This document shows, piece after piece, positions 1-39,086 of a stretch of 39,086 nucleotides of DNA. The DNA lies in IMG/VR virus record IMGVR_UViG_2541047917_000011, one strand, 5' to 3'. The position numbers and the translations under genes are program-made. The notes beneath the pieces are model-generated. The model ran no database searches. It saw only the letters and a list, made by a program, of their open reading frames with translations, and was not told where the DNA came from. How positions within the stretch are numbered: the stretch's first letter is position 1; every line of letters starts with the position of its first letter. The DNA comes from a virus. Taxonomy: Duplodnaviria; Heunggongvirae; Uroviricota; Caudoviricetes.

Positions 1-429
1 TTCTGATTGACTGTCCGTGGCGCTGCTCAGTTGTACGGTGCCTTTTGCCGTCAGTGAAGCCGCAGGCACTCCCGTTATCTGACTCCACGGGTGAGTGTGG
101 CTGGCAGGCGCCTTGCCGGCTGCCAGGTCGTATGCAGCCTTGACCGCTTTTGGTGTGGCGGCCAGCGTTTCAGAGGTGCTGTTGGTGGCACTGCTCAGTT
201 GGGTGAACCCCTTAGCTGTCAGTGTCGCGTCCGGGTGGTTACGGGAACGTACGTGTTCAGCCAGTGACTGTGCGGCTTCCTCCGTTTTCTTCTTCAGCCA
301 TTTCGTCCTGTTTGCCAGTTGCCGGGGGGCTCGATTTGATATCCCGTCTGCACCACCCAGAACCGGATCTGATGTCTCCAGTTGATAGATATTTTCTTCC
401 CACTTTTCTGTTTCATTCAGGTTTCCCAT
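1..429 (-). CDS. Tail fibre protein, N-terminal part; gene continues past the window start
   Basis: Minus-strand ATG at 429-427, two nt after the upstream gene stop (432-434); first codons read MGNLNETEKW, the conserved N-terminus of Mu S / P2 H-type tail fibres; no stop reached before position 1. Confidence 0.7.
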   Translation of the reverse strand, partial: MGNLNETEKWEENIYQLETSDPVLGGADGISNRAPRQLANRTKWLKKKTEEAAQSLAEHVRSRNHPDATLTAKGFTQLSSATNSTSETLAATPKAVKAAYDLAAGKAPASHTHPWSQITGVPAASLTAKGTVQLSSATDSQSE

Positions 430-431
430 AA

Positions 432-1010
432 TCAACTGCTCCCGTGGTTATAACTGCCATCATGGATGGCGGTATTGTTATAGCGAATGGCCACAGACTG
501 ATACTCCAGGCTGGCCAGATGGCAGCGGGCCGGTGCAAATGCAGCCAGCGTCTGACGCAGCATCGCGGCCTGATCGTTAGTAATGGGCTGTTTCAGAATA
601 ACGCGATAAACTGCCCAGGCGGCTGCATCTCCATGAACAAACAGTCCGTTATAGCTGCGATTGCCGTCGTAACTGAGACGACCTGTGCCTTCAATCAGAT
701 CCACTTCACCAAAGCCAAAACGGCGGATAACTTCCCGGATTGACCACGGCGTCCCTTTATACCGGTGCAGTTCGATGGCTGCTTTTATAAGCATGCGGCG
801 AACATCGTCCGATTCCGCCAGCTCCCAGCCATCGCCAGACAGTGAGAACTGCTCGCCCAGCCATGGCAGCGCAGAACTGTCGACGATATCGACGAGAAAG
901 ACCATCAGTACGCTCAGGTCGATGTTATCCAGCCGTCCTGCCAGTCTTCCCAGCGTCCTGAGACTGATATCACCCTCAAGCGGTGGCGGGAGTTGTAATG
1001 GCTCAGTCAT
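432..1010 (-). CDS. Baseplate protein, P2 gpI / Mu gp48-like family
   Basis: 192 aa ORF; sequence pattern and position between J-like protein and tail fibre; start overlaps upstream gene. Confidence 0.75.
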   Translation of the reverse strand: MTEPLQLPPPLEGDISLRTLGRLAGRLDNIDLSVLMVFLVDIVDSSALPWLGEQFSLSGDGWELAESDDVRRMLIKAAIELHRYKGTPWSIREVIRRFGFGEVDLIEGTGRLSYDGNRSYNGLFVHGDAAAWAVYRVILKQPITNDQAAMLRQTLAAFAPARCHLASLEYQSVAIRYNNTAIHDGSYNHGSS

Positions 1011-2106
1011 CAGACACTCCAGTCATGTTAAGAGTGATTGCCGTACAGTTTGCCCATTCGTTTTCTGCCACCACCCTCAGTGCCGGTGTCACCAGTTCAA
1101 CCTGGTACACCCCGGAAACGGACAATGCACTGATAATCTGGCTGGGGACAATATCACGCCCCAGCGTGGCGGCACGTGATGCCACCCAGTTCTGTATGGC
1201 GCTGTTAGCGGCATCTTTTACAGACCTGGCATCCTGATCACGATAGATCGTAATCCTGGCTTCAATGGTGTAATCCACCTTCACTGGTGTTTTAGCCCGC
1301 ACTGTATCAGTGAGTGGCCTGACTTTCTCATCAGAGCAGAAACTCTCTACCAGCGTGAGAACACCGCCGTCCGGCAGACCGGTACTGAGCAGCGGATACA
1401 GATCTACGGTTCCGGGAACCGGGGAAAGCACAGCAACATCGACAATGTTGGGATGGGCCTGCATGGCATGAAAGCGGTATGCGCCACGGCTTCCGGCATT
1501 GGTGAATGACTCCGGGGCCAGCCTGATACGCTCCCGGAGCCTGTCATCGTCTTCCTGTTCTGAACCGCCGGAACTGGTCGTCAGATTGCTCACCAGCAGG
1601 TCGACGTTATCAATCTCATCGAGTAACTGACTGACCTGCGCAGGTTGCCAGCCGTTACCAGCGGTACCGGGTTCGGTACAGGTGGACGTGACATTGACCA
1701 GCAGCAATCCGGCCTTCAGTACCACATCTGTATCGGTGGCAAAAATAACGCTGTCGGAAGCGCTGACGCGGGTGCCTGCCGGGATCAGCACATCAATGGC
1801 CAGTGCCTCATCTACGGAGAACTGGAGCGTGGTGGTGGCAGGCTGCGCGGCAAGACGGTATACACCAACCAGTTCACCGAGGTAATCAATCATCGGCTCA
1901 CGGGCAAAGGCGACCAGATTCTGCTTTGCTGCCTCCTGTACCGCAACCCTGACCAGCATTTCGCGATAGGCCCACAGATCAATCAGCAGACGTTCTGCCT
2001 GTGCCGGGTACAGCGTTTTGCCGGTATCCGCTTCATACTTCGCAATCATTTCTGCCGTGATTTTGTCGGCATCGCGTTCAATAAAATCGGGTTCTGTCAG
2101 CGCCAT
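1003..2106 (-). CDS. Baseplate J-like protein (Mu gp47 / P2 gpJ family)
   Basis: 367 aa ORF with J-family features; 8-nt and 10-nt overlaps with neighbours as in tail operons. Confidence 0.8.
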   Translation of the reverse strand: MALTEPDFIERDADKITAEMIAKYEADTGKTLYPAQAERLLIDLWAYREMLVRVAVQEAAKQNLVAFAREPMIDYLGELVGVYRLAAQPATTTLQFSVDEALAIDVLIPAGTRVSASDSVIFATDTDVVLKAGLLLVNVTSTCTEPGTAGNGWQPAQVSQLLDEIDNVDLLVSNLTTSSGGSEQEDDDRLRERIRLAPESFTNAGSRGAYRFHAMQAHPNIVDVAVLSPVPGTVDLYPLLSTGLPDGGVLTLVESFCSDEKVRPLTDTVRAKTPVKVDYTIEARITIYRDQDARSVKDAANSAIQNWVASRAATLGRDIVPSQIISALSVSGVYQVELVTPALRVVAENEWANCTAITLNMTGVSDD

Positions 2107-2444
2107 AGCAGCTCCTGAGTCCGGGTCTGTCCGTCTGAGCCTTTCCAGCTCACCCGGAGCGTAAGATGTTCGCCGTCGACGGCGGGTTTAACTGACATAA
2201 GCTGGCAGCGGGGCTCCCAGCGCCGGATGGCATCGACGGATTCGCGCACCACATGCGGAATGGCCCGGTCTACAGGCCAGTCGATATAAAGATGCAGATT
2301 GCTGCCGAACTCCGGGCGATGCGGGTCGCTGCCGCGGGGAGTCCGCAGGATAATTTGAATCGCCTGCCGGATATCATCCAGCCCCCGGACAATTTCGCCG
2401 GGAGCCTGCAGGGCTGGTTGCCAGAATACTGAGGTCGTTTTCAT
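2097..2444 (-). CDS. Baseplate wedge protein, GPW/gp25 family (Mu gp46-like)
   Basis: 115 aa, size and conserved position between spike V and J-like protein. Confidence 0.75.
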   Translation of the reverse strand: MKTTSVFWQPALQAPGEIVRGLDDIRQAIQIILRTPRGSDPHRPEFGSNLHLYIDWPVDRAIPHVVRESVDAIRRWEPRCQLMSVKPAVDGEHLTLRVSWKGSDGQTRTQELLWR

Positions 2445-2498
2445 GGGGGCAGTATTGCCCCCGTGCGGGAACGCTGATATTAAAGGCGTTTAAGAAGC

Positions 2499-3095
2499 TC
2501 AGTGGGAGTGGTGGCTGGAGTTTTCGCCATCAGACAGCATACTGCCCGTGGCATGGGCATTCCCTTTAATCTCGATATTGCCATGGATGGTCGCGGTAAC
2601 ACCTTTACCACCAGAACCCGCCATGCCTCCTTCGTAAATCAGCTTTCCCCTGACACGCAGATCTCCGGTAAGTTCGGTTTCCGGTGCGTCAATCGTGGCT
2701 TTCTGTGTTTTCAATACCACATCAGCACCACACTCAATGACAATATGCTCAATGCCGCCCCGGATGGTCAGAGTGTGCGTCTTCCGGTTGTAGCTGTACT
2801 CTGCACCATCAGCAAACCGGGTTCCCCGGATATTTTTGTCACTGAACGGTGGTTTATCGACGTCTGAATACACCGCGCCCAGAATAACACCATCCTCGCC
2901 GTTGGCATCGAGCAGCACCTCAACCTGCTCCCCCACGTCAGGGAGCCAGTAATCTTTGTTATCCTGGGTATTACGCTGCAGCACGTTAAGCCAGTTTGTG
3001 CGCAGGTTATCGCATTCAGGCAGACGAACGCGGGCCTGAACCCTGTCGGCATCAACGGCACTGACCGTACCGACCTGACGAGTGACACCAGTCAT
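2499..3095 (-). CDS. Baseplate central spike protein, gpV family (Mu gp45-like)
   Basis: 198 aa; N-terminal OB-like region, Gly-rich C-terminal region ending in a His cluster (HHSH) reminiscent of metal-binding spike tips. Confidence 0.75.
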   Translation of the reverse strand: MTGVTRQVGTVSAVDADRVQARVRLPECDNLRTNWLNVLQRNTQDNKDYWLPDVGEQVEVLLDANGEDGVILGAVYSDVDKPPFSDKNIRGTRFADGAEYSYNRKTHTLTIRGGIEHIVIECGADVVLKTQKATIDAPETELTGDLRVRGKLIYEGGMAGSGGKGVTATIHGNIEIKGNAHATGSMLSDGENSSHHSH

Positions 3096-4246
3096 TTTTT
3101 CTTCTCCTTAATCACCGTCGATGTACTGCCATCCGGGTGATAAACCGTGAGTTTCTGAGTTTTTTGTTTTTTCCCTCTTGTGACTGGCCCCCGTGCCACT
3201 TCCAGCTCTGTGGTGTAGCCGCTGTTACGGTCAAACGCATGGCGGGCAGTGGTTATGAGCCATGGCCCGGATAACTGCCCAAAACCCACCAGTTCAATTT
3301 TGTTGCCTGCTGTCAGTTGAGGTGTTCCCGTCAGCGTCAGGGAGCCGTTCTGCTGGTATTCGTTATGTCTGGCCAGTGCTGAATCCGCTTTAATCCGGGC
3401 ACTGTCCGGGTCGCTGACGCGGCTGTTAACTTTAAGTGAGTCAGCGCTGGTAACCTTACCACCTTTGAGCTTTTTGTCGCTTTCACGGGTACCACCATCA
3501 GCTTCGTGGACGATCAGTTTTTTACTGCTGCTTTTCTGGTGTTTTACCTTTGCAGATTTATAGACCCGGTTGATGGTGTCACGCAGGGAAAAGCGGGCCA
3601 CATCCTGCGGTTTTAACTGCCTGACCGTCTCCTGACTGCGCAGTGTGGCCAGATGAGAAAAAATCAGCTGGTCACTGACCACTTTCACTGCATAACCATA
3701 CTCGCTGGCCAGCCGGCGCAGAAAACCCACGTCGGTTTCAGCATACTGGGTCACCCGGTCGATTCTGATGGACTCAATGCTGCCCACCAGTTTCAGCCGG
3801 TGCTTTCTGGCAATCCGCCCCGCAACAGCTGCCAGCGTGGTGTTCTCAAAACCACGGCTGGATTTAGTCCGCAGAGCACTGTTAACCGAGGTGGCCACCC
3901 CACGGATAGAAACAACGGAAGCGGGCGAACTCACTTCGATCTCGTCTATAGAGAACGTACCGCAGGACAGCAGCTTCTCGCCCTGATAGCCCATTTTCAG
4001 CGTCAGCGTGTCACCCTTGCCCGGATACCACTTATCCAGCCAGCGGCCATCGGTGTCGTCCAGCTCCACCTCAATGGTATCGGACTCATTTTTGATGTTA
4101 TCGCTCCAGGTCACACGGGTGACATAAGGCGCGATATCAGAGGTGATGTTTTTCTGCAGATACCACAGAGTGAACACCGGTGTCAGCACATCGCTGACGC
4201 CGGTTAACGCTGATGTGACTTGCGCAGTGCTGTTTATCTCAGCCAT
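3092..4246 (-). CDS. Tail/baseplate hub protein, late control D family (Mu P / P2 gpD-like)
   Basis: 384 aa, basic C-terminus, position after tape measure-U-X as in P2/Mu tails. Confidence 0.75.
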   Translation of the reverse strand: MAEINSTAQVTSALTGVSDVLTPVFTLWYLQKNITSDIAPYVTRVTWSDNIKNESDTIEVELDDTDGRWLDKWYPGKGDTLTLKMGYQGEKLLSCGTFSIDEIEVSSPASVVSIRGVATSVNSALRTKSSRGFENTTLAAVAGRIARKHRLKLVGSIESIRIDRVTQYAETDVGFLRRLASEYGYAVKVVSDQLIFSHLATLRSQETVRQLKPQDVARFSLRDTINRVYKSAKVKHQKSSSKKLIVHEADGGTRESDKKLKGGKVTSADSLKVNSRVSDPDSARIKADSALARHNEYQQNGSLTLTGTPQLTAGNKIELVGFGQLSGPWLITTARHAFDRNSGYTTELEVARGPVTRGKKQKTQKLTVYHPDGSTSTVIKEKKK

Positions 4247-4449
4247 GGGGCAATATCCTCTTCTGTACGGGCTTCTTCAGTCTCAATCACCGGGATCAGT
4301 AACAACAGCCCGGAGGGCAGCACCGGCGTGATGGCCACGTGAGGATTGGCGGCAATAATCCGGGGATAGCCCAGCGGGTCACCGTAGTACTGCCATGCCA
4401 GCGAATCCCAGCGCTCTCCGTCACGGGTAACATGTTCAAGAAACATCAC
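4234..4449 (-). CDS. Tail protein X (LysM-like, P2 gpX family)
   Basis: 71 aa with the GD..D.I...YYG...I.AANP...LP.G pattern typical of gpX; overlaps both neighbours. Confidence 0.6.
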   Translation of the reverse strand: MMFLEHVTRDGERWDSLAWQYYGDPLGYPRIIAANPHVAITPVLPSGLLLLIPVIETEEARTEEDIAPWLR

Positions 4450-5330
4450 ACACTCCTCGTCAGTATTCTGGCGGCCATTGCACTTAATCCCGGAGACATG
4501 CGGTTGAATGCTGTGCCGGCGGCGTTAAGCTGCCCGGAAACGGTATCCAGAGCACCTGCAATATTTCTTTTGTCCACACCACTCAGCGCAGACTGTGCCT
4601 GCTGTACATACGTGGCTGCTTCGCTGGCTGTTCTGGCCAGACTGATGGCATCGGGCATGGATTCAGAGAGTGCGTTAAACGCCGGAACACTTTTCCCCAG
4701 AGCCCCGGAGATATTACCCAGTCCGCTCATCAGCCCCGGCACACGGGTCAGTGCGACAACGGGGTTATCCTTCATTTTCTGTGTCACCCGAACGGCGCTG
4801 ATAGTGGTCTGGAGTACAGACTGCGCCTGTTTCGCATAGTTGACGCCGTTGCGGATGAACTGCGCCACCCCTGAAGGTGAAGGAATGGCACCGGAGACCG
4901 CCCCGACACCCGGGAGCTTCGTGCGTATTGCCGGTGGTTGCAGAGGATTTTTCGGATCACCGGTGTATTCCCGGAGAGACACGGTGGCACTGACAGCCAG
5001 CACGTTACCGGTGCTGTCTGTCTGCTCGCTGGTTGCGGTCACATCGGTAATCACGAACCAGCCACGATAGTCACCGTTGCCGAAGACCAGCGCCAGTGCC
5101 TGATGGGCTTTCATGGCTGTTCGCAGTCTCGCCAGCTCCACATCGGGTACACAATAATGCTGATGGAAAACCAGAGTTATCTGGATTTCGTCCAGCCTGT
5201 CGCCGACGAACTGCAGGCCAGGCTTACCCCCGATGCGGGCATGCTCCGCATAATCGACGCCGAACGTGGCCTCGAAGCCGTCCCAGTAGGTAATCAGCTC
5301 AAACTCAATATCACCCAGTACGGCAAACAT
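4446..5330 (-). CDS. Tail protein, GpU / DNA-circularisation N-terminal domain family (Mu N-like)
   Basis: 294 aa directly downstream of the tape measure gene (stop/start overlap at 5330). Confidence 0.6.
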   Translation of the reverse strand: MFAVLGDIEFELITYWDGFEATFGVDYAEHARIGGKPGLQFVGDRLDEIQITLVFHQHYCVPDVELARLRTAMKAHQALALVFGNGDYRGWFVITDVTATSEQTDSTGNVLAVSATVSLREYTGDPKNPLQPPAIRTKLPGVGAVSGAIPSPSGVAQFIRNGVNYAKQAQSVLQTTISAVRVTQKMKDNPVVALTRVPGLMSGLGNISGALGKSVPAFNALSESMPDAISLARTASEAATYVQQAQSALSGVDKRNIAGALDTVSGQLNAAGTAFNRMSPGLSAMAARILTRSV

Positions 5331-8281
5331 CAGCGGTACTCCTTACGTTGTTTCTGAGCCAGCAGACGCTCCAGCATTTTTTCCAGCTCATGCAGGCTCA
5401 TATTCAGGGCGCCAGTCAGTCCGGCAGGCGCTGTGGTTTCCCTGCCATTGAGGAAAAACTGAGGATTAAAGCTGACCTGGATACCACCAGACGTTCCACC
5501 GCCGGTTGCAGCTGCACCACGGCCTGAATATCCGGCAGCCAGGATTTCAGGCGAGGGGATACGGGGAACATCCGGTGTCATCTCATTTGCCAGACGTTGC
5601 CCTGGTAAAATCGATGCCCGGGTGGAGAGCGGAATAGCGGGCATGGAAGACAAACTATTGATTACGGCTCCGATCGCATTTTTAGCAGACGACATAAACC
5701 CATTGATATCGGGCAACGGCATACTGAAGCGAACACCTGAAGTGTTATCCCGTATTTCTGGCCCCTGAATGCTCACGGGCATTTTGGGGAGCAGTTCACT
5801 GGCCATTCGCTGCCCGGCCAGAGCTGCAAGCGGAGTGGTCCGCTGCAGGCCAATGGCGGCCCCCTGCGCGATATTGTCACCAAAGCCCATAAACACGCGG
5901 CTCGGCGAATGAATGCCCAGCTTTTCGCTGAACCAGCCACTGATGCTGTCACCCATTCCGGTTACACTGGATTTGAGCGACTCCCATTTGTTTTTGATAC
6001 CGTTAATCAGACCGTCGACAAGATGGCCACCGAAGTCGGTGAACTTTGCCGGCAGATCAACACCAAGATATTTCAGCGCAGCTGCAAAGGCTTTATAGAG
6101 CAGACCTGCCGGCGACCAGTTAATCAGCAGCTTACCAGTTCCCGCGATACCGCCGTTAAAGGCTTCCTGAATGTCAGCCCAGCACTGTTTAAACCAGCTA
6201 CTGATGCTGTCACCCATTCCGGTTACACTGGATTTGAGCGACCCCCATTTGTTTTTGATACCGTTAATCAGACCGTCGATAAGATGGCCACCGAAGTCGG
6301 TGAACTTTGCCGGCAGAGCAACGCCGAAATATTTCAGCGCAGCCGCAAAGGCTTTATAGAGCAGGCCTGCCGGCGACCAGTTAATCAGCAACTTACCAAT
6401 TCCCACAATGCCGCCGTTAAAGGCTTCCTGAATGTCTGCCCAGCGCTGTTTAAACCAGCCACTGACTGCCCCCCAGTTGCGGTAGATAAGGTAAGCTGCT
6501 GCCGCGACAGCGGTGATAACGAGACCGATGGGATTCATCATCAGCGCACGTCCAATCCAGAGAACAGCACGTCCGGCGAGCATAATTCCGCGAACCAGCC
6601 CCCCGGAGAGCACGCCACTCAGTGTTCTGGCTCCTTTGGCGACGGCGCTAAATCCGGTCACCAGCCAGCGGAGCTTACCGCCTTGCCCCAGTGCGAGCGA
6701 CAGACGAAGCCAGTTGGCCCGAAGTAAAACAGCATTTTTCCAGACACTTACAAAGGGGGAAATAAGGAGATTCAGCCCCAGTTTGAGACCAACAGTCGCT
6801 ATCTTAATCGCAAGGAGCGCACTGATGAGCTTAAAAGCCCCACTGACAAATTGCGGGTGAGTCGCTACCCAGTGTTTTGCCCCCTGAATGAGTGGAAGCA
6901 GTTCCTGAGTCAGAGAAATAAAAGATGGAGCTAATTGATCGCCCAGCGTAATTGCCAGATCACGACTGCTGACCATAAGTGCTTTAGTGGCTTCAAGGGG
7001 AGATTTCAGCCGCTGATCATAAGCACTGGCAAGCAAATCGTTATCCGCAGCCCTGAGAGCACCGGCACGGATCTCTCGATATCTGTCCATGTTGGCCAGC
7101 ATCGGGCGGATAAATGCCATGACCTGCATATCCGCGAACATATCGCCCAGACCAAAGTTTTTCGCCAGAGCCTGAAGTGCCTCATCTCTTGCCGTATCAT
7201 TCTTTATTTTCATGGCTGATTTGAAGCCGGCCAGCGCTTCGGGGCTTTTGGCATTGAGGTAACGTTCTATAACACTCAACATCCCTTCAATCGGAGAGAT
7301 CCCCGCAGCTTTATAACTCGCAATAGATCCCTGCAAATCAATACCCAGATCAGCAAACTGTTTCTGAGTATCGCGGGCAAAAATTTTGGTAAGAAAGTTT
7401 TTAAAATTATTGGCTGCTTCGTCGGTGGAACCTGCACCGATTTTTGCTATCTGGAGACTGGCCCCGATTTCAGCAACAGCCTCTTTTCCACTGGCAATAC
7501 CCGCCATCATTGGGGCCAGGGACTGCATCCACTTGACCTGATCCGGGATTTCAAATGACCCCTGGTCACCGGCATAAGCCATAATATTCTGAACGGCACC
7601 AAAATCTCTGGCCGCACCTTTCAGGGAGTTTTGCCAGACTGCGGCCACTTTTGCCCAGTCCTGAGCAGACGTGCGTGTTGCCGTTGCCGCGCGGGCAATA
7701 TCCGGCATCAGAAAACCGATATCTGACACATTATCAATATTGTCGCTGATGAGTGAACCCACCGCCTCCTGCAGCTCATCCTGATACTGATTGTATTTAA
7801 GCGCCCAGCCTTTTATCTGTCCGGCAAGTGCATCCCGCGTTTTATTGTCATATTTTGCGGTGATCGACATATCAATCATTTTGTCCTGAAAAGACATGGA
7901 CTGCTGAACGGCAGGGGAAACCGTATGATAAACAGTCTGTGCCATGCCATACGCTTCAATCCCCTGACCATACAGCGCCATGCGGTTAGCTTTCAGCGCA
8001 TCACTGGTAGCGGATGCCGCTGACAGACGGCGCTGCTGGCGCTCAATTTGCTCCATGGTGCGGCTTACCCGCAGCAGCTCGCTGTTGAGATGCTGCATCC
8101 GGGAAGAACCCAGTTGACCATAACGTTCTGTTGCACGGGTTAAAGCGTTCTGACGTTCCTGCAGGCGGCGTGAGGTATCGCTCAGGGAATCAAGCGCACG
8201 GCGGGTACCGCTCATTGCAGAACGGAATGTGCTACCAATCATCCCGCCGATAACAACGCCGACTGAAAACTGTCCCGACAT
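5330..8281 (-). CDS. Tail tape measure protein
   Basis: 983 aa, coiled-coil N-terminal half, Gly/Ala-rich hydrophobic segments, internal tandem repeat; located between chaperone and U/X/D genes. Confidence 0.85.
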   Translation of the reverse strand: MSGQFSVGVVIGGMIGSTFRSAMSGTRRALDSLSDTSRRLQERQNALTRATERYGQLGSSRMQHLNSELLRVSRTMEQIERQQRRLSAASATSDALKANRMALYGQGIEAYGMAQTVYHTVSPAVQQSMSFQDKMIDMSITAKYDNKTRDALAGQIKGWALKYNQYQDELQEAVGSLISDNIDNVSDIGFLMPDIARAATATRTSAQDWAKVAAVWQNSLKGAARDFGAVQNIMAYAGDQGSFEIPDQVKWMQSLAPMMAGIASGKEAVAEIGASLQIAKIGAGSTDEAANNFKNFLTKIFARDTQKQFADLGIDLQGSIASYKAAGISPIEGMLSVIERYLNAKSPEALAGFKSAMKIKNDTARDEALQALAKNFGLGDMFADMQVMAFIRPMLANMDRYREIRAGALRAADNDLLASAYDQRLKSPLEATKALMVSSRDLAITLGDQLAPSFISLTQELLPLIQGAKHWVATHPQFVSGAFKLISALLAIKIATVGLKLGLNLLISPFVSVWKNAVLLRANWLRLSLALGQGGKLRWLVTGFSAVAKGARTLSGVLSGGLVRGIMLAGRAVLWIGRALMMNPIGLVITAVAAAAYLIYRNWGAVSGWFKQRWADIQEAFNGGIVGIGKLLINWSPAGLLYKAFAAALKYFGVALPAKFTDFGGHLIDGLINGIKNKWGSLKSSVTGMGDSISSWFKQCWADIQEAFNGGIAGTGKLLINWSPAGLLYKAFAAALKYLGVDLPAKFTDFGGHLVDGLINGIKNKWESLKSSVTGMGDSISGWFSEKLGIHSPSRVFMGFGDNIAQGAAIGLQRTTPLAALAGQRMASELLPKMPVSIQGPEIRDNTSGVRFSMPLPDINGFMSSAKNAIGAVINSLSSMPAIPLSTRASILPGQRLANEMTPDVPRIPSPEILAAGYSGRGAAATGGGTSGGIQVSFNPQFFLNGRETTAPAGLTGALNMSLHELEKMLERLLAQKQRKEYR
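5921..6465. repeat. Tandem duplication (period 261 bp, about 2.1 copies, ~90% identical) inside the tape measure gene
   Basis: Motif AACCAGC(C/T)ACTGA recurs at 5931, 6192 and 6453; encodes repeated ~87-aa unit WFKQ.WADIQEAFNGGI... Confidence 0.85.
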
Positions 8282-8356
8282 AGTGGTTAACCTCCGGGGA
8301 AGGTGAAAAGACGTGAGGGGATAACGCAGAACAGCCGCTACTGGCGGCTGTCTGTA

Positions 8357-8450
8357 CTATGATTTGTCGCCGTACTCGCTTTTTATTTGCTCTTCAGCCT
8401 GCTCCAGCCACATCTCCAGATCGTCAGTATCGAGGGCATCAATCTCCCCC
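8357..8450 (-). other. Putative frameshift extension of the tail chaperone (+1 frame ORF continuing to 8357; G5 slippery run at 8446-8450)
   Basis: The +1 frame is open from 8614 to 8357 and encodes an acidic protein-like tail ending ...DDLEMWLEQAEEQIKSEYGDKS; otherwise 157 nt non-coding gap before tape measure start. Confidence 0.4.
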
Positions 8451-8774
8451 GGCTGAAACCGGAACCATCTCGCCAGCAGCCCCTGCGCCTGCGTCAGCGC
8501 CCTGGTTGCTCTCACCCATCCCCGTGATGAGCTGAAATCGTTTCTGTAACTGCAGGTAATCAGCCAGATCCATATTGTCGAGATCTTCCGGGAGAAGACC
8601 AGTACTGCGGGCAATCAGCGGTTCGTCCCAGTCTGCCGGGTTTTTGCTGATTTTGCGCACCTGCTTCAGGTCTTTTACCGTCAGGCGTTTCAGTTCAACC
8701 AGCTCAATTCTGGTGCCTGCAGCAGTGGTGAAGGGATAAGACAATTTAAAAGTATCGGATGGGGTCTGTGACAT
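8439..8774 (-). CDS. Tail assembly chaperone (short form), candidate frameshift gene
   Basis: 111 aa ORF immediately upstream of the tape measure gene, AGGAG RBS 7 nt before ATG 8774, overlapping downstream ORF in another frame. Confidence 0.55.
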   Translation of the reverse strand: MSQTPSDTFKLSYPFTTAAGTRIELVELKRLTVKDLKQVRKISKNPADWDEPLIARSTGLLPEDLDNMDLADYLQLQKRFQLITGMGESNQGADAGAGAAGEMVPVSAGGD

Positions 8775-8871
8775 GATTGTGCTCCTGTGTAAGTTCAGGG
8801 CAGTATGTCGGGAGAAGCGCGTGACGGATATTAAAGGAGATTAAGAAGAAGGGGCCGGAGCCCCTGTGATG

Positions 8872-9153
8872 TCAGCAAGTGCGAAACCCCTTGCAGTTAC
8901 GCAGGAAAGCGATGAGAAGCGTCTTTCCCTCAGATTTGCCGATGCCGGAGAACCAGTGGTCGGGAGGCTCCCATGCTTCAATCAAATCCGCCAGTTTGCG
9001 GGCCTTTGAACGTGTGCAGTCAATCGGGTCATTGGTTTTACGGGTATTAAAAAGGGTTTCCACCCCCGGAATATCAAGGAGGGTAAACCACGTACCATTT
9101 GACATGCCCAGTGCCGCACATCGTCCTCCTTTATCCGTCAGTTCAACACTCAC
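8872..9153 (-). CDS. Hypothetical small tail-region protein
   Basis: 93 aa ORF starting 3 nt after tube gene stop; followed by hairpin 8851-8864. Confidence 0.3.
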   Translation of the reverse strand: MSVELTDKGGRCAALGMSNGTWFTLLDIPGVETLFNTRKTNDPIDCTRSKARKLADLIEAWEPPDHWFSGIGKSEGKTLLIAFLRNCKGFRTC

Positions 9154-9155
9154 CG

Positions 9156-9677
9156 TCAGCCCCCGATATTGATACGGTAGTCAGTCAGTTGATCAACACC
9201 GCCGACCCGGAAGATGTTGGCCAGATAGTCCAGTTGCAGCAGCTCTTCACCATCCAGTACCTGTCTGATATACGTGCAGGTGAAGCTACTGGAGAACTCG
9301 GCGTTCTCGTGCTGTTTGAACGTCCCCAGCGGGTTCTTCTTGAACATAATCGTCAGGAAGGTGACCAGCGGGATTTCGTCAATCAGCCCCTGCGAGCTGT
9401 AGCGCTGGACGCTGGAACGACACTGCAGTGCCAGCGACCTGTACGGGTTCGCGGCAGACAGCATCGCATCGCGGTAAAAGCTGTTCCATTTGATTTCGCC
9501 TTCCAGTTTGTCAAAACCAGCCGGGAGTTCCACCTTACCCACCATCCCCAGCGCCTTGTGTTCCTGCATAATCATGGAGACATCGGGGAGTTTAACTTCC
9601 TCAGCCCGTCCCAGCAGGTTAGTACCATCCAGATAGATGTTGGCATTCGTGATGCGGTTTATCTCAATCTTTGACAT
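9156..9677 (-). CDS. Tail tube protein (Mu M / P2 FII family)
   Basis: 173 aa, immediately after sheath gene (overlap at 9677). Confidence 0.8.
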   Translation of the reverse strand: MSKIEINRITNANIYLDGTNLLGRAEEVKLPDVSMIMQEHKALGMVGKVELPAGFDKLEGEIKWNSFYRDAMLSAANPYRSLALQCRSSVQRYSSQGLIDEIPLVTFLTIMFKKNPLGTFKQHENAEFSSSFTCTYIRQVLDGEELLQLDYLANIFRVGGVDQLTDYRINIGG

Positions 9678-11104
9678 CAGTTGCCCCCTTTCAGGGTTAA
9701 CAGGTATTCCGAGGTGATCTCAGTCTCAAACGTCAGTCGCTCCAGCGGCGGTGGTGGCGTATATTTGTAGCTCAGCAACAGGTGCCCGGCGGCCAGCTCC
9801 GTCTCCGGATTGCGGGCCGGATCAAACCAGCAACGGAAGCCCAGTACCGCACCATCACCAGTCATTTTGCGACCGTAGGCGTTGACCGACTCCGTCAGTG
9901 CATCAATCAGCGCCTGAGTAATCGGCATGTCGATGTACTGCTGGCTGAAATAACGAATGGACTCGTTGATCACATCACCGGTGCGGCGAACGTTCTCAAA
10001 GTTACGCATATGGGTGACCGTTGGCCATGCTGCCGTCCGGTTACCCCACAGACGAAGGCCGCTGCCGTAACTGCTGAATACCGTGGTGATCCCCTGTTCG
10101 TTAAGCAGGTTCACCTCACTCTGCGGGTCATCAATCATCGCGGACAGCTGGCGCTCCACGCCGGTGATCCCCAGAATCTCCTGATTGGAGGATGACCACC
10201 AGTAGCCCTTGTCCAGATCGACTCTGGCACGCAGACCTGCTGCACGCTGGCTGAGCGGCTCCAGACGCTCTGTGTTTGTCACCGGGTCATATACCTTCAC
10301 ATGCGGATAGCACAGACGGACGCGGTCGGAGCTGGTATTGAAGTTGATGGTGCCTTCCGGGCCACGACCTGCCAGAGCCTGTGCAAAGGTGGTACCGACA
10401 GGCGCATCAATGTAGGTTACCGCGCCCAGCTTCTCTGCCATGGCGATAAGCTCAACTGCGACACTCTTCTGGGTGCAGAACACCGGCGCAATCAGAATTT
10501 TGGCGAAATAGCCGTACAGGTTGAAGCTGTCGTTAAGCAGCTTCATGCCAGTTCGGTTTCCGGCGCTATTCACCCCGCCGATGATGTCCGCCGCAGTCAC
10601 CTTCGACGGGTCCGCGTACTCATAGCTCACCTTCACGCTGCCACCGGCCTCAATAGCCTTGCCCAGGTTCGTGAGCACACCCGCCTGCGCATCAACACGG
10701 TAGTCCGTGTTCGCCGTGTGGGTGGTGCTGCCTTCACTGTTTTTCACCACCACATTAGCGACAACCGGATGCGCCAGTCTGGCCTGCCCTGTCGATTTGT
10801 CAAAGGTAACCACCTCATCCTCGATCGCCGTTTTATGTTTCGCCGGGTCGAGGACGTTAATGACCAGAACGGTACCTGCACCATGGTCATAAATCGCATC
10901 CAGCGCCTGCGGAATGGTAAAGCCGGTGAACTGGCTGCCAAATGCCGCTGCGTCTTTCTCAGACAGGCACTGTACCAGCGTATTGACATCCCCCATCGGG
11001 GCGGTACCAATCAGGCCAATAACGGCAGATTTCACCGTTTTAACCGGGCGGGCTCCGTTTTCCACCTCAATGGTTTCGGGACCATGCAGATAGTTAGCTG
11101 CCAT
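9677..11104 (-). CDS. Contractile tail sheath protein (Mu L / P2 FI family)
   Basis: 475 aa ORF with sheath-family character, precedes tube gene. Confidence 0.85.
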   Translation of the reverse strand: MAANYLHGPETIEVENGARPVKTVKSAVIGLIGTAPMGDVNTLVQCLSEKDAAAFGSQFTGFTIPQALDAIYDHGAGTVLVINVLDPAKHKTAIEDEVVTFDKSTGQARLAHPVVANVVVKNSEGSTTHTANTDYRVDAQAGVLTNLGKAIEAGGSVKVSYEYADPSKVTAADIIGGVNSAGNRTGMKLLNDSFNLYGYFAKILIAPVFCTQKSVAVELIAMAEKLGAVTYIDAPVGTTFAQALAGRGPEGTINFNTSSDRVRLCYPHVKVYDPVTNTERLEPLSQRAAGLRARVDLDKGYWWSSSNQEILGITGVERQLSAMIDDPQSEVNLLNEQGITTVFSSYGSGLRLWGNRTAAWPTVTHMRNFENVRRTGDVINESIRYFSQQYIDMPITQALIDALTESVNAYGRKMTGDGAVLGFRCWFDPARNPETELAAGHLLLSYKYTPPPPLERLTFETEITSEYLLTLKGGN

Positions 11105-11348
11105 GGGTGTCCTCCGTTTTCACTTCGCTGTCACTGCTGCTTCTGCGCTTTGGTGACTGCACAGCCGGTGTGCCGGCGGGTTTAGTCTCTTCAGGTACCG
11201 GCGTCAGATGTTTCAGCGCCACCAGTACCTTCACGTAGTCATGCTCCTCCGGCAGGGAAACCGTCTTCCCCGGCCAGAGCAGGATTTCGGTTCCGTCCGA
11301 CAGCGTGACGCCGCTGGCCGGGCCGGAATAGCGGTATTCTTTCATCAC
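11094..11348 (-). CDS. Hypothetical small virion-module protein
   Basis: 84 aa ORF overlapping sheath start; conserved position in Mu-like late operons. Confidence 0.45.
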   Translation of the reverse strand: MMKEYRYSGPASGVTLSDGTEILLWPGKTVSLPEEHDYVKVLVALKHLTPVPEETKPAGTPAVQSPKRRSSSDSEVKTEDTHGS

Positions 11349-11809
11349 TCGCTTTCCTCATAGTTCACTTCGGTTAACAGCGGGCCGGACGGTAAATCGC
11401 TGTCTTCGATAAAGACGCTTTCAGTCGCGAAGTCGAGGGCGTACTGCCACAGCCCCCTGACTTCACCGATAAACACCTCGCGGGTCAGCCAGATACGGCG
11501 GCGGCAGCCGGGCGGGGTGTGGCCACCGAGAATGCGGCGGACAGCATCCAGGACATTAATCGCCCCTTTTTTACCGTTGAGCTGGCGGAAGACCACCGTG
11601 ACGCAGAGCTGGATAGTCTGAGACTGGATCACCGCACCGGTATCATCCGGCCTGTCAAAGCGCGAACCGGCATAGCTCAACAGCAACGCGCCAACCGGAT
11701 GGTTCAGGCGATATTCAGCCGGTTTCTCCGGGAAGTACTCCACCTGCAGTTGCGGCAGCTTCTCGCGTAACCGGGCCAGTACCGCATCAAGGACGGGCAG
11801 AACGTTCAT
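11345..11809 (-). CDS. Mu gp37-like virion protein (DUF1834-type)
   Basis: 154 aa, position between gp36-like and sheath genes. Confidence 0.55.
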   Translation of the reverse strand: MNVLPVLDAVLARLREKLPQLQVEYFPEKPAEYRLNHPVGALLLSYAGSRFDRPDDTGAVIQSQTIQLCVTVVFRQLNGKKGAINVLDAVRRILGGHTPPGCRRRIWLTREVFIGEVRGLWQYALDFATESVFIEDSDLPSGPLLTEVNYEESE

Positions 11810-12255
11810 CAGTATTTCTCCAGTAAACCGTCACGACCGCCGAAAGTGGCCGGGCGACTGCGTACACGAAACTCGCCAGGCTCAGGCACATCTTTCTGAG
11901 TGGACGGCAGCCCCAGCGTGAGCCTGTTATCACGTAACTCCCTGAGTTGCCGCAGCGCTTCTTTGTGGTCATCCTTCACCGTATCCGGGAGGTCACCTTC
12001 CGGGCGGCGGGCGTAGAGCCGGTAACGGACCAGCGTGATGGCAATGTCCCGCAGAACAGTCGGTATCTCTGCCAGTGGCAGGATATAGCGTCCGCGCAGA
12101 TGGGCATCAATCAGCTCGTCGGCATAGCGGATACAGCTGTCCACCACACGGGTATTCACTGTTGCAGGCGAGTCGAAGTCCATCTCTTCACTGGTGAGCT
12201 CGATAAGCGTCCGCTCCGGCACCTGCGCAAGCAAATCCTCCAGGGTGCAGTACAT
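11809..12255 (-). CDS. Mu gp36-like protein (DUF1320-type), probable head-tail joining
   Basis: ORF track gives 11809..12417; internal ATG at 12255 (MYCTLEDLL...) chosen because it abuts the stop of the upstream ORF at 12257. Confidence 0.55.
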   Translation of the reverse strand: MYCTLEDLLAQVPERTLIELTSEEMDFDSPATVNTRVVDSCIRYADELIDAHLRGRYILPLAEIPTVLRDIAITLVRYRLYARRPEGDLPDTVKDDHKEALRQLRELRDNRLTLGLPSTQKDVPEPGEFRVRSRPATFGGRDGLLEKY

Positions 12256-12256
12256 G

Positions 12257-12595
12257 TCACACCCCGCGCAGGATACGAATGACGTCGCCTTCACCCCCGG
12301 CTTCATCAAGTGCAATACCACAGGATTTACCGTCGCCGGACTGCGGCACGGCTCTGGCCTGAGCATCTGACTGAACAGCCACACCACGGCTGACAGCGGC
12401 CCCGGCCTCGACAGCAATAATGCCCAGAACGCTCACCGGCGTGCTGTCGCCGGTAACAGCATCCACTTCGGCAACCCCGAGCGCTGCGGCACCGGCTTTA
12501 CAGGGGGTATTATCTGCCCCGACAAAACGCTGCTGTGCCAGTGCTGCCCCTGCCGTTACGGTTGTGATCAGAATGACCTGCTGAGTGGTTCCCAT
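12257..12595 (-). CDS. Hypothetical Ala/Gly-rich head-associated protein
   Basis: 112 aa ORF between major capsid and gp36-like genes. Confidence 0.4.
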   Translation of the reverse strand: MGTTQQVILITTVTAGAALAQQRFVGADNTPCKAGAAALGVAEVDAVTGDSTPVSVLGIIAVEAGAAVSRGVAVQSDAQARAVPQSGDGKSCGIALDEAGGEGDVIRILRGV

Positions 12596-12604
12596 AACGC
12601 CTCC

Positions 12605-13558
12605 TTATTTACTGATACCGGTAATGAGATACCCGGCATCGCCACCAACCACGGCGACTTTGTAGATATCGGTATAACGGCAGTACTTCACCTTGCCACC
12701 GGCTCCGTCGTATTTGTCGGCAACAGGCATCCCCTTACGACGCAGGGTGTAGCCGAAGGACGGCTCGTTCTCGTCCGCGCTGTCCGCCCCCGGCTGCGGT
12801 TTGCCGACATAGTGCAGCATCAGATTGTCTCCCCAGATATCCGCCGGCACGCTGTTCTTATCCATTGCCGCTTTCATGGACGGCAGGGAGACCGGGGCAC
12901 CGATGACGATCTCTTCGATCTGAAAGAGGTCCTGCAGGATTTCTGTGGTGATGCGCTTGCGTTCGTTGGCTCCGATAGCGGCCTGAATCGCCGGGTGGAA
13001 CTTCAGCAGCGCCATCACGCCGGCCCCCATGGTCATCAGGTTAGGACGCAGCCCCGTGGCCGTACGGACCGCTTCCATACCGGCTTCAATCACCCCGATG
13101 GGGTCCCCCTTACCACCGGCCCAGCGATCACTGGCTGTCAGTTTTTTGACGTGCCCGGTACGGTAGACCTTTTCATCCTGAGCCAGACGGGCAGCGATAA
13201 GTTCACGGCGCAGGTTCACGCCATTCGTGGCGCGACGGATGGCCTTGCTCTCTTCGTTAAACATGGACTCCGCCTGCTCGCGATAGTCCACCGGCGCAGC
13301 CAGATCGTGTTCACCCAGCACCAGGTCCAGCGTGCCTGTTTTTTCACGGACCAGAACATTGCTGTCCGCCCCGACGGCACGCTCGGTGTCATATTCCACA
13401 AAGGCGGTTTTCCCGAAGGTCGGTACACGCACGCCTTCCTTGTCCGTCAGCACGACGGGGAAAATACGTTCGCCGATGAATGCGGCATTTTTATAGCCAC
13501 GGGCGATACTGGTCAGTACCGGATCAACGACACGTTTACCTTTTAAGTAATCAGACAT
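12605..13558 (-). CDS. Major head subunit (Mu T family)
   Basis: 317 aa ORF following protease/scaffold gene. Confidence 0.85.
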   Translation of the reverse strand: MSDYLKGKRVVDPVLTSIARGYKNAAFIGERIFPVVLTDKEGVRVPTFGKTAFVEYDTERAVGADSNVLVREKTGTLDLVLGEHDLAAPVDYREQAESMFNEESKAIRRATNGVNLRRELIAARLAQDEKVYRTGHVKKLTASDRWAGGKGDPIGVIEAGMEAVRTATGLRPNLMTMGAGVMALLKFHPAIQAAIGANERKRITTEILQDLFQIEEIVIGAPVSLPSMKAAMDKNSVPADIWGDNLMLHYVGKPQPGADSADENEPSFGYTLRRKGMPVADKYDGAGGKVKYCRYTDIYKVAVVGGDAGYLITGISK

Positions 13559-13572
13559 GCTCTCTCCTTAAA

Positions 13573-14688
13573 TTACAGGCAGCGTGCGACAGCAGCCTCA
13601 TAGCTGATGCCTTCTTTTTTGGACAGGGCCACTGCTTTCTGATGCAGGGCCAGACGCTCAGGATCGGCTTCCGCAAACTCTGCCACATCCACCTTCACCG
13701 TGTCGCCGACACGCTCTTTTGTGGCCTGTTCGGCGAAATTCATCACCGGCTCCCCGTCGGAGAGCAATGAACGAAAGGCGGTGGCCAGCGGTGTGCGGCT
13801 TTCCCCCTCAGCAAACTCCACCGGCTTGTCGCCACCGGCGACGGCATCCAGCAGGGCAACCACCACGGAGGAGGCGCGGGGAGCCAGACGGCCCTCTGCG
13901 ACCAGTTTTTCTGCAAAGGCCACATTGTCCTTATGCAGTTGCTCCTGTCTGACCTGTGCATCACGCGCATCGCGATCAGCAGCCTGCTGCTTCAGGCGGC
14001 GGTTCTCCTCCTGAAGGGCTTCAATCTCTTCTTTTGTCATCGATGATTCCTCGTTACTTGCGGAAGACGGCCCCGGGCCTGTCTCACTGAATTGTGCACC
14101 TGCTGCATCCTGCGACAGTGTGTCGCGGTACGCCTCTTCGCGCAGACTGTTGAGCTGCCATTCCGGCAGGACTTTTTCTGCCTCGTCCAGACTGAAGCGG
14201 GCGATCAGAAAATCGCGCAGCTTTCCCCACAGGGAGGCATTCGTGATGGCCTGCCAGTCGGCGAACTCCACCACACCTTCTTCCTGCTCACTGAAGGACA
14301 CCTGTTTCAGCCCCTTGACGGAAGGTGGCTGTGCCCCGAGAAAGCCCACATGGCGAAGGTAGAGCACGCCGGGCTTCGGATTGGACGGTGAATCCGGGAG
14401 GTAGAAAGAGGCGGACACTTTTTTGAATCGTCCGTCGGTGACCATCTCAGCAAACTGCGGGTCCAGCTGGGCAGGCTCTGCCATCAGATCGACGCCGCTG
14501 AGCGACAGGGCTTTCACCCAGCCCCACGCCGGGTCTTCCGTTCTGGGATGACCAATCACGAGTGGTGCTTCATGGACGGACGGGTCATAGGCTTTCACGC
14601 AGGCGGCAAGATCGTCTGGCGTGAACGGCAGTTTTTTGCCGTGCATATCGGTATGAGTACCGGCTTTAAAAATGTGAATGGCTGACAT
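13573..14688 (-). CDS. Head maturation protease / scaffold (Mu I family)
   Basis: 371 aa; N-terminal protease-like region, charged coiled-coil C-terminal half (EEIEALQEENRRLKQQAADRDARD). Confidence 0.8.
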   Translation of the reverse strand: MSAIHIFKAGTHTDMHGKKLPFTPDDLAACVKAYDPSVHEAPLVIGHPRTEDPAWGWVKALSLSGVDLMAEPAQLDPQFAEMVTDGRFKKVSASFYLPDSPSNPKPGVLYLRHVGFLGAQPPSVKGLKQVSFSEQEEGVVEFADWQAITNASLWGKLRDFLIARFSLDEAEKVLPEWQLNSLREEAYRDTLSQDAAGAQFSETGPGPSSASNEESSMTKEEIEALQEENRRLKQQAADRDARDAQVRQEQLHKDNVAFAEKLVAEGRLAPRASSVVVALLDAVAGGDKPVEFAEGESRTPLATAFRSLLSDGEPVMNFAEQATKERVGDTVKVDVAEFAEADPERLALHQKAVALSKKEGISYEAAVARCL

Positions 14689-14902
14689 TTTGCTGTCCCG
14701 CGTTATGTTGTCGGAGACAGTTTGTGAGAAATGCAGGCCCGGCGATTTTAATCTGCTTTAGAAAACATCAGGGGAGAAGGACAGGGAAAGCAATGCGGTG
14801 AACCGGAGGCGGTTATAAAACAGAGGCTGTAAAGCCTTTATAAAGGTAATACAGCCCCTCATTCGCTGGCAATGATAAATCACCCGCCTGAAGAGAGAAA
14901 AC

Positions 14903-15361
14903 TCAGCGACGGGCCGCTGATTCAAGATGGCGGACAATGGTATCGAGGATGGGGATTACCACTTCAGGCTGTAGTTCTCCATCCCCCGTCACCGGCAGGA
15001 ACGGGCGGGCCGGAAGTTCAACAGACTCATTACGCCCCGTTTTACCCCCGAACTGGTGAATGGCACCGTAAACAACGTTGGTCCCCACAACAGCCTGCCG
15101 GTCGTCATGGTCGGTTGATACTGACCCCATCAGACGCCCGGTATCCTGCAGTGTCTGCCCGTCACGTTCTTCCGCTGCCAGCGAGGGGATCCACCCCGGA
15201 CGCCCCTCATCAAGAAAGTTAAACTGTGTTTCCGCCAGCAGGGTTCCGGCGATTTTGCGCATCGCGGGCTCCAGGTCTGTGGCAGCAAGATCCAGCGCAC
15301 GGAGGCTCCGGCGCAGGGATTTATCGTTAATGGTGATACTGACCAGGTTATCGGAAGCCAT
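14903..15361 (-). CDS. Virion morphogenesis protein (Mu G family)
   Basis: 152 aa, position between F-like and I-like genes. Confidence 0.75.
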   Translation of the reverse strand: MASDNLVSITINDKSLRRSLRALDLAATDLEPAMRKIAGTLLAETQFNFLDEGRPGWIPSLAAEERDGQTLQDTGRLMGSVSTDHDDRQAVVGTNVVYGAIHQFGGKTGRNESVELPARPFLPVTGDGELQPEVVIPILDTIVRHLESAARR

Positions 15362-15363
15362 TG

Positions 15364-16212
15364 TTATCCTCTCAGTTCCTGTTGTGCCAGTGGCTGAAGC
15401 GTACCCTGATAGCGGGCCAGGTCGGGACGGTATGCTGCCCCCGGTGCATAAGACCAGCCGACGTCGGTGGTCACCTTCGTGGTGCCGGTATTAAAGGTGG
15501 CCACGTTCCGCATTTCGCCGGTTTTCTCTGAGACCAGTTTCAGTTCCTGGCCCATGGCAGAGCCGGAGCTGATAACCTTCAGGCCACGGGCACGTACATC
15601 CGCCGCACTCAGGGCAATCACACTACAGCGGCAGCGCCAGCCGTTCGGCGGGTAAAATGCCTGCCAGAACGGGTCATCCCAGCGCAGCACCAGACCATGC
15701 AGCGCCAGATGGCTCCTGCGGGTATGGCTGTCGTTGATGCCGGTATACATCCAGTACGGCCTGTCGTCGACGTTTTCCATCTGTTCCGCCCAACGACCGG
15801 CGCTGTAGAGTACGGACATATTGGTGCGAAAGATGGTATCGAGCCGCCACGGACTGCCCTGCTGAATGGTGACCGGCTTACCCGTTACCGGGTCAGTCGT
15901 GTCACGTGGTCCCCACCATCCCTTACGCTTCAGCACCGGCTCCAGCTCCTGCCGGAACCAGCGATCGGTTTTTCCTTCATCGACAGCCTGCTGCAGTGCC
16001 CCGCGAATATCTTCCAGGATATCCAGGCGGGTCACTTTAGCAACGGTAAAGGCGCGGGCATGGGCCTCCTGCCACATTTCTTCCCAGTCCCAGGTAATCT
16101 GATACCCTTTGGACTTCAGGTAACTGACTGCCCGCTTCGGGGGAAGCGTCATGCAGTACGCCAGTTCAGCCGTTGTCACGCTCATGCAGACGTCCCCGGA
16201 TATTTGCCACAA
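15364..16212 (-). CDS. Head morphogenesis protein (Mu F / gp30 family)
   Basis: 282 aa after portal gene; true start may be an internal Met (MSVTT, ~16185). Confidence 0.75.
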   Translation of the reverse strand: MWQISGDVCMSVTTAELAYCMTLPPKRAVSYLKSKGYQITWDWEEMWQEAHARAFTVAKVTRLDILEDIRGALQQAVDEGKTDRWFRQELEPVLKRKGWWGPRDTTDPVTGKPVTIQQGSPWRLDTIFRTNMSVLYSAGRWAEQMENVDDRPYWMYTGINDSHTRRSHLALHGLVLRWDDPFWQAFYPPNGWRCRCSVIALSAADVRARGLKVISSGSAMGQELKLVSEKTGEMRNVATFNTGTTKVTTDVGWSYAPGAAYRPDLARYQGTLQPLAQQELRG

Positions 16213-17662
16213 AGAGAATACGGGCCAGCCGTTCCTGCAGATCGTCCGTGTTCATCTGAGGGTAGAGCTCCGCCAGTTCGCCCAGCAGCTCAGTCGGGTT
16301 AACCCCGTTTTCGACCCGCTTAAACAGAGGTGCCAGGACGGGTTCCAGCGCGCCATTTAACACACCTCCGTTCATCAGAATGTCCAGCGCGTCGTCAAGC
16401 TGCTGCTGAGCCTGAATATCGGCATCAATCGCCTCGGCAAATGACAGCGGCAGCATGTTATTCTGGCGTTCCGACGGTGATGTCTCGTCAATATCGCCGT
16501 CCTGCAGTTGGTACTCACGCTTAAAGTATTGCGGGGTCAGACGCAGACCCGCCCGGGTGAGTTTTTCGTCGCGGGTGGCGCGGGTGTCATCAATGGTCTC
16601 CTGTTCCCACATGGCCCAGACCGGACACGGCACATCGCCGAAGTTCAGGGTGACCACCGTTCTGATAACCTGATTCACTGCTGCCTGAATGATGTCCGCA
16701 TCCGCATCGCGGATATCAGCCGTTACCTCCAGCCCGGCCTGTGCAGAGGCCTTGTTACTGTTCGCTTCCGTGGTCTGATTCTGACCAAGTAATGCAATGG
16801 AGATCTCACTGCGTGACAGTGTGATCAGCTCGCGGAATACCTCGCTGCTGTCCGCCTTACCATCCGCGGCTTTGAGTTCGATGCTGCTGTCATCGGGGAT
16901 GGTGGCCACCGCGTCCTCCACCATCTGCTCCATGGAGTCCAGCAGTTTTTCAATCTCTGCATCATTTGCACCCCTCGGGTGCTTACCGATCACCCACGGG
17001 GAGCCAAACTTTTCGGCAAAGCGGAGCCAGAATTTCATCCCGCCTTTCTTGAAGGCGACCGGCCAGAAGCACATGGACAGGTCCGGGAAACCGTAAGGAT
17101 TGTCATACGAGGCATCCTGTGCCGGCACCACGAATTTTGACGGTGACAGCAGCTCACCCTCCACACCCGCATCACGCGCCCGGAAGCGCAGGCAGTTGTC
17201 CGTATCAAACTGAAACCACTCAGGCGGTTTGCCGACAATATCCGTCACTGCCCACGCCCTGACCGAACGGCCCCACATGATTTCACAGGGCTGATACCCG
17301 TAGAGCACGGCATCACTCATCTCACCGATGATGCGGGACAGATCCAGATCGTCGAGCATGTCGCGGATGAAACGGAAGACCCGGGCAGAAGCGTGACCGC
17401 GCTCCAGTCCACGCTCCAGTGATTTGAGCGCTGCTTTACGTCTGCGGATACAGCCCCCAACCAGCGGGTCGGTGCGCAGTTCGCGGTAGATACGGATATC
17501 CCGTCCCTGAGCCTTGAGAATGGGATCAGGATTGGGCAGATACATGCCCAGTCCGTAAAAGTCGATCGCGCGGCTGCGGGAGGCAATCTGCGCGGTCAGT
17601 GATTTCTGAGGCTCAGAAAAAGCAACAAATTCATCGGGTGAAACCCAGATACCCCTCGCCAT
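16166..17662 (-). CDS. Portal protein (Mu gp29, DUF935 family)
   Basis: 498 aa ORF directly after terminase large subunit (overlap at 17662). Confidence 0.8.
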   Translation of the reverse strand: MARGIWVSPDEFVAFSEPQKSLTAQIASRSRAIDFYGLGMYLPNPDPILKAQGRDIRIYRELRTDPLVGGCIRRRKAALKSLERGLERGHASARVFRFIRDMLDDLDLSRIIGEMSDAVLYGYQPCEIMWGRSVRAWAVTDIVGKPPEWFQFDTDNCLRFRARDAGVEGELLSPSKFVVPAQDASYDNPYGFPDLSMCFWPVAFKKGGMKFWLRFAEKFGSPWVIGKHPRGANDAEIEKLLDSMEQMVEDAVATIPDDSSIELKAADGKADSSEVFRELITLSRSEISIALLGQNQTTEANSNKASAQAGLEVTADIRDADADIIQAAVNQVIRTVVTLNFGDVPCPVWAMWEQETIDDTRATRDEKLTRAGLRLTPQYFKREYQLQDGDIDETSPSERQNNMLPLSFAEAIDADIQAQQQLDDALDILMNGGVLNGALEPVLAPLFKRVENGVNPTELLGELAELYPQMNTDDLQERLARILFVANIRGRLHERDNG

Positions 17663-19257
17663 CAGAATCCCTCCAGCATACGGGCCGCCTGACGACGACG
17701 GCGTGAGCTTGCCTTCACCGGCCCTTTGTTAATTTCACGGCTGGCGAAATACGCCAGCGCCAGTGCGATGGCTGAATCCCCGTGGCGTTTACCACCGTCA
17801 GCCTTTGCTTTTGAGCGTTGCTCCGGTACGCGGGGGACACCGTTCACCACCTGAACGGCCCGCAGGTCATCCAGTGTGTCTTCATCCTTTGGTAAGTCCA
17901 CCAGGTTACCGTCTTCCAGTGCAGCTTTGACCGGAGGCATATGCTCCCGGTACCAGCCTTCGGTTGGCATCACCTGCTGAACCCGGCCGGAGCCGTAGCG
18001 CTGCATGGCGTATTCAGCCAGATAGGCACCATTACCACGGGCATCAAACGCTGCACCCAGCAGACCGGGCAGGCCATCCATCAGATACCAGGTGATTTGC
18101 TCCTGCTGTCTGAACGGCACGTTACGCAGCTCCAGTACGAATGGCACGCGTCGTACCAGGTTCTTCTCCTGCAGCAGGGGATAGTCCACCGACAAATCAC
18201 CGCTACGGCCAAAGTCGCGCCCCAGGAAAGAGCGGGCATCAGTGGGGAGTGCCTCCAGCAAGGGTTTCAGATACTCATCAAGCCAGTCCTGCGTCTCGCG
18301 GAAGCGAACCTCATCAGACAGCAGTTCATAACCTTCCTTGCAGGTCAGACGCAATACCGGCGTATCAGCGGACATGCGGGACTCTATCAGGGCACGGGAC
18401 AGCCAGGCACCGCCACCGTTGGCCGGAATACAGTCAAGCTCTTCGGATGCGCCGGCACCGTAGAATTTGTACACCGATGCCATCCAGGCCTGCTCGGATG
18501 CCTCCGACCATTCCTTCCCGGTGCGCAGACAGACGCGCCGGAACAGCCCCTCAGATACGGCTTCCCGGAAAGTGATGCGATGTATGCTGCCTCCCTGACG
18601 TCCGGCACGGATATCCCCGATAAGCGTATTGAACGGATTGTCGTCACCGTCATGGGTGGAGATAACGCGTACCTTTCCCCCCCAGATAAGCATCGCCAGC
18701 GCCGCTTTCAGCAGTTCGTCCAGTTGCTCATGGAACGCCGCTTCGTCGATAACAATAATACCCTGACGGCCACGCAGGTTAGACGGGCGGCTGGAGAGCG
18801 CAACAATACGAAAGCCGGAGTCAGGAAATTTGATGGTGTAAGTCCTGATGTGTTTGTCGTCGTCGTCCTCTTCCCAGAATCCTTCTTCAATTTCACTGGC
18901 CGCATAGTTGAATGCCCGTGCCCACATCGCACACGCCTGAATGTATTCGACGGTCATGTCCTGGTTATAAGCGATGTAATACACATTCATCCCGCCTGCT
19001 GGCGCAGAAGAGGCGGCGCTCAGTACGTTATCGGATGCCTCAGCCCATGTAATACCGGTACGACGGCTCTTTTCTATCACCTTAAGCGGAGAGGTGTCTG
19101 CCACCCAGCGCTGCTGGTAAGGCAACAGAACGGGAGGAGCATCCAGCGCCGAGGTATCAGGCAAAACGGGAGCAAGGTTATTCCTCCCGTCCATGGGACT
19201 CATCCCTTCGGGGCCACCGCCAGCGGCGTTTAAAATCACTCCGGATGATTTTGTCAT
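17662..19257 (-). CDS. Terminase large subunit (Mu gp28 family)
   Basis: 531 aa; nuclease/ATPase-like motifs; follows small-subunit-like gene with 4-nt overlap. Confidence 0.85.
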   Translation of the reverse strand: MTKSSGVILNAAGGGPEGMSPMDGRNNLAPVLPDTSALDAPPVLLPYQQRWVADTSPLKVIEKSRRTGITWAEASDNVLSAASSAPAGGMNVYYIAYNQDMTVEYIQACAMWARAFNYAASEIEEGFWEEDDDDKHIRTYTIKFPDSGFRIVALSSRPSNLRGRQGIIVIDEAAFHEQLDELLKAALAMLIWGGKVRVISTHDGDDNPFNTLIGDIRAGRQGGSIHRITFREAVSEGLFRRVCLRTGKEWSEASEQAWMASVYKFYGAGASEELDCIPANGGGAWLSRALIESRMSADTPVLRLTCKEGYELLSDEVRFRETQDWLDEYLKPLLEALPTDARSFLGRDFGRSGDLSVDYPLLQEKNLVRRVPFVLELRNVPFRQQEQITWYLMDGLPGLLGAAFDARGNGAYLAEYAMQRYGSGRVQQVMPTEGWYREHMPPVKAALEDGNLVDLPKDEDTLDDLRAVQVVNGVPRVPEQRSKAKADGGKRHGDSAIALALAYFASREINKGPVKASSRRRRQAARMLEGF

Positions 19258-19799
19258 GTGGCAATCCCCAGAATCTCGCGACGAAGCGCCTGTACTGCGT
19301 CGCTTGACAGTCCCCCCTTACGGGCAATTTTCTCGGCGTTGCTGGCTGCCTGCTGCGCTCTGGCCCGTACTTCAGACTGGAACTTTTTGAGGTTGACGGA
19401 CGCGCGGGACAGCGTAGCCACATTCTTCGCCACCTTCGACAGCAGGGCCACGCGTTCTTTAGGATCGACTTCGCCTTCTTCCGCCTCCTGCAACTGGACA
19501 ATACTCTCGAACAGCTCGGTCTGAATAAGGGCTATCACAGCCTCCGAACGCGCATCCTGATCGTCTGCTGCGCCTTCGGTCAGCATGCGGGCCGCTTCTG
19601 TTGCCGCACGGATAGCACCATAGCGGCGCTCAATCTTCTGTCCATAGCGATGGATAGCGGATTTGCTGATGACGTACCCCCGCTCACGCAGCAGGGACTC
19701 CAGCTCGTTATACCCGCTGAAGCCGGATTCAGTCAGCGCCCGTTCAAGCCAGCGGCGCACATCTTCCGGCAGCTTTTCTATTGTGCTGCGTCTGGCCAT
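19254..19799 (-). CDS. Terminase small subunit-like protein (Mu gp27, DUF3486 type)
   Basis: 181 aa, N-terminal HTH-like, coiled-coil C-terminus, precedes TerL. Confidence 0.65.
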   Translation of the reverse strand: MARRSTIEKLPEDVRRWLERALTESGFSGYNELESLLRERGYVISKSAIHRYGQKIERRYGAIRAATEAARMLTEGAADDQDARSEAVIALIQTELFESIVQLQEAEEGEVDPKERVALLSKVAKNVATLSRASVNLKKFQSEVRARAQQAASNAEKIARKGGLSSDAVQALRREILGIAT

Positions 19800-20110
19800 T
19801 ATTCACTCCAGTACTTTTCCGGGCGGGCAATACCCGGACCACATTCCACGGTGTATTCCACCAGGTCTACGCCGAGGCGGGTCAGGTCAGCAAACCAGTC
19901 GCCAGAAGGTTTTTTCTCCAGATCAACCATTTTACGGTCAGCCAGATAATCCAGTTCGCGGCGCAGTTCCAGCGGTGTGGTGTCCGGGTAGATGGCACGG
20001 GACACATCCAGCAGCAGCGTCTCGCTGGCGGTGTAAGGGCGGGTCTTGTTCAGGGCAACCAGCAGACTCCAGCGCAGGGATTCGCGGCGTACCCGGGTAA
20101 TATCGACCAT
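19799..20110 (-). CDS. Hypothetical protein (Mu gp26 position)
   Basis: 103 aa ORF, stop/start overlaps. Confidence 0.45.
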   Translation of the reverse strand: MVDITRVRRESLRWSLLVALNKTRPYTASETLLLDVSRAIYPDTTPLELRRELDYLADRKMVDLEKKPSGDWFADLTRLGVDLVEYTVECGPGIARPEKYWSE

Positions 20111-20436
20111 TATTGACCTCCGGTATTGCGGTACTGCTGTACCACTTCCAGTTTGTTATAAAGCGCGTCCAGTTTGGCCTCAATGACTGTCTGGCCACGG
20201 ATATAATCCTCTCGACGGACATAATTCAGCGGTAAATCCGCTTTAAATCGCATAAATTCTTTTTCCAGCTCGCCCCAGTTGGAGGCGGATTGTTGCAGGG
20301 CCTGTTCAAGGGAGGCGAATCGTGCCGCCTGGCGTTCTTCTGTTTTACTGAACAACCATTTGGCGAGCCCTCCCACAAACCCCATGAAGGTGAGCAGAAA
20401 ACTCACCACCGTCCAGAATTCAACCTGCAGTGTCAT
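20110..20436 (-). CDS. Small membrane protein (Mu gp25 position)
   Basis: 108 aa, N-terminal transmembrane helix then coiled coil. Confidence 0.45.
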   Translation of the reverse strand: MTLQVEFWTVVSFLLTFMGFVGGLAKWLFSKTEERQAARFASLEQALQQSASNWGELEKEFMRFKADLPLNYVRREDYIRGQTVIEAKLDALYNKLEVVQQYRNTGGQ

Positions 20437-21083
20437 TTCTGTAATCCTTCCCGTTCATCCAGTAACGCGTTTATCTGGTTCCGCCAGCGACGACATTGTC
20501 CTGCGTTGTCGATGATGTTGGCGAGAACGTCACGCTGGGAGACACCCGAATCGCGTAACCGGGTGTCAGTGGTTTCAGGTTGCCCGGTCGCTGTGCCAGA
20601 GCGGGTGCCAGCGGCGGCAACTGAGTCTGAATGACCGGTGTCGACGGATGCGTTGTCATATCCGAGTGCGGCGTTGTACTGGCGCACGAAACCGCGAGTA
20701 AACACGCACTCAATGGGATGGCTCTTACCTTTTTCATCAATCCAGCGCTGTGTGGCATCGTTAATTTGCCCCTGTAGTTGTTTATTCCGGCTCTCCAGTT
20801 GAGCAATCTGCTCAAGATAACCGGCTTCAGCCCGCTGCCCGGCGGCCACCTGCTCCTGATACCGTCTGGCCCAGGCCCGCAGCGCAGCATTCTCAAGCGT
20901 TGCCTGCTCCGTTTTGTACGCGTCAAATGCTGACTGCAACTGACTGAGCGCGGTATCACCGTCACGCTTTGCAGAGTCATGACCACTTCTGTATCCCATG
21001 GCATACAGGCCGACCAGAAAGGCATTGATAAGAATGGCCAGCAGAATGCCGCGCCACGGCAGCTTTTTAACCAGATGCCACAC
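20433..21083 (-). CDS. i-spanin (Rz-like): N-terminal TM helix plus coiled-coil periplasmic domain
   Basis: ORF track start 21185 overlaps the endolysin; GTG at 21083 is preceded by GGGGAGG and gives a protein starting VWHLVKKLPWRGILLAILINAFLVGLYA. Confidence 0.55.
   Translation of the reverse strand: MWHLVKKLPWRGILLAILINAFLVGLYAMGYRSGHDSAKRDGDTALSQLQSAFDAYKTEQATLENAALRAWARRYQEQVAAGQRAEAGYLEQIAQLESRNKQLQGQINDATQRWIDEKGKSHPIECVFTRGFVRQYNAALGYDNASVDTGHSDSVAAAGTRSGTATGQPETTDTRLRDSGVSQRDVLANIIDNAGQCRRWRNQINALLDEREGLQK
20471..20737 (-). CDS. o-spanin lipoprotein (Rz1-like) embedded in +1 frame of the i-spanin gene
   Basis: Internal ATG at 20737 gives MKKVRAIPLSACLLAVSC... (signal peptide with lipobox-like LAVSC) followed by Pro-rich mature region. 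Confidence 0.55.
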   Translation of the reverse strand: MKKVRAIPLSACLLAVSCASTTPHSDMTTHPSTPVIQTQLPPLAPALAQRPGNLKPLTPGYAIRVSPSVTFSPTSSTTQDNVVAGGTR

Positions 21084-21807
21084 AACTGCTGCCTCCCCAT
21101 GTGAGATATCGCGGTGCCAGTTCGCGCAGGATGCGCTGCGGATAATGGCGGTTCTCCCGCCAGCTGGCCGCATTGCGTCCGGCATTCACCGTGGCGACAT
21201 GTCCGAACCAGCGGGTGCTGTCCAGACCTTTCTGTGATGCAAGCCGCCTGTCCCGTTGTACCCAGCCCAGACCACCGTTATAGCCCGACAGTGTCATGGC
21301 CATACGCTCGCAGTCACTGGCGGCGCTGACACGCTGCCACAGCCAGCGGTCATAGCTGACCAGCGCCCGGATAGCCCATGCCGGATTAAACGGCTCACGA
21401 CTGCTCAGCATCGGTATCAACTGGCTTATCCAGTCGGCAGTGGCAGGCATGAACTGCGCCAGTCCCTGAGCGCCAGCCGGCGAGATCGCATCAGGTCGCC
21501 AGCCGCTTTCCTGATGCAGTTGCGCGGCGAAATCGGCCACCGGCGCAGACAGTCCCCATTCAAGCCGGGCATTACGGATCACATCATCGCGATACTGCAG
21601 CGCAGCCTGCGGAGGTTGTGCTGCGCATGCCTGGCTAAAAAAGCCGCCACACCAGAGCAACATTGCGACAAAGAATACCCATGCCATATGAACCAGAAAG
21701 GTCCCGGCGCGAACTGACAGGCGTTCGGTTCTGATGAAGACCCGAAAGGCTTCGAAAGCCAGTTTCAGGGACATGCATACAATCCAGGTGATCTGCGGCC
21801 AGTTCAT
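21067..21807 (-). CDS. Endolysin, lytic transglycosylase (SLT domain) with N-terminal hydrophobic signal/SAR-like segment
   Basis: ESGWRPDAISPAGAQGLAQFMP motif; start 21807 lies 2 nt after the holin-like stop; alternative start ATG 21687 (MAWVFFVAMLLW...). Confidence 0.8.
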   Translation of the reverse strand: MNWPQITWIVCMSLKLAFEAFRVFIRTERLSVRAGTFLVHMAWVFFVAMLLWCGGFFSQACAAQPPQAALQYRDDVIRNARLEWGLSAPVADFAAQLHQESGWRPDAISPAGAQGLAQFMPATADWISQLIPMLSSREPFNPAWAIRALVSYDRWLWQRVSAASDCERMAMTLSGYNGGLGWVQRDRRLASQKGLDSTRWFGHVATVNAGRNAASWRENRHYPQRILRELAPRYLTWGGSSCVASG

Positions 21808-21809
21808 GA

Positions 21810-22160
21810 TTAAAGCCCCATCGCAACAGCCAGGCAGACCGCTGCAACAATCAGTGCACGGCGGATTAACGCAGCAGAAAACACCAGGTGAAGGCCGGTC
21901 TGTACCGGGAAACGCCCTTCAGCCATCAGCCTGTCGTCATGTTTCAGGTACTGACCGGGACGGGCTTTGGGGAAGAGCGAACGGTCAAGCCAGTAACCCA
22001 GCACTGCTGCCAGCGTGATGAGTGCCAGCTTGTAGATCACAACAGGCAGCTGCTGTGGTGAGACCAGAGCGATGGTGCCCAGCAACAGCACTGAGGTCAG
22101 CAGCCAGCCGCTGAGGCGAGGTTTTTTAACAGGGGGAATGAATTTTTTCAGGTTTTTCAT
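21810..22160 (-). CDS. Putative holin / lysis membrane protein
   Basis: About 116 aa with 2-3 predicted TM helices; ATG 22160 preceded by AAGGAGA; first gene of lysis cassette. Confidence 0.45.
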   Translation of the reverse strand: MKNLKKFIPPVKKPRLSGWLLTSVLLLGTIALVSPQQLPVVIYKLALITLAAVLGYWLDRSLFPKARPGQYLKHDDRLMAEGRFPVQTGLHLVFSAALIRRALIVAAVCLAVAMGL

Positions 22161-22290
22161 GTGTGTCTCCTTATCTGGTGGAGACAGCATCACAAATACA
22201 GGGCGCGAAGGATTTTAAAGCGCGTTAAGAGAGCCGGGGATACGGGATGTGCAGGATAAACGATGAATTATTCACAGAGGAGAATACGAT

Positions 22291-22767
22291 ATGACGCACA
22301 CACTGAATCCGGTCATCACTGTCACTGTGTCCGGTCCTGTGGGCAGCGGTAAAAGTTACGTACTGGCGCGGATAGAAGAGATGGTGAAACAGGAACTCGG
22401 AAACAGCGTCATTGTCGATGCTGCTGACGTGGAGAATGAGCGCCGTATGAATGGCGAAGATCTGACGACCTGGCAGAAGCCACGGGGTGGCACAGTGATC
22501 AGGCTGGAGGAATACACGGGACAGGGCCTGTTGTCATACGGCGAGGAGCGTATCTGTCGGACGAATGAGCTGCTGGATGTTATATGCCCCACGGGCCGGC
22601 AACCCTGGATACTGCCCGATGCACTGCATGCCACCATTGCGGCACTGATGACAGTTTACGATCAGGAGCTGCTCATGAAGGAGTTACGTAAACTCACCGG
22701 TCAGCCAACAGAATGTTGTTCGTCTCCGAAGTACGGCAAACAGGAAAACGCCCCGGATAATCCTTAA
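22291..22767 (+). CDS. Small P-loop NTPase / nucleotide-kinase-like protein of unknown function
   Basis: 158 aa; Walker A GPVGSGKS near N-terminus, candidate Walker B VIVDAAD; AGGAG RBS; only plus-strand gene amid minus-strand genes. Confidence 0.6.
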   Translation: MTHTLNPVITVTVSGPVGSGKSYVLARIEEMVKQELGNSVIVDAADVENERRMNGEDLTTWQKPRGGTVIRLEEYTGQGLLSYGEERICRTNELLDVICPTGRQPWILPDALHATIAALMTVYDQELLMKELRKLTGQPTECCSSPKYGKQENAPDNP

Positions 22768-22786
22768 GATACCTCCTGAACAGAAA

Positions 22787-22802
22787 CAGCCCTGAAGGGC
22801 TG
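22787..22802. terminator. Hairpin between convergent genes (P-loop gene and accessory operon)
   Basis: CAGCCC-tgaa-GGGCTG perfect stem; T-rich on minus strand and A-rich on plus strand. Confidence 0.45.
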
Positions 22803-22804
22803 CA

Positions 22805-23395
22805 CTAAAAAAAGAAGTGTATTATTGCCCAAACAGCTATAACGATGATTCCCAGCCCAAGAGCCGATTCTAACTTATCTTTGGCAGTCATTTTTACTGT
22901 TGTAGCGGGCGCAGGTAAGTCTTGCTGCTGTGGATTTTCTGTTAGTTGTTTACGAGAAGAAACATCGCCCCTGTTAGTTTGCTTCATGTTGATTACAGAT
23001 GCGTTATGGGCATTATCAGCAGCAATTGACTGAAGTTTTACAAAAGTTTTTGAATCTGTTTTAGCCAGAAGTAACCTATTTCCCGTAAACATTGCCTTAA
23101 AAGTGATAGTTTTTTTCGTCTTGTCCGCCGCACCAAGCAAACCTCCAATGACCAACCCTGCACCACCAAAGATTAATCCACCAAGCAAACCTGCGCCTGC
23201 CGCCTTACCTATACGGCTTTCCTCTTCACTATCCGCAAGTTCAATCGATAAAAGCTCTTCTTTCAGATTTAATACAATATTTTCAGGAAAGCCTTGTTTT
23301 GGTTTTTTGGCAAACACGATGGTACCGAACCCCATGCTTGCCCACCCTTTAGGAAAACTTCCTGCGATAACCTGAATCCCTGCCATGTTCATCAC
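22805..23395 (-). CDS. Membrane protein with glycine-zipper segment, unknown function
   Basis: 196 aa; GAGLLGGLIFGGAGLVIGGLLGA glycine zipper and C-terminal TM (LGLGIIVIAVWAIIHFFF); AT-rich. Confidence 0.5.
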   Translation of the reverse strand: MMNMAGIQVIAGSFPKGWASMGFGTIVFAKKPKQGFPENIVLNLKEELLSIELADSEEESRIGKAAGAGLLGGLIFGGAGLVIGGLLGAADKTKKTITFKAMFTGNRLLLAKTDSKTFVKLQSIAADNAHNASVINMKQTNRGDVSSRKQLTENPQQQDLPAPATTVKMTAKDKLESALGLGIIVIAVWAIIHFFF

Positions 23396-23476
23396 CTTTT
23401 ACATTAAAATTTCAGAACGCAGCATGATGCCGCCTTTGTCTTTTTTCTGATCCCATGGTAATTCAGCTGTTATTTT

Positions 23477-24463
23477 CTATTTAAGAATAAAACGGTATTT
23501 ACTGTCAGGAGTGCTTTGCTGATCAAGTAGCAGTGAACGACATGGAGCAGTCAAAACCCGAGCATAACTACCATCAGGGCTTATGTTAATGTAACAAACC
23601 TTGCCCTTAACACTATAATTTTCGGGGACGGATGCCTTTGCTGATACAGTAAATTTAAGGGTATGCCAGCCCGTTTTTTGCTTGTAGCTTGAAACCGAAT
23701 GGAAATCATCTGAGTACTTATTTAACCCTGGAAACATGCTGCGCAGTGCGGGGATGGAATCTTCTATTATTTTATCGTTGGTTTTAATGTTAAAAACGCT
23801 GGTTTCAGTAGAAGCTACTGCTTTGGCATTTCCCCATTTACCAGCGAACACAATCATTCCCACGAAAAATATTGCTACAAGAACTAACACTCCCCCCAAC
23901 ACTACTACATGAGGCTTCCGGCTTCTGGTTGGTACAGTTGCGACTGATTTTGCACCGCTTTCCGATGGAGGTGATAGAGTTTTACTCTCATCACGAATAT
24001 TCAGCAGATCATCAAAATAACCAAACACAGCCTGCAACTGCTCTTTGTCTAGGCCTTTAAGATGGGTTGTACCGAAATGCTTCAGACAGTATCTGTCACG
24101 GTCAAGACGATACCCAGGGTCAGTAAGCGCCATTATTTTGCTGACCAGAAGATTACAGTCCTTCATATTCTGGATCTGTTGTGCATATCTCTGAAGGATC
24201 TCAACCGCACCATGATAATCAGCCGCAGTCATTTCATTAACTGTTTTGGTATTAAGTTTCGTGTGGATCGTCATCCATAGCTCGCGCTTACTTTCCCCCA
24301 GATCAACCAATTCATCCATCAATCTGTGTAAATCGCGTTTTTGCAGCAACGAAATTGGTTGCTGGGCCGAAGGAAGTATGTCAGCAGAATAGTTATGAAT
24401 GGTAACATCACCGCTGACAACGTTACCCACATCCCCGTTAACTGTTTGCTTCTCTTTACTCAT
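23477..24463 (-). CDS. Single-pass membrane protein, unknown function, translationally coupled to repressor
   Basis: 328 aa; start ATG overlaps repressor stop (ATGA); N-terminal cytoplasmic domain, TM helix (VVVLGGVLVLVAIFFVGMIVFAG), C-terminal extracytoplasmic domain. Confidence 0.55.
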   Translation of the reverse strand: MSKEKQTVNGDVGNVVSGDVTIHNYSADILPSAQQPISLLQKRDLHRLMDELVDLGESKRELWMTIHTKLNTKTVNEMTAADYHGAVEILQRYAQQIQNMKDCNLLVSKIMALTDPGYRLDRDRYCLKHFGTTHLKGLDKEQLQAVFGYFDDLLNIRDESKTLSPPSESGAKSVATVPTRSRKPHVVVLGGVLVLVAIFFVGMIVFAGKWGNAKAVASTETSVFNIKTNDKIIEDSIPALRSMFPGLNKYSDDFHSVSSYKQKTGWHTLKFTVSAKASVPENYSVKGKVCYINISPDGSYARVLTAPCRSLLLDQQSTPDSKYRFILK

Positions 24464-24885
24464 CTTCTCTTGGTATTTTTGTTCATTATTCCACCTGTTC
24501 CTATGGTTACGTTACCTTTGATAACATTCCCCAGAACATCTCCATGAATAACCTGTTCCGCCCGTTCTCTGGAGGAGCCAGTAGTCAAGGCCGACAAAAC
24601 TGAACCTTTGACCTGTAATGGTGCCTGCCGGTAGTGCTGCAGTAACTCCATTTCATCACGTGATAAAGTTATACCTGATGACTCCCCGGTAAGAATGAAC
24701 TGTACATTGGCCCCAATTCTTGCAAAGGCTGCAAGTAACTCACCTCCGGGAACAGCAACCCCTCGTTCATATTTCCCCCACATTTCTCTTGAAACGCCAC
24801 AAAGGGCTGCTACTTCAGCCTGCTTGAGTGATAACCGCGAACGCTCAGCTTTGAACCGCGACGCGCAAAGAGAATCAAAATTCAC
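24460..24885 (-). CDS. Prophage repressor, XRE-family HTH
   Basis: HTH_XRE pattern (RLSLKQAEVAALCGVSREMWGKYERG); GTG 24885 with GAGG RBS preferred over ATG 24921, which would bury the early promoter inside the gene. Confidence 0.65.
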   Translation of the reverse strand: MNFDSLCASRFKAERSRLSLKQAEVAALCGVSREMWGKYERGVAVPGGELLAAFARIGANVQFILTGESSGITLSRDEMELLQHYRQAPLQVKGSVLSALTTGSSRERAEQVIHGDVLGNVIKGNVTIGTGGIMNKNTKRR

Positions 24886-24895
24886 ATAAACCTCA

Positions 24896-24924
24896 TTGAC
24901 AATGAGAACAATAGTTCTCATAAT
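24896..24924 (+). promoter_or_regulatory. Early promoter: -35 TTGACA (24896-24901), 17-bp spacer, -10 CATAAT (24919-24924), with 20-bp palindromic operator ATGAGAAC-AATA-GTTCTCAT (24902-24921) in the spacer
   Basis: Read directly from sequence; sits 48 bp upstream of the ner-like ATG and between divergent repressor and early genes. Confidence 0.55.
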
Positions 24925-24971
24925 CTATCACATATAAAACAAACATCATTGCATCAACAAAGGAGACAACA

Positions 24972-25160
24972 ATGACTTCCGAACAAGTTAAAAATCTCTT
25001 CCGTCAGCGTGGTATCACGTTTACCCGCTGGGCCGAAGAACACGGCTACAGCCGCAATGAGGTCTATCGTGTTCTCAATGGACAGACCAAAGCTCGTTAC
25101 GGCAAAGCCCATGAAATTGCCGTAAAACTGGGATTAAAACCCACGTCAAATGCGGCATAA
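24972..25160 (+). CDS. Small DNA-binding regulator at the Ner/Cro position
   Basis: 62 aa basic HTH-like protein; AGGAGA RBS; first gene of the early operon. Confidence 0.6.
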   Translation: MTSEQVKNLFRQRGITFTRWAEEHGYSRNEVYRVLNGQTKARYGKAHEIAVKLGLKPTSNAA

Positions 25161-25212
25161 ATTTTCCACATATGCAACAGGTTATCACATATTGCAAAAA
25201 TGGAAATGTGAC

Positions 25213-25521
25213 ATGAGTAAAGTAAATATTTCCAGTTCTGGGACCCGCATCCTACGTGTACTCAAAGCTCTACGCGGTCATGCTCTGAACGGTGTTTCTA
25301 ACGGTGAACTGGCATCAGCCCTGGGGGAGTCCCCGGCGAATATCAATCGAGCACTTAATACCCTTATTGAAGAGGGACTGGCCATGAAATTAGAGAACGG
25401 ACGTTTCGCACCGGGAATCCAGTTACTACAGATCGCCATGGCTCACAGTCACGAGATGGCGCGTGCACAGGATCGTATTAACGAAATCAACCAACGAGTT
25501 ATTTCAGGTAGTCGTTTGTAA
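25213..25521 (+). CDS. IclR-type winged-helix HTH protein (DNA-binding domain only)
   Basis: TRILRVLKALRGH...NGELASALGESPANINRALNTLIEEGL resembles IclR N-terminal domains; start chosen at internal ATG 25213. Confidence 0.5.
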   Translation: MSKVNISSSGTRILRVLKALRGHALNGVSNGELASALGESPANINRALNTLIEEGLAMKLENGRFAPGIQLLQIAMAHSHEMARAQDRINEINQRVISGSRL

Positions 25522-25531
25522 GGAGTAATCA

Positions 25532-26446
25532 ATGGGACGCACCAAATCACCCGTTAACACTGAACTGAATGTTGAGGTTCCGCTGTCAGATAACATCAAT
25601 GTCAATTTGAACGCTATGACACAGCATCGCATGGAAATTATGCAGCAGTTTGGTGATGGACTGCCTTATGAACGTGATCGCATTGTTCACGAAGCACGTT
25701 TTTATATGGCGCAGAGTGCTGAATCTATGCTGGAAGCGGGTAAGCGGCTGATCATCTTAAAAGAAAATGAGCCACACGGTGATTTTACAAACATTTTAGA
25801 AAATGAACTCGGACTTGCACCACAAGTTGCTCGCCGCATGATGCAAGCCAGTATGAAGTTTTTGGGAGAAGGTGATGAGCCAACAAAACGCTCAACGTTG
25901 AGCGTTTTGGGGAAAGCCAAACTGTACGACCTGATGGTTCTGGATAATGAAGAACTTGATGAATTGGCCGACGGCGGCACAGTTGCCGGCCTGACGCTTG
26001 ACGACGTTGATCGCATGTCAGTACGTGAATTGCGTCAGGCCCTGCGCGAAGCGCGCGAAACCAACGCAGCACAACAGCGCGTACTCGCCGACAAAAATGA
26101 AAAAATAGATTCACTCTCCACCAGACTGGAGAAGAAATCCCGTATTCAGCCGCCTGAGCCTGATGAGGAGGTTAAGAAGCTGCGGGCGGAAGTAACAGCA
26201 TTAGCGGTTGAGGCGGAATCTGCTATCGCCGTCCGACTGTCCAGCGCTTTTGAGACGCTGTGCGCATATTGTGCTGAAAACATGATTGATACCCCCAGAG
26301 ACTTCATGGCAGGCCTGGTCTGTCAACTGGAAAGCACAGCGCGTAGCCTGCGCTCCACATTTGACCTGCCGGACGAGCCAACAGGCAATGCAGCGCCTTC
26401 ATGGCTGACTGAGCCGACGCCACAGATTAACGGGCTGGAGGCATAA
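25532..26446 (+). CDS. Hypothetical early protein (coiled-coil rich)
   Basis: 304 aa ORF immediately upstream of transposase. Confidence 0.5.
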   Translation: MGRTKSPVNTELNVEVPLSDNINVNLNAMTQHRMEIMQQFGDGLPYERDRIVHEARFYMAQSAESMLEAGKRLIILKENEPHGDFTNILENELGLAPQVARRMMQASMKFLGEGDEPTKRSTLSVLGKAKLYDLMVLDNEELDELADGGTVAGLTLDDVDRMSVRELRQALREARETNAAQQRVLADKNEKIDSLSTRLEKKSRIQPPEPDEEVKKLRAEVTALAVEAESAIAVRLSSAFETLCAYCAENMIDTPRDFMAGLVCQLESTARSLRSTFDLPDEPTGNAAPSWLTEPTPQINGLEA

Positions 26447-26449
26447 CCA

Positions 26450-28219
26450 ATGAATGCTGCCCTGACTGAACGACTGGTTTATGTCGCCCGCGCGGCACGT
26501 GACGCGGGGCATGGTAAACGCGGTGCAATATACGACGCTGCCTGTGCTGAACTTGGCATGTCCCGCGCCACTCTGCTGCGCAGGCTGAAGGAGGTCTCTG
26601 TGACTGATAAACGCAAAAAACGCGCCGATGCCGGGCGCAGCGCCCTGACCCGCGACGAAGCCGCGCTGATATCTGCCACACTGCGTGAGGCCACCCGCAA
26701 GAACGGTAAGCGTCTCTATTCCATCGCAGATGCAGTGGAAACCCTGCGGGCTAACGGCTTTATCACCGCAGGCAGAACAGATGAAACCACCAGTGAGTTT
26801 TTCCCGTTGTCTGAAGATGCCATCAGCCGTGCTCTGCGTAACTATGGCCTGCACCCGGAACAACTGGATGCCCCTGCACCACATACCGAAGTGGCCAGTC
26901 TGCATCCCAATCATGTCTGGCAGATTGACGCCTCACTCTGCACGCTTTACTACCTGAGCAATGGACATAAAGGGCTGCAGGTGATGGACAGCGCGAAGTT
27001 CTACAAGAACAAGCCCGCTAACCTTGCCCGTATCGCCAGTGACCGTGTGTGGAGTTACGAGATTACCGACCATGCCAGCGGCTGGATTTACGTTGAGTAT
27101 GTGACGGGCGCGGAATCAGGTGAGAACCTGTGTTCTGTGCTTATCAACGCCATGCAGGAGCGTGGCGGCGCAGACGTGCTGCACGGCGTGCCGAAAATAC
27201 TCTATCTCGACCCCGGCTCGGCAAACACCGCGGGTATGACGAAAAACATGTGCCGCTCACTGGGCATCGACCTGATAGCGCACAAGCCGCATAACGCCCG
27301 CGCCACCGGACAGGTGGAAAAGGCGCGTGACATTATCGAACGCAAGCTGGAGCCGGGTCTGAAGTTCCGGCCGGTTCACAGTCTGGAAGAACTCAACGCG
27401 CTGGCCGCGAAATGGCGCAGCCACTTTAACGCCACGGCTGTTCACAGCCGCCACGGTAAAACCCGCACGGATATCTGGCTGAAGATTACTGCTGAGCAGC
27501 TGAAAAAAGCGCCTTCCGTTGAGGTATGTCGTGAACTGGCTGTGGCGGCACCAGAACTCCGCAAAGTCACGCCAAAACTTCGTGTCTCGTTCCGGGGCAC
27601 TGAATTTGACGTATCAACGGTACCGGGCGTACTGGTTGGTGAAAAACTGATGATTACCCGTAACCCATGGCGCAGCGATGTGGCACAGGTGGTTCTGACC
27701 GGTGAGGACGGCCACGAGACGTTCTTCCTGGTCGAAGAGGTCAGAAAGAACGAGTTTGGCTTTGCTGAAGGCGCGGCGGTATTTGGCGAAAGTTACAAAG
27801 CCCTGCCGGAAACCCCGGCACAGATGGCGGCAAAAGAAACCGAAGCGCTGGTTACCGGTACAGACAACGCCGCAGATGCAGCCGCCGCACGCAAGGCGAA
27901 GGCGCTGCCGTTCGGCGGGCGGCTTGACCCGTATAAACATATCGACGACACCACACTTCCGGCCTATATGCCGAAGCGTGGTCAGGCCTCTGACGTACGC
28001 GGGCCGCGCACTGAACAACGTCCCATGACTCATGTGGAGGCCGCGAAAGCCCTGCGCGATAAGTTCAGCGCCGACGGCCTTACCTGGACGCCGGAACATT
28101 ACCGCCAGTTAACGGCACAGTACCCGGACGGCGTACCGGAAGCCGCACTGGATGAAGTCATGGCCACGCTGACCACACCGGCCCGCAGCAGTGTTATCAG
28201 CATTGTTAACGGCAACTGA
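26450..28219 (+). CDS. DDE transposase, rve (integrase catalytic core) family; not MuA-like
   Basis: 589 aa; N-terminal HTH, catalytic-core-like WQID ... YLDPGSAN ... E spacing. Confidence 0.85.
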   Translation: MNAALTERLVYVARAARDAGHGKRGAIYDAACAELGMSRATLLRRLKEVSVTDKRKKRADAGRSALTRDEAALISATLREATRKNGKRLYSIADAVETLRANGFITAGRTDETTSEFFPLSEDAISRALRNYGLHPEQLDAPAPHTEVASLHPNHVWQIDASLCTLYYLSNGHKGLQVMDSAKFYKNKPANLARIASDRVWSYEITDHASGWIYVEYVTGAESGENLCSVLINAMQERGGADVLHGVPKILYLDPGSANTAGMTKNMCRSLGIDLIAHKPHNARATGQVEKARDIIERKLEPGLKFRPVHSLEELNALAAKWRSHFNATAVHSRHGKTRTDIWLKITAEQLKKAPSVEVCRELAVAAPELRKVTPKLRVSFRGTEFDVSTVPGVLVGEKLMITRNPWRSDVAQVVLTGEDGHETFFLVEEVRKNEFGFAEGAAVFGESYKALPETPAQMAAKETEALVTGTDNAADAAAARKAKALPFGGRLDPYKHIDDTTLPAYMPKRGQASDVRGPRTEQRPMTHVEAAKALRDKFSADGLTWTPEHYRQLTAQYPDGVPEAALDEVMATLTTPARSSVISIVNGN

Positions 28220-28229
28220 GGAGGGAAAC

Positions 28230-29396
28230 ATGCTGGTACTGAAGCAGCAACTGAAAGAGGCCCGTATTCCACAGGCGGTGGTGGCGAGAGCTGTCGATGT
28301 TTCTGAGGCCACGCTGGCCCAGATTGTGAATCATAACGCGTGGCCCCGCACCAGCCCCGGAGAAGTGCGCCGGCGTCTTGCGTCCTGGCTGGAAAGTCAG
28401 GGGATTGATACAACGAAGAGTTTTGATGCTGTACAGGGCGCGGCCACGCCCCGTACAGCGGGTACCACAGATAAAACGAGCCTCAGTGAGGAAGAGAATA
28501 TGTTACTCAAAAAACAGGTGTTATTTCCAGCAACCAAAAAAGCGTTTGGTCTTTTCCGTGACCCGTTCGCCGACGAAGCCATGCAGGGTTCTGATGATGT
28601 GTTCACCACCCCGGACATTCGCTACGTGCGTGAGGCGCTGTACCAGACAGCCCGTCATGGTGGGTTTATGGCCGTCATCGGTGAGTCCGGTGCGGGTAAA
28701 TCCACGCTGCGCCGCGACCTGACTGAACGTATCAACCGCGAGAATGCGCCGGTAATTGTTATCGAGCCATACATCATCGCTATGGAAGACAACGATGTGA
28801 AAGGGAAAACCCTGAAGGCAGCAGCTATTGCCGAAGCCATTATCAGTACCATCGCACCACTGGAAAGCATCAGACGCAGTCAGGACGCCCGTTTTCGCCA
28901 GTTGCATCGCGTCCTGAAAGACAGCAGCCAGGCGGGGTTCAGCCACGTTCTGGTGATTGAGGAGGCCCACAGTCTGCCCATTCCGACACTGAAACACCTC
29001 AAACGCTTTTTTGAGCTGGAGTCCGGTTTCAAAAAACTGCTGTCCATCGTGCTGATTGGCCAGCCGGAACTGGCGACAAAACTGTCTGAACGCAATATGG
29101 AAGTCCGTGAAGTCGTTCAGCGCTGTGAGGTGGTCGAACTTCTGCCTCTGGACAATAACCTTGAAGAATTTCTGACGTTCAAACTGCAACGGGCCGGTAA
29201 ACAGCTGACGGACATTATGGACGCCGGTGCAGTGGATGCCATACGTGCCCGCCTGAGCAATCCGGGAAGTCACCGTAAAAATATGGTCAGCCTGCTGTAT
29301 CCGCTGGCCGTCAGTAACCTGGTAATAGCCGCCATGAATCTGGCCGCTGAAATCGGGGTTCCACAGGTCAACGCTGACGTTGTCAAAGGGGTTTAA
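28230..29396 (+). CDS. Transposition ATPase, MuB-like AAA+ target-DNA activator
   Basis: N-terminal HTH, Walker A GESGAGKST, Walker B-like VLVIEEAH; GGAGGG RBS before ATG 28230; directly follows transposase. Confidence 0.75.
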   Translation: MLVLKQQLKEARIPQAVVARAVDVSEATLAQIVNHNAWPRTSPGEVRRRLASWLESQGIDTTKSFDAVQGAATPRTAGTTDKTSLSEEENMLLKKQVLFPATKKAFGLFRDPFADEAMQGSDDVFTTPDIRYVREALYQTARHGGFMAVIGESGAGKSTLRRDLTERINRENAPVIVIEPYIIAMEDNDVKGKTLKAAAIAEAIISTIAPLESIRRSQDARFRQLHRVLKDSSQAGFSHVLVIEEAHSLPIPTLKHLKRFFELESGFKKLLSIVLIGQPELATKLSERNMEVREVVQRCEVVELLPLDNNLEEFLTFKLQRAGKQLTDIMDAGAVDAIRARLSNPGSHRKNMVSLLYPLAVSNLVIAAMNLAAEIGVPQVNADVVKGV

Positions 29397-29398
29397 TA

Positions 29399-29668
29399 AT
29401 GAAATCCACCACAGGTATCAACCAGCAAATCAGCAAAGTGCAGTCAGCCATTATGGCGCTTAAGGCGACGAACACGGATGTACAAAGCATCACCATCAGG
29501 GGTAACAAACCTGTCATCCGCGTTTCCCGGAGTGCGCATTGCATGCGCATGCTTGAGCAGGGAAAGGCCTGTTATCTGTATACCGGACATGACCACAGGG
29601 GATATTTCCGTCAGGGCGTTTTCGAACTGCACGGCTGTCGCGTCGTGTGGCCGGAATCTTTGTGGTAA
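29399..29668 (+). CDS. Hypothetical early protein
   Basis: 89 aa ORF 3 nt after the B gene. Confidence 0.45.
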   Translation: MKSTTGINQQISKVQSAIMALKATNTDVQSITIRGNKPVIRVSRSAHCMRMLEQGKACYLYTGHDHRGYFRQGVFELHGCRVVWPESLW

Positions 29669-29695
29669 TCAGCACAACTGGAGAAATCATAAAAA

Positions 29696-30226
29696 ATGGC
29701 AAAAAGTACAAAAGGTGCAAAACGTATCAAGGCCGCAGCAGCACTCTGGGTGCCGGGGACACGTGAAGAGGTCATTGAGGGAATCAGACTACTCGGTGAC
29801 GCACAACGTGAACTGGTCAGGGCTGAAACAGAAATGAATGACGCCATTGGCGATATCACCGCACGTTATGCCCCGCTCACCGAGAGCCTGAAAAAACGCA
29901 TGGCCGAACTGCAGTCCGGTATTCAGACATGGTGTGAGGCACACCGTGATGAACTGACCGGCAACGGGAAGGTGAAGTTCGCTAACCTCACCACCGGCGA
30001 GGTGCAGTGGCGAAACCGTCCGCCATCAGTCAGTATCCGTGGGGCGGATAATGTTATTGAATTACTGAGACGTCTGGGGCTTGAGCGCTTTATTCGTGTA
30101 AAAGAGGAAATAAATAAAGACGCTATCCTGAATGAAAAAGAGGCCGTGAAAAATATTCCCGGTATTTCCATTAAAAGCGACATTGAGGATTTTTCAATAA
30201 TTCCTTTTGAGCAGGATGTGCAGTAA
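29696..30226 (+). CDS. gam: Host-nuclease inhibitor Gam (Mu Gam / Ku-like)
   Basis: 176 aa, family-typical sequence and position after A/B. Confidence 0.8.
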   Translation: MAKSTKGAKRIKAAAALWVPGTREEVIEGIRLLGDAQRELVRAETEMNDAIGDITARYAPLTESLKKRMAELQSGIQTWCEAHRDELTGNGKVKFANLTTGEVQWRNRPPSVSIRGADNVIELLRRLGLERFIRVKEEINKDAILNEKEAVKNIPGISIKSDIEDFSIIPFEQDVQ

Positions 30227-30323
30227 ACACACCACGTTAATTATTTAATAAAAACATTTTCTTTTTTATTCCGACGTCAGCGCCGCGGGCTTCTGCACGC
30301 CGGAAACAGAGGAGAATTAAATC

Positions 30324-30518
30324 ATGATATTTAAATGTATTCAGTGCGAGAGGGATATAACAGCCCTGCGTTTTCACAGCGCCATCGCCGTGATGTCCGG
30401 TAAATACCACATCCCTGCGGTACGCGTCACCCTGGTCTGCCCGTACTGCAGCCAGCATTTTTCGGCAGACGTGCCCGTCATGGAATTCTCCCGCCCTGAC
30501 AGGGAGGACTCGCAATGA
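30324..30518 (+). CDS. Small CxxC...CxxC zinc-ribbon-like protein
   Basis: 64 aa with two Cys pairs (CIQC ... CPYC); GAGGAG RBS. Confidence 0.4.
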   Translation: MIFKCIQCERDITALRFHSAIAVMSGKYHIPAVRVTLVCPYCSQHFSADVPVMEFSRPDREDSQ

Positions 30519-30787
30519 TTACCCCACAGGAAGCACGACAGCGCACCCGAACCCTTGTTGAACACTATGTCAACGAGTGTGAATGCCGCGACCTCACCGA
30601 TGTGAAGCACGTCCTGACGGCGCTAATCAGCATGACCGCTCAAGCCATTGTGGCGACCAACGGAAAGGCGGCTGCCCTGCAGGTACTGGTGAACACACTA
30701 ACCCACACGGCAGCGCATGAGGTGCCGTACCGGATGGAAACCACTGCAGAAGGCGGCCTGCACATCACCGTCAGCCGGAAGCACTGA
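30515..30787 (+). CDS. Hypothetical early protein
   Basis: 90 aa ORF, 4-nt overlap with upstream gene. Confidence 0.4.
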   Translation: MITPQEARQRTRTLVEHYVNECECRDLTDVKHVLTALISMTAQAIVATNGKAAALQVLVNTLTHTAAHEVPYRMETTAEGGLHITVSRKH

Positions 30788-30796
30788 GGGCGCGGC

Positions 30797-31093
30797 ATGA
30801 CACGGAACACCATACTCACCCGCACCGCCCTCTACCGTCTGGCCCTGCAGCGTTTCGGGCCGGACGCACAGGCCCTGAAACTGACAGAAGAGGCCGCTGA
30901 ACTGGCGGCCAGTGCTGCCCGCAATCTGAACGGACAGGGCAGCGAAAGCGACCTCGCGGCAGAGCTGGCAGACGTGGAAATCATGACAGAGCAATTGCGC
31001 CTTCAGGGGATGGACCGGCTGATTGACTTCCACAAACAGAAAAAACTGGAACGTCTGGCTGCACGACTGGGCGTGATTTACACGAACGAGTAA
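30797..31093 (+). CDS. MazG-like nucleotide pyrophosphohydrolase domain protein
   Basis: 98 aa with EEAAELA and AELADVEIM motifs typical of all-alpha NTP-PPase (MazG) fold. Confidence 0.5.
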   Translation: MTRNTILTRTALYRLALQRFGPDAQALKLTEEAAELAASAARNLNGQGSESDLAAELADVEIMTEQLRLQGMDRLIDFHKQKKLERLAARLGVIYTNE

Positions 31094-31107
31094 CCGGGAG
31101 GCATTCA

Positions 31108-31323
31108 ATGGCTGACATACTCAGGGAAATCACCGCATGGATACTGATTCTTACTGGCCTGGCGACATGCCTCAGTGCGGGGGCAGCCCTGGCTGCCCTG
31201 CTGATGCACATAACAACACAGTGGTTATGGGAAAAGCTTAAAGCAGCATACAGCCTGAAAGAGCTGTCCGACGCTGTCCGGGCATGGAAACGGCAGAAAA
31301 ATACCGGAGATACAGAACAATGA
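31108..31323 (+). CDS. Small membrane protein
   Basis: 71 aa, one hydrophobic helix. Confidence 0.35.
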   Translation: MADILREITAWILILTGLATCLSAGAALAALLMHITTQWLWEKLKAAYSLKELSDAVRAWKRQKNTGDTEQ

Positions 31324-32003
31324 CAGACCAGAATAAACACATTGAGAAACTGAAAAAGTTGCTGGCGCTGGCCGCATCCGGCAACCCGCACGAGGCCGCT
31401 CTGGCACTGCGCCGAGCCCGTAAACTGATGGATGTTCACGGCATCACACATTCCGACATTGCTATGAGTGATATTGATGAAACCATCAGTCACTACTGGC
31501 CGACAGGCAGTCTCCGTCCACCGCGCTACATGCTGGGCCTGATGAACATCATCCGCGAGGTATTTGGTGTTAACTCCATCATTCACCCCGGCACGCATCC
31601 GTCTGTGGGGTTCTACGGCAACCGGGAACGTGCGGCACTGGCTGCATACACCTGGGAAGTGCTGGCCCGTCAGCTGAAAAAGGCGCGTCAGCAGTATATC
31701 AGTGCACAGAACAAAAGAATAAAAACCGCCACCCGCACCAGCCGTGGAGACCAGTTTGCCGAAGGCTGGGTGCTGGCCGTTATCAGTGAAATACAGTCCT
31801 TTGCCCTGACCGATGATGAGCGTGAACTGATGCAGCAGTGGCTGGAACATAAATACCCGCAGACGCAAACCACCAGGGCGCGTAAACCGGGAAGAAGCCG
31901 CAATGGCGACGCCTCGCGCTATGCGGGGTTTCGTGAAGGGCAGAACGTCAGACTGCACCGCCCGGTCAGTGGGCAGGAACAACAGAAACTGGAGGCCAGA
32001 TGA
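31320..32003 (+). CDS. Hypothetical early protein
   Basis: Start chosen at ATG 31320 overlapping upstream stop (ATGA). Confidence 0.45.
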   Translation: MTDQNKHIEKLKKLLALAASGNPHEAALALRRARKLMDVHGITHSDIAMSDIDETISHYWPTGSLRPPRYMLGLMNIIREVFGVNSIIHPGTHPSVGFYGNRERAALAAYTWEVLARQLKKARQQYISAQNKRIKTATRTSRGDQFAEGWVLAVISEIQSFALTDDERELMQQWLEHKYPQTQTTRARKPGRSRNGDASRYAGFREGQNVRLHRPVSGQEQQKLEAR

Positions 32004-32219
32004 TTACGCTATCAGGTAAAAGCCGGAAATTAAAAGCCTGCCGAATATCTGCCAGATACCTTTTTGCCCGCGCCTTTTTTAAGAACGTCAGGCCGGGGAT
32101 CACAATTGGTGTTATTGCCGGACGCGAACAGGTTGAAAAATACATGTCAGGTGCATGGTGGAATAACGACCCTGTCATTGCTGCCCGTAATATTCATATC
32201 GAATGGGGAGGTATTCAGA

Positions 32220-32426
32220 ATGACTACTGAAACCATTGTCTGTTTTCTTTTCTGGTATATGTACGCAGGATCATGCAGCGCAAGACTTCATCGTTCCCTG
32301 GGCTATGGCAGGCACTACGACACCGCGCATTACATCCTGTACATGACCGCCGTCATGTTGTTCTGGCCAGTCACCCTGCCAGCTGCAACCGACATTGTTG
32401 CCGACAGACTGAAAAAAAGGAGATGA
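32220..32426 (+). CDS. Small membrane protein
   Basis: 68 aa, GGGGAGG RBS before ATG 32220, two hydrophobic helices. Confidence 0.35.
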   Translation: MTTETIVCFLFWYMYAGSCSARLHRSLGYGRHYDTAHYILYMTAVMLFWPVTLPAATDIVADRLKKRR

Positions 32427-32427
32427 T

Positions 32428-32877
32428 ATGCAGAAAAAACGCCTGATACAGCTTATCCATATTGCCCGTAATGAACTGGGTATGGATGAAGACACCTACC
32501 GCCAGATGTTACAGGGGCTGACCGGTAAAGCCTCAACCAAAGGAATGGATACCACACAACTAAACTGCGTGCTGGAATCCATGAAAAAGAAAGGCTTTCG
32601 CGTTAAACCAGCCAGAAAAGCCAGCTCCGGTTTACCGCTGGATAACCATCCGCAGTCCAGGAAAATTCGTGCGCTATGGCTTGAAATGGCTGCTGCCGGC
32701 ATTGTTCGTGACCGTTCAGAAAATGCATTAGCGAGGTGGATCAAGCGGGAAACGGGCATCAGCGCCCTGCGCTGGCTCAGTACTGAACAGGCAAGCAGTG
32801 TTATTGAGAAACTGAAGAAGTGGCAGCGCAGAGCTGCGGGAGTCAAACATGAGCGACCTGAATCAGTTTCGAAGTAA
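32428..32877 (+). CDS. GemA-like regulatory protein (Mu gp16, DUF1018 type)
   Basis: 149 aa, family-typical sequence and position just before Mor. Confidence 0.7.
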   Translation: MQKKRLIQLIHIARNELGMDEDTYRQMLQGLTGKASTKGMDTTQLNCVLESMKKKGFRVKPARKASSGLPLDNHPQSRKIRALWLEMAAAGIVRDRSENALARWIKRETGISALRWLSTEQASSVIEKLKKWQRRAAGVKHERPESVSK

Positions 32878-33238
32878 GGGGCCGGAACTCCTGGTGGAAC
32901 TGGCACAGCATACCTCTGAGACCGTTCGCGAGATTATTGATATTGAGCCCGAAGTTGCCGACCAGATTGGTCAGGCCGTCGCGAACCGAATGATGCAGGT
33001 CTGGGGCGGGCAAAACGTTTATTTCCCGATGGGCATGGTATGGAAGGTCAGTCAGCGCGACCGGGAAATCTTCAGGGAGTTTAACGGACGCAACCACCAC
33101 GAACTGGCCCGCAAATTTGGTGTTTCGCTTCAGTGGGTCTACAGCGTGGTTAAGCGGGTAAGAAAAGAAGAACTGGATCGGATGCAGGGCAAGCTATTTG
33201 CTGATGAACCCGATGCAGATACGGAGAAAAAAGAGTAA
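32849..33238 (+). CDS. mor: Mor/C-family transcriptional activator
   Basis: 129 aa with the C-terminal HTH typical of Mu Mor/C; last gene of the early arm. Confidence 0.75.
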   Translation: MSDLNQFRSKGPELLVELAQHTSETVREIIDIEPEVADQIGQAVANRMMQVWGGQNVYFPMGMVWKVSQRDREIFREFNGRNHHELARKFGVSLQWVYSVVKRVRKEELDRMQGKLFADEPDADTEKKE

Positions 33239-33267
33239 TATCTGCAATCAGGCTGGCGCGAGTTCTG

Positions 33268-33324
<57 letters not shown>

Positions 33325-33325
33325 A

Positions 33326-33705
<380 letters not shown>

Positions 33706-33893
33706 AAGTCGTTCCCTCAGGAAGAAGTGATGAGTGACATTTTTCACAGCATCCAAACAATTCTATTTCATCGTTAGCCCTTGTCCTGTAAGGCAATTGC
33801 CTTAACACGCCCGCTATTCATCCTGCCGAACGTAACCGAACGCGCCGGATACATGAGCGGGGTTATCGAGTCGTTAGATCGAGGTATCCGGTT

Positions 33894-35099
33894 TTGAGCA
33901 AGACACCACTGACAGCAAAGGCCATAGACGCCGCACAACCAAAGGACAAGCAATACAAACTCACCGATTCACTGACGCCCGGCCTGTTTTTGCTGGTGCA
34001 TCCCAACGGATCAAAGTATTGGCGATTCAGGTTCTGGATGGACAAAAAAGAGTATTTGCAGGCTATTGGAGTGTACCCGCTAATCAGCCTCAAGGAAGCC
34101 CGTAAACGCGCTACAGAGAGCCGATCTCTGATTGCTAATGGAATTAATCCAGTGGAAGAAGCACGCAAGGAAAAAGCCATTGATGCGCTCAACATGGCGG
34201 CAGGTTTTAAGACGGTAGCGGAGGACTGGCTGGCTACCAGGGTCAGCGGGTGGTCAGAGTCCTACACGAAACAGGTTAGATCGGCACTGGAAAAAGATGT
34301 TTACCCCGTGCTGGGGAAGCGGTCAATTGTCGATATAACGGCCCGTGACGTGCTGGCATTGCTTCAGAAGAAAGAGCGTACCGCACCGGAACAAGCCAGG
34401 AAGCTACGCCAGCGTATCGGGGAGATCTTCAAATTTGCCGTTATCACCGAACTGGTTAACCGAAATCCGGTTGCAGATCTGGACTCGGCCCTGAAAGCCC
34501 GCCGACCAGGTCACAATGCATGGCTGCAAATTAGTGAAATTCCGCCCTTCTACAAAGCCCTTGAGAGAGCCGGGAGCGTTCAGATTCAGACGGCAATACG
34601 TTTGCTTATATTAACGGCATTAAGGACCGCAGAACTGCGTTTAATGCGCTGGGAATGGGTAGATCTGGAGTCAGCAACAATCACCCTACCCGCTGAAGTC
34701 ATGAAGGCCCGCCGACCGCACGTAGTCCCGTTATCCCGGCAGGCGGTCGAGCTATTACAGGACCAGTTTACCCGCAGCGGATACAGTGCTTTCGTCTTTC
34801 CGGGTCGATTCATGGATAAGCCATTGTCAGCCAGTGCGATACTGAAGGCGCTTGAGAGGATCGGCTATAAAGCCCTTGTCACTGGTCACGGATGGCGCAC
34901 AACATTCAGCACCGCACTTAACGAGTCCGGCAGGTACTCACCAGACTGGATCGAGATACAACTGGCCCACGTTCCAAAGGGAATCAGGGGAGTTTACAAT
35001 CAGGCGGCCTACCTGAAGCAACGACGAGCAATGATGCAATCGTACGCGGACGCCATTGATTCAATACTGGCTGGTGACGGCAATCCGCTGGAACCGTGA
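33894..35099 (+). CDS. intZ: Tyrosine site-specific integrase, P4 family
   Basis: 401 aa; N-terminal DUF4102-like arm domain, C-terminal HxxR and catalytic Tyr; TTG start; symbol assigned from genomic context, not from a search. Confidence 0.85.
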   Translation: MSKTPLTAKAIDAAQPKDKQYKLTDSLTPGLFLLVHPNGSKYWRFRFWMDKKEYLQAIGVYPLISLKEARKRATESRSLIANGINPVEEARKEKAIDALNMAAGFKTVAEDWLATRVSGWSESYTKQVRSALEKDVYPVLGKRSIVDITARDVLALLQKKERTAPEQARKLRQRIGEIFKFAVITELVNRNPVADLDSALKARRPGHNAWLQISEIPPFYKALERAGSVQIQTAIRLLILTALRTAELRLMRWEWVDLESATITLPAEVMKARRPHVVPLSRQAVELLQDQFTRSGYSAFVFPGRFMDKPLSASAILKALERIGYKALVTGHGWRTTFSTALNESGRYSPDWIEIQLAHVPKGIRGVYNQAAYLKQRRAMMQSYADAIDSILAGDGNPLEP

Positions 35100-35345
35100 A
35101 CTATAAGGCCGGATTCGTCCGGCTTTTCTTTCGCCTTACTGGTATAAAAGGTTAACAGGTTACACAACCTATCACTATTTTATCCTGTTATCCTTTTATA
35201 CAGCTATACCAATAAAATCAATGATTAAGCCAAGTTTGTAATAAAAAATCCGGGGATCGAAAATAGGATCAACGCAACAAAAAGCCCGGAAGGCCGCTAA
35301 CCAATCCGGGCGATATGGGAAACAAGTAAAAAGGAGAAATCCCAC

Positions 35346-36119
35346 ATGAATATTTTACCAACCGCCTACGCCCCACGGCAAGGCGAATCACTCGGTAAAC
35401 ACAGCCTTCAGAAAATCGACGCGATCCCGGAAGAAGTACGGAGCGCCATTGATGATGGCCTGAATGATATCCGCTTTAATGGTTATCGCTGGGAATGCAA
35501 CGCCAAAACAGGCTGGGCGCGTGTATCACCGATTTCATCACCTGCCGATGCAGAACCTGAATCACCAGAACAAAGCCAGGCAAACGCCCGCGCTGACTTC
35601 CTGGCGTTACAAGGTGAGTATTTATCAGTCACGCAGGAAACTAAAAGCGAGAAGAAATCAGCTACTGATATCGTGAACGAGCTACGCAGTAAGGCCGCTA
35701 AAACTTCGCAGACAGCACCACAGCAGGAAGCGCCGGAAGAACCGGAACAAGCGGAAGCCATGCAGGATAAAGAGACACAATACCAAACGGAAGAAAAAGG
35801 AATTTATTGCAGCTATGTCTGTTTGGGTGCGGCACGTAAGGCATTTGTCAGAAGTGGTTGCGAGAATAAAGCTAAAGCTACAGCCTGGAGCGTATTATCC
35901 AGCATTGCATCAGCAGCAAGAAAGCAGAATGATGGATCTTATGTATCTGAAGTTTGCCAGGCAAAAATAGCTGATGAATGGGGCATGAATCGCCGCACCG
36001 TAATTCGCCAGATGAAAATCCTGGTTGAGTTAGGACTCATTGAGCCATACGGGGAATATGTTATTGGTCAGCACGCAAGAAAATACAGAATGCTTTTTCA
36101 GGTCGAGAACGCAAGATAA
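35346..36119 (+). CDS. Winged-helix DNA-binding protein, candidate iteron-binding replication initiator
   Basis: 257 aa, acidic linker, C-terminal HTH (IADEWGMNRRTVIRQMKILVELGLIE); four iterons begin 65 bp downstream. Confidence 0.45.
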   Translation: MNILPTAYAPRQGESLGKHSLQKIDAIPEEVRSAIDDGLNDIRFNGYRWECNAKTGWARVSPISSPADAEPESPEQSQANARADFLALQGEYLSVTQETKSEKKSATDIVNELRSKAAKTSQTAPQQEAPEEPEQAEAMQDKETQYQTEEKGIYCSYVCLGAARKAFVRSGCENKAKATAWSVLSSIASAARKQNDGSYVSEVCQAKIADEWGMNRRTVIRQMKILVELGLIEPYGEYVIGQHARKYRMLFQVENAR

Positions 36120-36137
36120 CGACTAAAACGCATCAGT

Positions 36138-36167
36138 GGGTCACCTAAAATTGTGGCCCTTTTTATT
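36138..36167 (+). terminator. Intrinsic terminator after rep-like gene
   Basis: Stem GGGTCAC / GTGGCCC (one G-U pair), 8-nt loop, followed by TTTTTATT. Confidence 0.5.
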
Positions 36168-36183
36168 ACTTAAACCATCAACA

Positions 36184-36293
36184 GACGTGTGACATTTGGG
36201 ACACAGGTACGTGTGACATTTGGGATACAGGTCAGAGGGTGACGTGTGACATTTGGGATACAGGTCAGGCCATGACGTGTGACATTTGGGGCA
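36184..36293. repeat. Four direct iterons ACGTGTGACATTTGGG(A/G)YAC..., spacing 24/33/33 bp
   Basis: Core TGTGACATTTGGG found at 36188, 36212, 36245 and 36278. Confidence 0.8.
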
Positions 36294-37201
36294 CACATAG
36301 TATGAGATCTGTATATTCCTTTTTTCTTTTTAAGAGAAAGTAAGAGGCGCGCATTTTAAATGAACACAAACAAGCAACAAGCCCAGCGGACCTTCGGAAG
36401 ACTTCGAGCAATCGCCAGCTCAAAAGACGGTCTGGCAGTGATGGTTATCATCGACAGCTTTCTGAGCTACCGCACAGACACACAGCAGCAGTAAGCAAAC
36501 CGAATGGAAAGCAAAGCGCAAAAAACTCACTCACTGTAAAGCCGATGGGTTTTATCGCGTATACAGACCAGACAGGAAACAGCAGCAAAGCAGCGTATAG
36601 CCAGGTGCAGACAGTACCATCACACGACGCACAGCAGGCTGAGGTGACCACTCAAGCAAGTTTATCCCCGCCGCCGACCACCGCAAACCATCCTGATAGT
36701 GCCAAATTCGAACGGAGTGCTACCTTAAACGCGATTAACACACATAAGCGCTACACTTGCTTACCTGAAAACTTCACAGCGTCACAGCGCGTTTTAGACA
36801 CGTTAAAATCGATGCGATTTCATTAATTTTTCAGCCATCCAGAAATCGGCTTCATATCAAGCCGATTCATCAGCGCGGCGTCCTGCATTGCAGGTTATCG
36901 AAAGAATCAATAACTTTCGCCAATGGCGAAAGTTAAACAATCAATAAAGTCCAGAGTTGGACTATTCACCCAAATTTGGGGCAATGAAATCACACAGATC
37001 CTGCCAGGCTATTCCATCCACCACACAGAACGCTGAGATCTGATATTACCGCCGCACCATTCCACGCCAGACGAATCAAAACAGGCTTACCCTTCCAAGT
37101 GGATAGCTAAAAATTAAGGCTGTCAGAATGCGTTATATTGCGTTTAAACGGCATCGAATTTTAATGTGCGCAATGGTGCCAGATTACAGGCAAAAAAAAT
37201 C

Positions 37202-37230
37202 CCGCCGGAGAAAGCGGGGAAGTGAAATGA
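37202..37230 (-). terminator. Strong rho-independent terminator on minus strand
   Basis: Minus strand reads CCCGC-tttctccg-GCGGG followed by eight T. Confidence 0.6.
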
Positions 37231-37452
37231 ATCGTTGTAGTTATAGATCACATTTTGAGTAAGGGTAACCAGCCCTTGAGTAATATTATCCCTGCATTAC
37301 GTGAGATGCGCAATTATTTTTTGCTAATTAAAAGTTTTGTAAACATTACAGAATCTCCCCTTTCACTATATGGTAAAAGATGTGAAACAGGGACAGGAGG
37401 AATATAATATTAAGTATCAACAGTAATGTTGGCCTTTAATTTTATTCAGGGC

Positions 37453-37495
37453 GCGGTGAGGGTTTTCTCCATATTTTCCTCACCGCTACTTTTTG
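37453..37495 (+). terminator. Hairpin plus T-tract immediately upstream of alpA RBS
   Basis: Perfect 9-bp stem GCGGTGAGG / CCTCACCGC with 16-nt loop, then TACTTTTT. Confidence 0.45.
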
Positions 37496-37505
37496 AGGTG
37501 AGAAC

Positions 37506-37697
37506 ATGAATGATAGCGAATTAATGACGGTTAACGAGGTAGCAGCTTTATTCGGCGTTACCCGTCGGACAATATTCCGGTGGATGAACAAGATTAAAGG
37601 CTGGCCCGTCCCGGTCAGTCCGATTGGCTCAAGAATTAAGTTTATCCGATCTGAGATTTTGGAATTCTATAAAAACAAAGGCGCTCGCCACCAATGA
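37506..37697 (+). CDS. alpA: AlpA-family phage/island transcriptional regulator (excisionase-like HTH)
   Basis: 63 aa; MTVNEVAALFGVTRRTIFRWM motif typical of AlpA; GAGGTGA RBS. Confidence 0.75.
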   Translation: MNDSELMTVNEVAALFGVTRRTIFRWMNKIKGWPVPVSPIGSRIKFIRSEILEFYKNKGARHQ

Positions 37698-37773
37698 AAA
37701 CAGCTACTGAGATTATCAAATAACCTATTGATTTAAAAAGCTAGCTACCGCAATTTCTGAAGGAATAGGCAGC

Positions 37774-38100
37774 ATGAAAATCAAAGCAAACACAATTAAA
37801 GAAATAACATCAATCAAAATAAAAGGAGCAGATGCCATGCATTCATTAGACAGTTATTTTCAGCGCACGACAGCCCCTAAATCAGCCGCCCAGGAACGCC
37901 GTGAGGAATTCCAGGAAAAAGTGATGCGTTCTGCTGATTATATTGCGGACAAGTTCGTGGAAACGGTTCGGCCACTTGTTGATGAAGTAGCTGATAAACT
38001 TCAGTCTGAAATGCCGGAAGACATGGAAGGCACTGCAAAGGCGCGACTCCTTTTTGAATTAAGTCGTCGTTTCGGCGTGTCAATAAGCACTTTTAAATAA
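37774..38100 (+). CDS. Hypothetical island protein
   Basis: 108 aa ORF, AT-rich. Confidence 0.35.
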   Translation: MKIKANTIKEITSIKIKGADAMHSLDSYFQRTTAPKSAAQERREEFQEKVMRSADYIADKFVETVRPLVDEVADKLQSEMPEDMEGTAKARLLFELSRRFGVSISTFK

Positions 38101-38117
38101 TCGGAGGAGGAAAGACA

Positions 38118-38660
38118 ATGGACGCATTTGATGTACTGACAAACAAAGGCGATGAACTGGTAGCACAGCGTGATAAAACCGCCAACGAAGGGGAACGCGC
38201 ACTGTTAAATAAGCAGATTAAAGCGATCCGTATGGCCCAGTTTAAATTAATCAGCAATGAAGTTATCGAAATAATTAAACCGCAGATCCCACAAATCGTT
38301 GCTGACGCTATTAAAGCCGCCGGACTGGAGAAACGCATTGCCGGGCTGAAAACGAACGCAGAGAAAATGGAGATGCACAAACAGAGCGGTGCTCCGACTA
38401 CGGATGAGTACTTCTCACCGGATGCTGAGTTTATGGCGCAGGTTGAGGAACGTCTGGGTAGCTGTCTCACCGAGGAACAGCGTCGCTATTTTGATGGAGT
38501 GGATAGTTCGGCAGGTATTGACCTGAACTCGTATTTCGGTCGTGAAATTGAGCATTTTGATGCCGCCCCGTCTATGCCGGAGCCAGAACCAGAAATGGCC
38601 GCCGATCCTGAAGCTGAGCAACGGAAACGCGTATTCAATGCGATAGGGATTCGGTACTGA
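38118..38660 (+). CDS. Hypothetical island protein (acidic, coiled-coil)
   Basis: 180 aa ORF with GGAGGA RBS. Confidence 0.45.
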   Translation: MDAFDVLTNKGDELVAQRDKTANEGERALLNKQIKAIRMAQFKLISNEVIEIIKPQIPQIVADAIKAAGLEKRIAGLKTNAEKMEMHKQSGAPTTDEYFSPDAEFMAQVEERLGSCLTEEQRRYFDGVDSSAGIDLNSYFGREIEHFDAAPSMPEPEPEMAADPEAEQRKRVFNAIGIRY

Positions 38661-38711
38661 TCGGATAAAAGAAAGCCGGGAATTACCCCGGCTGACTTAA
38701 CAATGTGACCA

Positions 38712-39086
38712 ATGAACAAATCGGACAAGACAAACAGGATAAGCAGTCTCGAAACAATGTTCGGGAACTATATTAGCACAAGTCCGGAGAAAATCATCAT
38801 GTTGGCACTACGCATCATGCAGGGCATCGCTAAGACCCTCGCAGAACATGTCTTAGACCTGAAACATTCGCCACTGAGCAAACAGGCCATGAAGCGCCAA
38901 ACGCTTCGTCTGTGGGCTGAATATTCGCTTGGAACTATCAATAAAATCATCGATATGAAATCGGGGCCGAGCAACCAGAGCGCGGAGGAAATGGAGTTCA
39001 TCAGGCGTTTAATTCTCATTCGCAGAGACATTCATAGCCAGTTACACAGCGTGGGAATCGATATTAATGATGGGACGGGCGATTAA
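38712..39086 (+). CDS. Hypothetical island protein
   Basis: 124 aa ORF ending with TAA at the window end. Confidence 0.4.
   Translation: MNKSDKTNRISSLETMFGNYISTSPEKIIMLALRIMQGIAKTLAEHVLDLKHSPLSKQAMKRQTLRLWAEYSLGTINKIIDMKSGPSNQSAEEMEFIRRLILIRRDIHSQLHSVGIDINDGTGD

Follow-up and report, generated by a model that had tools for sequence, protein, structure and literature searches.

We analyzed a window of 39,086 nt, by which we mean the whole stretch of viral DNA under study, with a focus on a tail gene cluster arranged in the order sheath, tube, hypothetical, gpE-like chaperone, tape measure protein (TMP), gpU-like, X, D, V, W, J and I (Table 1). The assignment of the central gene as a tape measure gene, made earlier in a sequence-only reading of the window, agrees with three lines of evidence, including: (i) matches to PF10145 (PhageMin_Tail; 74 bits against a cutoff of 33.2, E = 2e-20), to TIGR01760 (58.9 bits against a cutoff of 28.8, E = 4e-16) and to phrog_28, phrog_794 and phrog_58 ("tail length tape measure protein"); (ii) its position between the gpE-like chaperone and the gpU/X/D-like genes; and (iii) the RefSeq annotation as tape measure of a 100% identical gene in Escherichia coli AVS0225. 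In relatives, RefSeq annotates an overlapping "GpE family" frameshift product at the chaperone gene. The presence of both sheath and tube genes indicates a contractile tail of the P2 type.

Its genes identify the element as a transposable E. coli prophage of the BcepMu-like kind, with a contractile tail of P2 type. Its early module, as annotated by RefSeq in the 99.97% identical prophage of AVS0225, comprises a DDE transposase, a MuB/ExeA-like ATPase, Gam and Mor. Among phage records, Escherichia phage PhiKM (PQ738613) is the nearest; it is assigned to Bcepmuvirus, and its TMP gene shares 96.6% nucleotide identity with that of the window. BcepMu and PhiKM (Bcepmuvirus) resemble the window element in joining a Mu-type module (transposition, Mor and Gam) to a tail cluster of the P2 type; this likeness concerns the host element and not the repeat described below, which in PhiKM is interrupted by an N gap. 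Near-identical copies of the prophage are found at unrelated chromosomal sites, inside irp2 in AVS0225 and adjoining eutB/intZ in the window (junction at approximately 33397-33405), as expected of transposition. Our literature search found nothing on PhiKM or on measured tails of E. coli BcepMu-like phages.

Within the TMP, a hydrophobic region lies just N-terminal to the repeat and coincides with a mosaic patch that differs from the allele of strain EC958. A single-sequence AlphaFold2 model of low confidence (mean pLDDT 42, pTM 0.25), of which the secondary-structure trend alone is usable, places residues 11-788, including both repeat units, in helix and the C-terminal end after residue 788 mostly in coil; the homologues among the matches listed were more than 86% identical. 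At a mean pLDDT of 42, the model does not establish an extended helical geometry for the unit.

Table 1. Features of the tail region and of the repeat array in the window (nt, nucleotides; aa, amino acids).
Feature	Coordinates	Strand	Description
Tail sheath	9677..11104	-	phrog_23; RefSeq "tail sheath"
Tail tube	9156..9677	-	RefSeq "phage major tail tube protein"
Tail assembly chaperone (gpE-like)	8439..8774	-	directly upstream of TMP; phrog_166 tail protein; RefSeq "phage tail assembly protein"
Tail tape measure protein (TMP) gene	5330..8281	-	983-aa ORF, 2952 nt; profile matches and RefSeq annotation
PhageMin_Tail (PF10145) core of TMP	7262..7807	-	aa 159-340
Hydrophobic TMP region	6482..6850	-	adjoins the repeat on its N-terminal side; hydropathy (Kyte-Doolittle) peaks at aa 478-508 and 579-600
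Upstream boundary repeat	6453..6465	-	TCAGTGGCTGGTT; 13 nt, encodes ..SGWF
Repeat unit 1 ("alpha")	6197..6457	-	aa 609-695, WFKQRWADIQ...GDSISS; codon register
Junction copy of boundary repeat	6192..6204	-	TCAGTAGCTGGTT; 13 nt, one mismatch
Repeat unit 2 ("beta")	5936..6196	-	aa 696-782, WFKQCWADIQ...GDSISG; 16 nt and 8 aa different from unit 1
Downstream boundary repeat	5931..5943	-	TCAGTGGCTGGTT; 13 nt
Shadow ORFs	5909-6727 (272 aa), 5913-6098, 6171-6359	+	mirror images of the repeat; not considered genes
gpU-like tail protein	4446..5330	-	directly downstream of TMP; phrog_788; PhiKM annotation "tail protein U"

An 87-codon tandem repeat in the tape measure gene

Tandem Repeats Finder (TRF) reported a single array, at 5931-6465, with a score of 958; it comprises 2.0 copies with a period of 261 and 93% matches and is free of indels, and TRF gave no shorter period in the TMP gene. 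A repeat search recovered two head-to-tail copies of 261 nt (5931-6191 and 6192-6452) at a spacing of 261 nt, without spacer and with 94% identity; the two copies are identical at 245 of 261 nt (93.9%) and differ at the other 16. By comparison, when set against the gene's other in-frame segments of 261 nt (598 segments), unit 1 shares 25.9% +/- 3.0% identity (maximum 36.4%), so the identity between the copies is far beyond chance. The period corresponds to 87 codons and preserves the frame of the minus-strand TMP ORF, and the two units differ at 8 of 87 residues. These results bear out the in-frame tandem duplication of 87 codons that had been proposed from the letters of the window, with no indels and with both copies in the TMP frame. 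Of the limits proposed for the array (5921-6465), the end is exact, and the start lies 10 nt before the measured position of 5931. No Pfam family covering the 87-aa unit was found, the best match being DUF5009 at 20 bits, below the 25-bit cutoff.

The segment at 6453-6465 had been taken for the start of a third unit. It corresponds instead to 13 nt of boundary microhomology, which recurs at 5931-5943 and 6192-6204, and an imperfect homologous boundary repeat also flanks the single unit of single-copy outgroup alleles. A genuine partial third copy was therefore rejected, as the match comprises 13 nt alone and the short repeat is also present around the single unit of the outgroups.

On the opposite strand, the sequence-only reading was right about the shadow ORFs at 5913-6098 and 6171-6359, which mirror the repeat. 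Counted by frame, the copies differ synonymously at 7 codons and non-synonymously at 8 in the TMP frame, where none of the changes gives a stop; the corresponding counts in the open plus-strand frame are 4 and 11. Since the differences are mostly non-synonymous in the antisense frame and the TMP frame is the most synonymous, these ORFs were rejected as genes.

Repeats of this size are known to trouble short-read assemblies, and the expectation that this one would do so was correct: in the PhiKM record, a gap of 100 N falls within this very repeat, and the CDS bears the annotation "disrupted by sequencing gap". It could be argued from this that the true gene has one unit and that the assembler made a false second copy, an explanation that we regard as extremely improbable. 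The copies in the window differ at 16 fixed positions and are therefore not a collapsed or re-used pile of reads; an assembly error would usually merge such repeats and not produce copies that have diverged. In addition, the 2952-nt gene is 100% identical in the closed E. coli genomes AVS0225 and AVS0655, and two-copy alleles with matching alpha- and beta-specific variants are present in approximately 440 of 634 complete genomes (a share derived from a sample of 60 genomes). The assembly artefact was accordingly rejected, and the second copy is taken as real.

Copy-number alleles and unequal exchange between units

Among E. coli prophages, the TMP gene forms an allele series with CDSs of 2691, 2952 and 3213 nt, which encode proteins of 896, 983 and 1070 aa with one, two and three units, respectively. 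Of the best 120 protein matches, 26 have 896 aa, 42 have 983 aa and carry two units, and 17 have 1070 aa; no four-unit allele was found among these 120 matches, where such alleles would be expected to score highest. The repeat region is carried by 634 complete genomes, and copy number was classed in an evenly spaced sample of 60 of them by span and place counts, which were checked on 9 of the 60 loci and on the locus of Klebsiella phage KP12 (phage search). The two-copy allele is the majority in this sample (about 42 of 60 genomes), with approximate shares of 70% for two-copy, 20% for three-copy and 8% for one-copy alleles. The TMP alleles of one, two and three units agree with the earlier proposal that the repeat is a hotspot for length variation. 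We found no paper on copy-number variation of this tape measure gene.

The three-unit gene of strain C9 shows 0 differences from the two-unit gene of the window over the 2430 nt outside the array. Units 1 and 3 of C9 are identical to units 1 and 2 of the window, and its middle unit is an exact chimera with a beta head (nt 59 or earlier) and an alpha tail (nt 67 onward). The one-unit gene of IPCEC48 likewise shows 0 differences from the two-unit gene of EC958 over the 2430 nt outside the array, and its single unit is an exact chimera of the head of EC958 unit 1 and the tail of EC958 unit 2. In a survey of 85 full-length proteins, 11 different one-copy chimeras were identified among the protein haplotypes, and the multi-copy alleles typically have alpha first, a chimeric unit in the middle and beta last. 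The polarity of the chimeras is as expected, with contractions joining a unit-1 head to a unit-2 tail, and the new middle unit of expansions joining a unit-2 head to a unit-1 tail.

Based on these breakpoints, the three-copy allele of C9 and the one-copy allele of IPCEC48 are products of unequal crossover. Being approximately 94% identical, the 261-nt units would misalign and recombine unequally, leading to contraction to one unit or expansion to three. The exchange may take place between sister chromosomes, or among the many phage copies made in replicative transposition, and each event would leave a chimeric unit whose breakpoint records the crossover.

The existence of single-copy alleles within the same prophage group could also suggest that the 896-aa alleles are ancestral and that the second copy of the window is a fresh duplication that has arisen repeatedly. 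We consider this very unlikely, since the units of these alleles are chimeric, with an alpha head, a beta tail and derived states of alpha (F44, A47) as well as of beta, their breakpoints are many and different, and the IPCEC48 unit can be composed exactly from the two units of EC958. A fresh duplication would, moreover, give near-identical copies and not a dS of 0.15. As the close 896-aa relatives carry derived states of both units, they are secondary contractions of a two-copy gene and not its ancestors.

Origin and divergence of the two copies

Units 1 and 2 are separated by 8 synonymous and 8 non-synonymous differences (dS 0.148, dN 0.041), and the resulting omega of 0.28 shows that both copies diverged under purifying selection. 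Between the window and EC958 lineages, units in matching positions are 8 and 4 nt apart, compared with 16-20 nt for the two units within a gene; matching units are thus closer across lineages than the two units of one gene, and the two-copy form is accordingly the common allele. The duplication had been described as recent, and this description holds in part. The later gains and losses of units are, as read from the allele pairs, demonstrably recent, unlike the founding two-copy form. The duplication itself is not, given the dS between its copies, the closeness of matching units across lineages and the prevalence of the two-copy allele in the genomes sampled.

In the single-copy outgroups (E. 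coli 3-72, AVS0747 and Klebsiella phage KP12) alpha and beta states are interleaved, indicating that both copies hold derived changes. The ancestor would have been a single-copy gene in which an imperfect direct repeat of 13 nt (S-x-W-F) flanked the block at either end, and slippage or illegitimate recombination between these 13-nt repeats may have duplicated the 261 nt, a putative founding mechanism that has the flanking microhomology as its one basis. The two copies then diverged under purifying selection, and the two-copy gene became the common allele of the group.

Alternatively, a young duplication could have been generated by unequal recombination between two diverged single-copy phages, in which case the 6% divergence would predate the event and give no age. 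The gene is indeed a mosaic: 60 sites distinguish a 384-nt patch just upstream of the repeat from its EC958 counterpart, against near identity elsewhere, and the central third of the TMP is approximately 35% identical to the 821-aa class, with both ends above 90%. Alpha and beta each hold about half of the derived changes, a pattern that this origin also predicts. Nevertheless, we consider it unlikely, as none of the 26 one-copy proteins is a pure-alpha or pure-beta allele, all of them being chimeras, and the alpha-then-beta architecture is common to lineages that differ by 70 nt upstream. With this architecture shared across lineages, even an inter-phage event would be neither private to the window genome nor recent relative to the spread of the group.

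Taken as a whole, the reading that we favor, to which we assign a probability of roughly 0.82, is that of an in-frame 87-residue tandem repeat of the TMP that would have been founded by duplication of a single block, has diverged and has been reshaped by unequal crossover, with a predicted effect on tail length.

Tail length and comparison with other tape measure repeats

In established tape measure biology, the protein is stretched out within the tail tube and determines the point at which polymerisation of tube and sheath stops. By the published ratio, each TMP residue corresponds to 0.15 nm of tail (PMC5099701, PMC9928086, PMC3556154); in phage TP901-1, deletion of 347 aa shortened the tail from 118 to 65 nm, that is, 0.153 nm per aa (PMC5099701), and phiCbK and LF82 phages are further cases in which the rule of 0.15 nm per aa has been used. 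At this ratio, each 87-residue unit should add approximately 13 nm, or roughly three tube/sheath rings, and the arithmetic of the earlier 13-nm prediction is correct. The predicted tails would measure approximately 134, 147 and 160 nm for one, two and three units, with the window encoding the 147-nm version.

It is conceivable, although we consider it doubtful, that the units are functional modules whose number matters beyond length, or whose contribution is non-proportional and not 13 nm per unit, for example through chaperone binding or passage through the periplasm or membrane during DNA injection. The units directly follow hydrophobic segments, so that a role in membrane passage could apply; both copies are under purifying selection; and the module is conserved across the cluster representatives described below. 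In TP901-1, some TMP segments matter for infectivity and not for length alone, and the repeats close to the C-terminus have their effect on plaque formation and not on assembly (PMC5099701). On the other hand, all TMPs that have been subjected to in-frame deletion or duplication showed a length that scaled with the residues removed, and the scaling held even beside transmembrane segments (TP901-1 delta-TM2-3 tail of 107.6 nm versus 118 nm in the wild type). Alleles of one, two and three units all persist in many genomes, which suggests that all are tolerated. We favor a proportional contribution of each unit to tail length.

Natural pairs of prophages with TMPs identical save for one 87-residue unit (window/AVS0225 versus C9, and EC958 versus IPCEC48) offer a ready-made test of 0.15 nm per residue in a contractile-tailed transposable phage. 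The carriers include clinically important E. coli lineages, as EC958, the sole strain whose lineage was checked, belongs to ST131. On the practical side, the repeat breaks or mis-sizes the gene in short-read assemblies, as in PhiKM, and three allele lengths should be expected in annotation and prophage typing.

Beyond these prophages, matches to the 87-aa unit at E<=1e-3 extend to 604 cluster representatives. For the matches listed with at least 700 aa, 57 have one copy, 24 have two, 8 have three and 2 have four. In these matches the copies are spaced by 42-49, 76 or 87 aa, with a unit identity of 55% within a protein versus 42% between proteins. As a tentative proposal, which we hold at low confidence, the 87-residue block might be an uncatalogued, family-wide "ruler module" of P2/BcepMu-type TMPs, and the E. 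coli array might act as a reversible contingency locus. If so, frequent unequal crossovers would keep making short, medium and long contractile tails of the lengths predicted above, and selection by the thickness of the host envelope or capsule would keep the three alleles in the population, at roughly 8%, 70% and 20% of carriers for one, two and three units.

In-frame deletions and duplications of the lambda gpH tape measure gene were reportedly engineered by Katsura and Hendrix (1984; cited in PMC9928086). Similar changes were engineered in the TMP of TP901-1 (Pedersen 2000; Mahony 2016; PMC5099701), and TMP repeats have been proposed to ease natural duplication and deletion (Mahony et al.; PMC5099701). 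The locus described here shares with these engineered TMPs the in-frame gain and loss of segments and the expected proportional length of approximately 0.15 nm per residue. It differs in that the alleles of one, two and three units are natural, belong to E. coli prophages with a contractile tail and are known from genes alone, and in that the unit has 87 aa and not 11 or 18 aa.

Aromatic-marked tandem repeats of 11 aa (11/18 aa) have been described in siphophage TMPs (Belcaid et al., 2011; PMC3271669). As in the present case, the numbers of units are variable, and the history of duplication and loss can be read from comparison of units within and between genes. The aromatic positions of the 87-aa unit (1, 2, 6, 13, 27, 34, 37, 43, 44, 52, 55 and 71) show no 11-residue periodicity. 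Membership of the 11/18-aa Trp/Phe-marked family was rejected on the basis of the unit length, the lack of an 11-residue register and the lack of a shorter TRF period; the array belongs to a different repeat family, in a myovirus-type tail.

Repeats in TMPs, like the length rule, belong to the textbook knowledge of phages, and the present locus is an ordinary case that changes no concept and whose value is practical. Tandem repeats are present in about half of 45,500 TMPs and are recognised contributors to length variation (Moreno-Rodriguez et al., 2026; PMC13585406). Compared with such surveys, the locus provides a long-unit repeat from a phage with a contractile tail and resolves the breakpoints of individual events of gain and loss.

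The repeat array, its gene and its prophage

Our analysis identified a single strong array at 5931-6465 of the window (Tandem Repeats Finder; period 261, 2.0 copies, 93% matches, no indels), and a repeat search aligned 5931-6191 with 6192-6452 at 94% identity, confirming the tandem repeat described in a sequence-only reading of this DNA. The two copies differ at 16 of 261 nucleotides and 8 of 87 residues. Against 598 other in-frame segments of the gene, unit 1 reaches 25.9% +/- 3.0% identity (maximum 36.4%), which places the array far beyond chance. That reading also had the frame and the gene right: both 87-aa units lie in the codon register of an ORF encoding a tail tape measure protein (TMP), as indicated by its position and by matches to PF10145 (74 bits, cutoff 33.2), to TIGR01760 (58.9 bits, cutoff 28.8) and, in PHROG, to several families annotated as "tail length tape measure protein". 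The neighbors are a gpE-like chaperone on one side and gpU/X/D-like genes on the other, with sheath and tube upstream, an order that is that of a P2-type contractile-tail cluster. The plus-strand shadow ORFs it named are present; because it is in the tape measure frame that the inter-copy differences have the largest synonymous share, these ORFs behave as non-coding mirror images of the repeat.

Features of the tape measure gene in the window
Feature	Window position	Strand	Protein
TMP ORF	5330..8281	minus	983 aa; contains the array
Unit 1 (alpha)	6197-6457	minus	aa 609-695, codon register
Unit 2 (beta)	5936-6196	minus	aa 696-782, codon register
71-residue segment	5588-5800	minus	aa 828-898

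The 71-residue segment, missing in 821-aa relatives (E. coli 3-72 and AVS0747, Klebsiella phage KP12), has a short direct repeat at either edge (GQRMASE and GQRLANE) and is a second length-changing indel with microhomology flanks. A 384-nt patch directly upstream of the repeat (window ~6482-6781, minus strand, aa ~500-600) differs from the E. coli EC958 allele at 60 sites, against at most 2 differences per 150 nt in the remainder of the gene, and the central third (aa 100-480) is ~35% identical to the 821-aa class, compared with >90% at both ends. The gene is mosaic.

A prophage of E. coli AVS0225 is 99.97-99.98% identical to window 1-33405 and encodes a DDE transposase, an ExeA/MuB-like ATPase, Gam and Mor. 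Among phage records, the nearest is PhiKM, which is assigned to Bcepmuvirus. The AVS0225 prophage lies within irp2 of the yersiniabactin island, splitting this gene, which is consistent with inactivated yersiniabactin synthesis. In the window, the prophage ends at ~33397-33405 and the host flank (33406-39086) is the E. coli eutB/intZ (CPZ-55) region, a junction found in 0 of 5426 complete E. coli genomes. The differing insertion sites are consistent with a transposable phage. The window begins inside the tail-fibre gene, and its first 200 nt (1-201) match 4 or 5 successive AVS0225 tail-fibre segments (prophage locus L012 28249-29137; 88-97% identity); therefore, this gene also holds tandem repeats. 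Beyond the window start, a recombinase-family (invertase-like) gene of AVS0225 (L012 31673-32245) adjoins fragmentary, oppositely oriented tail-fibre pieces (L012 29434-31607), an arrangement that hints at tail-fibre inversion of the Mu Gin/P1 Cin type. Beyond the prophage, the host flank has overlapping 24- and 33-nt tandem repeats at 36185-36290 (ACGTGTGACATTTGGGACACAGGT..., 91-95% matches).

Unit number among E. coli prophages

An identical (100%) 2952-nt TMP gene is present in two closed genomes, which rules out an assembly artefact or an array private to the window. The whole gene was matched by 636 and the repeat region by 634 of 5426 complete E. coli genomes. Among 60 genomes evenly spaced through these 634, we found two units in ~42, three in 12 and one in 5, and 1 was partial. 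At the loci fetched (nine of the 60, plus the KP12 locus from the phage search), three distant outgroups, each with a single copy, have a TMP CDS of 2466 nt, and the others one of 2691, 2952 or 3213 nt, encoding 896, 983 or 1070 aa with one, two or three units, respectively. The 120 best protein database hits include 26 one-unit, 42 two-unit and 17 three-unit proteins of these lengths, and none with four units. The repeat is thus a hotspot for length variation, as had been proposed, and the accompanying warning about assembly was borne out in PhiKM (L001; PQ738613), where a 100-N gap within unit 1 (4916-5015) splits TMP into two CDSs annotated as "disrupted by sequencing gap". Two odd-length proteins, P0033 (995 aa; 12-residue insert between units) and P0018 (1084 aa; first unit of 101 residues), show that the array also undergoes length changes other than whole units.

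Origin and turnover of the units

What had been taken for the start of a third copy is instead a 13-nt boundary repeat, TCAGTGGCTGGTT (..SGWF). One copy immediately precedes unit 1, another closes unit 2, and the one at the junction has a single mismatch. An imperfect version flanks the single unit of the outgroups (11/13 positions match in 3-72; 14/17 in AVS0747/KP12). The 13-nt repeat probably represents the microhomology that gave rise to the founding duplication.

This duplication had been considered recent. The corresponding units of the window and EC958 alleles are 8 and 4 nt apart, and units inside either gene 16-20 nt apart; therefore, the event predates the split of these lineages. 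Alpha and beta are separated by 8 synonymous and 8 non-synonymous differences (dS 0.148, dN 0.041, omega 0.28), and both are under purifying selection. In the 821-aa single-copy outgroups, alpha and beta states are interleaved along the unit, so each copy has acquired derived states and simple contraction does not account for the outgroups. Judged from these comparisons and from the alleles described next, the founding duplication is old relative to the spread of this prophage group, so that calling it recent was incorrect, and the copy-number changes are recent and recurrent.

Outside the array (2430 nt), the three-unit allele of E. coli C9 shows 0 differences from the window gene; units 1 and 3 of this allele are the window's units 1 and 2, and between them lies an exact chimera (beta to nt 59, alpha from nt 67 on). 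Likewise, the one-unit allele of IPCEC48 shows 0 differences outside the array from the two-unit gene of EC958, and its unit is an exact chimera of the head of unit 1 and the tail of unit 2. These alleles are the reciprocal products expected from unequal crossing-over. Across 85 full-length proteins, we found 11 different kinds of one-copy chimera, and multi-copy alleles typically run alpha first, chimeric middle, beta last. EC958 unit 1 has a beta-like patch (nt 21-67) flanked by alpha markers, as would result from a single expansion and a later single contraction.

Searched alone against representatives of clusters built at 50% identity, the unit gave 604 matches at E<=1e-3 and 323 at E<=1e-10; no Pfam family covering it was found. 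Among the hits listed, those with 700 aa or more carry one copy in 57 cases, two in 24, three in 8 and four in 2, with spacings of 42-49, 76 or 87 aa, among others. Units are 55% identical within and 42% between proteins, which indicates independent duplications or concerted evolution. No within-protein pair among these relatives exceeds 74% identity, so, compared with the family at large, the window's pair (91% aa identity) is young.

Tail length and comparison with known repeats

From established tape measure biology, each unit would lengthen the tail. In TP901-1, removal of 347 residues shortened the tail from 118 to 65 nm, or 0.153 nm per aa (PMC5099701), and a rule of 0.15 nm per aa gave good predictions for the tails of phiCbK and Colossus (PMC3556154). 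The same rule served to identify Cyrano among the LF82 phages; its tail measured 259 nm, ~13% above the ~230 nm predicted (PMC9928086). The earlier figure of 13 nm per unit (87 aa x 0.15) is arithmetically correct, and tails of ~134, 147 and 160 nm are predicted for one, two and three units. A single-sequence AlphaFold2 model was helical in both units, with a pLDDT (42) too low to fix their geometry. Since the units adjoin hydrophobic segments (aa 478-508 and 579-600), they may also take part in membrane passage.

That TMPs contain tandem repeats, and that these contribute to the evolution of tail length, is well established (PMC3271669; PMC5099701; PMC13585406), and this locus is a new, well-resolved instance. 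Siphophage TMP repeats have an 11/18-aa aromatic periodicity (PMC3271669; PMC5099701), which is absent from the 87-aa unit; the locus has a long unit and lies in a contractile-tailed transposable prophage.

What the first reader, a model, noticed from the sequence alone, without database searches (positions are those of the whole stretch)
8357..8774. Tail chaperone with overlapping extension ORF in the +1 (or -2) frame and a G5 slippery run
The chaperone ORF stops at 8439, yet a second frame stays open from 8614 to 8357 across an otherwise 157-nt gap before the tape measure gene, encoding an acidic protein-like tail. The two frames are related by +1, not the usual -1, and a GGGGG run (8446-8450, minus-strand sense) lies two codons before the stop, a plausible slip site. 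A programmed frameshift is expected at this position in tail operons; the direction would be the less common one.
Basis: partly seen in the sequence, partly recalled or inferred. Interest (0 to 1): 0.5.

Follow-up and report, generated by a model that had tools for sequence, protein, structure and literature searches.

The report
Tail chaperone frameshift, different slip site

Summary
E (PF10109 chaperone, 8774..8439, minus strand) is overlapped by a frame open over 8614..8357, offset +1, and a G5 run lies at 8450..8446.

The element is a BcepMu-like homologue of the P2 gpE/gpE+E' tail chaperone pair, sitting between the tube and tape-measure genes.

The G5 run is not the conserved slip site:
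- Many relatives have a frame-0 stop before it, and others lack it.
- The 10 codons upstream of it (LLARWFRFQP) are under purifying selection in the +1 frame (pN/pS 0.12 versus 7.6 in frame 0).
- It lies inside the Pfam GpE domain.

Across about 110 distinct relatives, the stretch where a shift is possible shrinks to about 11 codons. Its only invariant feature is an in-phase TTT_C at Phe80, the end of the E domain. In Enterobacterales the preceding Arg codon is the rare CGA (79 of 80), while every other conserved residue varies its codon. UUU_C is a known +1 shift-prone site.

The predicted product is a 138-aa E+E', join(8774..8535, 8533..8357). It aligns colinearly with P2 E+E'. No conserved internal start codon or RNA structure was found.

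This is a known kind of system with an apparently unannotated direction and site. No experiment has tested it.

The parts
8439..8774 (-). Gene E: tail assembly chaperone, 111 aa, made by standard decoding. The conserved domain ends at about Phe80-Gly85. The frame-0 tail after that is variable in sequence and length among relatives.
   Evidence: PF10109 Phage_TAC_7, E 5.5e-21, residues 8-81; phrog_166 'tail protein'. E stop positions range from +27 to +108 nt after the Phe80 codon among intact relatives.
8534..8540 (-). Proposed +1 frameshift site CGA_UUU_C: Arg79 at 8540..8538, Phe80 at 8537..8535, C at 8534. The peptidyl-tRNAPhe re-pairs from UUU to UUC, and the next codon read is AGC at 8533..8531.
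   Evidence: TTT plus C is invariant in 91 of 91 distinct sequences that were chosen by protein motif rather than by nucleotides; CGATTTC is present in 89 of them. The in-phase TTT_C is also present in the Burkholderia and Pseudomonas clades and in a Ralstonia phage. It lies inside the only interval open to a shift in all relatives, -8 to +27 nt. CGA makes up 2% of Arg codons in the window's structural genes.
8357..8533 (-). E' coding segment in the +1 frame: 58 aa, SSSRGWVRATRALTQAQGLLARWFRFQPGEIDALDTDDLEMWLEQAEEQIKSEYGDKS, plus TAG at 8359..8357. The predicted E+E' is join(8774..8535, 8533..8357), 138 aa.
   Evidence: E' lengths of 53-60 aa in 33 of 35 distinct relatives sampled, against 56 aa in P2. 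hhalign of E+E' against P2 gpE+E' gives 93.4% probability, E 2.5e-7, colinear over 122 columns. phrog_8286, E 2.7e-34.
8378..8476 (-). GpE (PF06528) domain of E', residues 100-132 of the predicted fusion.
   Evidence: The window sequence scores 18.4 bits (E 0.0015), below the gathering score of 23. 16 of 21 relatives match at E<=0.01, best 1e-5. RefSeq names the standalone ORF 'GpE family phage tail protein', WP_001202894.1.
8446..8450 (-). It lies within the E' codons CCG GGG GAG (Pro-Gly-Glu, 8452..8444). It is not the conserved slip site.
8450..8479 (-). LLARWFRFQP: the stretch inside the E ORF and upstream of the G5 where selection acts on the +1 frame only.
   Evidence: Pooled Nei-Gojobori over 83 distinct sequences: frame 0 pS 0.026, pN 0.195; +1 frame pS 0.505, pN 0.062.
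5330..8281 (-). Tape measure protein gene (983 aa), directly downstream. The tape measure is the expected binding partner of the E moiety.
   Evidence: PF10145, E 2e-20; annotated as tape measure in PhiKM and in E. coli RefSeq.
9156..11104 (-). Tail sheath (11104..9677) and tail tube (9677..9156) genes, upstream. The tube is the expected partner of the E' moiety.
   Evidence: PF04984/PF17482 and PF04985, E 2.9e-53.

Best explanation
The window holds the tail module of a BcepMu-like (Bcepmuvirus-type) prophage of E. coli.

Gene E gives two proteins from one start codon. Most ribosomes read frame 0 and make the 111-aa chaperone E. A minority shift +1 at CGA_UUU_C (8540..8534). While UUU (Phe80) is in the P site, tRNAPhe (anticodon GAA) slips from the G:U-wobble codon UUU to the fully Watson-Crick codon UUC, and decoding continues at AGC (8533). 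This gives a 138-aa E+E' whose C-terminal 58 residues carry the GpE domain.

By analogy with P2 E/E+E' and lambda G/GT, the shared E part would bind the tape measure protein. The E' part would recruit the tube protein at a fixed low ratio. Neither would end up in the virion.

What is shown here:
- the frame relation;
- +1-frame coding upstream of the G5;
- the narrow permitted interval for a shift;
- nucleotide-level fixation of CGA-TTT-C;
- homology and colinearity with P2 E+E'.

What is inferred:
- that the ribosome actually shifts at this site;
- the P-site slippage mechanism;
- a possible enhancing role for the weakly pairing (I:A) CGA codon in the E site;
- the efficiency of the shift;
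- the chaperone roles of the two proteins.
For: 1. Identity and context. E is PF10109 and lies between the tube and tape measure genes. The DNA is 99.6% identical to phage PhiKM (Bcepmuvirus) and is present in 641 of 5426 complete E. coli genomes.

2. E' is in the +1 frame in 126 of 129 loci. One of the 126 is the phage Mu locus, where the match is spurious. The three exceptions carry 1-nt deletions.

3. Selection by segment, as pN/pS in frame 0 versus +1: E domain 0.25 vs 1.16; LLARWFRFQP 7.6 vs 0.12; after the E stop 1.44 vs 0.37. The most variable codon position flips at Phe80.

4. Permitted interval. The +1 frame opens only 8 nt before TTT in Ralstonia phage YO107_2. Frame 0 stops 27 nt after it in a Citrobacter prophage.

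5. TTT_C is invariant, and CGA is used in 79 of 80 distinct sequences with Arg at that position. Every other column conserved at 90% or more that has synonymous codons available uses 2-5 of them; for example, the other invariant Arg is CGC 46, CGT 30, CGG 5, CGA 1. CGA is 2.1% of Arg codons, and in-frame CGATTTC occurs nowhere else in 15 structural genes.

6. The same in-phase TTT_C is present in the Burkholderia (UCC/GCC_UUU_CGC) and Pseudomonas (GCA_UUU_CAA) clades.

7. The P2 -1 site GGT_TTT_TTG falls within a few residues of Phe80 in the profile alignment, and the E' lengths match.

8. UUU_Ynn is described as especially prone to +1 frameshifting in bacteria. UCC_UUU_CGU is the influenza PA-X +1 site (PMC5009743).

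9. No +1-frame alignment column holds a start codon in more than 47% of sequences.
Against: - There is no experimental product.
- The A-site codon after UUU (CAG) is not rare, and no SD-like element or conserved RNA structure was found. Efficiency may therefore be low.
- In the 18 codons between Phe80 and LLARWF, the two frames are about equally constrained (0.76 vs 0.62). Selection alone therefore does not pin the site to Phe80.
- Phe80 and Arg79 are also conserved residues of E, so only their synonymous-site fixation counts as evidence.
- The permitted-interval argument assumes that relatives shift at a homologous position.
- The proposed YopN UUU_U site did not hold up to mutagenesis (PMC3789692).
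Confidence: 0.75

Rival explanations
1. One reading: the ribosome shifts at the G5 run (8450..8446). This would be either -2 (tRNAGly moving from GGA back to GGG, as at the verified Mu site CGG_GGG_C) or +1 (GGG to GGG). The product would be E(1-109/110) joined to the last 28-29 residues of E'.
For: Re-pairing is chemically possible in this sequence. Phage Mu, whose chaperone is named in the same Pfam family's description, uses a verified -2 shift on a G5 run near the end of gp41. The run sits close to the E stop, as in many G/GT pairs.
Against: The G5 lies after the E stop in a large clade and is absent in several others, while E' stays intact. The 10 codons before it are +1-frame coding sequence. 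The product would lack a third of the GpE domain. The run is explained by the codons for Pro-Gly-Glu.
Confidence: 0.05
2. E' is translated on its own from an internal start, for example the GTG at 8515 that RefSeq uses for the 52-aa 'GpE family phage tail protein'. No frameshift is involved.
For: PGAP and some gene callers annotate a standalone ORF. A G-rich stretch precedes the GTG.
Against: No +1-frame alignment column has a conserved start codon. The 8515-equivalent codon is GCA, ATC, GTA, ATA and others in most relatives, and a start codon in only 12%. P2 E' was shown to be a frameshift extension (GenBank AF063097 annotation; PMC3091744). Fixation of CGA_TTT_C would be left unexplained.
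Confidence: 0.07
3. A +1 shift occurs, but at another site between 8614 and about 8490 that is specific to this lineage. Candidates are GGG_A at 8522..8519 and GGG_G at 8484..8481.
For: Both allow tRNAGly to re-pair in the +1 frame in this sequence. Selection does not resolve the 18 codons after Phe80.
Against: Neither motif is conserved. Relatives have GGA TTG, GGC GTG or GGC GTT at these places, or a frame-0 stop before them.
Confidence: 0.08
4. The second frame is a decaying or non-functional remnant in a cryptic prophage.
For: A few database copies carry indels here.
Against: There is strong purifying selection on the +1 frame across genera. The whole tail module is intact.
Confidence: 0.02

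Closest known systems
Phage P2 gpE / gpE+E' (FETUD operon; -1 frameshift at T_TTT_TTG)
   Same: Homologous E domain (PF10109) and E' domain (PF06528). Same gene position between tube and tape measure. The shift site is at a Phe codon at the end of the E domain. The extension is about 56-58 aa. No stimulatory RNA structure is known or found.
   Different: The direction is +1, not -1. It is a single UUU_C P-site slip rather than a tandem heptamer. The frame-0 tail after the site is 31 aa here, against 6 aa in P2.
Phage Mu gp41 / gp41-42 (verified -2 frameshift at CGG_GGG_C)
   Same: Mu gp41 is named in the description of the same Pfam family (E/41/14). The extension lies in the +1 frame relative to the chaperone. 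A G5 run is present.
   Different: In Mu the G5 is the shift site and lies just before the extension. Here the G5 lies inside the conserved E' domain and is dispensable in relatives. The Mu extension is not similar to GpE.
Lambda gpG / gpGT
   Same: Same logic: two products at a fixed ratio. The shared part binds the tape measure and the extension binds the tube or major tail protein (PMC5009743).
   Different: No sequence similarity. Lambda uses a -1 shift at G_GGA_AAG. That same heptamer is used by a Pasteurella phage E/E' pair (L136).
UUU_Y +1 shift-prone sites: E. coli UUU_Ynn, influenza A PA-X UCC_UUU_CGU, proposed Yersinia YopN-TyeA UUU_UGG
   Same: Zero-frame UUU followed by a pyrimidine, which allows tRNAPhe to re-pair +1. 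The Burkholderia clade site UCC_UUU_CGC is almost the PA-X cassette.
   Different: PA-X relies on a slowly decoded A-site CGU. Here the A-site codon is common, and the conserved neighbour is the 5' codon CGA. The YopN site is unconfirmed.
prfB (RF2) +1 frameshift CUU_UGA_C
   Same: A bacterial programmed +1 P-site slip. Weak E-site pairing is proposed to favour the shift (PMC5009743).
   Different: prfB needs a stop codon in the A site and an upstream SD-like element. Neither is present here.

Membership tests
P2-type gpE/gpE+E' tail assembly chaperone pair | N-terminal chaperone domain PF10109 (Phage_TAC_7) | tested here: met
   E 5.5e-21, 74.8 bits against a cut-off of 25. 21 of 21 relatives match.
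P2-type gpE/gpE+E' tail assembly chaperone pair | Gene lies between the tail tube gene and the tape measure gene | tested here: met
   Tube 9677..9156, E 8774..8439, tape measure 8281..5330. One extra small ORF (9153..8872) intervenes.
P2-type gpE/gpE+E' tail assembly chaperone pair | Overlapping ORF with the GpE domain (PF06528) and no start codon of its own | tested here: met
   The window scores 18.4 bits, below the gathering score of 23. 16 of 21 relatives match at E<=0.01. hhalign to P2 E+E' gives 93.4% probability. No conserved start codon.
P2-type gpE/gpE+E' tail assembly chaperone pair | -1 frameshift on T_TTT_TTG | tested here: not met
   E' is in the +1 frame. There is no heptamer; the site is CGA_TTT_C.
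P2-type gpE/gpE+E' tail assembly chaperone pair | A fusion polypeptide is made and is essential for tail assembly | not testable with these tools
   Needs mass spectrometry, a reporter assay or genetics.
Mu-type -2 frameshift on a G5 run | Extension in the +1 frame, with a G-run that allows tRNAGly to re-pair at -2 | tested here: met
   GCC GGG GGA: the GGA codon can re-pair with GGG at -2. Mu has CGG GGG CGA.
Mu-type -2 frameshift on a G5 run | The G-run is conserved and reachable in frame 0, and the extension domain begins after it | tested here: not met
   A frame-0 stop precedes it in a whole clade; the run is absent in others; E' coding and the GpE domain begin at least 10 codons upstream.
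UUU_Y +1 P-site slippage site | Zero-frame UUU followed by C or U, fixed at synonymous positions | tested here: met
   91 of 91 distinct sequences, plus the Burkholderia, Pseudomonas and Ralstonia clades. Control codons vary.
UUU_Y +1 P-site slippage site | A stimulator: slowly decoded A-site codon, upstream SD-like element or RNA structure | tested here: not met
   The A-site codon is CAG, CAA or CGC. The consensus structure has -1.84 kcal/mol and the single-sequence fold has z = 0.05. A conserved 5' CGA is a candidate E-site effector, but that is inference only.
UUU_Y +1 P-site slippage site | Measured +1 frameshifting at the site | not testable with these tools
   Needs a dual-reporter assay or mass spectrometry.

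The most novel reading that the evidence does not exclude
A whole lineage of P2/BcepMu-type myophage tail modules, spanning Enterobacterales, Burkholderia, Pseudomonas and Ralstonia, expresses E+E' by a programmed +1 shift at UUU_C that needs no stimulator. The site is the Phe codon position where P2 shifts -1. The direction of a programmed frameshift would thus have switched in evolution while its location was kept.

In Enterobacterales a fixed, otherwise avoided CGA codon in the E site would act as enhancer.

This would be one of very few conserved bacterial +1 recoding sites besides prfB, and a bacterial counterpart of the influenza PA-X site. As far as I could find, it is not annotated in GenBank, RefSeq or PHROGs and is not described in the papers I could read.
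Probability: 0.55. Interest if true: 0.55.

Novelty: new variant of a known kind. Interest (0 to 1): 0.4.

Why it matters
Programmed frameshifting in tail-chaperone genes is textbook, so the existence of E+E' here is ordinary. What is useful is the correction of the site and the comparative evidence behind it.

- It offers a natural, widely conserved +1 site in bacteria with no stop codon, no SD-like element and no RNA structure. It also shows a fixed rare 5' codon that can be tested directly as an E-site effector.
- It exposes a systematic annotation gap. E' is called as a separate 'GpE family' or unknown-function ORF, or is missed, in RefSeq, GenBank phage records and PHROGs. The BcepMu reference record places the slippage between the wrong ORFs.
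- The prophage is present in about 12% of complete E. coli genomes, including the ST131 strain EC958.

Tried and rejected
- RNA stimulator. RNAalifold on 31 diverse sequences (-12 to +110 nt around TTT) gave -1.84 kcal/mol and essentially no covariation. The single-sequence fold had z = 0.05. No structure is proposed.

- Natural single-ORF E-E' fusions as a guide to the junction. The 138-aa database proteins turned out to be indel artefacts or decayed copies at varying positions. An exhaustive search of 1.84 billion representatives with E' found only short standalone calls and no genuine fusion.

- Internal initiation was rejected.

- Transcriptional slippage was rejected. This is inference: there is no long homopolymer at any conserved position.

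- NCBIfam gave no usable hit for E or E'.

- Xu et al. 2004, Christie et al. 2002 and Schwartz & Curran 1997 are not held in the library. Their content is cited only through papers that describe them, or from the GenBank notes. I therefore cannot rule out that one of them, or Summer et al. 2004 on BcepMu, already mentions a +1 arrangement for this lineage.

- My first diversity profile was anchored on the wrong CGGTTTC, the one at 8461..8455 in WFRFQ. It was re-read in +1-frame phase and the analysis was redone with the right anchor.

Full report
**1. The observation**

- An ORF runs 8774..8439 (111 aa, stop TGA at 8441..8439).
- A second frame is open over 8614..8357. Its offset from the first is +1, since 160 nt = 3x53+1.
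- GGGGG lies at 8450..8446, within GCC GGG GGA GAT TGA.
- The next gene starts at 8281, which leaves 157 nt after the E stop.
- The second frame ends in an acidic tail.

**2. What the genes are**

Pfam assigns the surrounding ORFs as follows.
- The 111-aa ORF is PF10109 (Phage_TAC_7, 'tail assembly chaperone proteins E, or 41 or 14'), E 5.5e-21.
- Its neighbours are sheath (11104..9677), tube (9677..9156), tape measure (8281..5330) and gpU (5330..4446).

The region is 99.6% identical to Escherichia phage PhiKM, which is classified in Bcepmuvirus. It occurs in 641 of 5426 complete E. coli genomes, including EC958.

RefSeq sometimes annotates the distal part of the second frame as a free-standing 52-aa 'GpE family phage tail protein'. 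The phage records annotate nothing there. PHROGs files it under unknown function.

Reference systems for comparison:
- P2 is annotated with gpE+E' made by a -1 shift.
- Mu carries a 'verified -2 translational frameshift' at CGG GGG CGA.
- The Atkins et al. 2016 review states that tailed phages use -1, -2 or +1 shifts for this gene pair (PMC5009743).

**3. Is the second frame real?**

I collected 42 loci from GTDB species genomes, 80 from IMG/VR, and further ones from phage records and protein look-ups.

E' lies in the +1 frame in 126 of 129 loci. One of the 126 is the phage Mu locus, where the match is spurious. The three exceptions carry single-base deletions, and two of these are in or next to the G-run.

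E' is better conserved than E: 92-97% identity where E is 66-85%.

**4. Why the G5 run is not the site**

Four lines of evidence argue against it.
- A large clade at about 85% E identity reads ...GAG GTG GTT TAG ATT TCA GCC GGG GGA.... Frame 0 therefore ends 21 nt before a G5 that is nevertheless retained.
- Photorhabdus, Xenorhabdus, Lonsdalea, Brenneria, Dickeya, Ralstonia, Pseudomonas and Burkholderia relatives have CCG AGT GAG or similar. They have no G-run, yet they keep LLARWFRFQP-S-EI.
- Pooled Nei-Gojobori counts over 83 distinct sequences give these pN/pS values:

| Segment | Frame 0 | +1 frame |
|---|---|---|
| E domain upstream of Phe80 | 0.25 | 1.16 |
| Phe80+1 to LLARWF (18 codons) | 0.76 | 0.62 |
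| LLARWFRFQP (8479..8450, just upstream of the G5) | 7.6 | 0.12 |
| After the E stop | 1.44 | 0.37 |

  The ribosomes that matter are therefore already in the +1 frame before the G5.
- The Pfam GpE match covers residues 100-132 of the fusion (8476..8378), so it spans the G5. The G5 encodes Pro-Gly-Glu.

The frame-0 TGA two codons later falls inside the E' codons ATT GAT. Its proximity to the G5 is a by-product of E' coding.

**5. Where the shift is**

For each relative, a shift must occur after the last +1-frame stop and before the frame-0 stop. Positions below are relative to the first T of the Phe80 codon.
- The tightest upstream bound is -8 (Ralstonia phage YO107_2), followed by -14 (L009).
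- The tightest downstream bound is +27. This comes from a Citrobacter portucalensis prophage in which E ends RFQSFAGLAA*.

If the position is homologous across relatives, about 11 codons remain. The only invariant feature in that stretch is TTT followed by C.
- 91 of 91 distinct sequences, chosen by protein motif, have TTT_C. 89 have CGATTTC, one has CGGTTTC, and BcepMu has TCCTTTC.
- Thirteen distinct Burkholderia BcepMu-clade sequences and four Pseudomonas-type ones have a single in-phase TTT_C at the same Phe. Their contexts are UCC/GCC/UCU_UUU_CGY, GCA/GCG_UUU_CAA and AAA_UUU_CAG.
- A Trinickia relative has ACG TTT TTT CAA.

Internal controls support a nucleotide-level constraint.
- Every other column conserved at 90% or more that has synonymous codons available uses 2-5 of them. 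Arg79 is CGA in 79 of 80 sequences, whereas the other invariant Arg is CGC 46, CGT 30, CGG 5, CGA 1.
- In 15 structural genes of the window, CGA is 2.1% of Arg codons and TTT:TTC is 86:84. In-frame CGATTTC occurs nowhere else.
- The first base of the next codon is always C, although the amino acid it encodes varies (Gln, Arg, His, Leu).
- The most variable codon position flips from the frame-0 wobble to the +1 wobble at Phe80.
- Trp at E' position 6 (TGG) is invariant in the +1 frame.

**6. Mechanism (inferred)**

UUU_C lets tRNAPhe(GAA) move from a G:U-wobble codon to the cognate UUC one base downstream. The review describes UUU_Ynn as 'especially prone to +1 frameshifting' in bacteria even without a stop codon. 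It gives UCC_UUU_CGU as the influenza PA-X cassette and discusses weak E-site pairing as favouring +1 shifts (PMC5009743).

CGA is read through an I:A wobble (general knowledge). Its fixation 5' of UUU suggests an E-site or P-site effect, but this is untested.

No stimulator was found. There is no conserved structure, and the A-site codons are common. A low efficiency, as with lambda (30:1 ratio), would be sufficient.

A -2 event is not possible at this site, because no re-pairing is available.

**7. Relation to P2**

The predicted product is join(8774..8535, 8533..8357), 138 aa.
- E' defined in this way is 53-60 aa in 33 of 35 distinct relatives sampled, against 56 aa in P2.
- A profile of 21 such fusions aligns colinearly with P2 gpE+E'. 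The probability is 93.4%, E 2.5e-7, over 122 columns. Phe80 falls within a few residues of the P2 shift codons GGT TTT TTG.
- A Pasteurella phage of the same family has E' in the -1 frame behind G_GGA_AAG.

Within one homologous gene pair, the site of recoding is therefore kept at the end of the E domain, while its direction and motif differ between lineages.

**8. Rivals**

- Independent initiation. No +1-frame column holds a start codon in more than 47% of sequences. The RefSeq GTG (8515) is a start codon in only 12%.
- Other sites specific to this lineage (GGG_A, GGG_G) are possible in this sequence but are not conserved.
- A minor extra shift at the G5 cannot be excluded.
- No genuine single-ORF fusion exists among 1.84 billion representative proteins. 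The fused database entries are indel variants.

**9. Verdict**

This is an ordinary class of element (tail chaperone recoding) in a variant that appears to be unannotated: a +1 shift at CGA_UUU_C. It rests on strong comparative evidence and on no experiment.

I could not read Xu 2004, Christie 2002 or Summer 2004, so prior description cannot be excluded.

Noticed in passing
window 5931..6465 (inside the tape measure gene 8281..5330, minus strand): A 261-bp (87-aa) tandem duplication, 2.0 copies, 93% identical. Relatives have shorter tape measure genes (KP12: 2466 nt against 2952 nt here), and the PhiKM record has a sequencing gap at this place. A longer tape measure would predict a longer tail.
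   Followed up: partly
window 8872..9153 (minus strand): A conserved 93-aa ORF lies between the tube gene and E. It matches phrog_1239 (unknown function, E 4.7e-48) and matches Pfam DUF7739 weakly, below the gathering score. P2 has no gene at this position.
   Followed up: no
P0001, P0003 (database proteins); L017 about 1834-1850; L128 about 1840-1856: Some copies have lost one base in or next to the G5 run. This puts E in frame with the distal part of E' (..VSAG-EIDALD..) and breaks the +1 reading from Phe80. They could be sequencing errors or decayed prophages (Erwinia tracheiphila). They occur on 8-12 contigs each.
   Followed up: partly
L004 (BcepMu AY539836) 4603..5364: The reference BcepMu record annotates slippage between gp42 and gp43. 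The comparative data indicate instead that the gp42 ORF is the +1-frame E' extension of gp41, reached at UCC_UUU_CGC. That motif is nearly the influenza PA-X +1 site.
   Followed up: partly
window 8453..8461 (minus strand): A second CGGTTTCAG occurs inside E' (codons Arg-Phe-Gln of WFRFQP), where it is in phase with the +1 frame. It misled my first anchoring and has no evident role.
   Followed up: yes
window 4446..5330 (minus strand): The gpU homologue is 294 aa, with the PF06995 match confined to residues 6-123. The C-terminal 170 or so residues are Ala/Ser/Gly-rich and have no Pfam family. P2 gpU is 159 aa.
   Followed up: no
L136 (Pasteurella phage AFS-2018a) about 850-1029: E' lies in the -1 frame behind a lambda-like G_GGA_AAG heptamer and is not annotated in the record.
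   Followed up: partly

Follow-up and report, generated by a model that had tools for sequence, protein, structure and literature searches.

The product of a 158-residue open reading frame (ORF) in a prophage of Escherichia coli is, judged by profile and sequence comparison, already catalogued but misnamed, and it belongs to none of the described NTPase families. Its only widely conserved part is an N-terminal mini-domain of about 75 residues, and by the alignments it is this mini-domain that defines the protein family PHROG 3787. As judged from its alleles, the ORF is a real and selectively maintained gene; in a fixed slot it represents the short allele, 'N+B', of a gene that is mosaic among phages. 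The ORF product is neither an ABC ATPase nor a zeta-type kinase toxin, and it does not serve as a motor of replication or packaging. With middling confidence we propose that it is an accessory protein in which a phosphate- or nucleotide-binding half-P-loop module, probably oligomeric, is joined to a helical adaptor module.

Genomic setting of the gene

The window (the whole stretch of DNA that was analysed, 39,086 nucleotides) contains a BcepMu-like (genus Bcepmuvirus) transposable E. coli prophage, and Escherichia phage PhiKM shows 97% identity to it over positions 21800-22755. The gene and the features needed to place it are the following.

22291-22767, plus strand: ORF of 158 aa from the ORF list; RefSeq WP_000149906.1 'ABC transporter ATPase'; member of PHROG 3787
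22277-22282, plus strand: Shine-Dalgarno sequence GAGGAG, read from the sequence, with 8 nt spacing to the ATG
17662-19257: terminase, an ATPase-type protein of the same phage
28191-29396: MuB-like AAA_22 protein (RefSeq 'ExeA family'), an ATPase-type protein of the same phage
32849-33238: Mor-family activator (Pfam, 1.3e-43)

The initial annotation had described a plus-strand ORF of 158 residues with a strong ribosome-binding site; the ORF list bears out the former, and GAGGAG, followed by the ATG start, the latter. This Shine-Dalgarno sequence is kept in most alleles in an alignment of seven prophages. The ORF had further been called the sole plus-strand gene in a block of minus-strand genes, divergent from the lysis genes and convergent with an accessory cassette. 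This description is correct according to the strand annotation of the E. coli AR_0015 chromosome, which is 100% identical to the window across positions 22100-24950, the only part that was compared. From the left end of the window to position 24921 all other genes in the RefSeq annotation of AR_0015 lie on the window's minus strand and comprise tail, head, packaging and lysis genes, two membrane genes and a repressor gene. The ATG of the holin gene is found at position 22160 and is read in the opposite direction, while on its other side the ORF faces the gene of a 196-aa membrane protein. An antisense ORF at 22356-22637 was treated as spurious.

The lysis genes of the window encode a holin (Holin_2-3, 1.5e-41) and an SLT endolysin, the packaging genes encode a Mu gp27-like small terminase and a large terminase, and the early genes comprise those for an integrase-type transposase, the AAA_22 MuB-like ATPase, Gam, GemA and the Mor-family activator. 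As the AAA_22 protein and the terminase are encoded elsewhere in the window, the replication and packaging ATPases of this phage are accounted for outside the ORF. An identity as replication/transposition or packaging ATPase was rejected, with no significant match to such PHROGs.

At the right end, within positions 33300-39086, the prophage ends just past the Mor gene and is followed by the host genes grxA, ybjM, ybjL, rcdA, ybjJ and ybjI, which places the insertion site beside grxA; this boundary assumes that the window matches AR_0015 throughout, the identity having been checked for 22100-24950 only. The tail tape-measure gene (5330-8281, minus strand) is a single ORF of 983 aa in the window, and RefSeq lists it in AR_0015 as a pseudogene in two incomplete pieces, a discrepancy that may be due to an assembly or annotation difference.

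The conserved N-terminal mini-domain

Only 65 relatives, 70 to 364 aa in length, were recovered when 1.84 billion cluster representatives were searched exhaustively with the profile, and most of them align only to profile positions ~1-75. The conserved elements of this region are listed below, with motif counts taken over 68 distinct N-domains of relatives.

22291-22515, plus strand: N-terminal mini P-loop domain, aa 1-75, the sole part conserved in the exhaustive profile search
22333..22356, plus strand: Walker A loop G15-P-V-G-S-G-K-S22, counted in 68 relatives
22438..22443, plus strand: E50-R51 pair, with which the second helix begins (E50 63/68; R/K51 60/68)
22510..22512, plus strand: E74, after the third strand ('T-h-h-x-L-x-E'), in 64/68 and nearly invariant in the family alignment

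The domain follows the pattern strand, GxxGxGK[ST], helix, strand, E50-R51, W61, strand, E74. It is also found alone, in phage proteins of 70-90 aa, and fused to many unrelated C-terminal modules. Stand-alone relatives of 70-75 aa terminate exactly at the equivalent of E74, and the extent of these smallest members points to a domain of about 70 residues.

The Walker A sequence GPVGSGKS noted in the initial annotation is present at residues 15-22, in the expected context of a strand, a loop and a helix predicted from residue 21. It is not a chance occurrence, as G20 and K21 are invariant (68/68 each); G15 is kept in 66/68 and S/T22 in 65/68, and in 3/68 relatives GKN replaces GK[ST]. The proposed Walker B 'VIVDAAD' fared differently. 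Its D43 is retained in only 22 of the 68 relatives, the position of D46 is acidic in 54/68, and the strongly conserved acids are E50 and E74 instead; W61 is retained in 46/68. By its conservation E74 is the better Walker-B-like candidate than D43, although such a role would be non-canonical, since E74 stands two residues past the last hydrophobic residue.

One group of alleles bears on how indispensable the domain is. In the 182-aa alleles (P0028; L023/L024 5001-5549), present on 22 contigs, residues 51-124 of the full-length protein are lost in frame according to the alignment, and with them half of the N-domain, i.e., W61, the third strand and E74, as well as most of module B (described below). 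That these alleles persist with half of the domain gone implies that the domain may not be essential to the role of the gene.

Comparison with described protein families

The ORF product matches PHROG 3787 with E=2.1e-107 and 359 bits, residues 1-157 being aligned to profile positions 1-157 of 242. A tblastn search of 50,697 phage genomes gave PhiKM as the sole match, and a profile search of genome contigs, which was swamped by generic P-loop patterns, yielded a single locus in Citrobacter braakii. A literature search with the RefSeq accession WP_000149906.1 returned nothing.

Scans against Pfam, NCBIfam and PADLOC gave sub-threshold matches only, all confined to residues ~4-60. AAA_30 reached 17.9 bits (cut-off 27), ABC_tran 13.6 bits (cut-off 25, aa 4-49 only), Zeta_toxin 12.6 bits (cut-off 22.3, aa 11-47) and KAP_NTPase 14.6 bits (cut-off 20, aa 4-43). 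None of the defence-system models of PADLOC-DB v2 was significant; the best had an E of 0.0073 (SngB), and all matches fell on the P-loop stretch. When 32 N-domains were compared with Pfam, their weak matches were spread over 28 unrelated P-loop families with no consistent assignment, a scatter that indicates motif-only similarity. In a sequence-profile search of the PDB, natural NTPases match over strand 1, the P-loop and helix 1 only (E >= 1e-4), and the longest alignment is to 9jix, a de novo designed P-loop ATPase (positions 8-74, E=2e-4); 6c2u, an engineered 'phosphate-loop protein', was matched with E=7e-4.

As no profile score reaches its threshold, the RefSeq product names are unsupported. 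The name 'ABC transporter ATPase' was rejected given the ABC_tran score and the absence of an LSGGQ-like ABC signature from the 158-aa sequence, and 'KAP family NTPase', which is given to fragments, was rejected given the KAP_NTPase score. An identity as zeta toxin was likewise dismissed, its score being below the cut-off and the neighbours of the ORF being a divergent holin gene and a convergent membrane gene, with no antitoxin candidate.

Predicted structure

AlphaFold2 (AF2) with 12 close homologues gave a poor model with a mean pLDDT of 47. With an alignment of 29 sequences residues 11-70 were modelled confidently (pLDDT 87-94 per 10-residue block), and the model remained poor elsewhere. 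The two models combined suggest a strand at 8-14, the P-loop, a helix at 21-37, a strand at 40-45, a helix at 45-54 and a strand at 68-73, the strands being assigned solely from the first, low-confidence model and the second helix being taken from the second one. DSSP assigns no strands to residues 1-74 of the confident model, which, as a model of the monomer, therefore lacks the sheet. For module B helices are predicted at 85-98, 110-122 and 125-136. Structure searches gave no fold match; the single protein matched by structure, an uncharacterised one of 82 aa from a phage, in BFVD, is itself a family member. The core of the P-loop superfamily is a three-layer alpha/beta arrangement of at least five strands and usually at least 140 aa, whereas the domain described here has about 75 aa and three strands.

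These results bear on the initial reading of the gene, a stand-alone P-loop NTPase that is kinase-like, ATPase- or zeta-like. On this reading the protein would be sufficient in itself as a small NTPase or kinase with a P-loop (zeta-toxin-like, nucleotide kinase, AAA or ABC-like) and would act as toxin, nucleotide-modifying enzyme or defence/anti-defence effector, in keeping with a canonical and conserved Walker A, with weak matches to many P-loop families and with an accessory gene in a hypervariable region. We nevertheless regard this reading as very improbable. The conserved domain ends near residue 75, too short for the fold, and is followed by a helical, interchangeable remainder. The family matches all lie below the curated cut-offs, cover residues ~4-60 only and scatter over 28 unrelated families, D43 is not conserved, and the ABC signature, a neighbouring antitoxin candidate and a matching PADLOC model are all lacking. 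Profile and structure searches assigned no kinase, zeta or AAA family.

A mosaic gene with exchangeable modules

In every enterobacterial BcepMu-like prophage examined that carries the gene, its start lies 130 bp from the holin gene in divergent orientation. The first ~50-75 codons are the same across this slot, and the genes encode proteins of 141, 158, 182, 242-247 or 255 aa. Alignments resolve the alleles into the N-domain (aa 1-75), module B (aa ~85-140), module C in the 242-247-aa forms and several other inserts. Two features of the ORF are of importance here.

22543..22710, plus strand: helical module B, aa ~85-140, with predicted helices; recurs in other proteins
22746..22767, no strand assigned: recombination junction at the 3' end of the ORF, from megablast ends and DNA alignment

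Module B forms the C-terminus of P0034, P0036, P0057 and P0062, which have other middle sections, and also that of P0067 and P0068, proteins without the N-domain. Pfam and PHROG scans of the C-terminal modules of longer relatives detected no known domains except for one PG_binding_1 fusion.

Megablast matches in most E. coli genomes stop at positions 22746-22760 of the window, and homology to the 242-247-aa alleles ceases at the 3' end of the ORF. One explanation for this would be that an incoming immunity/membrane-gene cassette has removed the 3' third of a 242-247-aa gene, leaving a decaying ORF without function. The length of the full-length relatives, the PHROG profile matched over 1-157 of 242 positions only, the end of homology to most E. 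coli copies at the ORF end and the many fragmentary or frameshifted database copies would agree with such a remnant. Several observations make it improbable, however. In the DNA alignment the 158-aa alleles, which differ by 13-17% in protein, have a common stop codon and diverge after it; the L019 allele, differing by 17%, is followed by a 126-aa minus-strand gene and a Dam methylase gene, unlike the window. This common stop with subsequent divergence, together with the end of most E. coli homology at the same place, implies that a module boundary recurs where the ORF ends. The 141-aa alleles, found on more than 24 contigs, likewise end directly after module B, which is a natural C-terminus in other family members, and the P0001 cluster comprises 369 member sequences.

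The substitution pattern, one of purifying selection, points in the same direction. Across pairwise comparisons dN/dS is 0.15-0.44, with 0.30 in both halves between two 158-aa alleles and 0.15-0.36 against one of the 141-aa alleles; when the N-domain is compared with that of a 255-aa relative it is 0.13-0.19. Low dN/dS, the common stop in diverged copies and the existence of the 141-aa alleles argue for a maintained protein and not for debris.

In most relatives a Dam methylase gene comes next on the same strand. The initial annotation had considered a functional link of the ORF to the two adjacent membrane genes; as the diverged L019 allele has different downstream genes, the ORF is not tied to them, and the idea that the three genes form one unit was rejected. 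In L004, a prophage of the same type, a DUF2441 gene replaces the ORF, so the gene is accessory, as had been supposed, and its region between lysis and immunity genes is variable. A close copy (at least 80% coverage) is found in 569 of 5,426 complete E. coli genomes, and the adjacent holin and endolysin genes in 636. The distribution is prophage-linked and apparently rich in ST131, and more than 10% of complete E. coli genomes therefore carry the gene, which databases list by a name that misleads.

Gene neighbourhoods of distant family members

The stand-alone or short members of the family all belong to phages or prophages. In Acinetobacter prophages and IMG/VR contigs the gene order HNH endonuclease, mini P-loop gene, small terminase, large terminase was found; for relatives of 70-90 aa this order occurs in at least four terminase lineages (loci L006-L008, L017 and L025-L033), and in L027 the stop of the mini P-loop gene at 4201 is separated by 3 bp from the start of the small terminase gene at 4205. 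In a Yersinia mollaretii prophage the gene follows a spanin-like LysC gene and precedes HNH and terminase genes, in a marine prophage it adjoins an integrase gene, and on another contig it lies near QueC-like and TubZ-like genes. The 159-aa protein P0087 (L016 1919-2398) is a fusion of an endolysin-type PG_binding_1 domain (Pfam 4.7e-15) with the mini P-loop domain, which stands where the catalytic domain normally sits; this is a single example on a contig of 2.9 kb.

Such neighbourhoods could be taken to mean that the protein is a non-catalytic factor of the late programme, acting in packaging, with HNH and terminase, or in lysis timing, whose loop, instead of binding free nucleotide, would touch a partner ATPase or the phosphates of DNA or RNA. 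In favour of this are the order with HNH and terminase genes in at least four lineages with a gap as small as 3 bp, the Yersinia gene directly after the lysis cassette, the abutment on the holin gene in BcepMu-like prophages, the fusion to an endolysin-typical PG_binding_1 domain and the fact that engineered P-loop polypeptides bind ssDNA. The boundary between early and late genes upstream of the terminase genes is, on the other hand, a common site of unrelated accessory genes in tailed phages, so that position alone is weak evidence and the recurrence of mini P-loop genes there is suggestive, a lead only. Other relatives lie beside an integrase gene or among QueC-like and TubZ-like genes, the gene of the window is on the strand opposite the packaging genes, and L004, a prophage of the same type, does without it, which shows that neither packaging nor lysis has the gene among its core components. 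Taken together, a late-programme factor of this kind is rather unlikely.

Divergent intergenic region and neighbouring cassettes

The ORF and the holin gene share an intergenic region, and a further element lies between the ORF and the convergent cassette.

22161..22290, no strand assigned: intergenic region of 130 bp, of fixed length, common to holin gene and ORF, from an alignment of seven prophages
22210-22231, midway between the divergent start codons: invariant 22-bp block GGATTTTAAAGCGCGTTAAGAG, from the same alignment
22786..22803, minus strand: GC-rich hairpin between the convergent genes, from a terminator scan; it lies beyond the homology break

The block GGATTTTAAAGCGCGTTAAGAG includes the near-palindrome TTAAAGCGCGTTAA and is retained even in a prophage without the P-loop gene. 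A promoter scan of 22161-22290 found no sigma-70 consensus promoter. Late promoters of phage Mu are activator-dependent. By analogy we infer that the block is a candidate Mor-dependent late control region, i.e., a site for the Mor-family activator, and the ORF is probably expressed late and divergently from the lysis operon, as suggested by its position and by the Mu analogy.

In the holin leader (22164-22186, minus strand) TGTCTCC/GGAGACA form a perfect inverted repeat of 7 nt around a loop of 9 nt, and both arms are invariant in seven diverged prophages. Through this repeat the Shine-Dalgarno region of the holin mRNA (AAGGAG, 22166-22171) would be paired to an anti-SD sequence upstream of it, which may serve in translational control of lysis timing.

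The hairpin at 22786-22803 is terminator-like for the minus-strand repressor operon and is part of the neighbouring cassette. In this cassette the gene of a cI-like HTH repressor (24460-24921, minus strand) overlaps the start of that of a 328-aa protein (23477-24463), which has a sub-threshold Flk-like N-terminus and a central hydrophobic segment and is followed on the minus strand by the 196-aa membrane protein (PHROG 12025). The region 22805-24921 (minus strand) looks like a lysogeny operon with two membrane morons that ends at this hairpin.

Proposed mode of action

In the proposed half-P-loop reading the mini-domain would correspond to the first half of the P-loop fold, i.e., strand 1, P-loop, helix 1, strand 2, helix 2 and strand 3. 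Lysine and serine of the Walker A would hold a phosphate-bearing ligand, which could be an NTP or the backbone of a nucleic acid or polyphosphate, and E74 and/or E50 may handle a metal ion or water. Three strands cannot make the usual core of five, so the mini-domain probably works in association with itself, as homo-oligomer, or with a partner on which it docks. The helical modules exchanged at the C-terminus, of which the ORF has module B, would be adaptors that set the binding target, and this role would explain the heavy module shuffling. Transcription would occur late from the common divergent region, which would also drive the lysis/structural operon, under the Mor-family activator. Engineered P-loop polypeptides of 40-55 aa form oligomers that bind NTPs, polyphosphate and ssDNA (bioRxiv 10.1101/2020.07.30.228619), and a weak ATPase activity was reported for a designed P-loop protein (PMC12075096); such an action is therefore physically plausible.

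A wider and more tentative proposal, which we consider possible and yet somewhat doubtful, is that the ~70-aa unit is a natural 'half P-loop' whose oligomers bind and perhaps hydrolyse NTPs or grip nucleic-acid phosphates, and which is spread by phages either alone, next to HNH and terminase genes, or as a constant head that is retargeted by shuffled C-terminal modules. If this is true, the unit would be the smallest natural protein module with a Walker A and a living counterpart of the engineered prototypes that model the origin of NTPases. If oligomeric binding of nucleotides or nucleic acids by the mini-domain is true, it would represent a minimal P-loop module of natural origin, with a bearing on models of the origins of P-loop enzymes, and it would also offer a handle on a widespread, unstudied phage gene family, whose shuffled modules hint at a part in an arms race or in partner switching. 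Should the mini-domain bind neither of these, the gain would be a corrected annotation of the gene as uncharacterised phage protein and not as ABC ATPase.

Comparison with known systems

Within PHROG 3787 the ORF product is a direct member and is identical to the AR_0015 RefSeq protein WP_000149906.1; the allele of the window is without the C-terminal module that corresponds to profile positions 158-242. The 242-aa protein of PhiKM (genus Bcepmuvirus) is 92% identical to the ORF product over 157 aa.

With canonical P-loop NTPases the ORF product has in common the GxxxxGK[ST] between a hydrophobic strand and a helix, a predicted order of strand, helix, strand, helix and strand as in the first half of the fold, and a conserved acidic residue after the third strand of the mini-domain. 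Unlike these, the mini-domain stops after about 75 aa and three strands, and the hhhhD Walker B is not conserved. Zeta toxin and small nucleotide kinases likewise have an N-terminal Walker A in a small protein, and cytidylate kinase gives a marginal match over strand 1, the P-loop and helix 1; the ORF product, in contrast, has no lid, no substrate-binding region and no antitoxin neighbour. The engineered proteins 6c2u (Tawfik laboratory prototypes) and 9jix (PL2x4_2), the latter with weak ATPase activity, resemble the mini-domain in being small and in carrying a Walker A in a simple beta-alpha scaffold. As they were built around the consensus motif, this likeness reflects motif context and not homology, and the phage domain differs from them by its own conserved E50, R51, W61 and E74 and by its natural C-terminal fusions.

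Follow-up and report, generated by a model that had tools for sequence, protein, structure and literature searches.

The putative repressor of a BcepMu-like prophage of E. coli and the membrane protein encoded immediately behind it, here called ORF328, have a short motif in common, which lies at the C-terminal end of the repressor (QVIHGDVLGNVIKGNVTI) and at the N-terminal end of ORF328 (QTVNGDVGNVVSGDVTI), and among related prophages the motif changes class in both partners together. We consider it about an even chance that the two genes form a conserved immunity module of BcepMu-like and some P2-like prophages, in which the shared motif would put the repressor under the control of a membrane sensor. 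Searches of the literature on Flk in connection with prophages or repressors, on BcepMu repressors, on glycine-zipper exclusion proteins, and on membrane sequestration of phage repressors turned up no account of such a module. To our knowledge, no LexA-type self-cleavage domain is present in the repressors of Mu-like and BcepMu-like phages, whose induction decision is poorly understood; a repressor-linked membrane protein with a co-varying terminal motif would offer a testable route from the cell envelope to the lysis–lysogeny switch.

The window, by which we mean the whole stretch of 39,086 nucleotides that was analyzed, holds a transposable prophage that we take to belong to the BcepMu-like family. 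The features used to define this family were a DDE transposase with an AAA+ partner, Mor, Mu-type head genes, a Holin_2-3/SLT lysis cassette, divergent early and late arms, and varied insertion sites. Pfam and PHROGs scans found an rve and phrog_310 transposase and Holin_2-3, and in RefSeq the prophage is annotated with ExeA-family, Gam, Mor, and DUF935 genes and with genes of Mu-type morphogenesis. The identical locus occurs in ≈97 of 5426 complete E. coli genomes (≈2%), at varied chromosomal sites. An early operon with ner-like, IclR-like, DUF3102, and DDE transposase genes runs divergently from a gene whose product has an XRE-type helix-turn-helix (HTH) at residues 22–68, a helical linker, the C-terminal motif, and a basic tail, NKNTKRR, which follows the motif in nearly all repressors compared. 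Position and fold suggest that this protein is the prophage repressor. Two minus-strand ORFs, ORF328 and ORF196, lie directly 3′ of it, as the initial annotation had stated (Table 1). Translational coupling to ORF328 is tight, the repressor TGA lying inside the ATGA at 24460–24463 that contains the ORF328 start. Co-expression of both ORFs in the lysogen, also proposed at that stage, is plausible because both genes lie in the repressor operon.

Table 1. Features of the repressor operon and its left flank, in window positions.
Feature	Position	Strand	Basis
Truncated P-loop gene, 158 aa	22291..22767	+	Remnant of a ≈247-aa gene
Terminator-like hairpin, between convergent genes	22786..22803	-	7-bp stem, 5 G–C pairs, T-rich tail
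ORF196, membrane moron	22805..23386 (193 aa, ATG) or 22805..23395 (196 aa, GTG)	-	phrog_12025, full-length
ORF328, 328 aa, membrane partner of repressor	23477..24463	-	phrog_10002, full-length match
ORF328 C-terminal alpha/beta domain, aa 221–328, predicted periplasmic	23480..23803	-	pLDDT > 90, conserved cysteines
ORF328 single TM helix, ≈aa 185–207	23843..23911	-	Kyte–Doolittle, AlphaFold2
ORF328 Flk-N-like helical cytoplasmic domain, aa 31–158	23990..24373	-	NCBIfam NF007987, pLDDT > 90
ORF328 N-terminal motif, aa 5–22 (KQTVNGDVGNVVSGDVTI)	24398..24451	-	Conservation, repressor match
Putative prophage repressor, 153 aa	24460..24921	-	HTH_31 (E = 4.7e-7) and HTH_3 (Pfam)
Repressor C-terminal motif, aa 122–141 (EQVIHGDVLGNVIKGNVTIG)	24499..24558	-	BLASTP vs ORF328

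When the repressor was compared with ORF328 by BLASTP, the two motifs aligned with 11 identities over 21 positions (E = 3e-4), so that the repressor carries C-terminally the motif that the product of its neighbouring gene carries N-terminally. The initial annotation had missed this match, which we regard as the most informative feature of the locus. The C-terminal motif is nearly invariant among repressors that are just 65–67% identical overall, and nine residues of ORF328 (G10, G13, N14, V15, V16, S17, G18, V20, and I22) do not vary among 18 homologues with identities as low as 44%. Gly, Val, Asn, Gln, and Ile together make up ≈60% of the motif residues, and proline 0–1.8%. Seven of the 11 identical residues are encoded by different codons in the two genes. 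Recent gene conversion or duplication was rejected as the source of the motif on account of these synonymous differences: the identity of the motifs reflects selection, not recent duplication.

The match extends to related loci. Of 25 representative pairs, 22 had a tail/head score that no more than 3 of 2000 shuffles with preserved composition reached (z 4.4–12). Several motif classes were recognized, each common to both partners, among them GDVxGNVxxGxVTI, NRxAGRDYxE, QQFxGxVxxVxxGD[IV]xN, and FHGxVGQ...GxxxN. Where the class changes, it does so in both partners together, as with NRVAGRDY, which is present in both; the class GDVGNVVSGDVTI is distinct from NRVAGRDYxE. The scores of cognate pairs summed to 1130, compared to 813 ± 55 for permuted partners, and none of 100,000 permutations reached 1130, a result that applies at the level of classes and takes no account of kinship. 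The score matrix showed clear class blocks, and within the large FHGxVGQ class cognate pairs were no more specific than non-cognate ones. The N-terminal motif also heads other membrane bodies, such as a Zn-ribbon with two TM helices and multi-TM proteins, and these too follow a repressor that carries the motif. A count of motif-bearing genes by regular expression was discarded as a statistic, since many variants were missed.

Behind its motif, ORF328 is predicted to have a helical Flk-N-like domain, followed by one TM helix and then by a periplasmic domain. Residues 1–30 have a pLDDT of ≈41 in an AlphaFold2 monomer prediction, so that the motif is modelled as disordered. Residues 19–147 matched positions 14–143 of the NCBIfam Flk model NF007987 (E = 2.9e-12) with 46.6 bits, against a cutoff of 353 for a full-length Flk equivalog. 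Homology of the helical domain to Flk_N was also apparent from precomputed PF27202 matches on homologues and distant relatives, several of them weak. Hydrophobicity scanning (Kyte–Doolittle) identified a sole hydrophobic segment at residues 181–213 (peak 3.05), with the modelled helix at 189–207 and the sequence RSRKPH on its N-terminal, cytoplasmic side. The C-terminal domain has two invariant cysteines, C290 and C308. An HMM search found stand-alone versions of this domain with 130–200 residues, and in two loci (L070, L073) it is encoded on its own, next to the partner gene, as a protein that has a signal peptide and lipobox.

The view that both ORF products are membrane proteins was thus upheld by prediction, with one segment in ORF328 and two in ORF196 on the Kyte–Doolittle scale. 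Profile and structure searches, which had been suggested for both, yielded sub-threshold Flk-N homology for ORF328, but a structure search with its helical domain found no convincing solved-structure relative, and Pfam, NCBIfam, PHROGs, and PADLOC scans placed neither protein in a functional family. The exceptions in these scans were the Flk match of ORF328 and PHROGs without known function.

Close homologues of ORF328 (n = 24) are all from Enterobacterales, and identity to homologues across genera is 44–82%. Repressor-adjacent relatives were found in E. coli, Salmonella, Yersinia, Serratia, Pseudomonas, and some Betaproteobacteria, and further relatives occur in Pectobacterium and Chromobacteriaceae-like bacteria, so that the module is common; each of these relatives bears the annotation "hypothetical protein". 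In the six enterobacterial loci that were examined (L002, L003, L006, L007, L009, and L011), ORF328 always lies directly 3′ of a 140–161-residue HTH repressor, with a 4-nt overlap, and distant partners with 22–36% identity, in Pseudomonas, Serratia, and Obesumbacterium prophages, start between −4 and +16 nt relative to a repressor of this kind. Of 68 loci with a partner, 58 have an ORF of 100 residues or more next to it on the upstream side. Exceptions occur among P2-like prophages (L018, L020, and L074), where an unrelated gene of 86–90 residues separates the pair or the repressor lies further off, and in L072 the repressor motif is intact and the adjoining partner is a pseudogene.

ORF328 is missing exactly where the repressor has no C-terminal motif, in a sample gathered via the partner gene and hence unsystematic for motif-bearing repressors without one. 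In the ST131-type relatives, which lack the partner, a deletion of ≈30 residues removes precisely the motif region of the repressor. Motif-less repressors thus occur within E. coli itself, and they appear functional.

The interval between the holin gene and the repressor was seen to be a variable slot prone to recombination when related loci were compared, and it contains other morons, such as Dam and DUF2441, in relatives. Similarity to relatives stops at 22756, within the truncated P-loop gene, in which a phrog_3787 match covers just positions 1–157 of 242; relatives have the full-length gene, and the truncated copy marks the putative left recombination breakpoint of the slot. Similarity to the ST131-type relatives begins again at 24919/24920, a single base ahead of the repressor ATG, which indicates that the block 22757–24919, comprising the repressor, ORF328, and here ORF196, was swapped as a unit.

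The initial annotation had read ORF328 and ORF196 as acquired two-gene cargo, partly from their low G+C content. The values themselves are indeed low, 0.429 for ORF328 and 0.423 for ORF196, compared to 0.536 for the window and 0.55–0.58 for the holin and transposase genes. However, the repressor (0.459), the ner-like gene (0.481), and the IclR-like gene (0.462) are AT-rich as well, and the notion that low G+C marks cargo alone was rejected on that ground. The comparison of relatives likewise divided the claim: the slot is variable and ORF196 comes and goes, but ORF328 tracks the repressor type, and the two genes are not one cassette. Judged by its distribution, ORF328 is not cargo, being co-inherited with one type of repressor across genera.

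How the shared motif might act can be sketched as follows. The C-terminal motif of the repressor and the N-terminal motif of ORF328 would pair directly, through beta-strands or possibly through amyloid-like homotypic assembly. A signal from the envelope or periplasm would cause the membrane protein to capture, cluster, or template the repressor, and its capture would release the prophage from repression and lead to induction without SOS cleavage. Co-inheritance, tight translational coupling, motif matching, and class-level co-variation were observed; that the motifs pair physically, which way the signal runs, and what follows from it are inferred. If the repressor were constitutively co-expressed 1:1 with its own inactivator, an additional control step would be needed. 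The proposed outcome, removal of a repressor from DNA by capture or aggregation rather than by RecA-dependent cleavage, is the same as for Qtip, which aggregates the cI repressor of phage VP882, and for PtsG, which sequesters the Mlc repressor at the membrane. Neither system, however, is known to have a terminal motif common to the partners or translational coupling to the repressor, and the mechanism outlined here is hypothetical.

In a more specific version, which we think unlikely, ORF328 would operate a prion-like induction switch: the clustered membrane sensor would nucleate the N-terminal motif and convert the C-terminal motif of the repressor to an aggregated, inactive state. The arrangement resembles known amyloid signalling pairs, such as Bab/Agp (BASS11), the Bell/NLR pairs BASS1–10, and fungal HET-S/NWD2, in which a motif of ≈20 residues at the C-terminal end of one protein recurs at the start of the protein encoded next to it. 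There too, the two copies correspond within each pair but vary from class to class, and the motifs are G/N/Q-rich, have alternating hydrophobicity, and are modular. For Bab/Agp, the BASS11 motif at the C- and N-termini of the products of adjacent genes was found to transmit an amyloid-templated signal in E. coli (bioRxiv 10.1101/2024.11.07.622273). The likeness, which is drawn from sequence, has its limits: the protein with the C-terminal motif is here an HTH repressor and there a pore-forming death effector, the one with the N-terminal motif is here a small Flk-N-like membrane protein and there an NLR/STAND or TPR-PIN sensor, and the setting here is a prophage immunity operon. Pfam and PADLOC scans found no NACHT, NB-ARC, TPR, or Bell domains that would point to a death or membrane effector paired with an NLR/STAND sensor. 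If templated assembly did occur, this would be the first amyloid-type signalling acting on a transcription factor, and would widen the range of places in which to look for such motifs. A prion-like switch would amount to an SOS-independent, possibly self-propagating path from an envelope signal to induction, and would extend amyloid signalling beyond death effectors and to transposable and P2-like phages of Proteobacteria.

The position of the two ORFs had initially suggested an anti-phage function, and ORF328 or ORF196, or both, may have such a role. One or both would then be lysogen-expressed superinfection-exclusion or abortive-infection (Abi) proteins, comparable to rexA–rexB, the exclusion operon co-transcribed with the repressor gene cI of phage lambda; in a variant of this explanation the repressor or its tail would be the sensor and the membrane protein the effector. 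We doubt this explanation, the variant included, without dismissing it. As in lambda, the genes lie directly 3′ of the repressor gene in the same operon, and, as in lambda, they encode a membrane protein, in this case two. The neighbouring slot carries morons in relatives, among which ORF196 fits as an exchangeable element, and Bab/Agp, the sole pair of this kind studied experimentally in E. coli, is a prophage-located Abi system. However, sequence and profile comparisons showed no similarity to Rex, Rex is not known to share a motif with cI, and ORF328 co-varies with the repressor type, to which it is fixed across genera. A search of PADLOC-DB 2.0 gave no match for ORF196 and no significant match for ORF328, its best hit being to a candidate model, PDC-M19B (E = 0.014). 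Known amyloid pairs also place the C-terminal motif on the effector, whereas here it sits on a DNA-binding repressor, and no pore-forming or Bell/HeLo-like domain was detected by Pfam and structure searches.

The motif might instead be a tag for a third party. A protease, chaperone, or membrane factor of the host, of which ClpXP, Lon, and FtsH are examples, would recognize it as a degron or docking peptide, and repressor and ORF328 would undergo coordinated turnover without binding each other. Recognition tags often lie in disordered stretches at the ends of proteins, and both the terminal position of the motifs and their modelled disorder would suit such a role, as would the basic tail that follows the motif in the repressors, and in phage Mu the C-terminal tail of the repressor controls degradation by ClpXP. 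A conserved host factor should hold one motif constant, however, whereas there are several classes with both partners always in the same one, and the motif-less repressors of the same species seem to function; we consider a tag quite improbable. More improbable still is a Flk-like lysogenic conversion, in which ORF328 would act on the flagellar type III export switch and alter motility or the display of flagellar receptors, the motif being incidental or serving only in co-localization. Flk itself is tail-anchored and inhibits the switch in flagellar secretion specificity (PMC13344023). The helical domain of ORF328 is homologous to the N-domain of Flk, is likewise cytoplasmic, and has its TM anchor on the C-terminal side, and most of the distant relatives, with 185–270 residues, are truly tail-anchored, like Flk. 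ORF328 differs in its added N-terminal motif and 108-residue periplasmic domain and in being phage-borne and linked to a repressor. The shortfall from the equivalog cutoff counts against this explanation, which would also leave the strict repressor linkage and the co-varying motif unaccounted for, as well as the presence of the N-terminal motif on bodies that are not Flk-like. We give least credence of all to an evolutionary relic, in which a membrane-anchored HTH regulator was split and left a duplicated junction peptide without present function. Membrane-anchored HTH regulators of this layout exist, for example RodZ-like proteins, and the two motifs do flank the gene junction. A relic would nevertheless decay independently in two genes, whereas in both proteins no other part is as well conserved as the motif among homologues of 44–67% identity, and the copies differ at synonymous sites and keep matching while they change class.

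ORF196, the second gene, starts at the ATG at 23386 in RefSeq and in its PHROG; the GTG at 23395 gives the longer product. Its two hydrophobic segments are a glycine zipper at residues 62–87, with beta-rich flanks, and a C-terminal TM segment at residues 171–193 (Kyte–Doolittle). The predicted secondary structure consists of four strands, the zipper, two strands, and a helix; the AlphaFold2 model, built from 8 sequences, has a pLDDT of 36, too low to be used. Four homologues (P0026, P0032, P0033, and P0036) have weak precomputed matches to PF27000, PH_gly_zipper, with which the predicted secondary structure is compatible, and a profile search for distant relatives added three proteins, one with a SHOCT domain. 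The gene is absent from L002, L003, L006, L007, and L009, and in Citrobacter a relative occurs without ORF328, behind a different repressor of 121 residues. As judged from these loci, ORF196 is an exchangeable moron that assorts independently of ORF328. It is probably expressed in the lysogen, which would make it a further lysogeny-expressed membrane moron and a predicted candidate for exclusion; our best guess from its topology, made with low confidence, is a membrane-acting exclusion or abortive-infection factor.

The hairpin that had been taken to close the unit has the stem and T-rich tail of a terminator, with a predicted folding energy of −13.1 kcal/mol (z = −2.0), and 8 of 200 shuffled sequences were as stable. 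This gives moderate support to its closing the repressor operon. The hairpin falls within the segment 22757–23299 that is unique in comparison to L002, and hence travels with ORF196.

We found that the main interest of the region probably lies in a conserved module of repressor and membrane partner, linked by terminal motifs that match and co-vary. The repressor, so named from its position and fold, is followed directly by the gene for the membrane protein ORF328. Residues 122–141 of the repressor form the segment EQVIHGDVLGNVIKGNVTIG, followed by a basic tail. This segment is resembled by residues 5–22 of ORF328, KQTVNGDVGNVVSGDVTI, with 11 identities in 21 positions (BLASTP, single comparison, E=3e-4). 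In the ORF328 homologues the motif is conserved above all other segments, with nine invariant positions, and it is nearly invariant among repressors just 65–67% identical overall; the partnerless ST131-type repressors lack exactly the ~30 residues that hold it. G, V, N, Q and I are abundant in the motif segments and proline is nearly absent. Different codons are used at 7 of the 11 identical residues, showing that the match is held at the protein level and ruling out recent DNA duplication as its source. A short basic tail (NKNTKRR, GGSKGKK, GDVKSKE or DYHEKE; 24460–24498 in the window) follows the repressor motif in most loci, and could provide a membrane contact, a DNA contact or a degradation signal.

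The initial annotation had described an AT-rich cargo cassette of two membrane protein genes, ORF328 and ORF196, coupled to the repressor. Both ORFs, the ATGA overlap, the low G+C, the hydrophobic segments (aa 181–213 in ORF328; aa 62–87, a glycine zipper, and aa 171–193 in ORF196) and the hairpin were all present on checking. The G+C content is 0.429 for ORF328 and 0.423 for ORF196, against 0.536 for the window, but the repressor, at 0.459, and the two leading early genes, at 0.46–0.48, are AT-rich as well. Low G+C is thus a trait of the whole immunity and regulatory region more than a mark of cargo in two ORFs.

Features of the window, of ORF328 and of the comparison loci (L numbers, from related prophages and phages)
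Feature	Position	Strand	Remark
ORF328	23477-24463	-	present as described
ORF328 N-terminal segment	aa 1-30		low-confidence model
ORF328 helical domain	aa 31-158		AlphaFold2
ORF328 TM helix	aa 189-207		AlphaFold2; links the two domains
ORF328 alpha/beta domain	aa 221-328		AlphaFold2
ORF196	22805-23395	-	start at ATG 23386 more probable, then 193 aa
Repressor, 153-aa HTH	24460-24921	-	its TGA lies inside the ATGA that opens ORF328
Hairpin	22786-22803		terminator-like; folding energy -13.1 kcal/mol, z = -2.0
P-loop gene remnant	22291-22767	+	158 of ~247 aa left
Sigma-70-like site	24896-24924	+	TTGACA, 17-nt spacer, CATAAT; 11/12 matches
Late genes	leftward from holin gene 21810-22193	-	Holin_2-3 holin, SLT endolysin, spanins, Mu-type head, P2-type tail
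Early genes	rightward from 24972	+	ner-like HTH, IclR-like HTH, DUF3102, DDE transposase, AAA+ ExeA-family protein, Gam, Mor
Non-Flk-like N-motif membrane genes	L069 2501-3004; L070 786-1265; L071 2501-2980; L073 2501-2890; L074 3939-4484
Separate lipoprotein genes	L070 1276-1674; L073 2097-2501
Partner pseudogene	L072 2501-2611		stop after 37 codons

ORF328 had 114 relatives in an exhaustive HMM search, many of them 185–270 aa long with the order N-motif, Flk-N-like domain and C-terminal TM helix; others were stand-alone periplasmic domains. Among the hosts named for such proteins are Escherichia, Salmonella, Yersinia, Serratia, Morganella, Pectobacterium, Obesumbacterium, Pseudomonas, Chitiniphilus and Silvimonas. 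We sampled the contexts of six distant members and then 53 IMG/VR loci through three sub-alignments; in all, 68 loci had a partner gene. In 58 of the 68, an ORF of ≥100 aa ended ≤30 nt upstream of the partner, and the tails of the upstream HTH proteins matched the partner heads in motif class. The classes, with example loci, were GDVxGNVxxGxVTI in the window (tail QVIHGDVLGNVIKGNVTI, head QTVNGDVGNVVSGDVTI), NRxAGRDYxE in L030 (tail GIKVSGSGHRVAGRDYHEKE, head MSGIELDGDQNRVAGRDYVEINL), QQFxGxV...GD[IV]xN in L022–L027 (tail GVGQQFNGPVGSVTSGDVVN, head SxQQFHGxVxQVAAGDIKNF) and FHGxVGQ...GxxxN in L044–L049 (tail KQTFHGSVGQSVAGNVTNKSGVTFNVG, head MSQDFHGDVGQAAAGDINNYGVSISL). For 22 of 25 representative pairs, no more than 3 of 2000 composition-preserving shuffles reached the local alignment score (z 4.4 to 12). 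With 23 pairs that share less than 70% identity, the cognate scores summed to 1130 versus 813 ± 55 for permuted partners, a sum reached by 0 of 100,000 permutations in a test that ignores shared ancestry; the specificity is seen between motif classes and is not visible within the largest class.

Apparent exceptions to adjacent motif pairing were mostly resolved. A gene of 86–90 aa lies between repressor and partner in the P2-like L020, a lipoprotein gene separates the pair in L073, and in L018 the motif-bearing HTH protein is encoded elsewhere in the locus (tail IQVAGDLGQNVTGNVNIKGG, partner head HQVAGDVGMVSHGTVTINGG). No motif-bearing HTH protein was found in the 5.4 kb of sequence that make up L074. 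L072 has a pseudogene for the partner and an intact motif at the C-terminus of the upstream repressor, making this locus a natural partner-loss variant. The 86–90 aa protein (MEH.Y..E.RP.FD...) is conserved immediately upstream of the N-motif partner in the P2-like prophages L018, L020 and L074 (Chitiniphilus, Silvimonas and an IMG/VR contig), with a 4-nt overlap between its gene and that of the partner in L018 and L074, and it may be a third component of these versions of the module. The N-motif also occurs on bodies unlike Flk, behind motif-bearing repressors: a Zn-ribbon (CPQC...CMHC) with two TM helices in L070 and L071, and, in L069 and L073, proteins with multiple TM helices. An extended repeat rich in N, G and Q (GGNTHLELNIHGDNQGNINLGNQIF, for example) is present in some of these non-Flk-like proteins, and L074 has two N-motif genes.

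The 24 close homologues of ORF328 all come from Enterobacterales and are 44–82% identical to it. An AlphaFold2 model built from the homologue alignment had two confident domains (pLDDT above 90), for neither of which a convincing relative was found among solved or viral predicted structures. Sequence homology ties the helical domain to the N-terminal domain of Flk (NCBIfam NF007987, E=2.9e-12, 46.6 bits versus a cutoff of 353), and relatives have precomputed PF27202 Flk_N matches. Two cysteines of the C-terminal domain are invariant. In L070 and L073 this domain is a separate lipoprotein, with signal peptide and lipobox, whose gene adjoins that of an N-motif membrane protein, which supports its placement in the periplasm and, through the gene fusion, a functional tie between the two. 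ORF328 is thus a fusion of two proteins found apart elsewhere.

When the window was aligned with related prophages, a mosaic pattern emerged. Repressor and ORF328 are kept in L002 (strain 2014C-3075), with three other genes at the place of ORF196; DUF2441 and 203-aa genes replace ORF196 in L003 (JNEC-KY202). ORF328 is followed by two genes, one of 249 aa and one for Dam, in L006 (Yersinia), by a Dam gene alone in L007 (Serratia), and by small ORFs in L009–L011 (Salmonella). In Citrobacter prophages (L012–L015), an ORF196 homologue (71% identity) lies right behind a different, 121-aa repressor, without ORF328. The ST131-type E. coli prophages L004 and L005 have a shorter repressor (112–118 aa) and neither ORF; their homology to the window ends at 22756 and restarts at 24919/24920, 1 base ahead of the repressor ATG. 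Repressor and ORF328 are therefore exchanged as one immunity block, and ORF196 occupies a recombination-prone slot. The single acquired cassette of the initial annotation is thus not borne out, since ORF196 assorts separately; its reading holds in part, for ORF196 itself and, plausibly, for expression in the lysogen. The first ~95 nt of ORF196 and the spacer to ORF328 survive in L002 at about 3325–3420 (window 23300–23395), a deletion scar showing that ORF196 was once there too. The variable slot, with its left breakpoint at 22756, also cuts the P-loop gene, which is full-length (~247 aa) in L002, L004 and L005. The remnant, named 'ABC transporter ATPase' in RefSeq, has only the P-loop and matches positions 1–157 of 242 in phrog_3787.

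Sequence comparison shows the two genes to be inherited together and tightly coupled, with matching motifs that co-vary at class level and with motif and partner lost jointly. A direct, homotypic interaction between the two termini would fit these facts best. The same logic, a C-terminal motif and an N-terminal motif on a neighbor's product, is found in amyloid signaling pairs: HET-S/NWD2 in fungi, Bell/NLR BASS motifs in bacteria (bioRxiv 10.1101/2020.01.06.895854) and the E. coli Abi system Bab/Agp, where the sensor's N-terminal motif templates the effector's C-terminal motif (bioRxiv 10.1101/2024.11.07.622273). If the Bab/Agp orientation applies, sensing would fall to ORF328, with the repressor under its control. 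We propose by analogy that an envelope or periplasmic cue would lead ORF328 to capture or template the repressor, causing prophage induction without the SOS response; an S24 peptidase domain is absent from the repressor. The assembly may be amyloid-like, a simple beta-augmentation or of another kind, and constitutive co-expression of the two proteins implies a further control step. Paired signaling motifs in adjacent genes are already known; the literature searched held no description of the repressor/membrane-partner version.

Other explanations could be considered. The pair might be an exclusion or Abi module; a search for defense systems, as initially suggested, matched neither ORF328 nor ORF196 to any PADLOC model. 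The partner might have a Flk-like effect on flagella, Flk being the tail-anchored cytoplasmic protein that inhibits the switch in flagellar secretion specificity (PMC13344023); apart from members called "flagella biosynthesis regulator" because of their similarity to Flk, all bear hypothetical-protein annotations. The motif itself might be a shared tag read by a host protease or chaperone, or a fission relic.

ORF196 belongs to a narrow family (15 proteins at E ≤ 0.001 in a profile search), always found in the repressor operon of BcepMu-like prophages, whichever the repressor type. From its beta-rich N-terminal part the protein runs through a glycine zipper of the GxxxG type, two more strands, a helix and a linker of low complexity to the TM helix at its C-terminus; homologues have weak precomputed PH_gly_zipper (PF27000) matches. 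A reasonable guess is that it is a lysogeny-expressed membrane exclusion or Abi factor. The database protein P0147 (Burkholderia savannae, 174 aa) shares the N-terminal ~120 aa, through the zipper, at 57% identity, with a SHOCT domain replacing linker and TM helix.

The window is a piece of E. coli chromosome that carries a BcepMu-like transposable prophage. The strong sigma-70-like site is directed at the early operon and overlaps the region of the repressor start codon, which suggests divergent promoters arranged face-to-face; a simple scan found no repressor promoter. The prophage ends on the right at ~33.4 kb, and host DNA of the eut/CPZ-55 intZ region (eutB), common to nearly all E. coli, runs from ~33,397 to 39086. 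Of 5426 complete E. coli genomes, ~97 have a 100% identical copy of the 2.3 kb around the module, inserted at many places in the chromosome, and related prophages occur in 638 genomes. In strain M9682-C1 the identical prophage sits in gspL instead, consistent with transposition.

Follow-up and report, generated by a model that had tools for sequence, protein, structure and literature searches.

Amyloid signalling pairs have been described in fungi (HET-S/NWD2, with the HRAM motif) and in bacteria, where BASS1-10 occur with Bell/NLR pairs (bioRxiv 10.1101/2020.01.06.895854). In the Bab/Agp system of E. coli (BASS11), a 20-residue amyloid motif common to adjacent genes transmits the signal (bioRxiv 10.1101/2024.11.07.622273). 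We report a motif pair at a prophage immunity locus whose carriers are a putative repressor and a membrane-anchored protein with an Flk_N domain. No description of a repressor/Flk_N motif pair was found in the literature that is readable without subscription. Outside the lambda paradigm, the repressors of most temperate phages do not cleave themselves, and the induction of such phages is little understood. An exchangeable short peptide that couples a repressor to a membrane protein would route the state of the envelope or membrane to the lysis-lysogeny decision.

The window (the whole stretch of 39,086 nucleotides that was analyzed) has the following features around the junction of the two genes.

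24896..24924, plus strand: early-promoter-like site TTGACA-17-CATAAT, facing the ner-like gene (consensus scan, 11/12 matches)
24460..24921, minus strand: putative immunity repressor, 153 aa (Pfam HTH_31/HTH_3; PHROG transcriptional regulator/repressor families; divergent gene order)
24688-24879, minus strand: XRE-type HTH of the repressor, aa 15-78 (Pfam HTH_31/HTH_3; AF2 pLDDT >90)
24580-24660, minus strand: two helices of the repressor, aa 88-114
24490..24555, minus strand: repressor motif copy, aa 123-144, QVIHGDVLGNVIKGNVTIGTGG (BLASTP against the orf328 N-terminus; conservation in homologues; AF2 disorder)
24463..24489, minus strand: basic end of the repressor, IMNKNTKRR, immediately C-terminal to the motif (sequence)
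24460..24463, minus strand: ATGA overlap of the repressor stop and the orf328 start (sequence)
23477..24463, minus strand: orf328, membrane-anchored partner, 328 aa (PHROG 10002 over the full length; PF27202; NCBIfam Flk; AF2)
24389..24448, minus strand: orf328 motif copy, aa 6-25, QTVNGDVGNVVSGDVTIHNY (conservation in orthologues; AF2 pLDDT <50)
23981..24373, minus strand: Flk_N cytoplasmic helical domain of orf328, aa 31-161
23840..23908, minus strand: TM segment of orf328, aa 186-208, VVVLGGVLVLVAIFFVGMIVFAG (hydropathy scan; AF2 helix 190-205)
23480..23803, minus strand: periplasmic alpha/beta domain of orf328, aa 221-328 (AF2 pLDDT >90)
22805..23395, minus strand: orf196, glycine-rich membrane protein, last gene of the cassette (PHROG 12025)
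22786..22803, minus strand: terminator-like hairpin at the end of the repressor-orf328-orf196 transcription unit (consensus scan only)

The repressor gene is divergent from a ner-like HTH gene and a transposase/MuB-like early operon of a transposable prophage. This is the position of immunity repressors of the Mu/BcepMu type, and its repressor activity is putative. The early-promoter-like site overlaps the annotated 5' end of the gene. At the other end, the ATGA overlap suggests translational coupling of the repressor and orf328; in related loci, the gap between repressor and partner runs from -4 to about +35 nt. Pfam gave no match to a Peptidase_S24 domain (LexA/CI-type autocleavage) in the repressor. 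In homologues of its HTH domain (P0092, P0093, and P0102), the C-terminal place of the tail is taken by a Peptidase_S24 module, so the tail occupies the slot of an induction receiver. The tail (aa 125-153) is predicted to be disordered (AF2 pLDDT <50). Motif-bearing tails of all classes have a K/R cluster at the extreme C-terminus, with a mean of 2.9 K/R in the last eight residues versus 1.75 in tails without a match.

From its N-terminus, orf328 consists of the motif, the Flk_N helical domain, a linker, one TM segment, and the periplasmic alpha/beta domain. The Flk_N assignment comes from precomputed PF27202 matches on an identical protein (P0001) and on the partners in loci L002 and L004. 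The NCBIfam Flk model NF007987 matched aa 19-147 with E=2.9e-12, at 46.6 bits against an equivalog cut-off of 353. [quoted passage not shown] Unlike true Flk (~333 aa, two domain repeats, and a C-terminal tail anchor), it has a single copy of the domain and an extra periplasmic domain. True Flk is also chromosomal, does not adjoin a repressor, and starts with a Pro/Gly-rich N-terminus (MQPxSGPG...) that has no beta-type motif. The periplasmic domain is an optional accessory module: it is missing from the short class-1 partners P0022 and P0024, and in L054 it is coupled with another motif class. It gave no significant structural match, and orf328 matched no toxin or defence family in Pfam, NCBIfam, or PADLOC. 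The motif pairing would give the phage branch of the Flk_N family its first functional context.

The two motif copies, QVIHGDVLGNVIKGNVTIGTGG and QTVNGDVGNVVSGDVTIHNY, occur exactly in the window sequence. BLASTP aligned repressor residues 120-140 with orf328 residues 3-22 (11/21 identical, 17/21 positive, E=3e-4), and a regular expression for the motif, searched in the six reading frames of the 39-kb window, matched only these two sites. The shared motif noticed in the original prediction was thereby confirmed; the range given for it, 24440-24520, takes in the junction and cuts off part of each copy. Both copies are rich in glycine, asparagine, and valine and about 20 residues long. They are predicted to be disordered beside confident domains in the monomer AF2 models (pLDDT <50, in orf328 over aa 1-29), and no domain of Pfam, PHROGs, NCBIfam, or PADLOC covers either segment. 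The repressor copy is near-invariant among class-1 homologues down to about 55% identity. The orf328 copy is near-invariant in 20 orthologues with overall identities of 44-82%, and it is unchanged in a diverged E. coli lineage. In both proteins, the motif is conserved beyond the rest of the sequence. Across the pairs, the motif starts at residue 3 of the partner and ends three residues before the C-terminus of the repressor (medians). Asparagine is enriched 3.3-fold and glycine 2.3-fold, with strong depletion of L, P, M, C, and W; the log2 values are +1.72 for N, +1.21 for G, +0.47 for V, +0.26 for Q, -0.53 for K, -2.62 for L, and -2.79 for P. The residues identical within pairs are mainly G, N, V, R, Q, A, and D.

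In about 170 related loci, a change in the class of the repressor tail is accompanied by a change in the class of the downstream N-terminus. The classes include GDVxGNV, NRVAGRDY/F, FNGxxxGQF..IIN, FHGxVGQV, and GGVQVG, and several of them coexist within the same host genera. For 64 non-redundant repressor/downstream pairs, the summed score of cognate tails against N-termini was 15.4 sd above the permuted score, which none of 20,000 permutations reached. A stricter set of 25 pairs was picked by G/N/Q richness alone, with dereplication at 60% on either side; in 16 of them the top match was the cognate partner (z=10.8; 0/50,000 permutations). Examples of cognate pairs are SGKGNRVAGRDFNENKK with STGGQNRVAGRDFNENK, QIFNGDVSGQFAGNQIIN with QEFNGTAQGQFSSRDIIN, and HRFALGDYHEN with HRIALGDYYEH. 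The reverse search in viral contigs found a member of the HTH family with a matching tail directly upstream of Flk_N genes almost always. The repressor ORFs that were collected included no fusion of an HTH with Flk_N. Partners are almost always membrane-anchored: most have Flk_N and a TM segment, and others have a Zn-ribbon and two TM segments. The AGRDY class occurs with both types of partner, the periplasmic domain is combined with either of two motif classes, and in the P2-like phage 520873 an AGRDY tail sits on a different HTH subfamily; the tail therefore tracks the motif and not the other domains. Co-variation of Y and F at the AGRD[YF] position was mixed. Together, the near-invariance in orthologues and the joint change of tail and N-terminus class give indirect but strong support to the suggestion of a shared interaction or regulatory peptide.

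This arrangement resembles amyloid signalling in several respects. A motif of ~20-25 aa lies at the C-terminus of one protein and recurs at the N-terminus of the neighbouring gene's product, and there are many classes, matched within a gene pair and differing between pairs. The motifs are rich in G/N/Q/V and poor in P/L, which is the bias reported for BASS motifs (rich in G, N, Q, V, and I, poor in P, L, and K). They are also unstructured outside the assembly (here by AF2 prediction), one of the partners is directed to the membrane, and the loci are prophages or other mobile elements. The carriers differ. Instead of an effector of cell death or immunity (HeLo, Bell, TIR, CHAT, and similar), the C-terminal one is an XRE-HTH repressor; instead of an oligomerising NLR/STAND or TPR sensor, the N-terminal one is a small Flk_N or Zn-ribbon protein anchored in the membrane. 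Unlike in amyloid signalling, the two genes form one transcription unit at a prophage immunity locus of unicellular Proteobacteria, and the repressor tail ends in a K/R cluster.

These comparisons point to an undescribed, possibly amyloid-like physical link between lysogeny control and the cell membrane. The reading that we favour, to which we give an even chance, is that the repressor tail and the orf328 N-terminus form a cognate homotypic assembly motif that would couple the repressor to a membrane sensor by stacking or templating. Each copy, of about 20 residues, would be unstructured as a monomer and fold only by in-register stacking on a like copy, giving a beta-arch or cross-beta unit like those of amyloid signalling. 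In-register stacking requires like and not complementary sequences. Stacking would couple the DNA-binding repressor of this BcepMu-like prophage to the co-transcribed Flk_N protein, with orf328 as sensor and nucleator. An envelope or membrane cue would cluster orf328, whose cytoplasmic N-terminal motifs would nucleate the fold and then recruit and template repressor tails. The repressor would leave its operators and the early promoter would be derepressed. The motif is probably a receiver for SOS-independent induction; the repressor tail would be a private receiver of this kind, and the motif classes would serve as separate channels. Four parts of this reading we infer from the comparisons above: that the peptides bind directly, that they stack in register or as amyloid, which way the signal runs, and that induction is affected.

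Two described systems offer partial parallels. RseA, which controls sigma-E, is a single-pass inner-membrane protein whose cytoplasmic N-terminus holds the transcription factor and whose periplasmic C-terminus can sense the envelope. Like such anti-sigma factors, orf328 has a single-pass topology and is co-transcribed with its proposed target. It has no relation to RseA in sequence or fold, the proposed contact is a short like-with-like peptide and not a domain wrapping the factor, and the periplasmic domain is missing in most partners. Qtip of vibriophage VP882 is reportedly a small phage anti-repressor that inactivates a non-cleavable repressor independently of SOS by sequestering it into assemblies. 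The SOS-independent inactivation through assemblies proposed here would be similar. Unlike orf328, Qtip is soluble and separately regulated, binds the N-terminal domain of the repressor, and shares no motif with it.

A stronger form of the favoured reading is a prion-like lysogeny switch, in which the membrane-anchored phage sensor would convert its own repressor's tail to a cross-beta assembly by templating, and prophage induction would be all-or-none and independent of SOS. We regard this form as tentative and rather unlikely. If true, it would be the first amyloid-signalling motif on a transcription factor rather than a death effector, and the motif classes would act as immunity-like channels, private or deliberately shared, among co-resident prophages. 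An amyloid-like contact would extend amyloid signalling from cell-death control to gene regulation, and also to unicellular bacteria with their phages, and it would offer orthogonal tags of ~20 residues for synthetic protein coupling.

Several observations speak against coupling by homotypic assembly. The partners do not belong to the NLR/STAND sensors, nor the repressor to the cell-death effectors, and most partners have no periplasmic domain to take the cue. Since the lysogen expresses both proteins together, they must somehow be separated at rest. In the AGRD class, a second pseudo-repeat is found on the membrane protein and not on the repressor; by analogy with HET-s this is the effector-like side, which would speak for the opposite direction of signalling. 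In Lonsdalea and Pseudomonas loci, the partner carries the motif and the repressor has a globular C-domain without it, which shows that the motif can exist unpaired. The partner gene of phage 520873 is frameshifted beside an intact repressor. Finally, near-identical AGRD pairs occur in three prophages of one genome, so a channel is not private in every case.

Some of these observations fit a reverse direction, with the logic of toxin-antitoxin (TA) or abortive infection, which we consider unlikely. The repressor tail would cap or control the N-terminal assembly motif of the membrane protein, which would self-assemble when the repressor is lost, titrated, or attacked (by curing, the anti-repressor of a superinfecting phage, or induction) and would then act on the membrane, leading to exclusion, cell death, or help with lysis. 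The locus does resemble type II TA systems of the MqsA, HipB, and HigA types: an upstream XRE-type HTH protein, a disordered C-terminal tail presumed to contact the downstream product, and overlapping start and stop codons. There are also weak HTH matches of the MqsA/HipB/PezA type. The effector in known amyloid signalling systems is the protein that targets the membrane, and effectors have two pseudo-repeats, as the AGRD-class partners do. The motif in partners of motif-free repressors is expected if self-assembly of the partner is its primary role. However, the downstream protein matches no toxin or defence family, and Flk, the relative of Flk_N, is a regulator and not a toxin. Type II TA partners share no motif, and neutralization does not need like-with-like sequences. 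The supposed antitoxin also occupies the immunity-repressor position of the prophage.

Static docking without templating seems to us distinctly improbable. Here a stable beta-sheet heterodimer would tether a fraction of the repressor to the membrane, which might buffer the repressor level or offer the protein to a membrane protease, for example FtsH. Any direct peptide-peptide contact fits the co-variation and the terminal position of the motifs, the partners are membrane-anchored, and the topology is like that of membrane-anchored anti-sigma factors. Strand pairing in a heterodimer, however, needs no sequence similarity, and stacking motifs typically show such disorder and such an N/G/Q-rich, L/P-poor composition. 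With both proteins expressed stoichiometrically and tethering constitutive, the repressor would be removed.

We give little credence to a common third party, such as the same protease or chaperone recognising both peptides, or to intramolecular mimicry, in which the N-terminal copy of the partner would be a pseudo-ligand competing with the repressor tail for a pocket of Flk_N. A shared binding site can yield similar peptides, and there is a precedent in the Mu repressor, whose degradation by ClpXP is controlled by its C-terminal tail. The same motif class occurs with the unrelated Flk_N and Zn-ribbon partners, so there is no common pocket, and in the AF2 model of orf328 the N-terminus is not docked on Flk_N. 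Distinct classes in the same host genera would be unnecessary for a conserved host factor.

The original prediction had also proposed a recombination seam where the cargo was inserted, marked by an imperfect direct repeat in the DNA. A seam, or a functionless relic of a duplication at the junction, is very improbable. Prophage immunity regions are mosaic and there are a few matches at the DNA level, but the repeat is weak: it consists only of two-copy matches of 8-9 nt, which are at chance level, such as ACGTTACC at 24420 and 24509. The mosaic boundaries relative to the related Bcepmuvirus PhiKM lie elsewhere, at 22755/22756 and 24919/24920, so that the repressor, orf328, and orf196 were exchanged as one cassette (orf196 is inside it, yet is not downstream in other loci). 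Among 5,426 complete E. coli genomes, the repressor and orf328 were each present in 127, adjacent wherever inspected, and the same repressor C-terminus without downstream cargo was not found in related repressors. Codon by codon, the aligned motif DNA is 60% identical, and different codons are used for 7 of the 11 identical residues; the likeness is thus at the protein level and not at the DNA level. Over 29 pairs, 163 of 286 identical aligned residues (57%) use different codons, with nucleotide identities of 41-69%. Judging by this synonymous divergence, the motif is under protein-level selection. A relic would explain neither the conservation of the motif beyond the rest of either protein nor the class-specific co-variation, which cannot arise from one. 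As far as sequence analysis goes, the codon divergence, the PhiKM seams, and the co-variation rule this reading out.

Chance resemblance of two low-complexity G/N/V stretches, suggested by the shortness and biased composition of the motif, has a negligible probability given the pairwise E value and the two sites in the window, and it is ruled out by the top ranking of the cognate in 16/25 cases among compositionally similar tails and N-termini.

The module is found in BcepMu-like, P2-like, and other prophages of Enterobacterales, Pasteurellaceae, Pseudomonas, Francisella, and Betaproteobacteria. The Flk_N family is small: clustering at 50% identity gives 134 clusters out of 1.84 billion representatives. 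A scan with the single protein recovered close relatives only, and a word-indexed survey of Flk_N returned mostly one Salmonella subfamily.

The window is a transposable, BcepMu-like E. coli prophage whose closest named phage, PhiKM, is classified in Bcepmuvirus. The layout is as follows.

below ~22200, leftward: late genes
22786-22803: terminator-like hairpin, 3' of orf196
22805-23395, minus strand: orf196, glycine-zipper-like membrane protein (PHROG 12025), last in the cassette
23477-24463, minus strand: orf328, the membrane partner, between the two arms
24389-24448: orf328 motif copy
24460-24921, minus strand: XRE-HTH protein of 153 aa (the repressor), between the two arms
24490-24555: repressor motif copy
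within 24885-24924, plus strand: near-consensus promoter TTGACA-17-CATAAT, overlapping the annotated repressor ATG
24972-25160, rightward: ner-like HTH gene
right arm, rightward: genes for an IclR-type regulator, a DUF3102 protein and a MuB/ExeA-like ATPase
26450-28219, rightward: transposase gene

The XRE-HTH protein sits at the immunity-repressor position. Its true start may be the GTG at residue 13 (24885), because many homologues begin there with MNFDSL. orf196 was not found beside the repressor/partner pair in other loci.

The two genes meet in an ATGA, in which the stop codon of the repressor overlaps the start codon of orf328. The original prediction quoted a similar peptide on each side of this junction, and both were found in the window sequence. 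Residues 120-140 of the repressor and 3-22 of orf328 are identical at 11 of 21 positions (BLASTP, E=3e-4), and these two copies were the only matches to the motif pattern in six frames of the whole window. The interval proposed for them, 24440-24520, does straddle the junction but clips both motifs. The imperfect direct repeat claimed for the underlying DNA is poor, with exact matches of 8-9 nt at most and 60% nucleotide identity; different codons are used at 7 of the 11 residues common to the two motifs. KQTVNGDVGNVVSGDVTIHNY is nearly invariant in 20 full or partial Enterobacterales orthologues of orf328 (44-82% identity), in which the linker and periplasmic parts are variable, and repressor homologues with the GDVxGNV motif (class 1) keep ERAEQVIHGDVLGNVIKGNVTIGxGGIMNKNTKRK even at ~55% overall identity. 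Both motifs are unchanged in a lineage with 6% divergence in orf328. Between two E. coli cassette lineages, 12 of the 17 amino-acid changes in orf328 fall in residues 264-325 (window 23489-23674, periplasmic domain), which may be a diversifying, outward-facing surface; the repressor has one change and the motifs none.

The junction had also been read as a possible recombination seam. This was rejected: the mosaic boundaries with PhiKM lie elsewhere, at 22755/22756 and 24919/24920, and the cassette was swapped whole. Homology to PhiKM covers 21083-22755 (98%) and 24920-26336 (82%), and the intervening 2.2 kb (orf196, orf328, and repressor) is replaced in PhiKM by a different cassette with its own 118-aa repressor, which has neither a G/N-rich tail nor an Flk_N neighbour. 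The repressor is present in 127 of 5,426 complete E. coli genomes and orf328 in 127, and the two genes were adjacent in every E. coli record inspected. The left boundary falls in the 3' end of a P-loop gene (22291-22767, annotated 'ABC transporter ATPase'), whose product has 158 aa in the window versus 242 aa in PhiKM.

Repressor homologues have the HTH and the helix HYRxAPLxVKAAxLAALT in common and differ in their tails. Loci were gathered with the repressor alignment from representative genomes and viral contigs, and in each one the repressor tail was compared with the start of the protein encoded next to it, downstream. The next gene begins with the same motif class as the tail.

Repressor tails and downstream N-termini at representative loci
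Salmonella: tail INVSGSGNRVAGRDYHE; N-terminus LNSNGDKNKIAGRDYKE
Pectobacterium: tail QIFNGDVSGQFAGNQIIN; N-terminus QEFNGTAQGQFSSRDIIN
Izhakiella: tail GKGNRVAGRDFNENK; N-terminus GGQNRVAGRDFNENK
Francisella: tail FHGNTIGQVVDGDIKN; N-terminus FQHSQIGQVAAGDIIN
Mannheimia: tail HGGQFSTGTINNY; N-terminus HGGQFGQVINNY
Viral contigs: tail HRFALGDYHEN; N-terminus HRIALGDYYEH
Viral contigs, another pair: tail GGVQVGYVGGSV; N-terminus GGVQVGKVDGDV

Local-alignment scores of cognate tails and N-termini, summed over 64 non-redundant pairs, lay 15.4 sd above shuffled pairings (0/20,000). A stricter set of 25 pairs, selected on G/N/Q richness of both sides alone and dereplicated at 60% on either side, had the cognate as best match in 16 (about 1 expected; z=10.8, 0/50,000). 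When the search started from Flk_N proteins, almost every viral contig had the same HTH family, with a matching tail, immediately upstream. Of the 286 identical residues in 29 matched pairs, 163 had different codons, and nucleotide identity was 41-69%; the match is therefore maintained by protein-level selection rather than by a recent duplication or by gene conversion. The window pair is one case of a rule that is widespread and statistically robust and is apparently undescribed; we found no description of such repressor/membrane-partner pairing in the literature.

In IMG genome 2687453785, three viral contigs (L158, L164, and L171) encode Flk_N partners that start with a near-identical NRVAGRD motif, and cross-talk between these co-resident prophages is possible. 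The matching repressor tail was recovered for L158 only, the upstream repressor being missed by ORF calling in the other two. Variant loci occur in Lonsdalea and Pseudomonas (L009-L013, L019, L021, L023, L025, L069, L071, L079, L080, L087, and L185). Their repressors lack the motif and end in a globular domain (...YNFLIKEP...VLKLVINH), and the downstream membrane protein has a helical N-terminal extension of 25-55 aa followed by an internal motif copy, ITISVGGDNPGSIHVGSVVNIN.

In orf328 the motif is followed by Flk_N (PF27202, precomputed Pfam). The NCBIfam Flk model matches residues 19-147 (E=2.9e-12) with a score that falls well short of the equivalog cut-off; the globular domain is an Flk_N member and not an Flk equivalog. 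In the AF2 model residues 1-29 are disordered (pLDDT <50) and residues 31-161 form a confident helical domain, from which a linker leads to a TM helix and then to a periplasmic alpha/beta domain (221-328), also confident. An exhaustive profile search of 1.84 billion representatives found only 134 clusters of the Flk_N family. The motif is missing from true Flk-type proteins, which have two repeats and a Pro/Gly-rich start, and is present in many related versions in phage-type proteins, which have a single domain. No match of orf328 to a defence or toxin family was found. The majority of partners are shorter than orf328 (motif, Flk_N, and C-terminal TM anchor); others join the motif to a Zn-ribbon and two TM helices, to a 'TGIWC' domain and TM, or to two TM helices, and a few are soluble. 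Partners of the AGRDY class include both Flk_N and Zn-ribbon proteins, the periplasmic domain accompanies class 1 as well as an FHG class (L054), class 1 also occurs without that domain (P0022/P0024), and in the P2-like phage 520873 an AGRDY tail is on a different HTH subfamily. This mixing indicates that the repressor tail tracks the motif of the partner and nothing else. In Escherichia phage 520873 (Peduoviridae; L188, 1201-1813) the Flk_N partner gene is frameshifted and unannotated and the AGRDY-tail repressor is intact, so the partner is dispensable for this phage.

These data support the other proposal of the original prediction, a shared interaction peptide, and we propose that a homotypic assembly motif couples the repressor to its membrane partner. 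The motif cores have ~20 residues. In the partner they start near residue 3, and in the repressor they stop ~3 residues before the C-terminus, where there is a terminal K/R cluster. N (3.3-fold), G (2.3-fold), H, D, V, and Q are over-represented in the cores, L, P, M, C, and W are strongly under-represented, and the residues that cognate copies share are chiefly G, N, V, R, Q, A, and D. The repressor tail (residues 125-153) is predicted to be disordered beside a confident HTH. In-register parallel stacking, as in cross-beta and beta-solenoid folds, demands similar and not complementary sequences, and the motif copies would fit what such stacking imposes.

The favoured direction is from partner to repressor. 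HTH relatives have a Peptidase_S24 module where the repressor has its tail, which places the tail at the induction-receiver position, and a nucleation-limited switch would suit an irreversible decision. The opposite direction, in which the repressor controls a membrane effector in a TA/Abi-like manner, is a serious rival, supported by AGRD-class partners with a second pseudo-repeat and by loci with the motif in the partner only. Static tethering of the repressor by the partner, or recognition of both peptides by a third party, is less likely.

In its genomic signature the pair matches amyloid signalling as known from HET-S/NWD2, from BASS with Bell/NLR (bioRxiv 10.1101/2020.01.06.895854) and from Bab/Agp in E. 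coli (bioRxiv 10.1101/2024.11.07.622273), and the composition of the motif (N/G up, L/P down) has the bias reported for amyloid signalling sequences of bacteria. However, the attached domains fail the usual definition of that family and the amyloid nature is putative, so we consider that the pair works like amyloid signalling and do not call it a member. The tails of three repressor homologues (P0070, P0074, and P0127) have two tandem motif pseudo-repeats, for example VIVSGDGNVVAGENNNVRIAGRDYNEG, which recall the double repeat of HET-s-type effectors.

Follow-up and report, generated by a model that had tools for sequence, protein, structure and literature searches.

The region around the early promoter Pe most likely serves a transposable prophage of the BcepMu/B3 type as its immunity switch, in which a repressor, c, acts on two operators, O1 and O2, and controls Pe. 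Judging from the window (the whole 39,086 nucleotide stretch of DNA that was analysed) and its relatives, we put the probability of this reading at about 0.85. The first-pass annotation had described a compact immunity switch with an operator palindrome inside the early promoter, and covariation of this palindrome with the repressor now lends strong in silico support to the description. The concept is that of the familiar phage immunity switch, and it opens no new question. The switch appears to be of an ordinary phage type, which the relatives document unusually clearly.

The host is E. coli, and the prophage, a Mu-style transposable one, is present in identical copies in many chromosomes. 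The closest phages are classed as Bcepmuvirus. The layout is of the Mu type, with a divergent repressor gene and, downstream of Pe, an early operon with rve transposase and AAA_22 ATPase genes. The gene order is repressor / ner-like, IclR-like, DUF3102, rve transposase, AAA ATPase. The IclR-like HTH and DUF3102 genes precede the transposase gene, and the order is identical in PhiKM, KP12 and Ps59. PhiKM and KP12 should be hetero-immune relative to the window phage. Our literature search did not identify any paper on the O1/O2 operator, BcepMu-type immunity regions or gp16 function, nor any binding experiment or mapping of transcript starts for this phage or another BcepMu-type enterobacterial phage. 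The features of the region are listed in Table 1.

Table 1. Features of the putative immunity region, in window coordinates.
Feature	Position	Strand	Remarks
Immunity repressor gene c, 141 aa	24460-24885	-	XRE/HTH_3 type; GTG start 24885-24883
O2, weaker operator, AAGAGAAT-CAAA-ATTCACAT	24868-24887	.	covers c start codon and codons 2-6
c Shine-Dalgarno sequence GAGG	24891-24894	-	read from sequence; GGAG or GGGG in relatives
Pe -35, TTGACA	24896-24901	+	promoter scan; unique match
O1, main operator, ATGAGAAC-AATA-GTTCTCAT	24902-24921	.	palindrome; covaries with repressor HTH
Pe -10, CATAAT	24919-24924	+	shares CAT with the O1 right arm
Candidate leftward c promoter, extended -10 TGaTAGATT	24922-24930	-	predicted from sequence; overlaps Pe -10
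TATCACATAT copy 1	24926-24935	+	exact; spans the predicted Pe start
CATCATTGCATCA leader block	24944-24956	+	most deeply conserved part of the ner leader
ner-like gene, first early gene, 62 aa	24972-25160	+	BcepMu gp16 family; TIGR04111, phrog_925
CACATATGCAA variant copy	25167-25177	+	read from sequence
Conserved block 5' of the IclR-like gene	25173-25212	+	includes TATCACATAT copy 2 (25183-25192) and Shine-Dalgarno sequence
IclR-like winged-helix gene, 102 aa	25213-25521	+	HTH_IclR, phrog_1368

Pe is a near-consensus promoter, as had been claimed before, with TTGACA, a 17-bp spacer and CATAAT (24896-24924), and it matches the sigma-70 consensus at 11 of 12 positions. It is the sole promoter-like match of the promoter scan in 24300-25700. 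When both strands of the 39-kb window are searched for sigma-70 matches at 11/12 or better, Pe is again the only one; shuffled sequences have a mean of 0.4 such matches. The -35 element is placed 76 nt upstream of the ner ATG, and both its position and the 17-bp spacer are constant across relatives. Transcription from Pe is predicted to start at about 24930-24932. The homology to PhiKM starts exactly at 24920, which is the junction between operator and leader.

The spacer of Pe is filled by O1, a perfect 8+4+8 inverted repeat. A 20-bp inverted repeat had been reported at this place, and the palindrome is indeed present and unique in the window at up to three mismatches, with any match found in 12 of 100 shuffles. 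The length given to the operator does not stand, since the conserved core is only 16 bp long (GAGAAC-N4-GTTCTC, 24904-24919), and the CAT in which the right arm ends forms the first half of the -10 element. The core is delimited in this way because the cassette TTGACA-NN-GAGAAC-N4-GTTCTC-ATAAT is kept among loci that encode the repressor recognition helix GVSREMWGKYERG, namely in 40 of the 44 distinct ones. It is kept although the early genes are wholly different. The two bases that separate the -35 element from GAGAAC vary among relatives.

Loci with related ner-like genes may differ in their repressor, and the palindrome in the Pe spacer is then specific to the repressor type. About 30 repressor clusters can be distinguished, each with its own dyad in the Pe spacer; the palindrome of PhiKM, for example, is GCTCATAATTATGAGC. 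Operator identity is correlated with the identity of the repressor HTH (Spearman 0.50) and not with that of Ner (-0.055), for pairs that are not phylogenetically independent. Operator identity is 0.30 in pairs with Ner at least 80% and HTH less than 45% identical, and 0.68 in pairs with Ner less than 80% and HTH at least 60% identical. The repressor query in the searches (24460-24876) begins three codons inside the GTG-start protein, which does not affect the results. The repressor-occlusion arrangement that was proposed earlier thus finds strong support in silico, in that the dyad changes along with the DNA-binding domain encoded by the divergent repressor gene rather than with the ner-like gene. 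The comparative case for O1 as the repressor operator appears very strong. As an alternative, the palindrome might not be a repressor site at all, but serve the ner-like protein as a Cro-like site or form a hairpin in the leader RNA of c. Judging from the sequence, if a leftward transcript began to the right of O1, the palindrome in it could pair as an 8-bp hairpin. However, the operator sequence follows the repressor HTH independently of the ner-like gene, and the O2 copies are imperfect dyads with the same half-sites as O1, which fits recognition by a protein and not a hairpin. We consider this alternative very improbable, and retain O1 as the likely binding site of c.

O2 is located 34 bp upstream of O1 and is absent from the first-pass annotation. 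It differs from O1 in 4 of 16 positions. The sole other equally close site in the window, at 27120 (GAGAACCTGTGTTCTG, within the transposase gene), was rejected as a third operator; it is a coding coincidence that is present also in hetero-immune PhiKM and KP12. Of 38 operator types, 31 have their best second match to O1 at a distance of 28-34 bp on the upstream side (binomial P ~1e-41), and GAGAAY-N4-rTTCAC is found 32-35 bp upstream in 36 of the 40 loci with helix GVSREMWGKYERG. By this comparison, O2 is a family-wide feature. Its conservation could be driven in part by codons, O2 being in coding sequence, yet each repressor type has its own O2. Two further candidates were discarded. The columns of a possible third operator just 3' of the -10 element are variable among loci with identical repressor helix, and the palindrome CTCATTG-A-CAATGAG over the -35 element, which includes the c Shine-Dalgarno sequence, is not conserved.

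The c protein matches the HTH_31 (30.7 bits, cut-off 27) and HTH_3 (23.3 bits, cut-off 23) profiles, and its N-terminal domain is similar to the DNA-binding domain of P22 C2 (E 1.2e-4) and to the 434 repressor (E 0.019). A Peptidase_S24 match is not found in c, the C-terminal 70 residues are without Pfam match, and BLASTP does not detect homology to Mu c (E 1.2). PGAP places the start of c at ATG 24921. The GTG start and its Shine-Dalgarno sequence are kept in two loci (L040 and L068) in which the annotated ATG frame is closed by TGA. The sequence indicates that GTG 24885 is the real start and that the PGAP start is wrong, so that the annotated repressor start would have to be corrected for hundreds of E. 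coli genomes. The promoter scan did not identify a canonical leftward promoter for c. The candidate in Table 1 is an extended -10 element, in which TG and TAGATT are constant among enterobacterial relatives and the base between them varies (A/T/G). Overlapping pE/pC2 promoters have been reported for the B3 family (PMC9936078).

These data suggest the following mode of action. A c dimer would bind O1 within the spacer of the strong, rightward Pe, with the right arm reaching into the -10 element, and we propose that bound repressor would therefore exclude RNA polymerase from Pe. A second c dimer would bind the weaker O2, three helical turns upstream, just past the -35 element and over the c start codon, and would probably do so cooperatively with O1. 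Since c transcripts cross both O1 and O2, we further propose that O2 should also auto-limit c expression. Upon loss of the repressor, Pe would fire, and its transcript would cover the genes for the gp16-family "ner-like" protein, the IclR-like winged-helix protein, the DUF3102 protein, the transposase and the ATPase.

The gene that the first-pass annotation had called ner-like is indeed a small first early gene, but by our searches it is not a homologue of Mu Ner. The protein belongs to the BcepMu gp16 family (TIGR04111, 94.4 bits, cut-off 34), is without similarity to Mu Ner in BLASTP (E 6.7), and matches neither HTH_35 nor SfsB, whereas Mu Ner does match SfsB. A GTTCTCAATG repeat within ner was dismissed as a regulatory site; it encodes Arg-Val-Leu-Asn-Gly, a conserved stretch of the protein, and hetero-immune PhiKM has it too. 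The IclR-like protein matches HTH_IclR (PF09339, 28.9 bits, cut-off 22), a C-terminal effector-binding domain of the IclR type is not matched, and it is "IclR-like" in the HTH only.

A second motif, TATCACATAT, had been noted at about 24926 and 25183, together with a variant near 25166. The two copies are exact and occur without further copies in the window (24926-24935 and 25183-25192), and the variant is located at 25167-25177. The count alone is weak, with at least two copies at up to one mismatch in 33 of 100 shuffles, and a second exact 10-mer repeat, CCATGAAATT, occurs by chance within the same 700 bp. We take the motif as real because it is conserved in relatives and not because of its copy number; on this evidence it is under selection, copy 2 especially. 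Copy 1 varies as TAWCACRYAT in relatives, and its conservation (0.75) equals that of the remainder of the 47-nt ner leader (0.72-0.75). The CACATATGCAA variant is not conserved in Mixta and Erwinia loci, and Photorhabdus has TTATCAC in its place. In the block around copy 2, TTATCACATAT is invariant in Escherichia, Mixta, Erwinia, Buttiauxella, Trabulsiella, Photorhabdus and Xenorhabdus loci, and a type-2 variant of the block reads GTTTCATATAT. The block is always found 5' of the IclR-like gene, whichever gp16 helix type and leader accompany it. Copies 1 and 2 need not occur together, since one locus (L127) has copy 2 alone and the two positions are not significantly similar in type-2 modules (p 0.06-0.6). 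RNA structure in the spacer between ner and the IclR-like gene was discarded as an explanation, since the spacer did not yield consensus base pairs among 14 diverse sequences and the fold of the window sequence does not surpass that of shuffles (z -0.08). A rightward sigma-70 promoter in this spacer was not identified by the promoter scan, and a conserved -35/-10 pair was not seen by eye. The dyad TGYAA-N7-TCACA is not enriched in the window as a general motif. CRP, IHF and Fur sites were discarded as explanations of TATCACATAT, the matches being poor (checked by eye only). TATCACATAT is outside the system of the repressor and travels with the early-gene module, within two conserved non-coding stretches.

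The first-pass annotation had considered the copies as sites for the Ner/Cro-like or the IclR-like regulator, a proposal that the comparison does not support in this form. If both copies were a gp16 operator, Pe and the leftward c promoter would be shut from sites that flank the ner-like gene. Such an operator would be consistent with the fact that TATCACATAT moves with the early-gene module and not with the repressor. Heteroimmune phages share the gp16 gene, and therefore gp16 cannot use O1 and would need a site elsewhere, within its module. When leader and downstream spacer of type-1 modules are compared, the two TATCACATAT positions repeatedly emerge as the best match, and a CACA-rich motif at the leader start is present in 21-24 of 33 non-redundant gp16 leaders, against a shuffle maximum of 18. 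We nevertheless regard a gp16 operator at TATCACATAT as unlikely. Copy 1 is no better conserved than its leader, the pair is not obligate, and two loci (L125 and L130) keep the downstream block despite a different gp16 helix. Moreover, another part of the leader is more deeply conserved and changes with the gp16 helix. It is the CATCATTGCATCA block, which is kept as CATCWTTGCATCA from enterobacterial through Pseudomonas-type loci, and swapped for TTCGATCAAC or TTCGTAAC where the helix differs. By its conservation, CATCATTGCATCA would be the first choice as a binding site of the gp16/ner-like protein. For the IclR-like protein, an operator in the copy 2 block, and possibly in copy 1, might be suggested by the location of the block, directly 5' of the gene or one small inserted gene away, with any gp16 type. 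However, the recognition helix SPANINRALNTL does not differ between type-1, type-2 and block-less loci, so that covariation does not support this proposal, a 91-94% identical protein is found in KP12-type phages that lack the block, and the window holds no additional copies of the motif. We judge autoregulation of this kind to be quite improbable.

Read on the opposite strand, the copies have the form TGaTAnnnT, and by analogy could be the extended -10 elements of two leftward repressor promoters, one proximal and overlapping Pe, the other distal, beyond ner, with a transcript antisense through ner, similar to pC2 and pC1 of phage Fc02. In Fc02, lysogenic transcription of the repressor gene begins at a distal promoter, on the far side of ner and gene 10, and pC2 overlaps pE (PMC9936078). 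Copy 1 reads TGATAGATT, with the constant TG and TAGATT already described, and for copy 2 the sequence is TGATAACCT in the window, with TGATAATCT or TGATAATTT at other loci; the alignment of the block shows G(-14), A(-11) and T(-7) in all sequences and variation at -9. Yet a -35 element is absent, the minus strand is empty in the promoter scan, the type-2 block lacks T(-12), some variants lack TG, the block follows the IclR-like gene instead of the repressor, and the motif is missing from Pseudomonas-type leaders, so that a pair of leftward promoters is probably not the answer. It is also conceivable, though somewhat doubtful, that the copies have no common function. Copy 1 would then be a start site and part of an unstructured, A/C-rich ner leader, copy 2 would belong to a translation-initiation or regulatory leader of the IclR-like gene, and the 10/10 identity would be a lineage-specific coincidence or the remnant of a leader duplication. 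The weak count and the other 10-mer repeat nearby are in line with this, as is the alignment of the whole leaders over ~45 nt in the window (p ~0.004), which is weak in relatives. The block is present wherever the IclR-like gene has its own spacer, and absent where this gene overlaps the preceding one (KP12 type, Ps59). However, TTATCACATAT does not vary among seven genera, even where Ner identity drops to 65-70%, which is tighter conservation than a generic A/U-rich leader requires, and the 5' half of the block (GTAACAG..TTATCAC) is without obvious role in translation.

As a tentative idea, with the odds against it, the early module may have a control layer of its own, in which gp16 would be a Ner analogue that acts at CATCWTTGCATCA, with or without TATCACATAT, and/or the TATCACATAT copies would be two leftward promoters. 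If the copies were promoters, the repressor mRNA of the lysogen would cross the ner-like gene in antisense, the arrangement described for Pseudomonas phage Fc02. For the main reading, in which c acts on O1 and O2, the implications are broader. GAGAAC-N4-GTTCTC can be given as the operator consensus of the repressors with helix GVSREMWGKYERG, a family that is widespread. BcepMu/B3-type transposable phages keep one fixed promoter scaffold, into which ~30 or more repressor/operator pairs are slotted, a ready-made catalogue of candidate orthogonal repressor-promoter pairs. Mutual immunity among common prophages of the BcepMu/B3 type should be predictable from their operator and repressor types.

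The switch shares several features with those of lambdoid phages. The N-terminal domain of c is of the HTH_3 type of P22 C2 and 434 cI, the dyad operators have an A/T-rich centre that varies among relatives and is presumably not contacted by the protein, the operators are multiple and overlap the early promoter, and many hetero-immune specificities are swapped as cassettes. In contrast to the lambdoid phages, there are two operators ~34 bp apart instead of three adjacent ones, O1 is inside the -35/-10 spacer, and the repressor lacks the S24 autopeptidase domain of lambda CI and LexA-like proteins. Moreover, the partner gene is of the gp16 type and requires its own site, whereas lambdoid Cro shares the operators with the repressor, and the window phage replicates by transposition.

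With the c/Ner/Pe-Pcm region of Mu, the region has in common the leftward repressor and the rightward early operon, which begins with a small DNA-binding protein and continues with transposase and ATPase. In Mu, the small protein (Ner) binds a site of its own, separate from the operators of the repressor. The Mu repressor is a winged-helix protein related to MuA, and acts with IHF on three operator clusters. In contrast, the repressor described here would be a simple XRE dimer with two dyads, and neither c nor the ner-like protein has detectable homology to its Mu counterpart (E 1.2 and 6.7). In P22, the Arc operator in Pant is centred in the promoter spacer, and the bound repressor blocks polymerase. 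The geometry of O1 between -35 and -10 is the same, but Arc is a ribbon-helix-helix tetramer without homology to c, and the analogy is purely functional.

The B3 family (B3, Fc02, Ps59) has homologous ner-like (gp16-type), IclR-like and DUF3102 genes and a short divergent intergenic region, with TTGACA-palindrome-ATTATT in Ps59. In the B3-family Pseudomonas phage Fc02, RNA-seq has shown that the early operon starts upstream of ner on derepression (PMC9936078). The B3 family differs from the window phage in its repressor specificities, in having other genes directly after ner, and hence no spacer between ner and the IclR-like gene and no TATCACATAT, and in the location of the distal pC1, which is beyond a second gene.

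The switch sits in a prophage of E. coli, of which 100% identical copies are found in many sequenced chromosomes. The 2.1-kb query matched 634 of the 5,426 genomes searched, and covered at least 80% of its length in 125. The HTH repressor gene c points leftward. The rightward genes that follow encode, in order, a DNA-binding protein of 62 aa, an IclR-like winged-helix protein of 102 aa, a DUF3102 protein, a transposase of the rve family and an AAA ATPase. Among phage records, the closest are those of Escherichia phage PhiKM (a Bcepmuvirus by classification) and Klebsiella phage KP12, with Burkholderia phiE255 and Pseudomonas B3-type phages as more distant relatives. Gene order and nearest records therefore place the region where the repressor gene meets the early operon in a BcepMu/B3-type transposable prophage. 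The 62-aa protein had been labeled ner-like, but a protein comparison found no similarity to Mu Ner. It belongs to the BcepMu gp16 family (TIGR04111, 94 bits versus a cut-off of 34). The repressor is likewise not similar to Mu c, and the "IclR-like" protein has the HTH only.

Features of the repressor/early-operon junction (window positions)
Feature	Position	Strand	Sequence or remark
Start of gene downstream of c	24400-24463	minus	KEKQTVNGDVGNVVSGDVTI
c gene	24460-24885	minus	start GTG 24885
c protein C-terminal tail	24460-24669	minus	RAEQVIHGDVLGNVIKGNVTI
Second operator, O2	24868-24887		AAGAGAAT-CAAA-ATTCACAT
Palindrome centered on -35	24892-24906		CTCATTG-A-CAATGAG
Early promoter Pe, -35	24896-24901	plus	TTGACA
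Main operator, O1	24902-24921		ATGAGAAC-AATA-GTTCTCAT
Pe, -10	24919-24924	plus	CATAAT
Database start of c	24921	minus	ATG
Candidate c promoter	24922-24930	minus	TGaTAGATT
TATCACATAT, copy 1	24926-24935
Possible small dyad or hairpin in leader	24938-24952		ACAA..TTGC
Conserved leader element	24944-24956		CATCWTTGCATCA
ner-like (gp16) gene	24972-25160	plus
DnaA-box-like site	25162-25170		TTTTCCACA
TATCACATAT, copy 2	25183-25192
IclR-like gene	25213-25521	plus
Operator-like match	27120-27139		GAGAAC-CTGT-GTTCTG

Every element listed in the first-pass annotation was found where it had been placed. The near-consensus promoter Pe, with a 17-bp spacer, scores 11/12 against the consensus. A promoter scan showed no other promoter-like match near the switch, and no second site in the 39-kb window, on either strand, reached 11/12 (mean in shuffles, 0.4). 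The inverted repeat in its spacer is perfect and unique in the window. The perfect 7+1+7 palindrome centered on the -35 was considered as a further site and rejected, being not conserved in relatives and including the Shine-Dalgarno sequence of c.

Two reciprocal natural experiments indicate that the spacer palindrome is the operator of the repressor. In 80 viral contigs encoding ner-like relatives (69-100% identical), the repressors encoded upstream of the related ner-like genes fall into about 30 clusters, which are unrelated to one another or related only distantly. The promoter keeps the same register in almost every cluster (-35 76 nt before the ner ATG, 17-bp spacer), and each cluster has its own spacer dyad, for example TGCTCATAATTATGAGCA, TATCCCATTTATGGGATA, ATATACACGATTGTGTATAT, TGTCTAATTTTTTAGACA, GGTATAAATTTATATACC or AGTGTAATAATTACACT. 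Across 31 distinct combinations, operator-window identity correlates with the identity of the repressor DNA-binding domains (Spearman 0.50), and is not predicted by that of the ner-like proteins (-0.055). Operator identity is 0.30, equal to background, for pairs with Ner at least 80% but HTH less than 45% identical, and 0.68 for pairs with more diverged Ner but HTH at least 60% identical. Position 24920, where operator and leader meet, is exactly where homology between PhiKM and the window sets in.

The converse sample comprised 53 contigs with genes for relatives of the repressor, among them 44 distinct loci whose repressors share the recognition helix GVSREMWGKYERG and have an overall identity of 40-100%. 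GAGAAC-N4-GTTCTC, with at most two mismatches, is present in 40 of the 44, nearly always in the frame TTGACA-NN-GAGAAC-N4-GTTCTC-ATAAT, while leader and first early gene are completely different among loci (gp16-type, true Ner-like, or several unrelated proteins). The two bases after the -35 vary (AT, TA, AA, TT, TG), as do the central four, which are A/T-rich, and the CAT that ends the right arm of O1 is the beginning of the -10. Therefore, the operator core is 16 bp, rather than the 20 bp of the palindrome described earlier. The N-terminal domain of the repressor resembles the DNA-binding domains of P22 C2 and 434 repressor, which would fit a dimer on a 16-bp dyad.

Other arrangements occur among the relatives. 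In L039, L060 and L069, the gp16 gene (at 2501) has a divergent non-HTH ORF only 25-27 nt upstream of it, and a TTGACA/palindrome promoter is absent there; the same early module is therefore under different control. A second, unrelated "ner" type of 74 aa (L002, 2281-2505; also L004, L007, L010, L013, L026) overlaps the IclR-like start codon (ATGA), leaving no spacer, and has its own leader. Its hetero-immune variants also carry a palindrome in the promoter spacer.

The second operator, O2, overlooked in the first-pass annotation, lies 34 bp upstream of O1, agrees with it at 12 of 16 specified positions and spans the c start codon. On its own it is marginal, with about one such match expected per 39 kb. 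The only other such match in the window, inside the transposase gene, is explained by a conserved peptide (GENLCS), and is considered a coding coincidence because it is also present in the hetero-immune PhiKM and KP12. The O2 pattern is nevertheless family-wide. For 31 of 38 distinct operator types, the best second match to the type's own O1 is found 28-34 bp upstream (binomial P ~1e-41, or ~1e-27 with only 25 types counted as independent), and GAGAAY-N4-rTTCAC is found 32-35 bp upstream in 36 of 40 same-helix loci. Loci L141 and L142 lack the usual upstream O2, and have a second operator-like site (GAACTTAAATTCTC) about 20 nt downstream of the -10, i.e. downstream of the promoter.

The RefSeq/PGAP start of c lies inside O1 and has no Shine-Dalgarno sequence. 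Since the GTG has GAGG upstream at the right distance, the frame upstream of it is closed by TGA in L040, and the arrangement is kept in L040 and L068, the real c protein most likely has 141 aa, and O1 is most likely non-coding. The promoter scan found no canonical leftward promoter for c. The best candidate is an extended -10 overlapping the Pe -10, in which TG and TAGATT are constant among enterobacterial relatives and the base between them varies. In the related B3-family phage Fc02, promoters pE and pC2 are reported to overlap, with a distal pC1, and according to RNA-seq, pE fires upstream of ner once the repressor is inactivated (PMC9936078). A domain search found no S24 peptidase domain in the repressor. 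Its C-terminal tail resembles the N-terminus of the next gene product (BLASTP E 2e-5), a 328-aa protein of unknown function whose gene overlaps c by 4 nt.

TATCACATAT, proposed earlier as a site for the Ner-like or IclR-like regulator, does occur exactly twice, but the count alone is not significant; another exact 10-mer repeat occurs in the same 700 bp by chance. The motif belongs to the early-gene module, and is absent from loci with the same repressor but another early module. Copy 1 (TAWCACRYAT in relatives) spans the predicted Pe start. Its mean pairwise conservation (0.75) is no higher than that of the rest of the 47-nt leader (0.72-0.75), which as a whole is better conserved than ner third codon positions (0.625). 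In copy 2, TTATCACATAT is invariant in Escherichia, Mixta, Erwinia, Buttiauxella, Trabulsiella, Photorhabdus and Xenorhabdus loci, with Ner identity down to 65-70%. The surrounding block (GTAACAGnTTATCACATATnGCAAAAAGGGG, or the variant GTGTAACAGTGTTTCATATATAGAAAAGAGG) always precedes the IclR-like gene, either directly or with one small gene inserted between them. It is present in L125 and L130 despite a different gp16 recognition helix and leader, and missing where there is overlap between the IclR-like gene and the gene before it (KP12 type, Ps59). L127 has copy 2 without copy 1. In the window, some 45 nt of the two leaders can be aligned (p ~0.004; 0.02-0.6 in relatives). The copies are thus not an obligate pair.

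TATCACATAT could be read in three ways: as a site for the gp16 protein, as leftward extended -10 elements, or as unrelated leader functions of the two copies. For the gp16 protein, CATCWTTGCATCA is a better candidate site than TATCACATAT. No other part of the leader is conserved so deeply, enterobacterial and Pseudomonas-type loci included, and it differs in loci with a different gp16 helix. The extended -10 reading is favored by the form TGaTAnnnT of both copies on the minus strand. The assignment to the IclR-like protein finds no covariation in its favor, since the recognition helix is identical across block types, and RNA structure in the copy-2 block region is not supported. The IclR-like helix is an invariant SPANINRALNTL in loci ranging from Escherichia to Photorhabdus, and reads SPSNITRAMQTL in a group of more diverged loci, suggesting that these phages contain a conserved target for it.

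Some further details of the spacers were noted. TTTTCCACA fits, by eye, the relaxed DnaA-box pattern TTWTNCACA, and is not conserved in relatives. Photorhabdus and Xenorhabdus loci (L016-L023) have TTATCAC twice, 20 bp apart, before the IclR-like gene, corresponding to the TTTCCAC and TTATCAC copies of the window. In the leaders of L057, L066, L073 and L077, GCAA-N6-TTGC is replaced by ACAA-N6-TTGT, and the window has the mixed form; this symmetric double change would fit a hairpin as well as a small dyad site.

From the anatomy of the switch, its conservation and its covariation, we infer that repressor dimers, probably cooperatively, occupy O1, reaching into the -10, and O2, three helical turns upstream, and would so keep RNA polymerase off Pe. 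Both sites probably also restrict c expression, because any c transcript must cross them. Loss of the repressor would release Pe, and with it the gp16, IclR-like, DUF3102, transposase and ATPase genes.

The literature search found no publication that deals with this operator or with immunity regions of the BcepMu type. The details are therefore new, in a kind of system that is thoroughly familiar. The analysis yields a corrected c start, the consensus of an operator used by a widespread family of repressors, and a catalogue of about 30 or more candidate orthogonal repressor/operator pairs on one promoter scaffold. The B3-family phage Ps59 has the same TTGACA-palindrome-ATTATT layout. The switch resembles that of Mu in layout, and those of P22 and 434 in repressor-operator chemistry, but belongs to neither family.
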